This document shows, in pieces, positions 1 to 64,000 of a stretch of 64,000 nucleotides of DNA. How positions within the stretch are numbered: position 1 is the first letter of the stretch; each line of letters begins with the position of its first letter. Made by a program: the position numbers and the translations under genes. Where the stretch lies: assembly GCA_965649825.1 (NCBI GenBank), contig OZ287695.1, positions 1 through 64,000 on the forward strand, written 5' to 3'. Source of the stretch: Penicillus capitatus. Lineage: Eukaryota; Plantae; Chlorophyta. The notes under the pieces were generated by a model, which saw nothing but the letters and a program-made list of their open reading frames with translations, was not told the DNA's origin and made no database searches.

Positions 1-704
1 TCAAAGAAATGGGCAAAATCTGCAAAAGTGCGTCAGCTTCGAGAAGCGGGCGCGGCCAGCGTGGGGCGTTTTCGACACGGGCAAGCCAGGGGACACGTCG
101 CCGTGAGTCTACCGCGTCTGATGGCCCCTATCTCGCGTTGAGAAGCGCGCGGTGGATGGCGGTCTCTTGGATGCGGTGTCAAAGAAATGGGCAAAATCTG
201 CAAAAGTGCGTCAGCTTCGAGAAGCGGGCGCGGCCAGCGTGGGGCGTTTTCGACACGGGCAAGCCAGGGGACACGTCGCCGTGAGTCTACCGCGTCTGAT
301 GGCCCCTATCTCGCGTTGAGAAGCGCGCGGTGGATGGCGGTCTCTTGGATGCGGTGTCAAAGAAATGGGCAAAATCTGCAAAAGTGCGTCAGCTTCGAGA
401 AGCGGGCGCGGCCAGCGTGGGGCGTTTTCGACACGGGCAAGCCAGGGGACACGTCCCCGTGAGTCTACCGGTGACGTTGGCCCCCATCTCGCGTTGAGAA
501 GCGCGCGGCGGATGGCGGTCTCTTGGATGCGGTGTCCACAAAATGGGCAAAATCTGCAAAAGTGCGTCAGCTTCGAGAAGCGGGCGCGGCCAGCGTGGGG
601 CGTTTTCGACACGGGCAAGCAAGGGGACACGTCCCCGTCAGTCTACCGCGTCTGATGGCCCCTATCTCGCGTTGAGAAGCGCGCGGTGGATGGCGGTCTC
701 TTGG
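1..704. repeat. 178-bp tandem satellite (type A), left segment; runs off the window start
   Basis: The motif aaatgggcaaaatctgcaaaagtgcgtcagc recurs with its ATG at 9, 187, 365 and 543 (period 178). Confidence 0.99.
689..704 (+). repeat. Left copy of putative target-site duplication GATGGCGGTCTCTTGG
   Basis: Identical to 2548-2563; occurs once per normal monomer. Confidence 0.85.
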
Positions 705-711
705 CAGAGCT

Positions 712-1275
712 GCGGAACCTTCCCGACCACCCCCATGCGGACCCGTTCAGCGGTTCAGCGGGTCGTCACATCAGATTTCCAGCTCCCGGCCGGTCAGCGA
801 GTTGGCCGCCGTCGAGCACGCGAGCCAGCTCAGAACACTCCTACCAGCATCCAGGTTGCTTCGGCCAAGTCGTTTGGAGAACATGCGGAACCTTCCCGTG
901 GACCCCCATGCTGACCCGTTCAGCGGTTCAGCGGGTCCGCGTTACACTCGTCAAATCCGAGCGATTCGAGGCTCTGGACGTGCGCAACTTGCCACCATTC
1001 GAGCATGCCGGGCTCCCGCCACCACGCCTGTGAGCCTGGCGGTGTCACATGTCGGAGCTCGGACGCGCCACCACGAGTTCCCGTTGGTGCACGAACAGCC
1101 GGAGCGGGTCATACCCCGACCGAGCAGAGGAACCCGCCGGACGCGATCAAGCACGCGAACCAGCTTAGAACACTCCTGCCAGCATGCCGGTTGCATCGGC
1201 CAAGTCGTTCGGCCGACATGCGGAACCTTCCCGTGGACCCCCATGCTGACCCGTTGAGCGGTTCAGCGGGTCGGC
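712..1275 (+). repeat. Degenerate dispersed repeats inside the insertion (three copies of a ~50-bp core; two ~130-bp copies about 335 bp apart)
   Basis: cggaaccttccc...ccccatgc(t/g)gacccgtt(c/g)agcggttcagcgggtc near 712, 886 and 1221. Each ends in an inverted repeat gacccg...cgggtc. Confidence 0.85.
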
Positions 1276-1436
1276 TCCCCTCTGCGTGACACCTCCGACT
1301 TGCGGAACACATCGGCTGACAACCTGATCGTGGATGCACATGGAGAACTTCTAGGAACATCCCGCATGCAGAGGGAGAGTGGATTGGCCGACATGCAGGA
1401 CCTCCCGGAGCGCTAACGTGCTCGAGCATTCCAGCG

Positions 1437-2547
1437 CACACCACCCGTCGGTCGCGGAGGATACAAGGGTCCCCCCTTTGCTTCGCATCCTCGCACCACC
1501 CGTCGGTCGCCGGAGGGTACAAGGGTCCCCCGTTTGCTTCGCATCCTCGCACCACCCGTCGGTCGCCGGAGGGTACAAGGGTCCCCCCTTTGCTTCAATT
1601 GTTACGACCCTCAACTACGGTTATAAATGTTGCGACCTCAACTACGGTTATAATTGTTGCGACCCGCCGGAGGGTACAAGGGTCCCCCCTTTGCTTCGCA
1701 TCCTCGCACCACCCGTCGGTCGCGGAGGATACAAGGGTCCCCCCTTTGCTTCGCATCCTCGCACCACCCGTCGGTCGCCGGAGGGTACAAGGGTCCCCCC
1801 TTTGCTTCAATTGTTACGACCCTCAACTACGGTTACAATTGTTGCGACCCTCAACTACGGTTACAATTGTTGCGACCCTCAACTACGGTTATAATTGTTG
1901 CGACCCGCCGGAGGGTACAAGGGTCCGCCCTTGTACTTCAATTGTTACGATCCTCAACTACGGTTACAATTGTTACGATCCTCAACTACGGTTACAATTG
2001 TTACGATCCTCAACTACGGTTACAATTGTTGCGATCCTCAACTACGGTTACAATTGTTGCGACCCTCAACTACGGTTACAATTGTTGCGACCCTCAACTA
2101 CGGTTATAATTGTTGCGACCGCCGGAGGGAACAAGGGTCCCCCCTTTGCTTCGCATCCTCGCACCACCCGTCGGTCGCCGGAGGGTACAAGGGTCCCCCC
2201 TTTGCTTCAATTGTTGCGACCCTCAACTACGGTTACAATTGTTGCGACCCTCAACTACGGTTATAATTGTTGCGACCGCCGGAGGGAACAAGGGTCCCCC
2301 CTTTGCTTCGCATCCTCGCACCACCCGTCGGTCGCGGAGGGTACAAGGGTCCCCCCTTTGCTTCGCATCCTCGCACCACCCGTCGGTCGCGGAGGATACA
2401 AGGGTCCCCCCTTTGCTTCGCATCCTCGCACCACCCGTCGGTCGCCGGAGGGAACAAGGGTCCCCCCCTTTGCTTCAATTGTTACGACCCGCCGAAGGGT
2501 ACAAGGGTCCCCCTTTGCTTCAATTGTTACGACCCGCAGCCGCCGAC
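1437..2547. repeat. Composite minisatellite of three 28-bp modules (A, B, C)
   Basis: A=ggagggtacaagggtcccccctttgctt, B=cgcatcctcgcaccacccgtcggtcgcc, C=caattgtt(a/g)cgaccctcaactacggtta, plus a half-C connector (c/t)aattgtt(a/g)cgacccgcc. Confidence 0.95.
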
Positions 2548-2563
2548 GATGGCGGTCTCTTGG
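2548..2563 (+). repeat. Right copy of putative target-site duplication GATGGCGGTCTCTTGG
   Basis: Identical to 689-704. Confidence 0.85.
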
Positions 2564-5500
2564 ATGCGGTGTCCACAAAATGGGCAAAATCTGCAAAAGT
2601 GCGTCAGCTTCGAGAAGCGGGCGCGGCCAGCGTGGGGCGTTTTCGACACGGGCAAGCCAGGGGACACGTCCCCGTGAGGCTACCGCGTCTGATGGCCCCC
2701 ATCTCGCGTTGAGAAGCGCGCGGCGGATGGCGGTCTCTTGGATGCGGTGTCAAAGAAATGGGCAAAATCTGCAAAAGTGCGTCAGCTTCGAGAAGCGGGC
2801 GCGGCCAGCGTGGGGCGTTTTCGACACGGGCAAGCCAGGGGGCACGTCCCCGTGAGGCTACCGCGTCTGATGGCCCCCATCTCGCGTTGAGAAGCGCGCG
2901 GCGGATGGCGGTCTCTTGGATGCGGTGTCCACAAAATGGGCAAAATCTGCAAAAGTGCGTCAGCTTCGAGAAGCGGGCGCGGCCAGCGTGGGGCGTTTTC
3001 GACACGGGCAAGCCAGGGGACACGTCCCCGTGAGTCTACCGGTGACGTTGGCCCCCATCTCGCGTTGAGAAGCGCGCGGTGGATGGCAGTCTCTTGGCCG
3101 TGGTGTTAATTAAATGGGCAAAATCTGCGAAAAGTGCGTCATCTTTAGAACGGGGGCGAGCCCAGCGTGGGGCGTTTTCGACACGGGCAAGCCAGGGGAC
3201 ACGTCGCCGTGAGTCTGCCGGTGACGTTGGCCCCCATCTCGCGTTGAGAAGCGCGCGGCGGATGGCGGTCTCTTGGATGCGGTGTCCACAAAATGGGCAA
3301 AATCTGCAAAAGTGCGTCAGCTTCGAGAAGCGGGCGCGGCCAGCGTGGGGCGTTTTCGACACGGGCAAGCCAGGGGACACGTCCCCGTGAGTCTACCGCG
3401 TCTGATGGCCCCTATCTCGCGTTGAGAAGCGCGCGGCGGATGGCGGTCTCTTGGATGCGGTGTCCACAAAATGGGCAAAATCTGCAAAAGTGCGTCAGCT
3501 TCGAGAAGCGGGCGCGGCCAGCGTGGGGCGTTTTCGACACGGGCAAGCCAGGGGACACGTCCCCGTGAGTCTGCCGGTGACGTTGGCCCCCATCTCGCGT
3601 TGAGAAGCGCGCGGTGGATGGCGGTCTCTTGGATGCGGTGTCCACAAAATGGGCAAAATCTGCAAAAGTGCGTCAGCTTCGAGAAGCGGGCGCGGCCAGC
3701 GTGGGGCGTTTTCGACACGGGCAAGCCAGGGGACACGTCCCCGTGAGGCTACCGCGTCTGATGGCCCCCATCTCGCGTTGAGAAGCGCGCGGCGGATGGC
3801 GGTCTCTTGGATGCGGTGTCAAAGAAATGGGCAAAATCTGCAAAAGTGCGTCAGCTTCGAGAAGCGGGCGCGGCCAGCGTGGGGCGTTTTCGACACGGGC
3901 AAGCCAGGGGACACGTCCCCGTGAGTCTACCGGTGACGTTGGCCCCCATCTCGCGTTGAGAAGCGCGCGGTGGATGGCAGTCTCTTGGCCGTGGTGTTAA
4001 TTAAATGGGCAAAATCTGCGAAAAGTGCGTCATCTTTAGAACGGGGGCGAGCCCAGCGTGGGGCGTTTTCGACACGGGCAAGCCAGGGGACACGTCGCCG
4101 TGAGTCTGCCGGTGACGTTGGCCCCCATCTCGCGTTGAGAAGCGCGCGGCGGATGGCGGTCTCTTGGATGCGGTGTCCACAAAATGGGCAAAATCTGCAA
4201 AAGTGCGTCAGCTTCGAGAAGCGGGCGCGGCCAGCGTGGGGCGTTTTCGACACGGGCAAGCCAGGGGACACGTCCCCGTGAGTCTACCGCGTCTGATGGC
4301 CCCTATCTCGCGTTGAGAAGCGCGCGGCGGATGGCGGTCTCTTGGATGCGGTGTCCACAAAATGGGCAAAATCTGCAAAAGTGCGTCAGCTTCGAGAAGC
4401 GGGCGCGGCCAGCGTGGGGCGTTTTCGACACGGGCAAGCCAGGGGACACGTCCCCGTGAGTCTGCCGGTGACGTTGGCCCCCATCTCGCGTTGAGAAGCG
4501 CGCGGTGGATGGCGGTCTCTTGGATGCGGTGTCCACAAAATGGGCAAAATCTGCAAAAGTGCGTCAGCTTCGAGAAGCGGGCGCGGCCAGCGTGGGGCGT
4601 TTTCGACACGGGCAAGCCAGGGGACACGTCCCCGTGAGGCTACCGCGTCTGATGGCCCCCATCTCGCGTTGAGAAGCGCGCGGCGGATGGCGGTCTCTTG
4701 GACGTGGTGTCCACAAAATGGGCAAAATCTGCAAAAGTGCGTCAGCTTCGAGAAGCGGGCGCGGCCAGCGTGGGGCGTTTTCGACACGGGCAAGCCAGGG
4801 GACACGTCCCCGTGAGTCTACCGCGTCTGATGGCCCCCATCTCGCGTTGAGAAGCGCGCGGCGGATGGCGGTCTCTTGGACGTGGTGTCCACAAAATGGG
4901 CAAAATCTGCAAAAGTGCGTCAGCTTCGAGAAGCGGGCGCGGCCAGCGTGGGGCGTTTTCGACACGGGCAAGCCAGGGGACACGTCGCCGTGAGTCTGCC
5001 GGTGACGTTGGCCCCCATCTCGCGTTGAGAAGCGCGCGGCGGATGGCGGTCTCTTGGATGCGGTGTCCACAAAATGGGCAAAATCTGCAAAAGTGCGTCA
5101 GCTTCGAGAAGCGGGCGCGGCCAGCGTGGGGCGTTTTCGACACGGGCAAGCCAGGGGACACGTCCCCGTGAGTCTGCCGGTGACGTTGGCCCCCATCTCG
5201 CGTTGAGAAGCGCGCGGCGGATGGCGGTCTCTTGGATGCGGTGTCCACAAAATGGGCAAAATCTGCAAAAGTGCGTCAGCTTCGAGAAGCGGGCGCGGCC
5301 AGCGTGGGGCGTTTTCGACACGGGCAAGCCAGGGGACACGTCCCCGTGAGTCTACCGCGTCTGATGGCCCCCATCTCGCGTTGAGAAGCGCGCGGCGGAT
5401 GGCGGTCTCTTGGATGCGGTGTCAAAGAAATGGGCAAAATGTGCAAAAGTGCGTCAGCTTCGAGAAGCGGGCGCGGCCAGCGTGGGGCGTTTTCGACACG

Positions 5501-7710
5501 GGCAAGCCAGGGGACACGTCGCCGTGAGTCTGCCGGTGACGTTGGCCCCCATCTCGCGTTGAGAAGCGCGCGGCGGATGGCGGTCTCTTGGACGTGGTGT
5601 CAAAGAAATGGGCAAAATTCGCAAAAGGGCGTCAGCTTCGAGAAGCGGGCGCGGCCAGCGTGGGGCGTTTTCGACACGGGCAAGCCAGGGGGCACGTCCC
5701 CGTGAGGCTACCGCGTCTGATGGCCCCTATCTCGCGTTGAGAAGCGCGCAGCGGATGGCGGTCTCTTGGATGCGGTGTCCACGAAATGGGCAAAATGTGC
5801 GAAAAGGGCGTCAGCTTCGAGAAGCGGGCGAGCCCGGCGTGGGGCGTTTTCGACACGGGCAAGCCAGGGGGCACGTCCCCGTGAGTCTGCCGGTGACGTT
5901 GGCCCCTATCTCGCGTTGAGAAGCGCGCGGCGGATGGCGGTCTCTTGGACGTGGTGTCAAAGAAATGGGCAAAATCTGCAAAAGTGCGTCAGCTTCGAGA
6001 AGCGGGCGCGGCCAGCGTGGGGCGTTTTCGACACGGGCAAGCCAGGGGACACGTCCTTGTGAGTCTACCGGTGACGTTGGCCCCTATCTCTCGTTGAGAA
6101 GCGCGCGGCGGATGGCGGTCTCTTGGACGTGGTGTCCACAAAATGGGCAAAATCCGCAAAAGTGCGTCAGCTTCGAGAAGCGGGCGCGGCCAGCGTGGGG
6201 CGTTTTCGACACGGGCAAGCCAGGGGACACGTCCCCGTGAGTCTGCCGGTGACGTTGGCCCCTATCTCGCGTTGAGAAGCGCGCGGCGGATGGCGGTCTC
6301 TTGGATGCGGTGTCCACAAAATGGGCAAAATCCGCAAAAGTGCGTCAGCTTCGAGAAGCGGGCGCGGCCAGCGTGGGGCGTTTTCGACACGGGCAAGCCA
6401 GGGGGCACGTCCCCGTGAGTCTGCCGGTGACGTTGGCCCCTATCTCGCGTTGAGAAGCGCGCGGCGGATGGCGGTCTCTTGGACGTGGTGTCAAAGAAAT
6501 GGGCAAAATCTGCAAAAGTGCGTCAGCTTCGAGAAGCGGGCGCGGCCAGCGTGGGGCGTTTTCGACACGGGCAAGCCAGGGGGCACGTGCCCGTGAGTCT
6601 GCCGGTGACGTTGGCCCCTATCTCTCGTTGAGAAGCGCGCGGCGGATGGCGGTCTCTTGGACGTGGTGTCCACAAAATGGGCAAAATCCGCAAAAGTGCG
6701 TCAGCTTCGAGAAGCGGGCGCGGCCAGCGTGGGGCGTTTTCGACACGGGCAAGCCAGGGGACACGTCCCCGTGAGTCTGCCGGTGACGTTGGCCCCTATC
6801 TCGCGTTGAGAAGCGCGCGGCGGATGGCGGTCTCTTGGATGCGGTGTCCACAAAATGGGCAAAATCCGCAAAAGTGCGTCAGCTTCGAGAAGCGGGCGCG
6901 GCCAGCGTGGGGCGTTTTCGACACGGGCAAGCCAGGGGGCACGTCCCCGTGAGTCTGCCGGTGACGTTGGCCCCTATCTCGCGTTGAGAAGCGCGCGGCG
7001 GATGGCGGTCTCTTGGACGTGGTGTCAAAGAAATGGGCAAAATGTGCGAAAAGGGCGTCAGCTTCGAGAAGCGGGCGAGCCCGGCGTGGGGCGTTTTCGA
7101 CACGGGCAAGCCAGGGGGCACGTCCCCGTGAGTCTGCCGGTGACGTTGGCCCCTATCTCGCGTTGAGAAGCGCGCGGCGGATGGCGGTCTCTTGGACGTG
7201 GTGTCCATGAAATGGGCAAAATCTGCAAAAGTGCGTCAGCTTCGAGAAGCGGGCGCGGCCAGCGTGGGGCGTTTTCGACACGGGCAAGCCAGGGGGCACG
7301 TCCTTGTGAGTCTACCGGTGACGTTGGCCCCTATCTCGCGTCGAGAAGCGCGCGGCGGATGGCGGTCTCTTGGACGTGGTGTCAAAGAAATGGGCAAAAT
7401 CTGCAAAAGTGCGTCAGCTTCGAGAAGCGGGCGCGGCCAGCGTGGGGCGTTTTCGACACGGGCAAGCCAGGGGGCACGTCCCCGTGAGTCTGCCGGTGAC
7501 GTTGGCCCCTATCTCGCGTTGAGAAGCGCGCGGCGGATGGCGGTCTCTTGGACGTGGTGTCAAAGAAATGGGCAAAATCTGCAAAAGTGCGTCAGCTTCG
7601 AGAAGCGGGCGCGGCCAGCGTGGGGCGTTTTCGACACGGGCAAGCCAGGGGACACGTCCCCGTGAGTCTGCCGGTGACGTTGGCCCCTATCTCGCGTTGA
7701 GAAGCGCGCG

Positions 7711-10078
7711 GTGGAGGGCAGTCTCTTGGCCGTGATGTTAATTAAATGGGCAAAATGTGCGAAAAGTGCGTCATCTTTAGAACGGGGGCGAGCCCAGCGT
7801 GGGGCGTTTTCGAGTCGGGCAAGCCAGGGGACACGTCCCCGTGAGTCTACCGGTGACGTTGGCCCCTATCTCGCGTTGAGAAGCGCGCGGTGGAGGGCAG
7901 TCTCTTGGCCGTGATGTTAATTAAATGGGCAAAATCTGCGAAAAGTGCGTCATCTTTAGAACGGGGGCGAGCCCAGCGTGGGGCGTTTTCGAGTCGGGCA
8001 AGCAGATTAGCACGTCCCCGTAAGTCTACCGGTGACGTTGGCCCCTATCTCGCGTTGAGAAGCGCGCGGTGGAGGGCAGTCTCTTGGCCGTGATGTTAAT
8101 TAAATGGGCAAAATCTGCGAAAAGTGCGTCATCTTTAGAACGGGGGCGAGCCCAGCGTGGGGCGTTTTCGAGTCGGGCAAGCCTAGGGGCACGTCCCCGT
8201 GAGTCTACCGGTGACGTTGGCCCCTATCTCGCGTTGAGAAGCGCGCGGTGGAGGGCAGTCTCTTGGCCGTGATGTTAATTAAATGGGCAAAATCTGCGAA
8301 AAGTGCGTCATCTTTAGAACGGGGGCGAGCCCAGCGTGGGGCGTTTTCGAGTCGGGCAAGCCAGGGGGCACGTCCCCGTGAGTCTACCGGTGACGTTGGC
8401 CCCTATCTCGCGTTGAGAAGCGCGCGGTGGAGGGCAGTCTCTTGGCCGTGATGTTAATTAAATGGGCAAAATCTGCGAAAAGTGCGTCATCTTTAGAACG
8501 GGGGCGAGCCCAGCGTGGGGCGTTTTCGAGTCGGGCAAGCAGATTAGCACGTCCCCGTGAGTCTACCGGTGACGTTGGCCCCCATCTCGCGTTGAGAAGC
8601 GCGCGGTGGATGGCAGTCTCTTGGCCGTGATGTCAATTAAATGGGCAAAATGTGCGAAAAGTGCGTCATCTTTAGAACGGGGGCGAGCCCAGCGTGGGGC
8701 GTTTTCGAGTCGGGCAAGCCTAGGAGCACGTCCCCGTGAGTCTACCGGTGACGTTGGCCCCTATCTCGCGTTGAGAAGCGCGCGGTGGAGGGCAGTCTCT
8801 TGGCCGTGATGTTAATTAAATGGGCAAAATGTGCGAAAAGTGCGTCATCTTTAGAACGGGGGCGAGCCCAGCGTGGGGCGTTTTCGAGTCGGGCAAGCAG
8901 ATTAGCACGTCCCCGTGAGTCTACCGGTGACGTTGGCCCCTGTCTCGGGCCCTGGAGCGCGCGGTGGAGGGCAGTCTCTTGGCCGTGATGTTAATTAAAT
9001 GGGCAAAATGTGCGAAAAGTGCGTCATCTTTAGAACGGGGGCGAGCCCAGCGTGGGGCGTTTTCGAGTCGGGCAAGCCTAGGGGCACGTCCCCGTGAGTC
9101 TACCGGTGACGTTGGCCCCCATCTCGCGTTGAGAAGCGCGCGGTGGATGGCAGTCTCTTGGCCGTGGTGTTAATTAAATGGGCAAAATGTGCGAAAAGTG
9201 CGTCATCTTTAGAACGGGGGCGAGCCCAGCGTGGGGCGTTTTCGAGTCGGGCAAGCAGATTAGCACGTCCCCGTGAGTCTACCGGTGACGTTGGCCCCCA
9301 TCTCGCGTTGAGAAGCGCGCGGTGGATGGCAGTCTCTTGGCCGTGATGTTAATTAAATGGGCAAAATCTGCGAAAAGTGCGTCATCTTTAGAACGGGGGC
9401 GAGCCCAGCGTGGGGCGTTTTCGAGTCGGGCAAGCCTAGGAGCACGTCCCCGTGAGTCTACCGGTGACGTTGGCCCCTATCTCGCGTTGAGAAGCGCGCG
9501 GTGGAGGGCAGTCTCTTGGCCGTGATGTCAATTAAATGGGCAAAATGTGCGAAAAGTGCGTCATCTTTAGAACGGGGGCGAGCCCAGCGTGGGGCGTTTT
9601 CGAGTCGGGCAAGCCTAGGAGCACGTCCCCGTGAGTCTACCGGTGACGTTGGCCCCTATCTCGCGTTGAGAAGCGCGCGGTGGAGGGCAGTCTCTTGGCC
9701 GTGATGTTAATTAAATGGGCAAAATCTGCGAAAAGTGCGTCATCTTTAGAACGGGGGCGAGCCCAGCGTGGGGCGTTTTCGAGTCGGGCAAGCAGATTAG
9801 CACGTCCCCGTAAGTCTACCGGTGACGTTGGCCCCTATCTCGCGTTGAGAAGCGCGCGGTGGAGGGCAGTCTCTTGGCCGTGATGTTAATTAAATGGGCA
9901 AAATCTGCGAAAAGTGCGTCATCTTTAGAACGGGGGCGAGCCCAGCGTGGGGCGTTTTCGAGTCGGGCAAGCCTAGGGGCACGTCCCCGTGAGTCTACCG
10001 GTGACGTTGGCCCCTATCTCGCGTTGAGAAGCGCGCGGTGGAGGGCAGTCTCATGGCCGTGATGTTAATTAAATGGGC
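7711..10078. repeat. Block of about 13 divergent 179-bp (type B) monomers
   Basis: Period 179 (7711, 7890, 8069 ... 9859). Diagnostic sequences ggcagtctcttggccgtgatgttaattaa, atctttagaacgggggcgagccc and ttcgagtcgggc. Confidence 0.95.
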
Positions 10079-13000
10079 AAAATCCGCAAAAGTGCGTCAG
10101 CTTCGAGAAGCGGGCGCGGCCAGCGTGGGGCGTTTTCGACACGGGCAAGCCAGGGGGCACGTCCCCGTCAGTCTGCCGGTTACGTTGGCCCTTATCTCGC
10201 GTTGAGAAGCGGGCGGCGGATGGCGGTCTCTTGGACGCGGTGTCCACAAAATGGGCAAAATCCGCAAAAGTGCGTCAGCTTCGAGAAGCGGGCGCGGCCA
10301 GCGTGGGGCGTTTCGACACGGGCAAGCCAGGGGACACGTCCCCGTGAGTCTACCGGTGACGTTGGCCCCTATCTCGCGTCGAGAAGCGCGCGGCGGATGG
10401 CGGTCTCTTGGATGCGGTGTCAAAGAAATGGGCAAAATCCGCAAAAGTGCGTCAGCTTCGAGAAGCGGGCGCGGCCAGCGTGGGGCGTTTTCGACACGGG
10501 CAAGCCAGGGGACACGTCCCCGTGAGTCTACCGCGTCCGATGGCCCCTATCTCGCGTTGAGAAGCGCGCGGCGGATGGCGGTCTCTTGGATGCGGTGTCA
10601 AAGAAATGGGCAAAATCGGCAAAAGTGCGTCAGCTTCGAGAAGCGGGCGCGGCCAGCGTGGGGCGTTTTCGACACGGGCAAGCCAGGGGGCACGTCCTCG
10701 TGAGGCTACCGCGTCTGATGGCCCCTATCTCGCGTTGAGAAGCGCGCGGCGGATGGCGGTCTCTTGGAGGCGGTGTCCATGAAATGGGCAAAATCCGCAA
10801 AAGTGCGTCAGCTTCGAGAAGCGGGCGCGGCCAGCGTGGGGCGTTTTCGGGACAAGTAAGCCAGAGGGCACGTCCCCGTGAGTCTGCCGGTGACGTTGGC
10901 CCCTATCTCGCGTTGAGAAGCGCGCGGCGGATGGCGGTCTCATGGATGCGGTGTCAAAGAAATGGGCAAAATCGGCAAAAGTGCGTCAGCTTCGAGAAGC
11001 GGGCGCGGCCAGCGTGGGGCGTTTTCGACACGGGCAAGCAAGGGGACACGTCCCTGTGAGTCTGCCGGTGACGTTGGCCCCTATCTCGCGTTGAGAAGCG
11101 CGCGGCGGATGGCGGTCTCTTGGATGCGGTGTCCACAAAATGGGCAAAATGTGCGAAAAGGGCGTCAGCTTCGAGAAGCGGGCGCGGCCAGCGTGGGGCG
11201 TTTTCGACACGGGCAAGCCAGGGGACACGTCCCTGTGAGTCTGCCGGTGACGTTGGCCCCTATCTCGCGTTGAGAAGCGCGCGGCGGATGGCGGTCTCTT
11301 GGACGCGGTGTCAAAGAAATGGGCAAAATCCGCAAAAGAGCGTCAGCTTCGAGAAGCGGGCGCGGCCAGCGTGGGATGTTTTCGACACGGGCAAGCCAGG
11401 GGACACGTCCCCGTGAGTCTGCCGGTGACGTTGGCCCCTATCTCGCGTTGAGAAGCGCGCGGCGGATGGCGGTCTCTTGGATGCGGTGTCCACAAAATGG
11501 GCAAAATCTGCAAAAGTGCGTCAGCTTCGAGAAGCGGGCGCGGCCAGCGTGGGGCGTTTTCGACACGGGCAGGCCAGGGGACACGTCCCCGTGAGTCTAC
11601 CGGTGACGTTGGCCCCTATCTCGCGTTGAGAAGCGCGCGGCGGATGGCGGTCTATTGGACGTGGTGTCCACAAAATGGACAAAATCTGCAAAAGTGCGTC
11701 AGCTTCGAGAAGCGGGCGCGGCCAGCGTGGGGCGTTTTCGGGACAAGTAAGCCAGAGGGCACGTCCCCGTGAGTCTGCCGGTGACGTTGGCCCCTATCTC
11801 GCGTTGAGAAGCGCGCGGCGGATGGCGGTCTCTTGGATGCGGTGTCCACAAAATGGGCAAAATCGGCAAAAGTGCGTCAGCTTCGAGAAGCGGGCGCGGC
11901 CAGCGTGGGGCGTTTTCGACACGGGCAAGCCAGGGAGCACGTCCTCGTGAGGCTACCGCGTCTGATGGCCCCTATCTCGCGTTGAGAAGCGCGCGGCGGA
12001 TGGCGGTCTCTTGGATGCGGTGTCCACAAAATGGGCAAAATCTGCAAAAGTGCGTCAGCTTCGAGAAGCGGGCGCGGCTAGCGTGGGGCGTTTTCGACAC
12101 GGGCAAGCCAGGGGGCACGTCCCCGTGAGTCTGCCGGTGACGTTGGCCCCTATCTCGCGTTGAGAAGCGCGCGGCGGATGGCGGTCTCTTGGATGCGGTG
12201 TCCATGAAATGGGCAAAATCCGCAAAAGTGCGTCAGCTTCGAGAAGCGGGCGCGGCTAGCGTGGGGCGTTTTCGACACGGGCAAGCCAGGGGACACGTCC
12301 CCGTGAGGCTACCGCGTCTGATGGCCCCCATCTCGCGTTGAGAAGCGCGCGGCGGATGGCGGTCTCTTGGATGCGGTGTCAAAGAAATGGGCAAAATCCG
12401 CAAAAGTGCGTCAGCTTCGAGAAGCGGGCGCGGCCAGCGTGGGGCGTTTTCGACACGGGCAGGCCAGGGGACACGTCCCCGTGAGTCTGCCGGTGACGTT
12501 GGCCCCTATCTCGCGTGGAGAAGCGCGCGGCGGATGGCGGTCTCTTGGACGTGGTGTCAAAGAAATGGGCAAAATCCGCAAAAGTGCGTCAGCTTCGAGA
12601 AGCGGGCGCGGCCAGCGTGGGGCGTTTTCGGGACAAGTAAGCCAGAGGGCACGTCCCCGTGAGTCTGCCGGTGACGTTGGCCCCTATCTCGCGTTGAGAA
12701 GCGCGCGGCGGATGGCGGTCTCTTGGACGCGGTGTCCACAAAATGGGCAAAATCGGCAAAAGTGCGTCAGCTTCGAGAAGCGGGCGCGGCCAGCGTGGGG
12801 CGTTTTCGACACGGGCAAGCCAGGGGGCACGTCCTCGTGAGGCTACCGCGTCTGATGGCCCCCATCTCGCGTTGAGAAGCGCGCGGCGGATGGCGGTCTC
12901 TTGGATGCGGTGTCCATGAAATGGGCAAAATCCGCAAAAGTGCGTCAGCTTCGAGAAGCGGGCGCGGCCAGCGTGGGGCGTTTTCGGGACAAGTAAGCCA

Positions 13001-16000
13001 GAGGGCACGTCCCCGTGAGTCTGCCGGTGACGTTGGCCCCTATCTCGCGTTGAGAAGCGCGCGGCGGATGGCGGTCTCATGGATGCGGTGTCAAAGAAAT
13101 GGGCAAAATCGGCAAAAGTGCGTCAGCTTCGAGAAGCGGGCGCGGCCAGCGTGGGGCGTTTTCGACACGGGCAAGCAAGGGGACACGTCCCTGTGAGTCT
13201 GCCGGTGACGTTGGCCCCTATCTCGCGTTGAGAAGCGCGCGGCGGATGGCGGTCTCTTGGATGCGGTGTCCACAAAATGGGCAAAATGTGCGAAAAGGGC
13301 GTCAGCTTCGAGAAGCGGGCGCGGCCAGCGTGGGGCGTTTTCGACACGGGCAAGCCAGGGGGCACGTCCTTGTGAGTCTTCCGGTGACGTTGGCCCCTAT
13401 CTCTCGTCGAGAAGCGCGCGGCGGATGGCGGTCTCTTGGATGTGGTGTCCGTGAAATGGGCAAAATCTGCAAAAGTGCGTCAGCTTCGAGAAGCGGGCGC
13501 GGCTAGCGTGGGGCGTTTTCGACACGGGCAAGCCAGGGGGCACGTCCCCGTGAGTCTGCCGGTGACGTTGGCCCCTATCTCGCGTTGAGAAGCGCGCGGC
13601 GGATGGCGGTCTCTTGGATGCGGTGTCCATGAAATGGGCAAAATCCGCAAAAGTGCGTCAGCTTCGAGAAGCGGGCGCGGCTAGCGTGGGGCGTTTTCGA
13701 CACGGGCAAGCCAGGGGACACGTCCCCGTGAGGCTACCGCGTCTGATGGCCCCCATCTCGCGTTGAGAAGCGCGCGGCGGATGGCGGTCTCTTGGATGCG
13801 GTGTCAAAGAAATGGGCAAAATCCGCAAAAGTGCGTCAGCTTCGAGAAGCGGGCGCGGCCAGCGTGGGGCGTTTTCGACACGGGCAGGCCAGGGGACACG
13901 TCCCCGTGAGTCTGCCGGTGACGTTGGCCCCTATCTCGCGTGGAGAAGCGCGCGGCGGATGGCGGTCTCTTGGACGTGGTGTCAAAGAAATGGGCAAAAT
14001 CCGCAAAAGTGCGTCAGCTTCGAGAAGCGGGCGCGGCCAGCGTGGGGCGTTTTCGGGACAAGTAAGCCAGAGGGCACGTCCCCGTGAGTCTGCCGGTGAC
14101 GTTGGCCCCTATCTCGCGTTGAGAAGCGCGCGGCGGATGGCGGTCTCTTGGACGCGGTGTCCACAAAATGGGCAAAATCGGCAAAAGTGCGTCAGCTTCG
14201 AGAAGCGGGCGCGGCCAGCGTGGGGCGTTTTCGACACGGGCAAGCCAGGGGGCACGTCCTCGTGAGGCTACCGCGTCTGATGGCCCCCATCTCGCGTTGA
14301 GAAGCGCGCGGCGGATGGCGGTCTCTTGGATGCGGTGTCAAAGAAATGGGCAAAATCCGCAAAAGTGCGTCAGCTTCGAGAAGCGGGCGCGGCCAGCGTG
14401 GGGCGTTTTCGACACGGGCAAGCCAGGGGACACGTCCCCTTCAGTCTACCGGTGACGTTGGCCCCTATCTCGCGTTGAGAAGCGCGCGGCGGATGGCGGT
14501 CTCTTGGATGCGGTGTCCACAAAATGGGCAAAATGTGCGAAAAGGGCGTCAGCTTCGAGAAGCGGGCGCGGCCAGCGTGAGGCGTTTTCGACACGGGCAA
14601 GCCAGGGGGCACGTCCCCGTGAGTCTGCCGGTGACGTTGGCCCCTATCTCGCGTTGAGAAGCGCGCGGCGGATGGCGGTCTCTTGGATGCGGTGTCCACA
14701 AAATGGGCAAAATGTGCGAAAAGGGCGTCAGCTTCGAGAAGCGGGCGCGGCCAGCGTGGGGCGTTTTCGGGACAAGTAAGCCAGAGGGCACGTCCCCGTG
14801 AGTCTGCCGGTGACGTTGGCCCCTATCTCGCGTTGAGAAGCGCGCAGCGGATGGCGGTCTCTTGGACGCGGTGTCAAAGAAATGGGCAAAATCCGCAAAA
14901 GTGCGTCAGCTTCGAGAAGCGGGCGCGGCCAGCGTGGGGCGTTTCGACACGGGCAAGCCAGGGGGCACGTCCTCGTGAGGCTACCGCGTCTGATGGCCCC
15001 CATCTCGCGTTGAGAAGCGCGCGGCGGATGGCGGTCTCTTGGATGCGGTGTCAAAGAAATGGGCAAAATCCGCAAAAGTGCGTCAGCTTCGAGAAGCGGG
15101 CGCGGCCAGCGTGGGGCGTTTTCGGGACAAGTAAGCCAGAGGGCACGTCCCCGTGAGTCTGCCGGTGACGTTGGCCCCTATCTCGCGTTGAGAAGCGCGC
15201 GGCGGATGGCGGTCTCTTGGACGCGATGTCCACAAAATGGGCAAAATCCGCAAAAGTGCGTCAGCTTCGAGAAGCGGGCGCGGCCAGCGTGGGGCGTTTT
15301 CGACACGGGCAAGCCAGGGGACACGTCCCCGTGAGTCTGCCGGTGACGTTGGCCCCTATCTCGCGTTGAGAAGCGCGCGGCGGATGGCGGTCTCTTGGAT
15401 GCGGTGTCCACAAAATGGGCAAAATCTGCAAAAGTGCGTCAGCTTCGAGAAGCGGGCGCGGCCAGCGTGGGGCGTTTTCGACACGGGCAAGCCAGGGGGC
15501 ACGTCCTCGTGAGGCTACCGCGTCTGATGGCCCCCATCTCGCGTTGAGAAGCGCGCGGCGGATGGCGGTCTCTTGGATGCGGTGTCAAAGAAATGGGCAA
15601 AATCCGCAAAAGTGCGTCAGCTTCGAGAAGCGGGCGCGGCCAGCGTGGGGCGTTTTCGACACGGGCAAGCCAGGGGACACGTCCCCTTCAGTCTACCGGT
15701 GACGTTGGCCCCTATCTCGCGTTGAGAAGCGCGCGGCGGATGGCGGTCTCTTGGACGCGATGTCCACAAAATGGGCAAAATCCGCAAAAGTGCGTCAGCT
15801 TCGAGAAGCGGGCGCGGCCAGCGTGGGGCGTTTTCGACACGGGCAAGCCAGGGGACACGTCCCCGTGAGTCTGCCGGTGACGTTGGCCCCTATCTCGCGT
15901 TGAGAAGCGCGCGGCGGATGGCGGTCTCTTGGATGCGGTGTCCATGAAATGGGCAAAATCCGCAAAAGTGCGTCAGCTTCGAGAAGCGGGCGCGGCCAGC

Positions 16001-19000
16001 GTGGGGCGTTTTCGACACGGGCAAGCCAGGGGACACGTCCCCGTGAGGCTACCGCGTCTGATGGCCCCCATCTCGCGTTGAGAAGCGCGCGGCGGATGGC
16101 GGTCTCTTGGATGCGGTGTCAAAGAAATGGGCAAAATCTGCAAAAGTGCGTCAGCTTCGAGAAGCGGGCGCGGCCAGCGTGGGGCGTTTTCGACACGGGC
16201 AAGCCAGGGGGCACGTCCCCGTGAGGCTACCGCGTCTGATGGCCCCTATCTCGCGTTGAGAAGCGCGCGGCGGATGGCGGTCTCTTGGACGCGGTGTCCA
16301 TGAAATGGGCAAAATCTGCAAAAGTGCGTCAGCTTCGAGAAGCGGGCACGTCCCCGTGAGTCTGCCGGTGACGTTGGCCCCCATCTCGCGTTGAGAAGCG
16401 CGCGGCGGATGGCGGTCTCTTGGACGTGGTGTCCACAAAATGGGCAAAATCTGCAAAAGTGCGTCAGCTTCGAGAAGCGGGCGCGGCCAGCGTGGGGCGT
16501 TTTCGACACGGGCAAGCCAGGGGACACGTCGCCGTGAGTCTGCCGGTGACGTTGGCCCCCATCTCGCGTTGAGAAGCGCGCGGCGGATGGCGGTCTCTTG
16601 GATGCGGTGTCAAAGAAATGGGCAAAATCTGCAAAAGTGCGTCAGCTTCGAGAAGCGGGCGCGGCCAGCGTGGGGCGTTTTCGACACGGGCAAGCCAGGG
16701 GACACGTCCCCGTCAGTCTGCCGGTGACGTTGGCCCCCATCTCGCGTTGAGAAGCGCGCGGCGGATGGCGGTCTCTTGGATGCGGTGTCCACAAAATGGG
16801 CAAAATCTGCAAAAGTGCGTCAGCTTCGAGAAGCGGGCGCGGCCAGCGTGGGGCGTTTTCGACACGGGCAAGCCAGGGGGCACGTCCCCGTGAGTCTGCC
16901 GGTGACGTTGGCCCCCATCTCGCGTTGAGAAGCGCGCGGCGGATGGCGGTCTCTTGGATGCGGTGTCAAAGAAATGGGCAAAATCTGCAAAAGTGCGTCA
17001 GCTTCGAGAAGCGGGCGCGGCCAGCGTGGGGCGTTTTCGACACGGGCAAGCCAGGGGACACGTCCCCGTGAGTCTGCCGCGTCTGATGGCCCCCATCTCG
17101 CGTTGAGAAGCGCGCGGCGGATGGCGGTCTCTTGGACGCGGTGTCCACAAAATGGGCAAAATCTGCAAAAGTGCGTCAGCTTCGAGAAGCGGGCGCGGCC
17201 AGCGTGGGGCGTTTTCGACACGGGCAAGCCAGGGGACACGTCCCCGTGAGTCTGCCGGTGACGTTGGCCCCCATCTCGCGTTGAGAAGCGCGCGGCGGAT
17301 GGCGGTCTCTTGGACGCGGTGTCCACAAAATGGGCAAAATCTGCAAAAGTGCGTCAGCTTCGAGAAGCGGGCGCGGCCAGCGTGGGGCGTTTTCGACACG
17401 GGCAAGCCAGGGGACACGTCCCCGTGAGTCTGCCGGTGACGTTGGCCCCCATCTCGCGTTGAGAAGCGCGCGGCGGATGGCGGTCTCTTGGACGCGGTGT
17501 CCACAAAATGGGCAAAATCTGCAAAAGTGCGTCAGCTTCGAGAAGCGGGCGCGGCCAGCGTGGGGCGTTTTCGACACGGGCAAGCCAGGGGACACGTCCC
17601 CGTGAGGCTGCCGGTGACGTTGGCCCCCATCTCGCGTTGAGAAGCGCGCGGCGGATGGCGGTCTCTTGGACGCGGTGTCCACAAAATGGGCAAAATCTGC
17701 AAAAGTGCGTCAGCTTCGAGAAGCGGGCGCGGCCAGCGTGGGGCGTTTTCGACACGGGCAAGCCAGGGGACACGTCGCCGTGAGTCTGCCGGTGACGTTG
17801 GCCCCCATCTCGCGTTGAGAAGCGCGCGGCGGATGGCGGTCTCTTGGACGTGGTGTCAAAGAAATGGGCAAAATCTGCAAAAGTGCGTCAGCTTCGAGAA
17901 GCGGGCGCGGCCAGCGTGGGGCGTTTTCGACACGGGCAAGCCAGGGGGCACGTCGCCGTGAGTCTGCCGGTGACGTTGGCCCCCATCTCGCGTTGAGAAG
18001 CGCGCGGCGGATGGCGGTCTCTTGGACGCGGTGTCAAAGAAATGGGCAAAATCTGCAAAAGTGCGTCAGCTTCGAGAAGCGGGCGCGGCCAGCGTGGGGC
18101 GTTTTCGACACGGGCAAGCCAGGGGACACGTCCCCGTGAGTCTGCCGCGTCTGATGGCCCCCATCTCGCGTTGAGAAGCGCGCGGCGGATGGCGGTCTCT
18201 TGGACGCGGTGTCCACAAAATGGGCAAAATCTGCAAAAGTGCGTCAGCTTCGAGAAGCGGGCGCGGCCAGCGTGGGGCGTTTTCGACACGGGCAAGCCAG
18301 GGGACACGTCGCCGTGAGTCTGCCGGTGACGTTGGCCCCCATCTCGCGTTGAGAAGCGCGCGGCGGATGGCGGTCTCTTGGACGCGGTGTCCATGAAATG
18401 GGCAAAATCTGCAAAAGTGCGTCAGCTTCGAGAAGCGGGCGCGGCCAGCGTGGGGCGTTTTCGACACGGGCAAGCCAGGGGACACGTCCCCGTGAGTCTG
18501 CCGGTGACGTTGGCCCCCATCTCGCGTTGAGAAGCGCGCGGCGGATGGCGGTCTCTTGGACGTGGTGTCCACAAAATGGGCAAAATCTGCAAAAGTGCGT
18601 CAGCTTCGAGAAGCGGGCGCGGCCAGCGTGGGGCGTTTTCGACACGGGCAAGCAAGGGGACACGTCCCCGTGAGTCTGCCGGTGACGTTGGCCCCTATCT
18701 CGCGTTGAGAAGCGCGCGGCGGATGGCGGTCTCTTGGACGTGGTGTCAAAGAAATGGGCAAAATCTGCAAAAGTGCGTCAGCTTCGAGAAGCGGGCGCGG
18801 CCAGCGTGGGGCGTTTTCGACACGGGCAAGCCAGGGGGCACGTCGCCGTGAGGCCACCGGTGACGTTGGCCCCCATCTCGCGTTGAGAAGCGCGCGGCGG
18901 ATGGCGGTCTCTTGGATGCGGTGTCCATGAAATGGGCAAAATCTGCAAAAGTGCGTCAGCTTCGAGAAGCGGGCGCGGCCAGCGTGGGGCGTTTTCGACA

Positions 19001-20338
19001 CGGGCAAGCCAGGGGGCACGTCGCCGTGAGGCCACCGGTGACGTTGGCCCCCATCTCGCGTTGAGAAGCGCGCGGCGGATGGCGGTCTCTTGGACGCGGT
19101 GTCAAAGAAATGGGCAAAATCCGCAAAAGTGCGTCAGCTTCGAGAAGCGGGCGCGGCCAGCGTGGGGCGTTTTCGACACGGGCAAGCCAGGGGACACGTC
19201 GCCGTGAGTCTGCCGGTGACGTTGGCCCCCATCTGGCGTTGAGAAGCGCGCGGCGGATGGCGGTCTCTTGGATGCGGTGTCAAAGAAATGGGCCAAATCG
19301 GCAAAAGTGCGTCAGCTTCGAGAAGCGGGCGCGGCCAGCGTGGGGCGTTTTCGACACGGGCAAGCCAGGGGACACGTCGCCGTGAGTCTGCCGGTGACGT
19401 TGGCCCCCATCTCGCGTTGAGAAGCGCGCGGCGGATGGCGGTCTCTTGGACGCGGTGTCCATGAAATGGGCAAAATCTGCAAAAGTGCGTCAGCTTCGAG
19501 AAGCGGGCGCGGCCAGAGTGGGGCGTTTTCGACACGGGCAAGCCAGGGGACACGTCGCCGTGAGGCCACCGGTGACGTTGGCCCCCATCTCGCGTTGAGA
19601 AGCGCGCGGCGGATGGCGGTCTCTTGGACGCGGTGTCAAAGAAATGGGCAAAATCTGCAAAAGTGCGTCAGCTTCGAGAAGCGGGCGCGGCCAGCGTGGG
19701 GCGTTTTCGACACGGGCAAGCCAGGGGACACGTCGCCGTGAGGCCACCGGTGACGTTGGCCCCCATCTCGCGTTGAGAAGCGCGCGGCGGATGGCGGTCT
19801 CTTGGACGCGGTGTCAAAGAAATGGGCAAAATCTGCAAAAGTGCGTCAGCTTCGAGAAGCGGGCGCGGCCAGCGTGGGGCGTTTTCGACACGGGCAAGCC
19901 AGGGGACACGTCGCCGTGAGTCTACCGCGTCTGATGGCCCCTATCTCGCGTTGAGAAGCGCGCGGCGGATGGCGGTCTCTTGGACGTGGTGTCCACAAAA
20001 TGGGCAAAATCTGCAAAAGTGCGTCAGCTTCGAGAAGCGGGCGCGGCCAGCGTGGGGCGTTTTCGACACGGGCAAGCCAGGGGACACGTCCCCGTCAGTC
20101 TACCGGTGACGTTGGCCCCCATCTCGCGTTGAGAAGCGCGCGGCGGATGGCGGTCTCTTGGACGTGGTGTCAAAGAAATGGGCAAAATCTGCAAAAGTGC
20201 GTCAGCTTCGAGAAGCGGGCGCGGCCAGCGTGGGGCGTTTTCGACACGGGCAAGCCAGGGGACACGTCGCCGTGAGTCTGCCGGTGACGTTGGCCCCCAT
20301 CTCGCGTTGAGAAGCGCGCGGCGGATGGCGGTCTCTTG

Positions 20339-21260
20339 CGATGAAGAGTACGTATCTCGTTCGTTTCGGCCTTCTCGCTCGGCGACGCCCTTTCGAGGTC
20401 GAATGGTGGACTCTGGACTGCGGCATTAACCTCGAGTCTCTCACGCGGATCGAGGGAGAGGAGCCCGAGGAGGACGAGCCCGAGGAAGAGGACCCAGACT
20501 CTCTGACTGCAGGCCTGAATTTCTGGAAGCGCGGCACCTTGAAATTCAGGATGCCTGTCACGCGTCGGGCGAAAGGCTTCAGTCCGAAGAACGCCTCACC
20601 TGTGCAAAGGACAGACGGCGTCTCCCGCTTAGGCCACTCCGCCCTTACCGGCCAGAGACACGTGGGCGATGATCCCGATGGACCAAATGTCGGCGGAGGG
20701 ACGCGGCGTGAGCGGCGTCTGTTTCCTCGTCGAGCGAAGGACTACGGGAGCCGAGAACTCGAGGCTGCTGGCCGGAAAGACTTCGCTTTCCAGCCCATCG
20801 AGACGCTTCGTTGTCGGCCAGTTTCCAGTCCATCTCGGAGGAGAGCCACACCATCTTGACTGGCGTCACGTCACCGTGGACAATGACCACACGGTGGAGA
20901 CCCTCGGTGACCCTGAGAATCTACGACACCACCATCCCTCACACGAGCAGAGACAGGACTGGAGAGCAAACGACGTGTAAAGAATGATGCGACTCTGGTC
21001 GACGGTAGCCGCTTCTCGTTGAGCACCTCTGTAAGAGTCAAGTCCCCTCTCTCCAGGACGTGACAGGACGGATACCGAGGCACGTCTTCGATAGTGTCTA
21101 GCACCCTTAACACGTCACAGGCGCCGCGTCTGGTCTCCGAGACGAGCTCAGACAGACATACGGACAAACGCAGTCTTCCTCGGCCAGGTGGTCGTGCGTG
21201 GCGGTCACGCTCTCGAAGCGCCTGTGATTTCGATTGGATAGAATATCCGAGTCACTTCCG
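20339..21260 (-). pseudogene. Ser/Thr protein kinase domain pseudogene whose 3' end abuts the satellite
   Basis: Minus-strand fragments in changing frames: YPSCHVLERGDLTLTEVL (subdomain V), LHRVVIVHGDVTPVKMVWLSSEMDWKLAD (VIb-VII), EFSAPVV...SADIWSIGIIAHVSLAG (VIII-IX), then a gtaag...cacag intron and GEAFFG. Upstream decayed coding sequence probably continues to about 22.5 kb. Confidence 0.75.
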
Positions 21261-22973
21261 TTTGGTGCAGGCGTCGATGGCGAGCCGGCGCCAGATTCTG
21301 GACGGTGTGCCTGGCTCTGTGCGATAACTGCAGCTCGGACGTGAACGGAGAGCGCTGAGGAAACGCAGGGGTAGGACCTGTCTGCGAAGATGTCGGCTTC
21401 TCTCAGGTTCTACAGACTGGGAAGCGTGTCGCCGGTGGAGCGGTTGGTGCCTTCTCCGTAGAACGCGTCGAGGTGCTCTTCCTCTCGTCGTAGACGTCCT
21501 CGTCGCTCGATATCCCACCCGCTGCGGTACAAAAGAACTGTCAAACGTCCAAAGCAGAGACGCGCGGTGGAGACAGACGTACCTATAGCGGATAAGGCAT
21601 GCTCCAGGGCACACTCCATTGAGGTCAGGAAGAGCGCGTTTCCTCCGTCGAGGCCGAACTCTCTCCATCGTCTGCGCAGAATCCCTCGCCCTTGAAAGCA
21701 GAGGCACTCAGACACCGACTTGTCAACGGGTCGGGCGCGAGAATACTCGTTTTTCGCCCGACGAGCTGCTGAAGATCAGAGAAAAACGTGGCACGTGTGC
21801 TTCGAGGGTAACGGCCTTGGACGATACTGCATCACGGGGTGCTTGATTGCATAGGAGTACGACATCGGTGATCTCAACACTGCCTCGTCCTTCGGACACC
21901 GTCTCTGTGGACTGACCACTGTCTAAACCTACGGCCATTCCTGGCGCAAACAGAATACGCGTGACCTTCGCGTCTCCAACACAGCGACGACGGGAACGCA
22001 ACTGCGTTCAGAGAGCGAAGAATGAATTCCTCGCGGCGGGCGGTGCACCTTGGTCATGAGTGACAGATATCTCTGCCTGCTTGTGGAAGAGGCTGATGCT
22101 GCTTCTGTGTTATAGGTAACCAATCCGGGTTCTGTTTCTGGACGCGATTCCGTCTTTCTGACTGCCGAGAGATTCATTCACCTCTCGCAGCTACCCGCCC
22201 GTCCAGTTCTGCGCCAGAGAAAAGAAAAGAACGCGGCACTTCATCAACGACGGCATCCCGGACGTCATCCGTCACGTCACGACGACGGGCGAGGGCTTCC
22301 GACTCCGCGTCTCCATCCAGAGCGCCGAGGGACTCTGTCTTTCGCTCGAAGAGGAGACGCGGAGTCGGAAGCCCTCGCCGCCCGACTGAGAATTCCCTCC
22401 CCTCAAAAACTAGCAGCGGACGGAGGCGCGGACTGTCGGTTCTGGCGCTGGTCGACCCCACGGCGTTCCCGTCGTCGAGGATGAAGACCGCGTGACCATC
22501 GTTCGGGCCGGCGGGTGCGAGGTATGTACGTTATACAGTGCGCCTGAGACTTCGCCTCGGCCACTCTTACACAGACGAGATCCCACTAGTTCGTATCCCA
22601 CGGCTTTCGAAAGAGAAGAAGCTGGGCGAGAGAGTGGTCGATGCGTTTGCTGTCGTCTTGCAAGAGGTAGACATCAAGGGACAGACAGGATAGGAGACTG
22701 CACCATCGGCTGATTCCACAATGCTGAGTCATACATGGCTCTTTAAAAAGCAGGCAACATTAGGGAGCTTTCTATTTATCTATCTATTCTGGACACCCGG
22801 TCAAGCATTTTCTTTCTATTGTGCATCTGCAACCTCTTATGGGCTGAGTGAGATCCCTTCAGTCTCTTCCAACGATAAAACTTGCCGCTCTCAGTAATCT
22901 GACAGTACAGACATAACAGGAGGGAGTCTCTTCGGGTAGAAAGGTCGGTCCAGTTACATGGTTCTGTCACAGA

Positions 22974-23297
22974 GTGAAAGATAGTCCTGTACTGGATTTT
23001 AGAGCTGGAAAGCACATCGATTATGTGAAGAACGGGAATGTCCACGTATACACGACTCCTGATGTCGGACTTGTAACAGCAGAAGAAATCTGTACTGTTC
23101 ACAGAGCACAGAGGCAGAGAGTCCGTCCCGCTCTCTTGACAGATCATGAAAGAATGGCTAGACAGAAGAGACCCCTAACCTACCTGCTTCATGGTCAGCA
23201 ATTGCAGACTGACATCTGCCGCACGAACATTGATGATCTTCCCAGAAGATTCCCTAAAATGAGCCAATTGTTGGCATATCTTCAACAGACCGTATGA
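22974..23297 (+). CDS. Hypothetical ORF (about 107 codons, no clear ATG start), unknown function
   Basis: Open frame with protein-like composition (DSPVLDFRAGKHIDYVKNG...); no motif recognised. Confidence 0.2.
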   Translation: MKDSPVLDFRAGKHIDYVKNGNVHVYTTPDVGLVTAEEICTVHRAQRQRVRPALLTDHERMARQKRPLTYLLHGQQLQTDICRTNIDDLPRRFPKMSQLLAYLQQTV

Positions 23298-23461
23298 TCC
23301 TGATCTATGTATGCTAACCGCACCGTGCCCGCCACCGTAAATGCAGACCGTATGATCCTGATCTGTGCTAACCGCACCGTGCCCGCCACCGTAAATGCAG
23401 ACCGTATGATCCTGATCTGTGCTAACCGCACCGTGCCCGCCACCGTAAATGCAGACCGTAT
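23286..23461. repeat. 54-bp tandem repeat, three copies plus a partial
   Basis: cagaccgtatgatcctgatctgtgctaaccgcaccgtgcccgccaccgtaaatg at 23286 (58 bp, 4-nt insertion), 23344 and 23398, partial at 23452. Confidence 0.95.
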
Positions 23462-23505
23462 CCTCTATTTATTGAGGTTTCGCGTGGTATTTATCAGACA
23501 CCTAT

Positions 23506-23825
23506 ATGGCAAATCGTTCGACGCGAATGGCGCAAGACCGCATAACTAATGAACAGACTAACCAGTTGGATCAAGAGGTCGCGGGAAACCGCGCTGTCCA
23601 TCGTTTTTTTTATAAGGCGATCCACGTTTTCAAGCTCCGTTTGGCACAAGTGACGCACAACCTGGAAAATCGCGAGGACTTCTTTACCCAACAATGTAAG
23701 TATCGACAACACAAAAGAACTTTGCTTAGTTCTTTTTAGTCGTGTCCAATGCAGAAGAACCTGCGCGAAGAGCGTCGACCACATATGTTGTGAGCGGCGC
23801 AAGATGGGACAGATGGGATCGGTAG
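23506..23825 (+). CDS. Small orphan spliced gene, 91 aa: join(23506..23695,23740..23825)
   Basis: ATG at 23506. A 44-nt intron with GTAAGT donor and ttctttttAG acceptor gives MANRSTRMAQDR...FFTQQFVSNAEEPARR...WDRWDR*. The intron length matches others in the window. Confidence 0.4.
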
Positions 23826-24000
23826 GGCCGGAAACATCCAGAACCTTCGGAATCATGGATAAGAATGAAGTTGATCAGTTGAAGAGACGCATTCGACCGT
23901 TCTTTTAAAAAACCTAAGACTTTCTAGACCTTTCTGAGGGTTTGCCCTTGTCGTTAATCCGTTCATAAACGCGCAGACGCGCAATTTTCGAAGAACGCCG

Positions 24001-24288
24001 ACATATGTCAACACAGTAGGACAAACAATTCAGGCGCTACAAGCAAAACTTGATCAAATCCAAGAAGTTTTGGATGGCAACGCACCTGCGAATCCAATGG
24101 CTGCCAACGCACCTGCGAATCCAATGGCTACCAACGCACACCGTGAGATGTTAGCCACTTTGACCAAGATTATGGTCAATATCAACGATATGGATGCCGA
24201 CATCCAACAAAGAACTGCAGCAATGGATGCCCTCATCGATGGAATTCAGAACACCATTGAAAACTTTTTCAAAGGATTTGTTGTGTAA
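24001..24288 (+). CDS. Hypothetical coiled-coil ORF with an internal 27-bp duplication (NAPANPMA x2); start uncertain
   Basis: Open frame VGQTIQALQAKLDQIQEVLDGNAPANPMAANAPANPMATNAHREML...; no homology recognised. Confidence 0.25.
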   Translation, partial: TYVNTVGQTIQALQAKLDQIQEVLDGNAPANPMAANAPANPMATNAHREMLATLTKIMVNINDMDADIQQRTAAMDALIDGIQNTIENFFKGFVV

Positions 24289-25534
24289 GCAAGCCAGGTG
24301 TGTAAGCTGTCGTTTTTTGCTGCGATTCACTGTCAACGATTACCTCGCCGAATACAAGGGAACGGAGCCTCGTTAATGCGGCCGGATGGGAGGAATGCAA
24401 CACGCCATAGTGCGTTTCGAATAATTCTCCCTTGACGCTCTGACTACAACATGTCGCTTTTTCGAACAACAAATTGAATGATTCCGTTTCCATCTTGATG
24501 CCGGCTGCGTCCAATTGCCCATCCCTGCAGATGAGTGATGTGGTATTCAGGGATAACGTGTGCTTCTGTATGAGTTGCTTTGCATTCTTGTCGAATAATA
24601 ATGACCTAAGAAACGTCTCAATTCAGCGCAACGGCAGAGCACTAACCTCGTCGTGCATACCCGCTCCTTATGGAGACCATGATGGGATGGGTGTCCATAC
24701 GATCGACTGAGGTTCGGCGAGAGAGCCATCTATTCGAATCCGAAAGGATGCGGACCGCCAACGAACCTGGTGAATGTCATTTGGCCGTAACAGTCCGTCT
24801 GCATGGTGGTCGTCTACTTGCATCAGGGAGAGTTCTGTAAAGTCGCCTCGGGAGCGGCTCCGTATGCGGTGAGGGTCGTCAGCACGTAATGCTCGTCGGG
24901 AACACAGAATCCCCCATCGCGATAGCTGTTGCAGAATTCCTAGAATCGCGGCCTGGCATCACGGTCCTCTACTGACAACTGAGCATAGGGTCGCCAAAGA
25001 CTGAATGAACCATTGACTGCTCTTTCTCCAATGGCTCGGATTCAGGTATTCACCAACCATTCGAGGATCATCCCTGGCACAACACCTACCCTTGTCAGCA
25101 GACCAGGGCATAGGACATGCACCGAAAGAGATCGACACCATGCCTAGGATGGCACGCACGTACTCGACTTCGTGTTTCTGACATGAACTGAGCGCAGATG
25201 ACGTCCTGTGTGTAGAGTGGGATACATGAATCAGAGAGCAGCACAAATTTACCATAGACACACAGGTATGGCCGTCATGAGATGTGTCGGTGGTGGAGAT
25301 CACGCACTGGTTATTGGGATCTTTGAGGGCCGATGCCAAAAGAGTATGATCCCCTACGACGGTCATAAAGGTCGACCAGGCGTGACGGGTGTCAACCAGC
25401 AATTCTGTCCCCTTTCCGTAGAATAGACTCTCATTTGGGATCCGATGCGAGACGCCGAGATGTACGTATACAGAAAGAAGAGATTGTGCAGCAATCAAAT
25501 TACGAACACCTGCCTTATCTAGCAGCAAAGACAT
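24269..25534 (-). pseudogene. Decayed protein-coding sequence of unidentified family
   Basis: Long minus-strand frames (24959-25534, 24269-24514) with protein-like composition, broken by in-frame stops. Confidence 0.3.
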
Positions 25535-25549
25535 CTAGATGATCATTTC

Positions 25550-28434
25550 GTATTGGTTGAAGGCACATCGGATGCTTAGTACTTACCGTGCATCAGTCGC
25601 TCTACTTCTTGAATCCTTTGCCGTTCATCTGCGCGTGCTGTTCGATTGATGCGGCCGCCCAGAGACATCAGATTTCTCTGAGGTTGTCTAACAGATGTCA
25701 CACGCTAGTCATACGTGTACAGACATACGGGTTTTATTTCTGTACGGTTCTCTACGAGATCTTTGTCCGACAAGACAGAAGGGTACTGAAAGATTGATGT
25801 AATTGTCGCAGAGAGAGCTTTCCTGTGTGGAGCATTTTCAAACAGCACAGCCAGATCTAGAGTTGATGTGAACTGCTGCTTCCAAGAAAGGCTCTCCAGA
25901 TCGGTTCGTTGCGGATAGACCTGTGGCGAGAAACAACAAAGCAACCTGTAACCACCTCATTGCTCTCCACTTTTGCAGCAGTACGCAGAAAGCGACCTTG
26001 GGAGATCCTTGATGCACATTTTTCATGTCACGGCACAGGAACGCGTGGATAATGGTTGGGTCTTGATCGACTCCCTGACATGTCTAACAAAGCAATCGAG
26101 GCCGCCGCCGTTTTCGAGTTTTCTGACGCTCATGATCCGACTTGACTGAATGTCGCGAAAGAAGTGAAGTCCATCTGACGGCCACCTTTTTCCAGCCATA
26201 AACATAGCTCCTCCTCCGCAAACTCTCCACGAATCGTCACGAGCGATCCCTTCTCTGGTGAAGCGTCTGGTGTGCATTCGTGGAGACAGAGGGGTAGACT
26301 GGCATGTCTCAATGAACTTTTGCACTGATCTTTGGAAGAACGAAGCAGTTCAGGCATCCCGGTCACCCTTCTTGAGCACGGAAGCGCACATTTCATCGAT
26401 TTGCAGGCTCCCAGCAGCGAGAAGTGGCCAATACCCGGTATCCATGATCTTCATCCAGAGGAGATAGACTCAAAATCGCCACACCATTGACAGGCGACAT
26501 CCGTTCAATCTCGACATCGCAGCATACTCCGATGCAGAAGATGCGCTTCTCGGACTCTATCGTAAGAACAGAACAGTTCCTACTGACGTCCAAACAACAA
26601 CGGTGTTCGATGTCCATCGTCATATCCAGAGATGCATTCAGGAAGAAGCCAATCTGCTGCCTGCAAAGCAAGATATTTTGAATATTGAGAGATGATGTGA
26701 CGGACGACATGCTTCGTTTGTTTGACCTGCCGGGCCAGAGCGCCGAACAGCGTGACCACCATGTCCGTGCACTTCAGATGGATGTCGCCGATGACGTTGG
26801 CCAGCTGCGCCCAGTGCAGAACGATCTTGTGCGACGCCATGTTTCTCGACACGACGACGTTGATCATGTACCACACCAGCAGCAAGAAGGCGAAGGCGGC
26901 TGCAAAGCCTGCCGAGCTTCGGCACGGATGGCACTCCTGGATGACGCGGAAGTAGCCGGCGGCGCCCTCGGAAGACAACCTACAGCGCGGATCCAAGTGA
27001 CGGACAGAGAGACGTCTTGTGCTGTCTCACCTGCCGCTGTGCCCTCCTTACAGTCTATCCGGTCCTCCGACGCAGCTGCCAGGAGGATTGCAACTACGCA
27101 CCTCGTTTCGCTGGAGATTGCCGGTCCAGTAACGTTCTTGCGGAACCGGCGGTCGCATTCTGCCTTCGCACGCAGCTTCTTAGGGACACGGCTCACACGC
27201 CGTGCCCGGTTTCATCTCGTGGTTCACGTAACCCTACTTGCACACGCACTGCCCTACGTCCTTGGCTCCACGGACGGTTGTCGTCGTTTCCTCCGCTCCG
27301 GAGAAGGCCTGCACGCCTTCTGCGCCAGTTGATCCGACCAGGTCCCCGATCGGGCAGAAGTCGCAGTGGTCGTCGATCTGATCCAAAAATTCACCCGCGT
27401 GCAGGATTCGCAGGGGTCAAACGGATCCGGAGCAACAAACGCACCGGGCATTCACTCTCCCTGAAGCGGTTCCTCTCCGAATGGTTCGGCAACTCGGTGG
27501 CGAGCATTGCGTCGATACTCGTTGAACTCGACGCCGCCGAAGAAGGTCTCCTCCATCTCCAACTTGACCAGAGCGTCGAGCACACGTTGATATCCGTTGT
27601 CGCTGCCTTCTCCGTCGCACTGATTGGCACTCTCGTTGTAGAGCAGCGCATCGACGTCGCCCCAGAGTCGTCGAGATATCGCAGTCGAACGAAGGCCTCT
27701 CGAATGGCCTGTGTCGGCGTCAATCCGACAGCAGAAGCTCCCACCGCCACGTACGTCGGCGTCTGGCCACTCGAACATCTCTCGGTATCGCTGTGCATAC
27801 CCTGCGCCGAACCGAAGAAGGCATCCTCGTAGTTCAGTCTGCAAGTGTGACTGCACTGCACTGAGCAGGTCTTCTGCGAGAGAGGGCGGCGCGAAATCGT
27901 CCACCCACTCCTGCTTCGTCGGGCCAACCGCCAGGAAGAAATCCTTCCGGGGATACCGGATCCGGTGAAAGGCTTCGACCAGAGCCTTGCCGTCGTCTGG
28001 AAAGACGCATGCCACGACGACTTCGATCTCGTTCTCCCGAACTTCTTTGACGATCTCCAGAGCGACGTCATCCGCGAGGGTCTCATAGAAGGCACACATC
28101 ACTCGGATGCCTCTCTCCAGAAACCGCTTGCCGCTTTGCACGTCGTGCCCGTGAATGGATCGTCCTGCTGGGGAACGAAGACCATGTTGCAGACGTCGGC
28201 CACTTGCATGGACTGAATGGCCAGCTTCGTGTACTGCGAGTCGGAGACCCGAATGCCGTAGTCGGGTCCAACACAGCAGTGATAGTTCAGGACACCAGCT
28301 TCACTGGCCAGGTACATCTGCGTTTCGGCAAAGGCAGGATGAGATCCTCCGGGGACGTGCATCCAGTCCTTTCGGATGAGTGTAAAGGGGCCGAAAATGA
28401 GCGTAGAGAAAGAAATGATTACACGATGATACAT
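25550..28434 (-). pseudogene. Receptor-like membrane protein pseudogene: type-1 periplasmic-binding (Leu/Ile/Val-binding-like) ectodomain, CxxC ephrin-receptor-like repeats and multi-TM C-terminus
   Basis: FFLAVGPTKQEW..., AEDLLSAVQ, YAQRYREMF, LVKLEMEETFFGGVEFNEYRRN match the PBP1 pattern. GTWSDQLAQKACRP and ECHPC are CxxC repeats, followed by hydrophobic segments (AAAFAFLLLVWYMINV, KIVLHWAQL). Several frameshifts. Confidence 0.6.
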
Positions 28435-28749
28435 TGTGTCGTTTCAACCAAGACACTCTTCTGTCTGATTGTCAAACTCTCGTGTAAGAAACCGTGATCT
28501 GTTTTCCTGTCGTCTGGGCGTCGAAGCGATCGCTACGTCACGGGCCTGAGACGGCACTTAACAGATCATCGTGGCCAGCTCCAGCTCCACGTCACATCTC
28601 TAGCAACTGTCCTTTAACCTCGCTGATGCTATCAGCAAGTGGAATGCAACCGAAAAACGCTGAAGGATTTTTACGAAGCTCTTCGACTGGGTGGAAGTCC
28701 ACTAACTAACAAGATGCATCGGCATCGTGGCCAAATCCTGTGGGAGCTA

Positions 28750-31700
28750 GGCAAGAAGCAGGTCCTGTTTGTCAAGGCACGAGATGACGGTGTGGGCGAG
28801 CAGTAGGGTCAGGTATGCAGGAGGCTCGAGGGGTCAGGCGGAAAGCGCTAGACAATGCAACACTGGCAGACGATCTGACGCTTATACAGATACTCATCTC
28901 TATGCTCAAAGATCCCGATGCTCCAAAGGTTGAATCCAGACGCAATGTTCTCGACATGATTTCTGCCATCAGCGCGTGGAGAAGCCGCCGCCAGTCGAAA
29001 GCGAGCCCAAAGCTGCGGAACCGAATGCAGAGGAACGACAGATGGAAAAGAGAGACGAGGCAGAAGAGGAGACAGTGGCGGTCAGCCAACGCGCCGAGGA
29101 CATATTGGCAAAATGCGACCGGAAGAGGCCGTCGGTCTTGCCGCACCTCTCCTTCTCAATGAGAACGGGTAATGCTCCAAACACGTCTCCTTCTCTCTCC
29201 AGCAAGTAAGCCGCGCCATCGTTTGGCCTGCACAACTTGCAGTCCTCTTTGCGTTCGTGGACATCGACTAGGTGATCGGATGTTCGCAAAAAAGGAAGAA
29301 CGTTGTCTGGGTCATACTCGCAGAGTAGATTCACGTACAGTGTACAGTGAGACTTCTTCAGTAGCCAGTTGGCGTCGGCGGACAACGAAACGTTTTCCTG
29401 CTTTTCACACCGAGTTCGTCACTCGCTCGCTGTCGCTGGAACGGATGTTGTGTACATTCGTGGTTCGGGTGCTGCATCCATGGAGCTCTGCAGATACTTG
29501 AACAGTAGCTTTCGACTGCCATGCAGTCCTTGGATAACCGCCTCTTGATCCTTCGGGAACTGACGCATCACCATAGAGACTGAACGCTGTGGATCCAAAT
29601 TGGCCAATTCGCGCATGCAGCAGAGCACAGTACCCGAAAGGCAGTGAGGTTTGTTTTGTGTTTCGGGACATCGAAGCGAATCAAACCTGCAGGCGGATAC
29701 AGCCTCAGATTGTCGAGGACAGTACTTATTCAAAACGGCGTATTCTCGGGATGCACATTTCCTGGTGTGCAAGAACAGAGTGTTATTCGACGACATCCAG
29801 GAAGAAAGGAAGGCATCCGCAAAGAGTGGTGGTTTTAGTCTGCTCCCAGGTTCTTTGTCAGAAACCTCGCAGATCCGCAGACGGATGCCGGATGGAACAG
29901 GGCTCACAGGAACAGGCGGTTCAATTCTGACAGATGGTGCCTCCAAGCTCGGATCTGCTTCGTTGTTCGACGACTGCTCTGTGATAGTTCCGAGATGCGC
30001 ATTCGCGTTCATGCCAATGGGCTTCCCATGCTGCGCAAATGCGGACTCTGGTACGCCATTTGGAACTCGGGGAGTAGATCCTTCGGCAGATCTCGTCGCC
30101 TCACCGTTCACGAATGCATCATAGGCTTCCTGCTCTGTTCTTGAGGATGCTGGATGATCTTCAGACAGATGAGCCTGAGATTCAGATATCAGGGACACAG
30201 GTGTTGAGGCATAGAAGCAGAATCACCGGTCTAGGACTCGATGCCATGGCTTCTTCCTCTAAAAAGTTGGCGTGTCCCGCCAAAGTGGAGTCGGAAAGAT
30301 GACTGGCAGCGTCTCTAGCCGTCGATGCCGTTTGGTGCGAGATTTGGTTGGCGAAGCAGGACAGCTGCTGCAAAATGGCATTCTTGTCTGTGCTCCTCGT
30401 TCTCTTCTGTACGATTCTCTCCCTGGATCCTTCCATCGCGTCGTACACCGTATCAATCGAACGTAAGAACGCATGACGTTTCAAATCTGTTTCCATTTAT
30501 CTTTATTCGTTCGTCCTTGCTTTATCCGATCGTGGGCGTACATTAAAAGAGCTAATACAGCAACATCGTTTTTCCATCAGAGATCGATGTTCACGTGGCA
30601 TGAAATCCAAGACGCCCTGAGATTCTCACATAAGTCACGTCATTTTCCGTGTATTGACGCGTTGCGTGAACGGCGCCTCACGTCGGACGTTCATTCGAAA
30701 CACGTTCGATTGTGTGCGCAGGTAGTAGAAAACACGCCCCCGTCATTGCAAGAGAGAGTGAAAACTTTTCTCTCTTGATGGCTTTCTGCTTGATTCAAAG
30801 ACGGCGTCCGCAGGAATGCGGGGATGGCGCGCTGGATGTGTACGCGTCGTTCGAGGAGCGGCCAAAGCAGCAGCCACGTTGCGGTGCGCGTAGAGAACGC
30901 ACGTCACACCCCGGAGAAAGGTACGCACGTGCCTGGGACATCTAAAGTGTCACAGCCGGCTGACGTGGACAAAGTCGCACCGTTCGCGGAAAGCCGACGA
31001 CCACGACCACCACCACGAGGCAAATATATCCATCACTCTGGCGGTCTGTTTACCGTTTTGATCACGTCTCAGCTGCTACGTGCGAACACTCTCGCAGCAC
31101 AGGACCTGCATCTTCACCGTATCGCGCCCAGGGGTGTAACATCACTTCTTTTCCAATAGATTCTCCACTTCACTGTCAAGGCAGACCAAGCGGGGCTGAA
31201 CGAAATTGGCGGTGCGGATGCCGGACGACGGACTCGCGGAGAAGGAGCTCATGCACGGCCGTGCTGAATCCACCCACACTCTGCTGCCGGCGTCTGTTCT
31301 CTTCGTATCCGCGTTTCGGCGACGTCGACCGAGAATACCTGAAGATCCTCGTGAGCGTCACAGTGGCACTCGACGCAGATGGTCCGCGGACGGCGGATCT
31401 CTACCAGACGATTCACGTGCGCACGGGCTCCAGGGACGACCGCAGTCTACACGGCTGATTCGTGCGTCGATGGCAGAGAGTCTGGCAGAGTATGCCGCCG
31501 TCTGCGACCGACGTCGCGGTGGGCGTCTGCTTCGTGGTCGACACGCTTCTCGAGTCTTTGGATCTCATGGAGTTGAGCGGGAAGAATGCGTGGTGACCGA
31601 CACACGCGATTCCTCGCGTTCGGTCGCGGAGGATAACGCTCGAGTGCATTGCTGTGTGAGTTGAATGCCTTCGATTCTCGCAATTCCCGATGAACACCCT

Positions 31701-33400
31701 TGTTGTACATCACACAGTGTTTGTTCACTCTTCTTGATACGACTGAAGAGTGACGGACGGCGAAGGTGCACACGTCTAGTCTTTTTCTGTTTAAGGTGAT
31801 GCGAACCTCGCACTCGTGAACACCCACCCCGCTACTCTGTCTTTTGCCTTGTTGTCGTTTGCGTGGTCAGGGGGAAGATTATTCGTATGACGACGCGTTG
31901 TTCAGTAGAGAGTCCGTTCGGACAGCAGCACCAAGCAGATTCTTCTCGTTCATCCCACTCCTCGTGCTATTTCCACACCTGCGCTTTGTGCACAGACACT
32001 TACTTCAAAGTGCAGATGTCGCTGCTCCCCCAAAGTCTTCGCCAGTTCTGCGTAATTGCCGTTCGTTGACCGGCCGCAGATAGTTTCAGCCAAATCCTGC
32101 CCGGCGTTTCCTTTTTTTGAGACGCCGAGTGGACAGAAACTAGCGAAGAGGATTTTCTCTGGCTTCCCTACTTCGTCGATTCGCTCACTTCTGACGCTCC
32201 TACTCTACGAGCTAAGCAGACGCCACGAATTCAGCCTGATTCTTCTGCAAGCGCCTTCCAGCGCACATCTCCTGTGTGGTCCAATGATGAATTTCGGGAA
32301 ACCTATTATGCAGTTTTTGGATCAATGATGTCGGAGAAGGGAGACCGAGTGCCTTAGCGAAGTCAAAGTCAAGTTACATTCATGAGAAGACAGTGGCAAA
32401 CGCTATCTGTTCCCATTCGACAACGTTCGCGTTACTCGCTAAACGAAGAGGAACAATATCGGAAGAAAGCCCATCGCGATTCATCACGGACTCGACTTGC
32501 TCATACCTGCTGTTGTCGCATGAGCTTCTGAAGAATACGGACCGTCTTCTTTGAGCTTTCTATCAGTTGTCGACACACTGACAGCAACTATTTCGCACAA
32601 TGCTGTCATTCAAGGTTCGTTTGCAACGTGTTCAGTACATATGAGTCAGAAACACTGTCGACAGTGAAAACGAGAGGCGCACGAAGAGAGACTTCCGTCG
32701 ACTGGACGTCTCGAACAAAACAGGAAAGGTTTGGCAACAACCGAAGAGTTCAATACGGCGACCTGCACAGCGAGTGCCGTCGGTATGTTCTTCCTGAACG
32801 CGTCCAGTCACGTCAGTCACGTGAGAGGCGGACAGTGGTCCTGTCTGCATCACACTTCAGGCGGACGTTCGGGTGAATCGGACTTCTAGTTGTGTGGATG
32901 GCAGACAGGACCTTCCTTTCGCGTCTCTTGCTGTTCACTCGGAAACTGTTACCTCTCTCTGGTGCCTAGTTGTCGCGTCGACTGGAAAGAGGATGGAAAA
33001 GGACTGCCTCTTGGACAAGTTTCCAAACGCCGTTACGCTCGAAGTGCGAGACAGTGAACGTGGACGCGGCGGCCACGGCGACGAACTCCTCGCTCCCTGC
33101 GTGTCGTCGTTGGGCAACCAAACGCATCTCGCTCTCGCGCGTTTTGTCCAGTAGCCTCTTCTTCTCGGGAAACTTGAGCCCGACGCAGCCAGCGCCTTGG
33201 CAATCTCTGCTTTCATTTTCCGCTAAATTGCCTAATGGCCCGTTCATTGCGATTTTCTGGCGACCCTGAGATTGTTGACGGGTCTGACTGTGATGAGGAT
33301 CGGAGGACCGTCGGCGTCCGCATTGCGTGTGGATCCTGTCACCGAGATTCGATTGCAGTACCATGCGGACACGAAAGTCGCGTGCTCGTATCGATTCCCC
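28750..33400 (-). pseudogene. VPS8: Vacuolar protein sorting 8 (CORVET subunit) pseudogene
   Basis: LYVNLLCEYDPDNVLPFLRTSDH...GAAYLLEREGDVFGAL matches the Vps8 clathrin-repeat region; LDVCTF...HCVMYNKG also fits. Many frameshifts and stops; boundaries approximate. Confidence 0.7.
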
Positions 33401-33889
33401 GCCAAGCCCAACCTCCTGAGGAACCTGAGATCAATGAGGCTGGACATTCGCTATCCGAGCTTTTCTGTCAGAGATTCTGTCCGCATCAAGGAGGAACAGA
33501 CTTCAGGTGCTGAAATTGCCCAGTGCGAATAGAATGATGATCAGATGAAACGCCTCTTCTCTAAGTTTCCACCTCTTCGTCGGTTCTCATCTCTCCCTAA
33601 AACTCCTGTCACCTTTCATGTCTAAGGCAGGCGAATTTTAAAGCTTTCGGCTATTATATGCAACACTCTTTTTCATGTTCTGTGTCGTTTGCGCAAGCGG
33701 ATGCATGTTCTTGACAAATGTTTTGCGTCCAACCGGAGACAACTTTGCAGAATTGATTGGCAGCGATGAAGATACCGTGTCAAATTGTAAAGCCGTTTAT
33801 CGAGATTGGGTTTCGACCAATCCTTCATCCTTGGTGCGCTGATCTTCAAAGCTTCCCCTTAGGAACGGTAAACACGTTGAACTAAGTCG

Positions 33890-34273
33890 AGTCGCCGTTC
33901 TTCGTCTCTTTGTCGATCTTGATCAGAGTACATTCGACAGCGGACAGTCGAACATTGTGCGATCACCAATGCCGCAAAGGCTCTTCAGGAGAATGGCGCA
34001 CGTGAGGTCGATGCATGTTCGACGCATGTCGTTTTCAGTCCACCTGCCGTGGAGCACCTCTCAAGCGGCGTCTTTCAAGAAGCGCACCTGTCCCATCGCC
34101 CGCACCTCAGGAGACAGACAGCGCATGTTCTTGGTTATTGTGACGAACACGAGTCCTGTGAGAGATGAAAATCTCTTTCCAGAACTCACCGTCCTCTCCG
34201 TGGCCAATTTATTAGGAGAGACCATCTGGCGAGTGCACAATGTCGCATCTGTCGACGCTTTGCGCCGGGGATG
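33890..34273 (+). pseudogene. PRS: C-terminal fragment of class I ribose-phosphate pyrophosphokinase (PRS1/PRS2-like)
   Basis: ITNAAKALQENGAREVDACSTHVVFSPPAVEHLSSGVFQE and VTNTSPVRDENLFPELTVLSVANLLGETIWRVH closely match the plant PRS1/2 C-terminus. The intervening intron has lost its GT/AG, and the N-terminal two-thirds is not recognisable. Confidence 0.85.
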
Positions 34274-36467
34274 AGGATTTCGCCCATTAATGCCATGCAT
34301 TTAAAGCCGTCGCTTCCGTCGAGTGGCTATTGCATCATGTCATCGGCAGAAGAGAAGTTTCACGCTCTACTGACACGCATCGGCTATCAACCGAATCGCG
34401 CCGTTATCGCCAACCCTTCCGTCAAGACGCCGCTCTGGCCGAAATCCTCCCGTGGATCGCTGAGAACATCACGGACGCGCACATTCTCGATCCTGAACTG
34501 CGTCACGACTATGCGTGCCTCGAAGGACGCCTTTCGCACCCACTGGATCCCGTACGTCCCTCGACGCACGAATACCCATCGCGGCATGTTGAACTGGGTG
34601 GAGTAGGAGGACGGAACGGTCGCGCTGAGCGCAGTCGTTTCGCTGGACGATGAAGAGATGAAAGCATTGGACGAAACGGAGGCCGAATTGGAGGATGAGG
34701 CGAGGCAGAGAGAAAAGGAAAGGGCATTGCTGCAGTCTCTAGCCGACCAGCTCTCAGAACAGATTCAATCGACTAAGCAAAAGTGCGACCTTACACTCTT
34801 TGAGAGAACGAGCAGGAATCGTGTGTGCCAGATTGAACTATGCTTGCAAAGAGGATCGTGTGTTTGCGTGTCCCCTTCTTCGAGCCTCGGAAGAAAAGGC
34901 GACGCTCAAATTCCACGAACTGTCCTTGCAGTTCACTGTCTTTTCCTCCATCTTGCGTGACTTCTTGGAACTAACGAAAAAGCATGGAGCGGAGATGCAT
35001 TTCACCCAGTGCCGCGCTCAGGAGTACTGGAAAAAATCGGAGGACCTTACAAACAAACTCGAGCGGTGAGGAGTGCATGATGTCTCGGAGAGGCAGAGAT
35101 GGGCGTTCGCAGGATGATGCACGACATGATTGCCTCGGAGCATCAGCCAACGCACAGAAATCATCGACTGGATCAATGGTTACAGTTTTCGAATCTCGCA
35201 CAGCAGCCGTGGTTTCTCGAGATCGAACGGTTACGGCAACACAAACAGGCGAGGGGAGTGAAACGCAAGCGCGCTTCTTGAATGAGGTGCACGTGCAGGT
35301 GGCGGCAGTGCATCAGGTTGAGGTGCTCATGTCAAGGAGCAGAACAGACGCAAGATATCGTTTCGTCAAGCAGGCTGCCGAAGATTTTGTACAGAACCCA
35401 GGTATGGCTCACTCCGCACGACAGATCTGTAACGATGCTTCTTGTCGAGGCGTGATTTCTGGATGGAAAAAGATGTCGAGTGCACAAAGGAAGAGTGAGA
35501 ACGCGAAGCTGGCATCACAGAAGAGAGCACAGATGAAGAAGGTCACGTCGCTTCTGCTGGCGACAAACAGACACGTGGGATTGGAGACAACGAGGGAGTA
35601 CCTGACTCGAATCTGCGCGGAAGGGAAGAGCATCTTGATTCGAAAACAAGAGTTCCTGCATCATGTCTGTCGCCATTTGAGCAGACACAGAGTCTATACG
35701 GTGCGTAGGCGATGCCCATATGTGCACTCTCCGGATGTTCGTGTTCGAAGATTTTGGCAGAGATCGAGAAACAGAGGGTCGAAGACATGGTGCTGTATAT
35801 ACACAACCTCGATCAGACCTTCCGGAATGCGACATCGATCATACGATATCGAACAAAGTGTATGGAAAAAAAGTCACAGGCGCCAACCGATTCTATTGAT
35901 CCGAATGATCGATACCTCCAGTCGTTGGCGTCACTGATCAAGGCAAGTGTGTTGTCTGTCACAGAATGTGTGTAAGGACCCCTGTGTGGTGACAGTTCTG
36001 TACGGAGAGGATAGAGAGCAGTCCACAAGTGACATGGTCTATAACGAAGCGTGTGAGTGAGCTCAAGCGTCAGTACTCCAGTTCCTTCTCCGAGACGCCC
36101 GTGAGAGGCCGTGCCGCATACAGTCTCACTCCTGTGTCCAAACTCATCAAAGAGCAACAAGACAGAGCAAAGAAGGTGTGCCTTGGAGATCCCGAGCGTC
36201 CCACGACGCCAGTCGAACACGAAAACAGCCTCCGTCGGCTGTCCGTCCAAGAAGAAGCGTCGCCAGGACTGTCGCTTTTCAAAGATACTCCTGCACAGGG
36301 CGACAGCGACGCCCCCATTCCTTTTCATGCGGTGACCCTTCAGGCCGGCCGTCTGTTGGCATACCCTCTGGCGTCGCACCAAACCTTGACATGTCTCCTC
36401 TCAGATGTGCTCCGATCTATCGTCCAGCCCGAGGTCGAAGCCGTGCAAGGAATCTTCCGACGTGCGT

Positions 36468-36700
36468 TGTTGTGGCGGGGCGGCCGCTCGAACGATCAAT
36501 GCAGCGGAAGTCTTTACAGGCTCGGAGCAGAAGCATTTCAAAGTTCAGAATCGCACATTTATACCCGCAAATTGATGTGACTCACCGAGGCAGGTTCAAA
36601 CACCACAGAAACACGCCTCAGATGAGTCATCAGTGTCTCTCTGCGCGATGAACCCTTTCACCACAAGACAGAATGACATGACCCCTTGTCGAAGACAACA
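36468..36700 (-). repeat. 3' LTR (233 bp)
   Basis: Same sequence as 39854-40086. Confidence 0.97.
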
Positions 36701-36704
36701 TGGG

Positions 36705-36716
36705 CCCACCCCTTTC
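36705..36716 (-). promoter_or_regulatory. Putative polypurine tract
   Basis: Minus strand GAAAGGGGTGGG, 4 nt before the 3' LTR. Confidence 0.6.
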
Positions 36717-36770
36717 GCTTGCGTATACTCCGAAAGCAGGTAAAACCCCCACGAAAAACAAATAATCAAA

Positions 36771-37178
36771 TCAGTCTATGCCCGAGGTGAATCGTCGCAG
36801 CGCCGAGAAGATGGTCCAGCCCGAGGATGATGATTCTTCTGTGTTCGGTTCCCCCGCTCTCTTCTGAGAATCCGATGTCGTCGGATTCGATGACTCAACC
36901 ATATCTGTAGTCCGCACTCGCGGACAATCCTGTGCCAGGTGCCCCTTACATCGACAGCTGTAGCAGATCCGTCCGCGTCTCATGGCTCCTCCGCCATCGT
37001 CTGCCGCGTCGGCCGTCTTCTCTCTTCGCCGTCGCCGCGGATACCGCCCAACGTCGTGCAACACTCGTTTCATCTGTTGCAAAGTCTTTTCACTTCGTCG
37101 ATTCCCCTCTGGTTTCTTCGCCATCAACTCGGTTGTCGTCCTGACATCCCTTTGTAGCGTCTTCACCTCGTCGGCCAT
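36771..37178 (-). CDS. ORF-C of the LTR element: 135-aa basic protein with one CCHC zinc knuckle
   Basis: ATG-started intact ORF containing CYSCRCKGHLAQDC (CX2CX4HX4C). Confidence 0.7.
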   Translation of the reverse strand: MADEVKTLQRDVRTTTELMAKKPEGNRRSEKTLQQMKRVLHDVGRYPRRRRREKTADAADDGGGAMRRGRICYSCRCKGHLAQDCPRVRTTDMVESSNPTTSDSQKRAGEPNTEESSSSGWTIFSALRRFTSGID

Positions 37179-37260
37179 CCTTTTTTCCGTACGACACTTT
37201 CGTTCTGCCGCGTTTAAAAACCTTGCTGAACGACGGTATCCGCACGCACGTACGCGAACG

Positions 37261-38679
37261 ATGCAGCCCTCAGGCTCTCAGCCCGGAGGTCCTGACACCG
37301 CCCCCGACCCGGTGCGCACGGCGGTGGCGCAGGCCGCGAACACGGTCCGGTACCGGCGCGACCTGCGCCAGTCCCCCGAGGTACTCGAAGCCATGAGCAA
37401 GAAGGAGCTCATACTCGTCAACACTGCCCTCCAAGCTTGTCCCACACATATCGCTGCGTCCGTGGAACCAGCCACGCTCACCCTGAAGATCCGAGAATAC
37501 CTGGCGGCGCATGAAAAGAAAGACGAAGCCCAGCTAGTTTTAGTGAGAAGACTTGAGAACCTGTGCACCCAGCTTCTCCTGGCACCAGAAGCCCCAGACT
37601 TGCCCGTGGGGGAAGAATCAAACACGGTATCCCTCTGCCGCTCCAGAAAATCGGTGCCGCCGAGCACCTTCCTCAGAGCACTCTCTGATGACCTCCACTT
37701 GGCCTCCGCGAAGATGTCGTCTGTCTCGCCGGTCATACACGCAGAACTCCCGTATCTCGCTAGCAATTTTTCCCAGGCTCTCTCCTCGATGCAGGAGATA
37801 CAAACCTGCATGATGTTCTATCACAGCATCACGGATTGGACACCGACTGCTCTGCAACCCACGCCCCCTGCTCCTGCGAGTAGAGTCCCAGCAGCAACAG
37901 TATCCGAAAGTGCTATTCCTCAATCGTACCGGGATGCTGCCCGAAAAGCCCCGCCCACAAAGACACCGGCACAACTGCAATGGAACGCTCAGGCCAGAGA
38001 ACTAAGGAAGAAAACCCAAGAGCTCAAAGCTCAGATCAGATGTGATGAGCGCAGCTTCCAATTCTGTCCAGTGAAGCTGAAGGGAGAGCGCCCGTCGTTC
38101 CGTCAGCTCGGAATCAGCTTGGAGCGGAAGCTCAAGATTAGTAACTTTAAGGAACACGTGGAAGATATCCGAACAGACCATGGAGGCCGTTATTATGTAC
38201 AAATCCGCGCCGATCTGCGGGAGTCCTTCGAGAAATCGCTGGATCGCTGCCTGGAATGTGCAGGAGATACCTGGGATCTCGAGCTGCCGGATATCGGTAC
38301 GTTCACCGTGAACAACCCATACCTCTCGCTAACCAAAGACAAAGTCCCTGTGGTCATCAGCAATGTCGATCTGGACATAGACCCGGAAGCCGCAATCTCA
38401 GCCATATCCGAACAGAATGCTTCTCGCTGGCAGATCCCCGCGCCTCAACTTGCAGAAGAACACTTTGCAGCTCCGCACCGATTGAATCGCCGCAAACGTG
38501 ACTCTACCGGACAGCCCCTCCCGGAATGGACACCCAGTAGGAACTTGAAGGTCTTCGTGTCGAAGACTCTCCACGAGCAACTTAAGGACCACAAGACCGC
38601 GTTCGCCACGTTAGACTACATGGTATTACCCATCCGCTCGTTTGCACGGTTTCCCAACACCTCCCGAAGAGCTTCCTGA
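37261..38679 (+). CDS. ORF-B of the LTR element: 472-aa protein resembling non-LTR retrotransposon ORF1 but lacking the terminal zinc knuckles
   Basis: Intact ORF from ATG 37261. SYRDAARK, VVISNV...QN...HRLNRRK...SRNLKVFV...LDYMVLPIRSF recalls the pre-knuckle region of LINE ORF1 proteins (by eye). Confidence 0.6.
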   Translation: MQPSGSQPGGPDTAPDPVRTAVAQAANTVRYRRDLRQSPEVLEAMSKKELILVNTALQACPTHIAASVEPATLTLKIREYLAAHEKKDEAQLVLVRRLENLCTQLLLAPEAPDLPVGEESNTVSLCRSRKSVPPSTFLRALSDDLHLASAKMSSVSPVIHAELPYLASNFSQALSSMQEIQTCMMFYHSITDWTPTALQPTPPAPASRVPAATVSESAIPQSYRDAARKAPPTKTPAQLQWNAQARELRKKTQELKAQIRCDERSFQFCPVKLKGERPSFRQLGISLERKLKISNFKEHVEDIRTDHGGRYYVQIRADLRESFEKSLDRCLECAGDTWDLELPDIGTFTVNNPYLSLTKDKVPVVISNVDLDIDPEAAISAISEQNASRWQIPAPQLAEEHFAAPHRLNRRKRDSTGQPLPEWTPSRNLKVFVSKTLHEQLKDHKTAFATLDYMVLPIRSFARFPNTSRRAS

Positions 38680-38858
38680 CCCAATCTACCATAGCGGACT
38701 CACACTGAGCTCACTTCTCAATTGCACCTATTACTAACCTGCTTAGCCATTCCGATTCTCATTCGTCATCAGCATTAGCCTGCAACTGCCGTTTCTACTT
38801 TGCTCAGCACTATCCGTTCAAGCGTGGTCTATCCTGAAATTTAGTCCTACCTCCTTGG

Positions 38859-39713
38859 CTAGGAGGCTAAATATAGCCGCCTCATGTGCAAGGCTCGTTG
38901 GAACTGTTCCCGGCCAGACCACCCGCCCCGTAGTTGTCGGTCTGGTTTCGATGAGTGTTTTTGGGCGGTTTTTACACAAATGGCGAGACACACCCTTACA
39001 ACCAACCCATAGCTTGTACATGTCAGTCCAATATGCCTCTGGCGAATGGACTTTAAGCCTCGATTAACACACACCTCGTCGGCCAGTGACTGTAGACATG
39101 GCACCAAGTCAGGTGCCGAAATATACTTCTGTTTCTCCTCTGCGAAGGCGGATTCCGTCTCTTCAAGCCTCTGTTTCGTGGAGGAGGCTTCCTCGATAGC
39201 CTCGTTTGCATCCTGGTGCGCCTTGTTGATGTCTTGTTTTGCTTCGGAAATGTCCTTCTGCAGTTCTGCGTTGATGGCCGCAAGTCGCTCGATTTCTGCT
39301 GTCGCCTCGGCTACCTCGCGTCGTAAAAGCTCGACCGACAGTCCCCTTGCAATACCACTTGATTCGGAAGCCTGCAGCGTCGCTTGTAACTCTTCCTTCT
39401 CGTCTCGCAAATCTCGCTTTTCCCGAAGCCATTTCTCCTTTTCGTCTTGCAAGTCTCGCCGTTCTTTCAGCCGCGGACAAATATTCCTTAGAAACTCAAA
39501 CATGCAATCTTCGTCTACCAACAAGTAGGAAAAATCGTCGTTGTGATCATCTGGCTGTATCCAAACGCGAAAACCGTGAAGTCTGGGGCACAGCCCTTCG
39601 TCTTGACCAAAATACGCAAAGAGACTTTCCTCGTAACCGCGTATACCATAAACCCCGTGGCTGCCACCCTCGACGTGACCCTGCTCCCTTCTTCTTTGTC
39701 GTGCTCGACTCAT
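38859..39713 (-). CDS. ORF-A of the LTR element: 284-aa protein with a long coiled coil (Gag position)
   Basis: Intact ORF starting about 130 bp after the PBS; E/K/A-rich heptad region KERRDLQDEKE...AFAEEKQKY. Confidence 0.7.
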   Translation of the reverse strand: MSRARQRRREQGHVEGGSHGVYGIRGYEESLFAYFGQDEGLCPRLHGFRVWIQPDDHNDDFSYLLVDEDCMFEFLRNICPRLKERRDLQDEKEKWLREKRDLRDEKEELQATLQASESSGIARGLSVELLRREVAEATAEIERLAAINAELQKDISEAKQDINKAHQDANEAIEEASSTKQRLEETESAFAEEKQKYISAPDLVPCLQSLADEVCVNRGLKSIRQRHIGLTCTSYGLVVRVCLAICVKTAQKHSSKPDRQLRGGWSGREQFQRALHMRRLYLAS

Positions 39714-39841
39714 CCTTGACAATTCGCTTCTCGAAATTCCTTGTGCCTAGGTGTGCCTAGTCAGGACTCAACGGGCGCAAAGCACACAGCAAATGCGCAA
39801 CGTCACACAGACGGAGTTCAAACTGAGGAACGTTTAACAAC

Positions 39842-39853
39842 GCTCCGAAACCA
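39842..39853 (-). promoter_or_regulatory. Primer-binding site TGGTTTCGGAGC
   Basis: Directly follows the 5' LTR on the minus strand. Two mismatches to the canonical plant initiator-Met PBS TGGTATCAGAGC; identical to 59952-59963. Confidence 0.8.
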
Positions 39854-40086
39854 TGTTGTGGCGGGGCGGCCGCTCGAACGATCAATGCAGCGGAAGTCTT
39901 TACAGGCTCGGAGCAGAAGCATTTCAAAGTTCAGAATCGCACATTTATACCCGCAAATTGATGTGACTCACCGAGGCAGGTTCAAACACCACAGAAACAC
40001 GCCTCAGATGAGTCATCAGTGTCTCTCTGCGCGATGAACCCTTTCACCACAAGACAGAATGACATGACCCCTTGTCGAAGACAACA
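39854..40086 (-). repeat. 5' LTR (233 bp)
   Basis: Same sequence as 36468-36700. Confidence 0.97.
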
Positions 40087-42559
40087 GCGTTTCACACCGG
40101 AGATGCATCTGTTGCTCTATCGATACCATCACTACAGCCAGCGCTAGAATGCGTCGATCGACTGATACAGGAGCTCAATCAGAGCAGTCGAGCCATCAAG
40201 GAGGCATTCAAGTCTCACGTGGCTTTTCTGGAGAGACACCCAGGCGAGGCACAAGCACGAAGACTCATAGCACAGTTCTTCACAAACGTTCTTGAACGTA
40301 GACAACGTGATAGATGACAAGTAGATGGAGATAGGAATGCTTTCAATGTACCATCTTTCGTGCCGTTCTGGAATTGGTGCTTGTTCTCTGGCCACGAACG
40401 CGCAAGTGCTTCTCGTGCCGATTGCCGCGGTAACTGTCAATCGACTTCAATCGACCGATATTCGCTCGAACCTTACGCGTTAGCTGCTGACCTGTGAGGA
40501 TACCACTCTCTGCGATGGTCTTAATCAAAAGAGTGATTTTCGCTTCGCTCAGACGCATGAGTCGAATGTCAGGCTTATTCCGTGTTGATGACACAAACGA
40601 TCTGCCGTTTCGATTCTAATCCCTTTCACGCGCCAGTGCATCGCACACCATCTGCGTGCTCTTTACCCTTTGAGCTAAATTCATGGAATGCAACGTCATG
40701 AGAAAAAAGGTAAGCGTCGGAGATTCGATGGCGTCGAAATGCCCAGACAACGACGACAACGAGGATTGGGAGACGGAAATCGACGCCGGTCATCTCGCTC
40801 AGCTGTCATCCACACCGTCTCGCCGTCCTTTGGCGGCGTCGGTAGGCGATAGGCTCAACTGCACGTGAAGCTCCGAGTGCACCACGTCGACGACGCGACT
40901 AACAACTTCGACATGAGTCGCACCATTCACTGCAAAACGGCCCGCCAGAACAGTCGCCTCCGACTGAACAGGCTTGTCCGCGCAGCTCGCAGATGCTGTG
41001 GAACGACGTTCCATCCACGACTAGTGGTTTTTCTTGTCTTCATGCAATGTAGGTAACGCATGGGTCAGTCGCACCACCCAAATAAAGTTCTTTGCGTTGT
41101 TATGATCATTTGCTGTAGTTTCATACAGTCCCCGCTCTCACCCCTAACGTCTTGAATCCGTGCTTCCATTCGTTAGCGTGTTTTTCATGGCAGTGTCCTT
41201 CGAAATAGTCTCAGCAAGACGTCTTGAATCCGAGTCTTGATCATGAAATCTTCGAGCGGCGGGGCTGCCGACCTGGAGCAATCAGCCAGTTGCGGATACC
41301 AATCGTCTTCTCAAGCTGTGAGCCAGCTCCTATATGACGAGACGATGATCCATTCGATTCCGAGTGCGACCGCCTCGGCATTCGACTGAAGTCCAAGACC
41401 ATTACTGCCGCTGTCGACGACGTGCGCTTCTTTCCTGTGTTGTGAAATGGATTGGATCGAGCCCAATCAACGAACTGTTTGGGCATGAGCTCGATGGCTG
41501 TTCCATCGTTTGGACCTTTGAAGAGTTTTTTGTTGAAACAGTAAAGGAGAGTTGTTTCTTTGTCAATCGAGGAAGCAGGTGTGCCCATGAAACTCACCGA
41601 TCGGTGTTGCCATTTCCTGTTGATGCCGGCTGTCACGTCGTCCTCTGCCAGAGCGATTTCTGTTGCTTGAACGGCCACGTCAGTGTCGACTGCTTATAGC
41701 GCTGAGCTTTGCGATACCGCTGTCGACAGGACGTCGTGTCGGAATGGAGACGCCTGTTGTTGTCGCTACGCAGTCTGGTGATCACTTCCGATCGATTCCG
41801 GTGTCACGCTGTGGCGAGTTTCGCTTCCGCCGGGCCCTGCAATGGTCGATGGCATCTTCGCTCAGGGAAATCGTCAAGCAACGCGAGATAGGGATTCCGC
41901 TTCTGCCTGTAAACGCAGATTCGACAAGGTCGACGCAGTTACAGGGAAGAACGCCATCCTAGGCGCAAGTGCTTGTCGAACAGGTTTGTATTTTAGGCTC
42001 GCTATCATCAGGTAGATCTCTCATCTTGAGTCGAATCTTCGCGTTGCTGCGCAGACGCAGATTCGCATTTCGAGGAATGCAAAGGCTTCACCTATACAGA
42101 AACCAAAGATTGGACTTGGTCGCGTTTTGTAATGACGTTATGTGCAGATCTGTAGATACCTAGGTGATGGAGTGGGAACAGACAACACCAGGCGTCATGG
42201 CCAACTGCTTGATGAATTCCTTGCATCCTGAATTCCATATCTACCCACGTTAGTAAATGTAGAGTGAGATTGTCAGTGGCGCTTGTTGATCGTAACGCAT
42301 ACTGCATGCGTATTTGCAGCGGATGGAGAGTAAAGCATCCGGCGTCGCTTTGGCGCCACGAGAACGTCTGTGTCGCCGTCTTATGCGTTCCCTGGGCGGT
42401 CACCTCTCTTGAGAGTCTCGTCCCAGTTGCCGCCGGTCCTCTCTCGTCAACTCGCGGCACTTCCGAAAGGCCACGCATAGGCCATAAAAGACGGAGAGAA
42501 TGCACACTGCCGTTGACCTGCCGCTCGAAAGCAGAATTCAGTGCTCGTCGAGTAAGAAC

Positions 42560-42850
42560 ATTAGCTTTGGAGTTTTGTCCTCGAGACGATCCCGATTCCA
42601 AATACGTTACGGGTTCTTCCAACCGGTGGAGCTCATGTGGATGTCTCCACCATACGACGATGGAGAACAACACCCTTAATGGTTGCAGCAGCTAACGGAT
42701 ATGTCGGCGGCATTGAGGTGACTACAAACCCTGCATGTATGAGGTGTTTCAACGCATTGATCAACCGGTTATGCTGGAATAGAAAGCTAAGTCAATGTCG
42801 CTCACGATGCCTCACGCTACGGACAAATCGCGACTGCCAAGGCATACAGG
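42560..42850 (+). pseudogene. Ankyrin-repeat gene remnant
   Basis: Frameshifted GAHVDVS...TTPLMVAAANGYV and AHDASRYGQIATAK resemble two ankyrin repeats. Confidence 0.45.
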
Positions 42851-44317
42851 ATTCTCATCTCTTTTGTTGACAGACATTCCGGTTTCAGGTCCTTTTGGCT
42901 CACGGGGCTTCGAAGACAATGAAGAAGAGCGGAAAGAAGCCGTAGGAAGTCATCTGTGGCCGGACATCCTCCTGCACTGGAGAGATTCCGGCAGCTCTCG
43001 ACCACCCTGATTCCATTCCTTCCGTCATCTTTCCATTCGATTTCCAATTCCATTTGTGTCTGTTTGTCTAAACATTGAGACATCATTTCAATTAAGACGA
43101 CATGAGGTTGAGTATGAAGCCTGCATCCATCAAAAGACGCCTGCCTTGAGGCTCTTATCTGATCGATGTGTGCGGATCTCACCGGTAGGCTTGTCGTTTG
43201 AGTCACCGCTGCCAGACCTCGTCTGGCAGAACTCGCCATACGGCCCAGAATCTGAGGCTCTGACTGCAACGGCATCTTTCCTATACTGCTGCCGACTATT
43301 TCATCAACCAATAGCAGGATTTTCGAATCGCATTTGAGATTTCTCCGACGACAGGCCTTTGGATTCGAACATCCTTTCTGACACGTTCGGGACGACACTC
43401 GCGTTTCCTCTCTCACACAGACTACTTTCGAATGTTGTCAAGCAGCTCACGGTTTATAAAATGACGGTAGTCTCTTCATCTTGTCCTATGATTAGGTAAA
43501 CGTATGACGCCGCAGTTCGGAGCAGACAGCTATTTGCGACAAGAAGATCTAGAACAGATGTACAGAGAATCGAAATCTCACACGTGTGGGAATCTAGGAC
43601 CAGGGAATCGTCACTCGGTCCTCCGACGTTAATCACGTCCCTCTACTCCAGACGGAATCTTCCCTTCGATGGACGCACCGACGAACTCTACGATGACTTC
43701 AACCGAGTCTCTCCGTGCTCATGGAGTGACTCTAGTCTATATGCGCTGTGTCGCATGATATGTTTGGAGTGGTCTGCATCCAAAGCTCGACAGAGAAGAA
43801 AACAATGAGACGAGATTTCATGTCAGACGAGAGTTTCATGCGTCTAACGTGATTCGAACACATGCGCCGACTGTTCTCTTTGTGCGTCTCTCGCAGGTAG
43901 TGGATATGGAAGAGTGCAACGACGATAATCAGGTAAATACACGACTTGCGGCGCTTCGAGCCCATTCCATCAGTTGACAAGCCATGGCGGTAGTTGAGCT
44001 CTGCAGATATGTCCTCGCCTCGGCGCCAACAGGTTTCAAAGTGCCTTCGTATGAAACGACATTGATAGATTGCGGAGCGTGGGATCGAATTCGAAAACGA
44101 TTCCAGTCTTCGCCGTTCGGAATCACCGACAACCCGGTCCTACAGAGAAACAAACGTCTTCATCTGGCCGCGATACTTCCACTTATCAAGAGTCGGCCGT
44201 CTAAAAACTAACCTCAAGAGCTGGCAGCCGTGGAACGTTTTCGGCTCCGAAAGAAAGAGGTGCCTCGCAGTCACATCCGTGTAACCTGCGAAGAATTCGT
44301 GAGTGTAAAACAATAAA

Positions 44318-44390
44318 GTCCCCGTCGGGGTTCGAACCCAGATCCCTTTCACTCAGACGTGAGCGCGTTCCCGTTGCGCCGCGGGGGGAC
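44318..44390 (-). tRNA. Degenerate tRNA-like sequence (tRNA pseudogene or tRNA-derived SINE head); isotype not assignable
   Basis: Minus strand GTCCCC(CC)G...CGGGGAC acceptor stem with 2 extra C, box-A-like CGGCGCAACGG, perfect box B GGTTCGAACCC, 6-nt anticodon loop (TCAC-GTCTGA-GTGA), TTTT about 8 nt downstream. Confidence 0.6.
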
Positions 44391-47235
44391 AACTGTGAGG
44401 AAGCATCCCTCAAAGTAACACAAGCACTGCGCGACTTCGGACATCCGAAAATCGCGAAAGCGGACCGTTTGACGAACCATTGTCCGTCACCACAGTCGGC
44501 ACATCTTCCTTTCCGACAGGCTCCGAGTCCGCAATGACAGTTCGACGTTCAATTCCCAATGCAGGTATCCCAGTGTCGCTGGGCCCTTCATCCGGAGCCC
44601 GCGTTTGCATGCTTAGTTTCAATCTGCTCAATAAAACGGCGTCGCCTTTAGTTCGATGCAAGGGACAAAAGTAATTACCGGCGGCGTGCGCAGTTAGCAC
44701 TGAAGTCCGCAGCGGAGAAGATGAATCGAACGCCGTCGTTAGCGTCAGATTCAAGTGATAGCGACTGATTTGAAATCTCCCGTCAAAAGCAGAGGTCCCA
44801 GCCAACTTTTGTTAGTGTTTTCTAGATGGATACAGAACTTAGTACTTTATCAGTGCTCTCGTCTCTAATCACAAGAAAGTTCTGCGGCACGATATTTATG
44901 TCGACGTCGTCGTGGGTAACAGAAGTATGCTGCACTCGCGAGGTCACGATATTGAATTTGAGTTAGAACGCCAAAGAAGTAGTTTTACTGCATGAAACCT
45001 CCCGTAATCATCGAAATCAGTGCCAGAGATAGAGTTCAGCGTAGAATCTCAGTCAACACAAATCAAGAGTATGAAGAAGGGCTGCGTCGAAACCACAACC
45101 TAAAGATAAGATCATCAGTACTTGGACTTTGGTCATTGGGATATTTTAGTGTGTATTTACCCTGTATACATACCAATGCTGTCGCCAAAGAAAGCTTTCA
45201 TCAATATTAACTGAAAGCGAAGTATTCTGTCAAGAGGGCTTGATTTCCTCTAGAATGATGTTTCATCGTGACTCATTGAAACTGCTGTGTTCAAGACAGA
45301 ATCTAATCGGACAACATCCCGTGCCATGCCAGCTTCATGCTTGGACAGTCATTTGGCGTCACACTAGAGAGAACATAGCAACGTCACCATCAGACTTCAG
45401 CCGTGATGATGTTTGTCACTATAGCAGCCAACATCTCTTGTCAACCAGTACCCATGGCAGCATAAACCACCATCCAAAAATCCACCGGACACAACGAGAG
45501 ATCTGACGTCACAATACTTATACGGAATGATCTTTATCACCACGGATAGAACAGCGGAGTTTTCTTTGCAGGAGTATTCAGGTAGGTACGGATACACAGG
45601 AAATCAGGTTAGGTATTGGTCACATTCTACCCATCAGAATATGATACATAGCTGTACTCTCGATCGCATCCGCGTCACTCAACTCAGAGGCACACAGAAA
45701 TTGACGTCACCCCTTTAACCATGCTTCACAGCTCCCCCCATCTAGATGACGTCCTTATCACACTAGCTGCACTTCACTTAGTGGTACGTAAGTGAAGATT
45801 GCGAAGCACATGGTTCACACACAGACTCGTTCTTGATATCTGCAGGTGAGGTCTCGACTTCAAGTCCACTTTTTTTGTCTGAACATTCACACAGACTTCT
45901 CGGGTATATCTTCATTTAACCTTCGTATCGGATCATCGACTCCACAGGACAACATCCATACTGGTTTATCGCCAGACACGTTGTTCCCGCTCTTCTGCCA
46001 CCACAGACGATCCTGTCTATCCTTCTAGCCATTCCCATGGCCTTCACGTCTCTACCAACCGATGCCGCCTCAGCCATAACTTTAGAATCTATATATAGAT
46101 CACAAAAACGTTGTCCGACAACGTCAGACATATTTCAACGTGTTGCCAAGTCAAGGAACGGAACAATCGCCACGTACGTGTTTATACGTGTGATAAACGA
46201 AGGCAGACGGATGGCAGAACAGTCGGTTCGAGGAGAGACGACTTCGAAGGCGACAACATTAGAACTGCGCGAGTACGAACGTACACACATCGACAAAGTC
46301 GACTAACGGACTCCATTCACCAACGGCGTTCTGTGCTGTCCAGTCAAAAGCTCATCGGTTTTCGTTTCAAGAGGGGTGGGTCGTCACGAAACATATGTAT
46401 CGCTGCATCGCAATGAAGAAACGCTTCGTCGGCTGCTGACAACGGGAGACGAAGCCACAGACATATCCCTGTTGCTGAAGGAAGACGCACGGCCAAAGAT
46501 GTTATAAATGATGACAGGGGAAACGTAGTTAGTTGCAACGGATGGCTTAGGTAACAGCTGGTATTAAGAGCTCGGTGATCACTCTGACCATGAGTCTACG
46601 TCATCATACCCTGCAGAACACTATTCTTTAGCTTTCTGTAGTCGTCCAATCTGATACTCGGATTCCTTCAACTTAGGCTAGGAAAAGAGACTGTTTGATC
46701 ATCTTGATACGCTTGCTGTGCGGTCACGCAGATCCTTCTACTATCCAAACTTTATCAGCCAAAGATGGTTTCACCAGACATTTTTAATCCTTTGCCTACA
46801 AACATTTTCATCCTTCGCTACTCATACAAGAGAAGATTGCGATTGAGCACCGCTTCCGCACTGTGATTTGGTGCTGATGTGAGGAAATTATTTCTTTGTA
46901 CCGTAGTACATGTCCCTCATGTCGCTCAGTTCTTAAAGTCAATATCTCTTTCACGTCATTAGGCAGCAGTCCAAGATGTACATTTCTAACAGTTCACACT
47001 CTAGATTCCCATATCTCCTTAGCGTATCATGTTCATATGCATCCGGAGTATGTCAACATTCGATCGAACGCACACGGATTCTTAGAAACGCGTCTCTTTG
47101 GATTGTGGCTGCTATCGTTGCGCACAAGTCGACGACTATGTGACGTTTGAAGGATGAATGTAAAGGTGAGACCAAATACGTCGATCTTCTGGCCAAATTC
47201 ATCCGTTTTGTACGATCTGAAAAACCACCAGCGAG

Positions 47236-48523
47236 ATGCTGCCTACAACCTCGACGATGTCTTACGACACCGATCCACTGTTACCCTGTCGAATGGAGGA
47301 CGTTGAACAGGTTACCGGGTCGGTCAAGTCTTCAACACTGTGCGCAACCAGTAGATATGTCGACGTTGTCCTCACCGTATCCGAGGAATCGATTTCAGGG
47401 AATTGGCAACAAGACTTCAGTAATGGAGCATGTGGTGTTAAGCGCGAGACACTTCTATCGAGATATACCCAGTAAAGAACGATTGATCCCAGACAGAACG
47501 AACGGGTGGATGCTTCATTCAGGGTGTTCTGGAATAACTACGTGTGCCTATCACTCTCGGCTGCTGTTGGGATTTCCATCTCGATGACTTTTTTCAAATT
47601 TCTTTCTGATCGAGTCCCTATCTTTCAGGGCCTCGCTGCGAGATCGGTCTTCTGCAGCGTCATGCTTGTGCTGCTGTGTCGGCAGCAGGGAATCTCCCTC
47701 TTTGAACCACAGAAGAAGCTCCATCTCCTGATTTTTCGTGGAGTATTAGGCGGTCTTTGCAACACAGGACTCTACGTCTCGTCAGCTTTGCTCCCTCTCT
47801 CAGAAGCAGCCTTCATGTCAAACAGTTTCCCAGGTAAGAGATCAAAAAATGACAAACGGTAATGGTTCTCTGTGTAGCGGTAACGGCCGTCTTCTCCTGG
47901 ATCTTGGGTCTTGAACAGTTGGGTTGGATATCATGGCTAGGCGTTCTAGGAACCATCGTTGGCAATGCATTGGTGGCACAGCCTTGTTTCCTCTTTGGAG
48001 GACACAAAGAATGGGACACCGAACGGCTCTTGGGTATCCTTGCTGCTGTTGCCGGTAATGTATGCATGGCAAGCGTATCGATTATTCTAAGGTGAGAACT
48101 CGCGCACTATGACTGGCTGAATATATGCATTTTGTTTTCAGATACATTGGCAAGGGTGTGAACAGCATGGTTCCAACCGCTTACATGCATATAAGCACTC
48201 TCATCATATCACTTCCGTTGATGGCCTGCAACGTAACTGGACCAGTGAATGCCAAACACTCGATACCTGTACTGATTTCGTACACTGTTGTTTGTGTTGC
48301 TGGCTTTGTTGGTCAGTTGATCCAGTCACGTGGTTTCCAAATAGGTCCTCCAGCCAAGACAACAACACTCCTGATGACCCACACGCTTCTTTCTGGACTC
48401 ATTGGAGTCATCTTTTTTTCTGAATCTGTTTCATGGCTCACTGGTTTCGGAGCAGCGGTGATTGTGATCTCCGCAATCTTGGTGACAGTCGCACATTCAG
48501 AAGATTCAGCAGTCGAAGAATAA
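47236..48523 (+). CDS. EamA/DMT-family transporter (SLC35G-like); introns 47834-47877 and 48092-48141; 5' end uncertain
   Basis: About ten hydrophobic segments with motifs LIFRG, LPLSEA...FPAVTA..SWILGLEQ and GQLIQSRGFQ. The two GT-AG introns (44 and 50 nt) join the frames. An in-frame TAA at 47473-47475 separates the upstream ATG (47236) from the TM region. Confidence 0.8.
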
Positions 48524-51045
48524 TACCAGCATGGAGAAATCACGAGAGAAACTAAGCAGCCGAATCAACTTTAGACTGGACTTTATTGGGAAATTTATTC
48601 AGTCTCCCATAGCTAAGCTAATCTAGCCGTTTCATTTTAATCGTACCTTTAACTAGCTGACGTTAGTTCTTTGTCGATATCCGTCCTCAGGGGGCGATAC
48701 CTTTTGAAAAAACGTCATGATTCTCCAGTGGATTGGTGCGAACGACTGCGCAGCCTCTCTCCCACGTGCTGCGCCCGACAGTCGCGTTCCCACCTCTTCT
48801 TGGATGAGCCGAATAGGATGGTCAACAAGAAGATCGATTCGCGGTGGTTGAGTGGCTAAACAGCACGATGAGCCAGCCCCCTCAGACGGTGTGGCTTAGA
48901 TCGCGTTTATAAGATGTAGTTAGGTTAAAAATACCGACGAATGGTTAAATCCAACGCAGAAACTCCTTTGAAGAAAACATCTACGATTTGTAAGTGTCTT
49001 ATCTCGATAACGGAGTCCATGAGATTGTTGTAAGAAATGTCCCGGCCTCATGCGCTTAATCCTTCAAGTTTTAGATTTCTACATTCAAGAAAATGATCTC
49101 TGTTTTCGGTCTTCTTGTGGCAAACGGAGCAACTTTGTGAACCTAAGTGGTTGATTTTGTGAAGAAATCTCTCTGTTTCAGGCGAGTTAACGAAAATAGA
49201 CGGGCCGACTCACTTCTCTATGCTTTAATTGCCGCGAATTTTCGTCGGCTGCGAGTCACGTGGAGAAATGCATGGCAATAATAACTCCTAAGTAAAGGCG
49301 CATATAAGAGAATTATCGCACTCAGATACACAGAATGCCAGATAACACCTCCCAAGACCCATGCAGAAACGCATGCCTGCCACTCAAACTTATGTCACGA
49401 CGGAGCATAGACTGGAAGTCATCGTCCACTGCCCTGACAACGTCTCGAAAAGACATAGCACAAGAGTGTCTTCACGACAAGAACTAGGCGTCTCTTCGCA
49501 ATGCGTTTCCTCTCCTCTCTTGCATTGTTTTGCAAAGACGTCACTGTTGTCGTCAATTTGCATTAGGGATGTTACACGAGGTAAGAACTCTTGAGCGATG
49601 ACATTGAAACTGCACATTTTTATGAAGGTGGTTCGAAGAGAAACCAAATAACCACAGCCTGATTCGCCTGTGCTTTTTTGGGAAGAGCCGCTGCATAAAT
49701 CATTGTGGAACTGAAGGTTTTTGCACAAATTATTGTTGTAGGTGCACGAAGAGATGAGACATGAAACTCGTCAATCAAAAGTTCTCTTAAAACACACGCC
49801 GTTAACAAATGCATCACTTAAAAGAATTGCAAATGAGGCATACGGAAGACTTCGTTCACTATTGCAAAACAAAAAAGCATCGCTCACAAATTCTATTCTC
49901 GTACTCATATGCCATGCGTCCCCGTAGTCACAGAGGATTTGTGAAAGGACCTGTCTACGACACATCGGTCGTCACATCCGAGGTCTTCCCTGTCGCATCG
50001 TCCATGACATCCTGAGGCACTGTGTTCAGCAATCTGTCAATTGCACCTTGAGAAGCCACGACGAATTCCCTGCCACGAACATTGTACGCTATGGAGAGTA
50101 CAGATAGGATTGAGACGCAACGTTGGATCTCGTTTTTCTTCTTGATTCCGCGAGGCGCGAAGAAGATATCTATCAAATTTCTCGACGGAGCGATTGACGT
50201 CTTTGAGCAGGGCATCCGATTCAGCCGATGTCTCTAACTTCTAACAAAGAAGAGCCTCATGTCGTGAAGAGTGACAGTCTCGAGGTGGATCCCACTCACT
50301 TCAGCATATTCTGCCACGGCTCTGGCGTTGAGTCGTAGAGTTGACAGGGATCCCTCTCTCAATAGACTCCTTGCTGCATCCAAGTCATTCCCTTAAACAC
50401 ACCAATCGAAGGGATGAGATGCAGATCGGCAACCGGTTTTGACAGAACCGGCGACTTTTCCTGCGCGCTCGAGTTCGGATTTTGCAGCAAGCAATGGCAA
50501 GACATAGACTTGCAACGGCTCCAATGGTCGTTTTTTGATGTACTGGTTAAGTCCCGAAGCGTCCTGTCCATTCGACATTCAGCAGGTCGCTGTCCTTTCT
50601 ATCGTGGAGAGAACGGCGTCAAAAGGAGATGCGAAGACAAAGAGGGGAAGAGACAAAAGAGCAGCACCGGAACGTACGAACTCTGCCCGCGTCATCTGGC
50701 TAATGTCCTTCCGGGCCGACGCAATCCTCTGCACCATTTCCATCTTTGACTTTAGATATGTCGTCTCGTGCTACACGTCCTTACCGAGGCGGTACGGTGT
50801 CGGCAGGCCGGTAAGTATGAAGATCGCCACGAAGGGAGCTGGACCAACGTTGAAGCCATAGCCCAGTGATACGGCGTATAATTTCCCAGTGGTCAGCGGG
50901 CAATCTGATGTGACCTTACTGAATTTCGTTGTTGCGATTGGACAACGATGTCAGAATTAGGAAACGGCTAAGAACCTCCTAAACTGCATTTAAGCCACGT
51001 GTCCTCCTTTCTTACTCTGTGATTTGCCTCGTCGTTTTCTGCAAC

Positions 51046-52222
51046 ATGGCGAAACGTTTGTGTTTTTTGGCTGCACTGCTTTTTCTGAACGGCGTGTTTT
51101 CGGAAACGAAGCTGCAGCCCCTTGATACCAAAGAAGTCAAACTCGAACCTTTCAGCGCTATCAACGATTGTCTGCCATTCAATGTCAAAGTCGAACCCAC
51201 CAAGGTCAGAGACGCGTATGGCCTGTCTATCGAGGGAGAAAAATCTCTGGTCAAAGCCATTAGCGCCAAAGTCCGCAACGGCGTATTGTCTCTGGGTCTG
51301 AAGCGCGAGTTCGAGACACAACGTATCATAAAAGTGACTGTTCAAGTTCCGAGAGATGTGCTGGACGCTATTGTGAAAACGTCAACATCGGTGCTCGTTG
51401 TCTCGCCCGGTTTGAAAACAAAGGGACTGACCATTATTACGTCCAGCGTGGCAGCCGTTCGCGTCTTCGATGCAGACATCGATGATTTGGTGGTTGAGGC
51501 GAACGGTTCCAGCATCGTTTTCGCAGAAGGAAAAATAAAACAGGCACGAGTGGATGTTGACGGAACTGCCAAGACATATGTCTATGGCGTCACCAAAAAT
51601 GCAGAGGTGTTTGCCGAGAGCATTGGACACATCTACATCCGAGCAGACAACAAGAATGTCAAAGTCGATGGACGTGTGGAGGGATTGGGTCGTGTCTATC
51701 TCACTAAAGGCAGCTGTTCCGTCGACGGCGTACGTCTTACCTAAGAATCCGCATTCAATGATGCCTATGATGTGTATGTAGACATTCTTCAGATCTGGCT
51801 GCCATACGTTGGTGGAAAACAGTCTGCCGGCATTCGAGGCGACATACAGCTGCGGATTGGTGGTGAATGGAAAGATTTCGTGTAACAACAATGGCACCAG
51901 TTCCACATACACGTCATCCAGAGTGGACCACCAAGCAATGGGATCTTCCTTCGTTTCGTCCTCTTCTTCTTCCAAGTCATCCGGATCGAGCACCGTGCAA
52001 ACGAGCAGTACTGTGAGTTCGAGCAGCAAGACATCGTTTGCCAGTTCTGGCGGAGGGAAGACGAGCACATCAACCTCTACCACTACCAGCAGTTCCACCT
52101 CTGTTGGTGGCGATCATCATTTTGAGAGCGTCGTCTCTACAGCGGGAGACGATGCGGAGTCTGTGGCAGTGGCAGCGACGATGTGTCTCGATGAAGACAT
52201 TCAAATGTTTAAACAGACCTAG
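51046..52222 (+). CDS. Secreted protein with a GIN (DUF2807, putative autotransporter adhesin head) domain and Ser/Thr-rich tail: join(51046..51729,51782..52222)
   Basis: Signal peptide MAKRLCFLAALLFLNGVFS; FSAINDCLPFNVKV...LSIEGEKSLVKAISAKVRNGVLSL is the DUF2807 start pattern; a 52-nt GT-AG intron keeps the frame. Confidence 0.75.
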
Positions 52223-53099
52223 ATAGAGCGACCTACCTCCACAATCGTACTATTTCTATGATTACTGTTATATCAGAACATTCTCCCTTTCATCACGCAT
52301 TCTTCAGCAGTTCTTGTAACCGACCACGCGTGGACGAATCTTGAATGAGGAGTGTTCTCCACTTGAACGCATGTATCGTCATAGCTGTTTGTTGTTTATC
52401 CTGTCCCATTAATTAACATCTTTGGACCATTCGTACAGTTCGTATTCGTGAACATCTGGCAGTGGATGGTCCGAAAGATTTCGGTTCTCGCCAAACTCCG
52501 ACTGCGTTGGTTGGAATGGCTGCATATGCGCCAATCCCCTTTCCACTCTCACCATATCTTCGTGCACTACAGCGTTGCTTGATCGCGGATCCACCATCTG
52601 TTGAAGATGTTGCGACGCATCCAGTGGCAACTTGAACTTCGAAACATGCATTCGCCTTGTTTGGAGGAATCTTGATGGTCGTCTGTATGTACAGTGTGTG
52701 TGTCACAAGGAGGAGGAACACCTGAAAGTGGCATCGGCGTCCATGTCATGTGTCTATTTGACACTTTGATGCATGCTGAACAACAAGAAATATATATATG
52801 TAGTTCTGCCGTTCTCGTTGAACGTGACGCGACGTTTGTATGTACAAACCTCCTTTTGTAGATGCCGACGGCGAATTGAAACAGTTCGTGTGTGTTCGCG
52901 ATGTGACACTCGCATTTTAAACCCACAGGCGACTGTCTCATTAAAATGGAGTAATGTTACTCGAACATCAACCGACGACGACTTGTCGCACTCGCCTTTA
53001 TCCTCGTAATTGAATCGGGAAAACAAACAGGAAGTTTTAAGCATCAAGCTTCTGAAGTCAATGAAATAGATCTACTTTCGGACAAGAAGACCATTAAAT

Positions 53100-56000
53100 C
53101 TAGATGGTGCTAGTGGGGAGCAAGCTCTTCGTCGATTCTGAGCCGACAGCTTCCACCGCCACCGTATTGCGTCCGGAAGGCGATAACTTCGCCATGATCT
53201 TTCCGCTCAGGTTTCGCACTCTCTCCGTTTTGTGTCGAACATAAGCTTTCAGAACAGCGGCGACAACGCCGTTTCCCACGTCAACACCTTCGCAAAGAAG
53301 AGTGTGCTTGATTTCAGTGTATTTGTTGGTCAAAAGATGGTAACCGAAGATCGAGAAGGCGATCAGGTTACTCGCAAACACAAAGAGCACCTCAGTAAAC
53401 TTGACGAGTTCAGATGTCGTGTGAGGGTCAGTGAGAATGACACCCGACATGACTGTTGTTCCACAGACGAAGAGACTGAGCCCTTCGAGAAAATTCAAAG
53501 GTCCGGCATTTGTCTGGTAAGGTAGGAAAACGAAGTGAAGGAACATCGAACAGACAAAAATAGCAGTCAACAAAGTTGCCTGAAGCGCAACATCAAACTT
53601 GTAAGCAAACACAACAACTGCGGCAATTAAAGCTTTCCTGAGCAAAATAGTACAGTCCCAAAAAGCAAACTCGGTTTTGAAGCCATTCATAAGCATCCCG
53701 AGCGTCGACTGGATCCAGTCGGATCGCAAATTGCCTTTTTTATTTGCGATCGCCATCAAGACGGCCAACACAAGTGGATACACAATAACGAACACGAGAA
53801 GCGGAACGGCAACGACATAGGCAAGAACTCTGTGGCTGCCAGCATAACATGTGACAGACGTATCCGCAACCCAATAGGAATGAGGAGTATTGATGCCTTC
53901 AAGCGTGACTTCATCGAAAACATCAATGCAGTAGAAGACGTTAATGGCCGTCTCGGCCAGAGAGAGATAGGAAACGTACAGAACAGAGACGGCAGTCAAG
54001 ATGCACCTTTTGACGAAGAACTTCCAGGGCATGCGTCGGCTGACAGTCCTGATAGCCCAGAAAGAACAGATGACGGCAGTAACGGAAAGTGGGACGATCA
54101 CTGTGAGGGCAGTTTGTATGATGGACCCAGGAGTCGACCCACGAGCAGGAAGCAAGCATTCAAACGAGAACGTAGATACTTCAGACATGGTGCCACTGAT
54201 CCAATCTGCACACAGCGCGAAATGCGTCAATGACTCGTAAGGGCGTGTTTGCTCTTACTCCATGTCGTTAGCAGCTGAATGATGTATGTTGACCATTTGA
54301 ATTTTATCGACATCGCCGCAGAGATCGACTGCAGGAAATTCAGCATGATCTGCAGTGAAAGCTCGACATCTGATAATCAGAAGGAGGACTGATGCTTACC
54401 TGAAGCACAAGAACAAACCGCTCCTTCGCTTTCTGTGCCACTTCGACGTGTTCCTGATCGGCCTCTGCTCGGTTGATTACTTCAAGGATGGCTGCCTCTG
54501 TCGGCGTCGTTCGAAGCCGTTCCAGGCGGCTTACCCATCTCGATCTGACATTCTCTAGATTTCCGCCGATCTGTTCTGTGGAAGAATACGTCAGAAGAAC
54601 CATTGCGGCGGCGATGGCGAGCACAATCACAAAACGATTTCGACATTTCCGACACCGACTCAGTCCGATCTTTGCGTGGCCCTCTTCACAAGCTCCACAG
54701 AGAACACCTTCGTAGCCATCTTCGCACATGGCCGCTCGATAATTCTCGATCGCTTTATCTGAGAAGTCGCACGTGTCTCTCTTGTCTTCATCAACACGCA
54801 GACCTTTCTCACGGTAATTATCTTCGTCCATTCCAAGACAAGCATCTTTATACAAGCAGCGATAAATCTTATGCGAGCACGGAAAGGCGTTCCAGTTTCC
54901 GGGATCAGGAAATACATGTATTCCGGTGCAGTTGGCACTTGCTGGACAGATTGTGCAACTTCCATCTGTAGGGTTGAAGTTGTAGTGTCTTTGATCGCAT
55001 TCGATGCACTCCTTGTTGTCGTCTCGTCCGTATTCATTGATCACACACTCGCGAGCAGTGACTGTTAATGTGATGTCTCTATCTGAAACTCCATGTACTC
55101 CCAGCTTCGCAGAATAGTTTCCAGGTTCCACGAGAGGCGAACCCAACACAAGGTTTCCCTTTCCGTCTGTCAAATCACACACCAGATCATTCTGAAACAA
55201 CGAGTCTTCCGAGTGTAAGAGCGCCGTAATAGGAAAACCGTATGAGGTAACAGGAGGTTGACCTGGCGAAAGAGACACGGCCTCTGCGCTGGGCGACCGT
55301 GTTCGAGCCAATCTTTGTCCAAAGGAGTCGTACACCACGATCTCCATCAAGGGTAACTCATCGCCACTCTTCCAGGCTCCAAGGTCGCCGCTGTCTCCTT
55401 CAGCCAGAGAATGGTTCGTCTCGTTTTGAAAAGATATCGTGGCGAAGAATCCTGTTGAAGGAGTGGCAATGTTCGGTCCATAACCACCATCCTTCACTGT
55501 GTTGCCTTCCATATGTTCGCATTCTGCTGCAGGCAAGGAAGAGATCTTCGAGTAGACTGCGCTGGAAGACGTATTCACAGCCATAGTGCATTTCATTCTG
55601 AAATGATCGATATAGTCCGGGTATTGAATGAAAACTGCACCGCCAGCTATCTCGGCATGATTCTCAGAAAACGTCATGATTCCTATGCCCAGATCCTTCG
55701 GAAAGTTACGCATTGCTTCCTTTGGCATCTCAACATTGTTCTTATCGTCGGGTTTAACGGTTTTTTCCCCTGTGTCTATGAACAATCCTCCTGCAAAGAG
55801 AACACGTTATTGTCATCCGTTGCTAAGCAGGGATTAGCTTCTAACCTCCATAGGCTGCTCTGTTCTCCACAAATGACAACCAACCAAGAAACATGTACTG
55901 AAGATAATGACCTGTCGGTCCTGGCATTTTCATCAATGCGACAGCTCCTCCGTACAGAGTTGCGTTGTTTCTGACGAAGGAGCATTCATGAAGGTAGAAA

Positions 56001-58665
56001 ATTGTTGATTCGCTCGAGCTGATGGCCCCTCCAATCATCGCCGTGTTCTCCAGGAAAGTCACATTCCTCACCCTGGCTTTATGGACAAATGATCTACCAT
56101 CATCCACGCGCAGGGCACCGCCAAAAGATTGGGCACTGTTCCCATGGAACGTGCTGTTTGCAACCCACACTTTTTGGTAACTACCGACAAACAATCCTCC
56201 AGCCGTCTCCGCTTTGTTCTTCCGGAACGTGCAAAACTCCACGTTCATTCTATCGCTACCCCCTATGTACAAGCCTCCAGAAGTGTGTTCGGAACTATTC
56301 TCAATGAACGAGGAATTCCGGATCATCACGTGCATGCAATTAAGGATATAGAACGCTCCATTGGCCCTCCCACTGTTCTTCTGAAAGGTGCAGGATTCGA
56401 CCAAAAGTTTCGACCTGTCGCTTTGTGGCTCATATCGCACTGCAGCGCCAACATCTCCAGTGTTGTTGTAGAAGACAGATGTTTTAATCACCACAGAGTG
56501 GACTGTGTGAAAAAGAAACGCGCCACTTCTGGGAGCATAAAGTACGCGACCAGAAATGCTCTCCGGGTGCATATAGTTGTTCAATATCTGGCAATCATGC
56601 GCTTCAAAAGAATCCGCATTATCAACAAACAGACCAAAGCCTTCAAGATGGGCAGTGTTGTCAGTGAAATTACTGCGCTCCACACGGACGCTTTTTGCCC
56701 CAACAATGTAGACATTCTTCACATCACCGGAGTTTCCTCGAAAAAGAGAATCGGCGATTCTCAGATCGCTGCGTTTTCCCATGGTGTCGTTAAACAGAAT
56801 CACACGTCCCGTGCCGACACCAATATTCTCTAAGAATCTCGATTTCGAGATAAGGAAGTCGCCACCGCAATTAACAAAGTGCATCTCAGGCAGCTCAAGC
56901 GGGAAATGATTCTTATAAAAAGTGCAGTTCGTCATCGTAAACTCCACATGTTCACTTGATCTCATGAGTAAACTTCCACCGACAAAGTATTGAAAAAAAT
57001 CTAGGATATACCTGGATATGTACCACTTGATCTCATTTAATGAAAACGTAGTTGAATGCAATAACACGCGTCCGCTGTCGAATCCTGAAATCAGAAGTTG
57101 GATACCAAGGTGTTGCGCACTGAAAGAAGGGACTTCCCCGTTTCTCGAAAAGCGGGTGTTGGAAATATTCAATAGTGGATCTCGGTCATCGCATGTTCCA
57201 CTGACAAAAACAACGGAACCATTCGTCGCAGTGTTTCCCTCAAAGTTGGATGAGTGTATCTGCAACTCTCCGACATGAGTGGCGGCAACAAAAAACCCGG
57301 AATCGATCGTGTTATTGACGAAGCGCACGCGATCCAGTGTCCCATTGGACCCTTGGTACAAGGAGAAGCCCGAGCTTTGGTCTCTGTACTCGTTAGACTG
57401 GAACGAAACGCCACTGAGGTGGACTGCGCTTTCATAGGCGATGATCATCGCACTTCCTGCTATGTCAAGAACGTTGTGATGAAAACTCGATCTGCCTTCC
57501 ATCGTCAGTCTTGCCTCTTCGACGGATATCAGTTCCCCTTTATTCTTCTCGGCTATGACATTCACCAGTGTCGCTGTCGATGACTTGGGGAAACGAAAAA
57601 GAGCATAGAGAGCTGGATTCTCCGCAAAACGAAGTGAATTCTGCATGTGCCTAAGAACAAAGCGGATCGATAAAAGCTTCAGTGGCGACCTTTCCAACTC
57701 ACTTCTGACCCTCTTGCTGTTTCATGGTGTATTGGCTGGTCACATCCTGACCATCATTCGCGGATCCTGACCAGATCTGGACGTTCTCCGATAGGTGTAT
57801 GTTTTTGAGCTCGTTCTTCTGGCCAAACAATGAGCCGTGAAGAAATCTATTTGCACTGAATACGACGCCGTCCATAGAGACGGAGACGCAGCTTTGATTG
57901 CGGACAGAGAATCCAACGGAACCACCGAGATTCGTGTTGTTGACAAATTCGACGTTTGACAGCTCGAAGACAAAGGCTTCATCTGAGGCTGCGTCGCACT
58001 TGACGTCGATGATGCTGTCGACGGAATCGTCCTCGACGAACGAGCAGTCTCGGATGACAATATCTTCCAAGACGACGCTCGCGTTCCTAGACACGCCAAG
58101 TCCGCTGGCTGTGTGTTGCCTTGCGTGGAATACGCACTCGATGAGCAAAAGCCTGTCGTTCGAAGGACATGTCAACGTCGTTCTCGTGTCATCCTCTGTC
58201 TCCGTCCTTGCCTCGTCTGACTGGCCATGTCGAATCGTGAGTCGCTTTGTTATGGTGAGTGGCTTCGGCGGTCGAACAGTGCTAGAAGCGCTTATCCAAA
58301 TGACATCTCCGTCTTTTGCGCAGTCGATTGCGTCTTGCAAACCATATTCGTCGAGGAATGCATCGGCGACGTGCCATGTAGTCCTCGCGCCACCAGCTAC
58401 TTGATCGTCATTCGGTTGCAGCAAACTACATGCGGTGCCTAGAAACCAAATAAATCAGAAAACGCTCTCGTTCTCATGCAAAACGCGGCAAAGCTGATGT
58501 CGCCTTCGCGCATGGATTCTAGCGCGTTCAGCGTCGTAGCATCAAACAAGAGCAAGCGAGGTTCTTGTGCTGACCTTGCGAATCTCTTTCTTCCATCGTC
58601 AAAACGGCGACAAGACAGAGTGCCACGACGAAGCATTTGAAGACATTTGCACTACGTCGTGGCAT
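53100..58665 (-). CDS. 1739-aa membrane protein with right-handed beta-helix/POMP-type repeats, CxxC ephrin-receptor-like repeats and a multi-TM C-terminus: complement join(58665-58575, 58438-57703, 57650-55846, 55790-54400, 54349-54259, 54205-53100)
   Basis: Signal peptide; repeated FxxN..GGA(I/L/V) motifs (FHGNSAQSFGGAL, FLENTAMIGGAI, FVRNNATLYGGAV, FSENHAEIAGGAV); CIECDQ, CTICP and CGACEEG. Five GT-AG introns (136, 52, 55, 50, 53 nt) give a 5220-nt open frame. Confidence 0.85.
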
Positions 58666-59950
58666 GTTTCCCAAACCGGACAGCACGTTCGAAAACGTGC
58701 AAGGCAAAACAAAGCGCGCAAAAGAAGACATATGAGACTATGCTGCCACGTCGAGTTCGCTCGTATTTATACCCTCAGACGCGGCTTTTACCGATCACAG
58801 GGACTGCATGACAGCGCTGATACCAAATGAAGAAGGTGGTTGTCTGATCAATCGAATTTGAGACGCGGTACGGACAACTTTTTGCCTAGGACAGCACCAC
58901 AGTAGGGTCGCCGCCAGAGGTTCTTTGACACGAACAGCGAACAAGGTTCTCTTCGCGTTCCTTCCTCCGTTACGATCTTCTGCCGAAGAGATGAAGAAGA
59001 CGCGAACGAAACGACGGCCGCCTTTATGTGGCTGTAAACGATTGATGTCCATTCGACCACCATTCCTGTTCAGTCTTTCCATGTCCACCATATCCCTTGA
59101 AGTCTTTTATCAATTGCAGTGTCCACTGCAAAGAACTTGTCTGCTTCGGTCAAATACGATGCATTGATTCTGTCTGGACAGTAGGAGCTGTGACATTTGC
59201 TTTCGTTTGAATGGCGATTTTCTGTTGATTTTTCAAGGCTTAATGGCTTCCTCAATAGGCAGCGGACACGGAACTGCCTACTTGTTGATCAAAAACCTTC
59301 CAAGAACGCATCAGCTCAGCTCCTGTCGATCCGCTGCTTCCACCCATGAGAAAAGAAAGCAGCAAGCCGAGCAGACTGTATGGCGCATCCAATGATATCC
59401 ATCGCTAACAGCAGCCATCTATGTTCAAGTATAACAAGCGGGAGCACCCAACGACATGATCTTTGTCACTCGTTCTTCATTCTAATTCATGCCCGAGCGA
59501 CTGATGATCGTCTCATTTTGAGCCTATCGGTCATTGGCCAACATCCATTCTCCTTTTTTCCCGCAGTAGTGCACAGTGGGCAAGTGTCATCTCAGGAGAC
59601 TTGTTGACAACCAAGTTCTAGCAAAGCGTGCCCGTCAGTTCCTCCTGTGTATTCCTTCATCGCGCGTAAGATGTATACTACCTGGCCAGTAATTAGTGGT
59701 TCTGTTGAATAAGAAACCAAGAGTGCCGTGAACAATCAGGCCAAAGAGCACATGTCTTTGTCAAGACGGCTGTCGAGATGGGATGATGAAGGCAAGTAAT
59801 GAAGATCATTACTGAACATCGTCCCGTGCTCAGCACGGTGGTAACATCACATCATGCGTATAAGTAAAAAGAGATTCGATTAGATTTGTAACTTCTGCGC
59901 ACGAACTTTCTTTTAAGAACTTTACTGCGTCTTCTGAAGCAACGTTTAAC

Positions 59951-61483
59951 ATGGTTTCGGAGCTCAAGTTTTTGACAACCGAGCGACATGAAGTTGAGAC
60001 GGCGATAAACGCGGCGTCTATGGTCGCCGACGGCTATCGGACGAGGGTCGGAAAACTGATGGAAAAAGTCGAAGTGGGCTCCCCCCTTTTCGAGCTTATG
60101 CGTCAGGTTACCGAACGAACCGAGCCCCATTTTGCAGACAAAGACGCCTTTAATGCGGCGTTTGTGGGGAGAGCAGCAGCTATCTCCAACTGTTTTCCTG
60201 CGAACAAAATGGTAGTCAGTGACGACGACAAGTGGCACGTTTTCAAGAGGACTCTGTTGGGCATGTGTTCGAACGCTGGAACGACTTCTGGGGAGCGTCT
60301 CGCAGGAGCGGCTAAGAAAAAATCAGAGACATGGCTTCAATTCGCGGAAAGGTTTGGCGTGTTAGCGGCTCAGTCGGGATTGGCAAGAGAGATGCAAATC
60401 AAGATTCTCTATGGAAAGCTGCCTGGTCACCTAAAGAGAGCGGTGTCAAGTTTGCCGACGACAACGACGATGAACGAAATGATCTTAATGATCAGAAACG
60501 TTACATTTTGGACTGGATCATCGTCTGCGGCTGAGGTGGACAGAGACGCGATGGACGTTGACATGGTAGACATGTGCGACGGTATTGGATGCGCGGTGCA
60601 TAAGGTCGACAACTTTGGAAGAGGAGGTTTGTCTCTAAGAGAGCTTTGCGATGCGATGAGAAGTGAGCTCACAAGGAATCCTCGTTTTGCGGGGATCGCT
60701 GAAGACATCTTGGGTCAATGGCGACAGAGAGGTCCGCAAGGACAATATTCGAACAACCGTGGACCAAGGAGAACCGGGCCAAGAAGACCGGCCGGGAATA
60801 GACAATTCCAACGGAACTGCTACCAGTGCGGTGAGTATGGTCATTCTGCCAGATTCTGTAGGCAGCGCTCACACCAAATCCGAGAGGCCCAACCTGTGCA
60901 CACCCATAACCAATTTGCACCACTCGCATCTTTGGAAGAGGAAGATGAGAGGGAAGAAGGAGGGTCGGTATTGTCGCTGAGCGTTAGTCAAGGAAAGAAA
61001 CCGTCGCCTCGTAAGGAAGAAGGCAAGGGCAAGAATGGAGGACAGGTCAAGTACATTGACTACCCCCGCGTAGATCAATCGTCCTCGAGTCGTCCACAGA
61101 AGGGAAAGGCATCACTAAAAGTGGTGACATACCTTGCCAATCGGCCAGAAAAGGAAAGCGCCTTGGTCGACACAGGAGCAGAAGTGTCTCTTCTCCCGCT
61201 CACGTATTGTCAACGATGGGGGATAAAGGTGAAAAGAGTGGAAAATACACACCTTCGTGGTTTCAACAATTCGACTAGCCAAGTGACGGGTGAAGTAGTT
61301 TTGCCTATTCGTATTGGGGGGTGGAATCAAGCTATTCCATTTTATGTGACCGATGCCACAAATAAGGTCATTCTGGGATACTCTGCTTTGAAAACTTTTG
61401 GAATCTCCGTGGATTGCTCTCATGACTGTTTGGTTGGAGGAGATGGACACGTGGTCTTCTGCCACTCCGTCTCGTCAAACTAG
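59951..61483 (+). CDS. gag: Gag-protease ORF (up to 510 aa)
   Basis: CCHC knuckle CYQCGEYGHSARFC; aspartic protease ALVDTGAEVSLL and ILGYSALK. Confidence 0.92.
   Translation: MVSELKFLTTERHEVETAINAASMVADGYRTRVGKLMEKVEVGSPLFELMRQVTERTEPHFADKDAFNAAFVGRAAAISNCFPANKMVVSDDDKWHVFKRTLLGMCSNAGTTSGERLAGAAKKKSETWLQFAERFGVLAAQSGLAREMQIKILYGKLPGHLKRAVSSLPTTTTMNEMILMIRNVTFWTGSSSAAEVDRDAMDVDMVDMCDGIGCAVHKVDNFGRGGLSLRELCDAMRSELTRNPRFAGIAEDILGQWRQRGPQGQYSNNRGPRRTGPRRPAGNRQFQRNCYQCGEYGHSARFCRQRSHQIREAQPVHTHNQFAPLASLEEEDEREEGGSVLSLSVSQGKKPSPRKEEGKGKNGGQVKYIDYPRVDQSSSSRPQKGKASLKVVTYLANRPEKESALVDTGAEVSLLPLTYCQRWGIKVKRVENTHLRGFNNSTSQVTGEVVLPIRIGGWNQAIPFYVTDATNKVILGYSALKTFGISVDCSHDCLVGGDGHVVFCHSVSSN
59952..59963 (+). 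promoter_or_regulatory. Primer-binding site TGGTTTCGGAGC
   Basis: Follows ...tttaacA; identical to the PBS of the 36468-40086 element. Confidence 0.8.
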
Positions 61484-64000
61484 CTCCGCCAGGTCAAGGC
61501 GCTTCGCCTGGCGTGACGCTACGGGTTGACAGGAAACTCATATCTGGGTCGGAACCAAGTATTTCAAAAACATCTTTTGTTCTCAAATTAGGGAAGACGG
61601 TTTTTCTCGCTCCTTTTGAAAGCAGTTTAGTAGTGTTACCCGTGAGTGTGCATGGGGAAGGTTTGACGGGTCTCTTTTCTTGTTGTTTTCTTCGAGAAGT
61701 ATCGGCCACTCCCATTCTTGGAAAAAACGGTCGGGTGTCGGTTCGATTGCACAATTTCTCTGATCGTCTTACCACTTTATCGCCGAAACTTAAAGTTGTC
61801 CGTGGGAATTTTTCTGGATCTGGAAGGATTTTGAACGACCCCCAATTAGTAACACACGTTAGTAACACCCACCCAAACTCATCTGAGCGCCCAGATGATT
61901 GTTCGGGATCGGAACAACTCTCCCTTTCTGATTGGCAATCTCGTTTTCCGTTTTTGTTTGCTGATAATATATCCGCTTATGCTACCTCGTCCACGCTCAA
62001 GGCTCTCGTGGTCCGAGCTGATGATTTGGTTTGGAAGTCTCCTATACCTTTTTCCGATTTCGGCTCTCCGCCCTGTTTTACGGACTGCCCTTTCGATGCG
62101 GCACAAGCGGAAATAAGGTCTTTACTTTCTCGTGGAATTATTCAAGAAGTGCCTCGTTTTGACAGAGGTTATTTTTCTCCTGTGGTTTTTCTACGCAAAC
62201 CGGATGGTCGAGTACGAGTCGTGGTGAATTTTCAAAAGCTCAACAAATATTCTGAAGTGTGGAACTCTTATACGCCGGACACCCGAAATGCGGTCAGAGC
62301 GGTGGACCCTTCCTGGCGTATGTTTACTGTCTTGGATCTCCGTGACGGGTATTTTCATATACCCGTTGACGCTTCTCTGAGTCGTCTGTTTTGTTTCTCT
62401 TGTTTTGGTCGCCGTTACCGCTTTGTGACACTCCCTCAAGGTTGGGCATCGAGCGTCGGTTTTTTCAATGATAGGGTACGCCGCATTTTAGGCCACCTTC
62501 CGGCCACGGCTTATTTTGATGATATCATTGTTGGTGGTCACGATCGTAAGTCGCACGATCGTAACTTGGAGGCAGTTTTGGCGGCACTTCAGTCGGCAGG
62601 AATGCATGTGAACCCCAAAAAGGTACAATTCTGCAGACCCACGGTCAGTTTTTTGGGGTTTTCGCTTTCCGGGGATGCATTTCATCAACGTAACTACATC
62701 TCTAAACAACTAAGTCAGTTGCCCCTGGTTCGTTCAAAGAAGGATTTGCAACGCATTCTTGGAATTTTTACTGCTTGTCGAGGTACTTGTCCTGGTTTGG
62801 GTCTGGCAATAGCGCCCCTTTACTCGTTTTTACAAAATTCGGTCCGGAAGATTGATTGGCCTTCAGTGCAAAACCAAGTTCGGGCTGTTGCCGCTCACTT
62901 ACTGAGGAACTCGTTATCTTTTCTGCGTTGTGTGGCGTCACCTGTTTTTCACATTGAAGTCGATTGGTCGGGAGCTGGGGCTGGATATCTCCTTTATGCC
63001 GGCCATAGATCGGAACGTCGTATTATTGCAACCAATTCTCGTGCTATACGTGGTTTCCCAGTTAGCTCTTTTTTAGGGGAATTAGATGCGATCGTCTGGT
63101 GTTTGCAAGATACGCTCCCACTTACTGTTGGCTGTCCGGTTCATGTTTATACGGACTCTTTGAGTGCCCTACAAAGGCTACGAGCTCACGATGTTTGGTA
63201 CAAATCGCGCACTGACCTCAGAATTGGCAGACGCCTTGGTTGGTTGTGGGAGAATTTTCCGCTTGATACTCGTTTGTTTTTACATTTCTTACCCTCTTCG
63301 GACAACTTTCTAGCCGATTGTCTATCACGATGGCCGACGTTAGCGCAACGGAAGGAAGTTGACCTGAATGCAATAAGGGGAGGAGATCAATACAATGAAC
63401 GTTTAAGGAGAATTTCAAAAGCACACGAAGGTCATTGGGGAACGAGGAAAACGATCTTGAACCTGAAGAGGGATGGTGGACCTTGTTGGAAAGGCATGGA
63501 GAGTGAAGTTCGTAATTTTGTCGAGAATTGTCGGAAATGTCAAATGTGGGGGCCTCCTCAACATAGAACAAGTTTGGGGGCGACACCAGTATCCAAAGTC
63601 GGGGAGGCTGTCGGAATAGATTTCGCCGGACCCCTACCAAGAGGGGATTTGGAAGGACCGAGATTCATCGTGCTCATGGTAGATTACCTTTCTCGGTGGA
63701 TCGAGGCATGGTCCTGTGAGAGCCCTAGCAGTGAAGCGGCCATAAGGGCGTTGAATAAATGGAAACAAAGAAACGGTAGAATCGAAATGCTTGTTTCTGA
63801 CAACGCACAGACATGGAATTCCAAGAGCGTAAAAAAATGGTGTGAGGAGAATGGAGTGAAGCAACGGCTGACGGCAAGCTACATGCCAAAATCAAATGGT
63901 ATGTGTGAGAGACAGATCGGAGTACTGAAGGGAAGATTAAAAAGAATGTGTGAGACGCCTGAGGACTGGTCGAAGATTCTATCGAGAGCTGTCAGAGTCA
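61426..64000 (+). CDS. pol: Pol ORF (RT, RNase H, integrase) in the -1 frame relative to gag; absent from the ORF track because it has no stop inside the window
   Basis: My translation is open from 61426 to the end: FSPVVFLRKPDGRVRVVVNFQKLN, LDLRDGYFHIPV, LPQGW, AYFDDIIV, VDWS, GELDA, YTDS, NFLADCLSR, HEGHWG...CRKC, IDFAGPLP, SDNA and SNGMCER. Confidence 0.92.
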   Translation, partial: MFGWRRWTRGLLPLRLVKLAPPGQGASPGVTLRVDRKLISGSEPSISKTSFVLKLGKTVFLAPFESSLVVLPVSVHGEGLTGLFSCCFLREVSATPILGKNGRVSVRLHNFSDRLTTLSPKLKVVRGNFSGSGRILNDPQLVTHVSNTHPNSSERPDDCSGSEQLSLSDWQSRFPFLFADNISAYATSSTLKALVVRADDLVWKSPIPFSDFGSPPCFTDCPFDAAQAEIRSLLSRGIIQEVPRFDRGYFSPVVFLRKPDGRVRVVVNFQKLNKYSEVWNSYTPDTRNAVRAVDPSWRMFTVLDLRDGYFHIPVDASLSRLFCFSCFGRRYRFVTLPQGWASSVGFFNDRVRRILGHLPATAYFDDIIVGGHDRKSHDRNLEAVLAALQSAGMHVNPKKVQFCRPTVSFLGFSLSGDAFHQRNYISKQLSQLPLVRSKKDLQRILGIFTACRGTCPGLGLAIAPLYSFLQNSVRKIDWPSVQNQVRAVAAHLLRNSLSFLRCVASPVFHIEVDWSGAGAGYLLYAGHRSERRIIATNSRAIRGFPVSSFLGELDAIVWCLQDTLPLTVGCPVHVYTDSLSALQRLRAHDVWYKSRTDLRIGRRLGWLWENFPLDTRLFLHFLPSSDNFLADCLSRWPTLAQRKEVDLNAIRGGDQYNERLRRISKAHEGHWGTRKTILNLKRDGGPCWKGMESEVRNFVENCRKCQMWGPPQHRTSLGATPVSKVGEAVGIDFAGPLPRGDLEGPRFIVLMVDYLSRWIEAWSCESPSSEAAIRALNKWKQRNGRIEMLVSDNAQTWNSKSVKKWCEENGVKQRLTASYMPKSNGMCERQIGVLKGRLKRMCETPEDWSKILSRAVRV

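Follow-up and report, generated by a model that had tools for sequence, protein, structure and literature searches.

Three open reading frames between identical LTRs: a LINE-derived ORF1-only unit very probably nested in a pol-less LTR element

The window, which here means the whole 64-kb stretch of DNA analysed, contains between positions 36468 and 40086 an LTR element whose sense strand is the minus strand. Its two LTRs (3' LTR at 36468-36700 and 5' LTR at 39854-40086, both minus strand) comprise 233 bp each, are 100% identical and possess TG...CA ends (TGTTG...ACAACA); the 3' LTR contains a TATAAAT motif. The element is bordered by a GCGT target-site duplication (TSD; direct reading, 36464-36467 on the left and 40087-40090 on the right), and a 233-codon open frame is restored across the insertion site if the flanks are rejoined with a single GCGT. 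A primer binding site (PBS)-like 12-mer, TGGTTTCGGAGC, adjoins the 5' LTR (39842-39853, minus strand). At the opposite end a polypurine tract (PPT) region with the sense sequence GCGAAAGGGGTGGGCCCA, containing the purine run AAAGGGGTGGG, adjoins the 3' LTR (36701-36720, minus strand, direct reading). Among the tRNAs in the loci examined none matches the PBS. Pfam searches of the three open frames between the LTRs gave no match to a reverse transcriptase, RNase H, integrase or protease. The first-pass annotation of this DNA had listed the identical LTRs, the GCGT duplication, PBS and PPT as well as the lack of these four enzymes, and all of these statements are confirmed. A further copy of the LTR or of the whole element was not found in the rest of the 64-kb window, and among all fetched loci the LTR matched only locus L001 and the contig to which the window belongs. 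No fetched locus resembles the flanks of the element, and Rfam gave no matches on the window. In a comparison intended to identify the host, uS13 matched solved ribosomes of many entries with about equal scores.

The open frames between the LTRs are ORF-A (38859-39713, minus strand, 284 aa), ORF-B (37261-38679, plus strand, 472 aa) and ORF-C (36771-37178, minus strand, 135 aa), separated by gaps of 82 and 179 bp. ORF-C contains a zinc knuckle (CX2CX4HX4C), and zf-CCHC is its sole Pfam match. ORF-A and ORF-C belong to a single reading frame of 344 aa that has been split in two. Five proteins (P0005-P0009, 343-357 aa) from five other contigs of the same metagenome assembly consist of residues 1-214 of ORF-A fused directly to ORF-C and read ...VPCLQSLADEVKTLQRDV... 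across the join; the uninterrupted protein, 343-344 aa long, is thus present on at least five contigs besides that of the window. In tblastn searches with P0007 residues 1-214 aligned to 39713-39072 with 100% identity and residues 210-344 to 37178-36774. The N-terminal part of this gag-like gene, which encodes the small beta domain and the long coiled coil (residues 1-214), accordingly occupies 39072-39713. The C-terminal part, ORF-C, includes the CCHC knuckle (residues 210-344 out of 344) and occupies 36771-37177; both parts lie on the minus strand. The 70 remaining residues of ORF-A (215-284) are read-through into inserted DNA, and the apparent ATG of ORF-C (37176-37178) arises at the insertion junction from one base of the insert and two bases of the target duplication. 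The earlier statement of three intact ORFs is wrong: frames, lengths and gaps are as given there, but two of the frames are halves of a single gene, as the five proteins and L001 show. In the window, the LTR element has lost the ability to encode a protein of its own.

The DNA between the two halves is a unit of 1894 bp (37178-39071, plus strand), which is absent from L001 and composed of a 5' UTR (37178-37260), ORF-B (37261-38679) and a 3' UTR (38680-39071). A blastn comparison of the window element with L001 gave two segments of 99.7% identity on either side of this unit; in L001 the segments have 14 bp in common, and in the window 1894 bp separate them. Together with an exact-repeat scan, this comparison defines the 14-bp target-site duplication CACCTCGTCGGCCA of the insert (37164-37177 on the left, 39072-39085 on the right). 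The insertion site corresponds to codons 210-214 of the gag-like gene, and the unit is oriented opposite to that gene.

Without the insert the outer element has a length of 1711 bp, of which the single ORF takes 1035 bp. The same form is found in L001, an LTR element of 1711 bp with the TSD ACGT, a single ORF and the PBS TGGTTTCGGAGC; both of its LTRs are 99.6% identical to the window 3' LTR, its PPT region is identical, and its protein shows no amino-acid difference from the two halves in the window. Two further subfamilies are represented by L011 (68% amino-acid identity, 1790 bp, 265-bp LTRs, 5-bp TSD, one ORF) and L010 (53% amino-acid identity, about 1.83 kb, short LTRs, 5-bp TSD, one ORF). 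Both have the identical PBS 12-mer at the same place, and a purine-rich GGCGGGAAGCGTGG at the position equivalent to the window PPT. All three uninterrupted copies (1.7-1.83 kb) carry one sense ORF and no pol, so that a bidirectional three-gene layout, formerly proposed as a feature of the family, does not hold for it; nor do other copies carry an ordinary gag-pol, which had been named as a possible outcome. The description as a young, non-autonomous, pol-less LTR element is borne out by the identical LTRs and the identity with the L001 protein. Between the subfamilies dN/dS is 0.35-0.46.

A small beta domain forms the N-terminus of the 344-aa protein, which also contains a long coiled coil, a basic region and a single CCHC zinc knuckle. 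It would be a gag-like protein that binds RNA and multimerises. The label 'gag' is based on position, zinc knuckle and coiled coil, because neither a capsid domain nor homology to a known Gag was detected by Pfam, Foldseek or profile search. Pfam gave no gag family for the full protein, just weak zf-CCHC and generic coiled-coil matches, and Foldseek searches of the model against PDB and BFVD returned nothing below E=0.4. A profile search of 1.84 billion representatives found full-length matches confined to the protein's own small family and only knuckle-level matches elsewhere. Profile searches with both the gag-like and the ORF-B family against PDB sequences yielded only coiled coils and retroviral nucleocapsid (NC) knuckles.

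ORF-B is of the LINE ORF1p type, with a predicted N-terminal helical region, a helix, a putative RRM-like domain and a C-terminal domain; this assignment is based on homologues, dN/dS and an AlphaFold2 (AF2) model compared by Foldseek. Among its 22 homologues the distant P0030 and P0031 lie directly upstream of ORF2s of 1174-1212 aa containing Exo_endo_phos_2 and RVT_1, and the same arrangement of ORF1 directly upstream of an APE/RT ORF2 exists in the full-length LINEs L006, L007, L008 and L013. Residues 10-461 of ORF-B match residues 20-498 of the L006 ORF1 with E=2e-28 (blastp), and the L013 ORF1 matches with E=2e-19. The AF2 model (mean pLDDT 63) shows a helix at 236-261, a beta-alpha-beta domain at 265-332 and a second domain at 339-441. 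In Foldseek the top PDB match of the model is 2ykq, a trimer of human L1 ORF1p, with an E value of just 0.01 (prob 0.97), and RRM domains come next. Pfam found no Transposase_22 in ORF-B; for the LINE ORF1s, as for the three open frames, it gave nothing more than weak zf-CCHC and generic coiled-coil matches.

The insert in the window is one member of a family of such units. Over the 5' end and the ORF it is 80-83% identical to three independent copies (L003-L005), and all six units examined (the window insert, L003, L004, L005, L009 and L012) have a length of about 1.6-1.9 kb, LINE-type ends and ORF1 only. Each has a target duplication of 14-15 bp, exactly at the conserved 5' end TCTTTTTCCGTACGACAC, and tblastn searches with ORF2 found nothing inside any of the six. 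The relatives of ORF-B are located at unrelated loci outside LTR elements, with duplications of their own, and the 5' end of the units resembles that of the full-length LINEs. Their ORFs have remained intact although they share no more than 63-83% identity, and dN/dS between copies is 0.15-0.23. An ORF1-only form at 40-54% identity was found in another sample, too. ORF1-only is the normal form of the ORF-B family.

The units end in a hairpin followed by (ATT)n, A5 or ACACA and not in poly(A). In L003, L004 and L012 the last ~40-56 nt, comprising hairpin and short repeat tail, are common to the full-length LINE L013, which has a 14-bp duplication and comes from the sample ERZ26696514 and not from the assembly of the window. 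The L013 tail is 86% identical to that of L003 over 56 nt and 85% identical to that of L012 over 39 nt. The pairing of the tail hairpin amounts to 90.5% as compared with 57-69% in slid controls and includes two compensatory pairs. The 3' UTR of the window insert is atypical: it has a length of 392 nt, does not align to the tail of the other copies and of L013 and contains an analogous hairpin only. A 3' transduction was considered as the source of this long 3' UTR and rejected; a canonical tail is absent internally. A master copy of the window insert was not found.

The region 36468-40086 is best explained, with high confidence, as two unrelated non-autonomous retroelements, a LINE-derived one being nested in a pol-less LTR element. 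The arrangement of three ORFs in two orientations is an accident of this nesting and not a new gene layout. The outer element would have consisted of LTR, PBS, one 344-aa ORF, PPT and LTR (1711 bp) and been integrated on the minus strand with a 4-bp duplication. Because it has no pol, its reverse transcription and integration would have to depend on the enzymes of an autonomous LTR element, presumably one of Ty3/gypsy type that resides in the same genome and has the same PBS. The LINE-derived unit of 1894 bp was probably inserted by target-primed reverse transcription. Its insertion duplicated 14 bp and split the gag-like gene; one part is now ORF-A, with 214 genuine and 70 read-through residues, and the other is ORF-C with its junction-made ATG. 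Units of this family would depend for their mobilisation on the ORF2 protein that a related full-length LINE supplies in trans and that may recognise the short 3' hairpin and tail. Nesting would have taken place after, or shortly before, integration of the outer element at this locus; the identical LTRs do not tell in which order the two events occurred. A one-off nested insertion of ORF-B had been named in the first-pass annotation as the finding that would speak against its own proposal, and this is what the locus contains, with a LINE derivative as the insert.

That proposal assumed an LTR family which normally carries three genes in both orientations (coiled-coil, antisense 472-aa and CCHC) and acts as a packaging or anti-silencing module. 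The open and tightly packed frames, the identical LTRs with their intact target duplication and the purifying selection on ORF-B among its relatives would agree with it. However, every other member examined has a single uninterrupted ORF, a 14-bp duplication brackets the ORF-B unit, the ATG of ORF-C is a junction artefact and the tail of ORF-A read-through, the relatives of ORF-B sit at unrelated loci outside LTR elements, and the composite was found only once; such a family is extremely improbable. From the idea of a self-encoded RNP/packaging or anti-silencing module, one part persists, as the family is predicted to encode a CCHC nucleic-acid-binding protein of its own, but not the three-gene module. 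A less distant alternative is that the nesting occurred in a source copy elsewhere and the 3.6-kb whole was then copied to the present site, with Pol and the gag-like protein acting in trans. Sister copies whose gag-like gene is intact could supply this protein, an antisense insert might spare the LTR transcript from premature termination, and the 100% identical LTRs and the intact 4-bp duplication would be accounted for. But in an element this young the LTRs should be identical in both cases, nesting after integration takes one event fewer, and no second composite exists in the sequence collection, where the exact sequences of ORF-A and of ORF-B occur in one contig each. Movement of the composite is therefore considered unlikely.

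Alternatively, a LINE ORF1 might have been domesticated and given rise to a family of host genes, the ORF-B unit being a processed retrogene copied here from one of their mRNAs. A domesticated gene of this kind is L1TD1 of mammals. Intact ORFs with a dN/dS of about 0.2, the lack of ORF2 in all copies and the distant ORF1-only form in another sample are compatible with this explanation. Against it stand the six copies at unrelated loci, whose own duplications lie exactly at conserved 5' and 3' termini, the 5' end resembling full-length LINEs and the 3' tail held in common with a full-length LINE, all of which are expected of a whole unit that has retrotransposed repeatedly. Moreover, long-lived coding capacity is also described for HAL1 (PMC3627910, citing Bao and Jurka 2010). 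A host gene origin is accordingly regarded as quite improbable, less probable than movement of the composite, and nesting of a LINE-derived unit remains the preferred explanation.

Both elements belong to known kinds, the outer one being TR-GAG-like and the nested one HAL1/HeT-A-like. TR-GAG elements are described as short LTR elements (<4 kb) with LTRs, PBS, PPT, TSD, one sense ORF and no pol (2015, PMC4350172). Like these, the outer family is short and multi-copy, has one sense ORF and no pol, is apparently still active as judged from the identical LTRs, and must borrow Pol. However, it is even smaller (1.7-1.8 kb), and its ORF encodes an orphan coiled-coil and CCHC protein without similarity to Copia/Gypsy Gag or a capsid-like fold. 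HAL1 ('half-L1') of mammals kept ORF1 and lost ORF2 (Bao and Jurka 2010, as described in PMC3627910). The ORF-B family likewise keeps ORF1 without ORF2, and its coding capacity has been maintained over a long divergence, which implies an ORF1p encoded in cis and an ORF2p supplied in trans. Unlike in HAL1, membership in the L1 clade is unsupported, since Transposase_22 does not match; furthermore, the 3' end is a hairpin with short (ATT)n or A5 instead of poly(A), and the duplication is tightly 14-15 bp. HeT-A, a telomeric retrotransposon of Drosophila from the Jockey clade, is termed 'ORF1 only' (bioRxiv 10.1101/445429). It resembles the ORF-B family as a non-LTR element which encodes only Gag/ORF1 and relies on the RT of related elements. 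However, it targets chromosome ends without a target duplication, whereas the ORF-B units are dispersed and duplicate 14-15 bp, and there is no sequence relationship between them. The 3' tail which L003, L004 and L012 have in common with L013 recalls the SINE-LINE pairs of stringent-type LINEs, but the ORF-B units are protein-coding, begin with a LINE-type 5' end instead of a Pol III head, and in the window copy the tail has diverged. TRIMs and LARDs are non-coding, pol-less LTR elements. The outer element resembles them in its lack of pol and its dependence on autonomous partners, but its family keeps an ORF under the dN/dS given above.

The locus thus combines two coding non-autonomous retroelements of different classes, each of which retains only its nucleic-acid-binding protein. 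This supports the idea that proteins of this type work preferentially in cis, and that reverse transcriptase, endonuclease and integrase can come from other elements. The locus also illustrates that one nested insertion is enough to leave closely spaced, uninterrupted ORFs on both strands of an LTR element, and that an insertion junction can create the start codon of an ORF. A further-reaching interpretation, to which about an even chance is assigned, is that one eukaryote, probably a microbial one, harbours two independent, long-lived 'half' retroelement lineages, an orphan, non-capsid gag-only LTR lineage and an ORF1-only LINE lineage (in at least two genomes and down to about 40% protein identity), both under purifying selection and with their enzymes provided in trans. 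If this is true, coding non-autonomous retroelements would have evolved the supply of an RNA-binding protein in cis repeatedly, as a general strategy that reaches well beyond TR-GAG in plants, HAL1 in mammals and HeT-A in Drosophila. The ORF1-only family and its full-length relative with a common 3' tail offer a workable system for the study of tail recognition and of ORF1p cis-preference outside mammals.

With regard to the donor of Pol, the 12-mer TGGTTTCGGAGC is also the PBS of two autonomous Ty3/gypsy-like elements (window 59952; L003 7277-7288). Both were considered as partners of the outer element and set aside: the PBS is the same, yet there is no LTR or gag similarity. BLASTP of the gag-like protein against the two gypsy gag-PR proteins found no similarity beyond the knuckle, and only the 12-nt PBS and the TGT...ACA termini are common to them and the outer element. 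A third match of the 12-mer, at 48442 of the window, lies in an ordinary-looking coding stretch without LTR and was taken as chance. The neighbourhood as a whole is rich in repeats and transposable elements, among them a 20-kb satellite array and a Ty3/gypsy-like element.

The outer LTR element of the window is bounded by two direct repeats of 233 bp each (36468-36700 and 39854-40086), which are 100% identical, start with TG, end with CA and contain the motif TATAAAT; GCGT stands on each outer side. Its sense strand is the minus strand of the window. In sense orientation the PBS, TGGTTTCGGAGC, directly follows the 5' LTR and the purine-rich GCGAAAGGGGTGGGCCCA directly precedes the 3' LTR. These structural signs, including the PPT, thus read as the first-pass annotation had described them. 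Three open frames are present: ORF-A (284 aa, 38859-39713, minus strand), ORF-B (472 aa, 37261-38679, plus strand) and ORF-C (135 aa, 36771-37178, minus strand), the last with CYSCRCKGHLAQDC. The reported lack of RT, RNase H, integrase and protease was confirmed by Pfam, which detected no pol-type domain in the three ORFs and just a weak zinc knuckle and generic coiled-coil matches. A second copy of the outer element was not found elsewhere in the window, and its flanks did not match any of the fetched loci. Excision of the element together with one GCGT (36029-36467 joined to 40091-40317) restores a 233-codon open frame, so that the site it entered may be part of a coding exon or of an older repeat.

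The frames and lengths of the three ORFs were correctly annotated, but they are not separate intact genes. An exact-sequence look-up placed ORF-C in a cluster at 90% identity together with five proteins of 343-357 aa, each from a different further contig. These proteins read ...ISAPDLVPCLQSLADEVKTLQRDVRT..., which is residues 1-214 of ORF-A running straight into ORF-C. Judged by sequence, ORF-A (1-214) and ORF-C are one 344-aa gene. One of the five, the gag-like protein P0007, has this length and comes from locus L001 (contig ctg340286 of ENA assembly ERZ25074695, the same assembly as the window), where it is encoded by a 1711-bp element with this single ORF, the PBS and PPT of the window element, 233-bp LTRs (5628-5860 and 7106-7338) and the target duplication ACGT. 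Blastn aligned the window element with L001 in two segments (99.7% identity) which overlap by 14 bp in L001 and lie 1894 bp apart in the window. From this arrangement window 37178-39071 is recognisable as an insert, and CACCTCGTCGGCCA, found at 37164-37177 and 39072-39085 and once in L001, as its target-site duplication. It also follows from the two-segment comparison that the ATG of ORF-C (37178-37176, minus strand) is made of the last base of the insert and TG from the duplicated target, where the intact gene has CTG (Leu) and no start codon, and that the last 70 residues of ORF-A are antisense read-through into the 3' UTR of the insert. The gag-like halves show 0 amino-acid differences to the L001 protein.

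The three-gene bidirectional layout proposed earlier does therefore not hold as a family architecture, since the intact L001 element has one ORF and the insert is bracketed by a 14-bp duplication. The exact-sequence look-up found the composite once; L001 and the relatives L010 and L011 have the single-ORF architecture. The underlying sequence observation was largely right, and the composite is a one-off from a recent nested insertion, which inactivated the gag-like gene of the window copy. Nesting of one transposable element in another is commonplace.

A homology search with the 344-aa protein yielded 32 proteins (41-99% identity), nearly all of 300-400 aa and none (0/32) fused to pol. Two diverged family members were inspected and resemble the outer element in architecture: L011 (68% identity; 265-bp LTRs, 100% identical; 1790 bp in total) and L010 (53% identity; LTRs of ~250 bp; on a 6.9-Mb contig with 344x coverage). 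Both have the same 12-nt PBS as the window element and 5-bp duplications. The dN/dS between gag-like subfamilies is 0.35-0.46. An AF2 model of the protein (mean pLDDT 67) places a small beta domain at residues 20-66, followed by helices of great length (68-122, 127-196, 200-229, 239-253) and a basic, disordered tail bearing the knuckle. Neither PDB nor BFVD yielded a structural match for it, and in a search of 1.84 billion representative proteins with the family profile, full-length matches were confined to a small family of proteins of at most about 380 aa, all others covering the zinc knuckle only. For these reasons the protein is gag-like by position, knuckle and coiled coil, and not demonstrably a capsid-type Gag.

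Exactly the same PBS occurs in two autonomous Ty3/gypsy-like elements. One of them lies in the window (59951-64000; 5' LTR ending ...TTTAACA at 59951, followed by the PBS; gag-aspartyl-protease ORF of 510 aa at 59951-61483) and seems to extend beyond the window edge; the other is a compact 4.9-kb element in L003 (2571-7464; 173-bp LTRs, 100% identical). As the LTRs and gags of both are unrelated to those of the pol-less family, we can only infer a Pol donor for it, with the Ty3/gypsy-like element of the window as a candidate. In L003 an ORF1-only LINE-derived unit (7913-9551) lies 450 bp from the Ty3/gypsy-like element; transposable elements appear to cluster in this genome.

ORF-B, carried by the insert, has 22 homologues, about 20 of them in ENA assemblies (43-83% identity); the full-length ones are mostly intact (470-476 aa). 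P0030 and P0031, two remote homologues (E about 1e-21), are situated directly upstream of 1174-1212-aa ORF2s with Exo_endo_phos_2 and RVT_1, and are ORF1 of full-length LINEs. By blastp, residues 10-461 of ORF-B align with residues 20-498 of ORF1 of the full-length LINE L006 (E=2e-28). In the AF2 model of ORF-B (mean pLDDT 63) an N-terminal helical region and a long helix precede an RRM-like domain and one more alpha/beta domain. Among PDB structures the human LINE-1 ORF1p trimer 2ykq matches it best (E=0.01, probability 0.97), with RRM domains next, which gives weak but consistent support for a predicted LINE ORF1p.

The analysis covered five further ORF1-only copies: four (L003, L004, L005 and L009) belong to the window's own assembly, and the fifth, L012, to ERZ26696514 (40-54% identity). 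Neighbouring genes in loci fetched for the analysis code for E2F/DP, U1-70K and a eukaryotic uS13, which marks the host as a eukaryote. In 5/5 copies the unit starts with a conserved 5' end (TCTTTTTCCGTACGACAC...GTTTAAAACCCTTG), similar to that of the full-length LINEs L006-L008, contains an ORF1-type gene only, ends 123-132 nt past the stop codon and has an exact 14-15-bp duplication of its own on either side (estimated chance expectation for such exact 14-mer matches about 0.001 per copy). No ORF2 similarity was found in or beside the units, and comparison of the copies with one another gives a dN/dS of 0.15-0.23.

The full-length LINE L013 (about 5.4 kb, 3490-8914) was reached by searching with the ORF2 of L006; it lies in the assembly of L012 and has the 14-bp target duplication ATAGTACTCTGACG. 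Behind a very short 5' UTR (about 30 nt), its ORF1 (494 aa, 3520-5004; E=6e-37 to P0027 and 2e-19 to ORF-B) overlaps by 4 nt with ORF2 (1232 aa, 5001-8699; endonuclease and RT domains), and lacks the C-terminal CCHC knuckles of the L006-L008 ORF1s. Over its last 56 nt L013 has 86% identity to the tail of the L003 unit, and over 39 nt it has 85% identity to that of L012. In a seven-sequence alignment 90.5% of cells of the 6-bp tail hairpin pair, compared with 57-69% when the partner is slid; compensatory changes occur at 2 pairs, and the covariation score was reached by 3/500 shuffles. Because the 3' tail, the target-duplication length and a homologous ORF1 are common to both, and given how LINE partners with shared tails are known to behave, the ORF2 protein of the L013 lineage probably mobilises the ORF1-only family.

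The window copy is atypical. Its 392-nt 3' UTR (38680-39071, ending ...GATTAACACA) has three times the length seen in the five other copies, shows no sequence relationship to theirs, cannot be aligned with the tail shared with the LINE, and terminates in ACACA where those have (ATT)n or A5. It contains an analogous hairpin, GTCCA...TGGAC, followed by TTTAAG. Neither a master copy nor a LINE partner of the nested unit was found, and no copy above 83% protein identity was found, despite the very recent insertion.

The outer element works like the plant TR-GAG elements (PMC4350172) but lacks the defining feature of these, a Gag akin to that of Copia or Gypsy. The insert works like HAL1, the mammalian half-L1, which in the account of PMC3627910 (citing Bao and Jurka 2010) has ORF1 only and stayed coding over tens of millions of years, and like Drosophila HeT-A, termed 'ORF1 only' (bioRxiv 10.1101/445429); neither likeness implies clade membership. 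What is left is of moderate interest, namely that one eukaryote has two protein-coding half-elements belonging to different classes, one with an orphan gag-like protein, the other with an identifiable tail-sharing LINE relative.

The outer element is 16 kb away from the edge of a satellite array (window 1-20338; 178-bp unit, about 100 copies, 93-96% matches; 61-64% GC, strongly positive GC skew). Between about 700 and 2550 this array gives way to repeats with 55/56-bp and 28-bp units; it may represent centromeric or subtelomeric DNA. At 23286-23461 there is a short tandem array (54-bp unit, 3.2 copies, 96% matches). An ORF at 51019-51744 encodes a bacterial-type DUF2807 (adhesin head GIN domain, E=5e-18). 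It is adjoined by four contiguous minus-strand ORFs of 376, 481, 618 and 241 aa (53100-58424) with weak NosD/beta-helix and DUF7630 matches, which could be pieces of one large, possibly bacterial-derived gene that introns or frameshifts divide; the first of them overlaps with a tRNA-Asp(GTC) call (53220-53302, minus strand).
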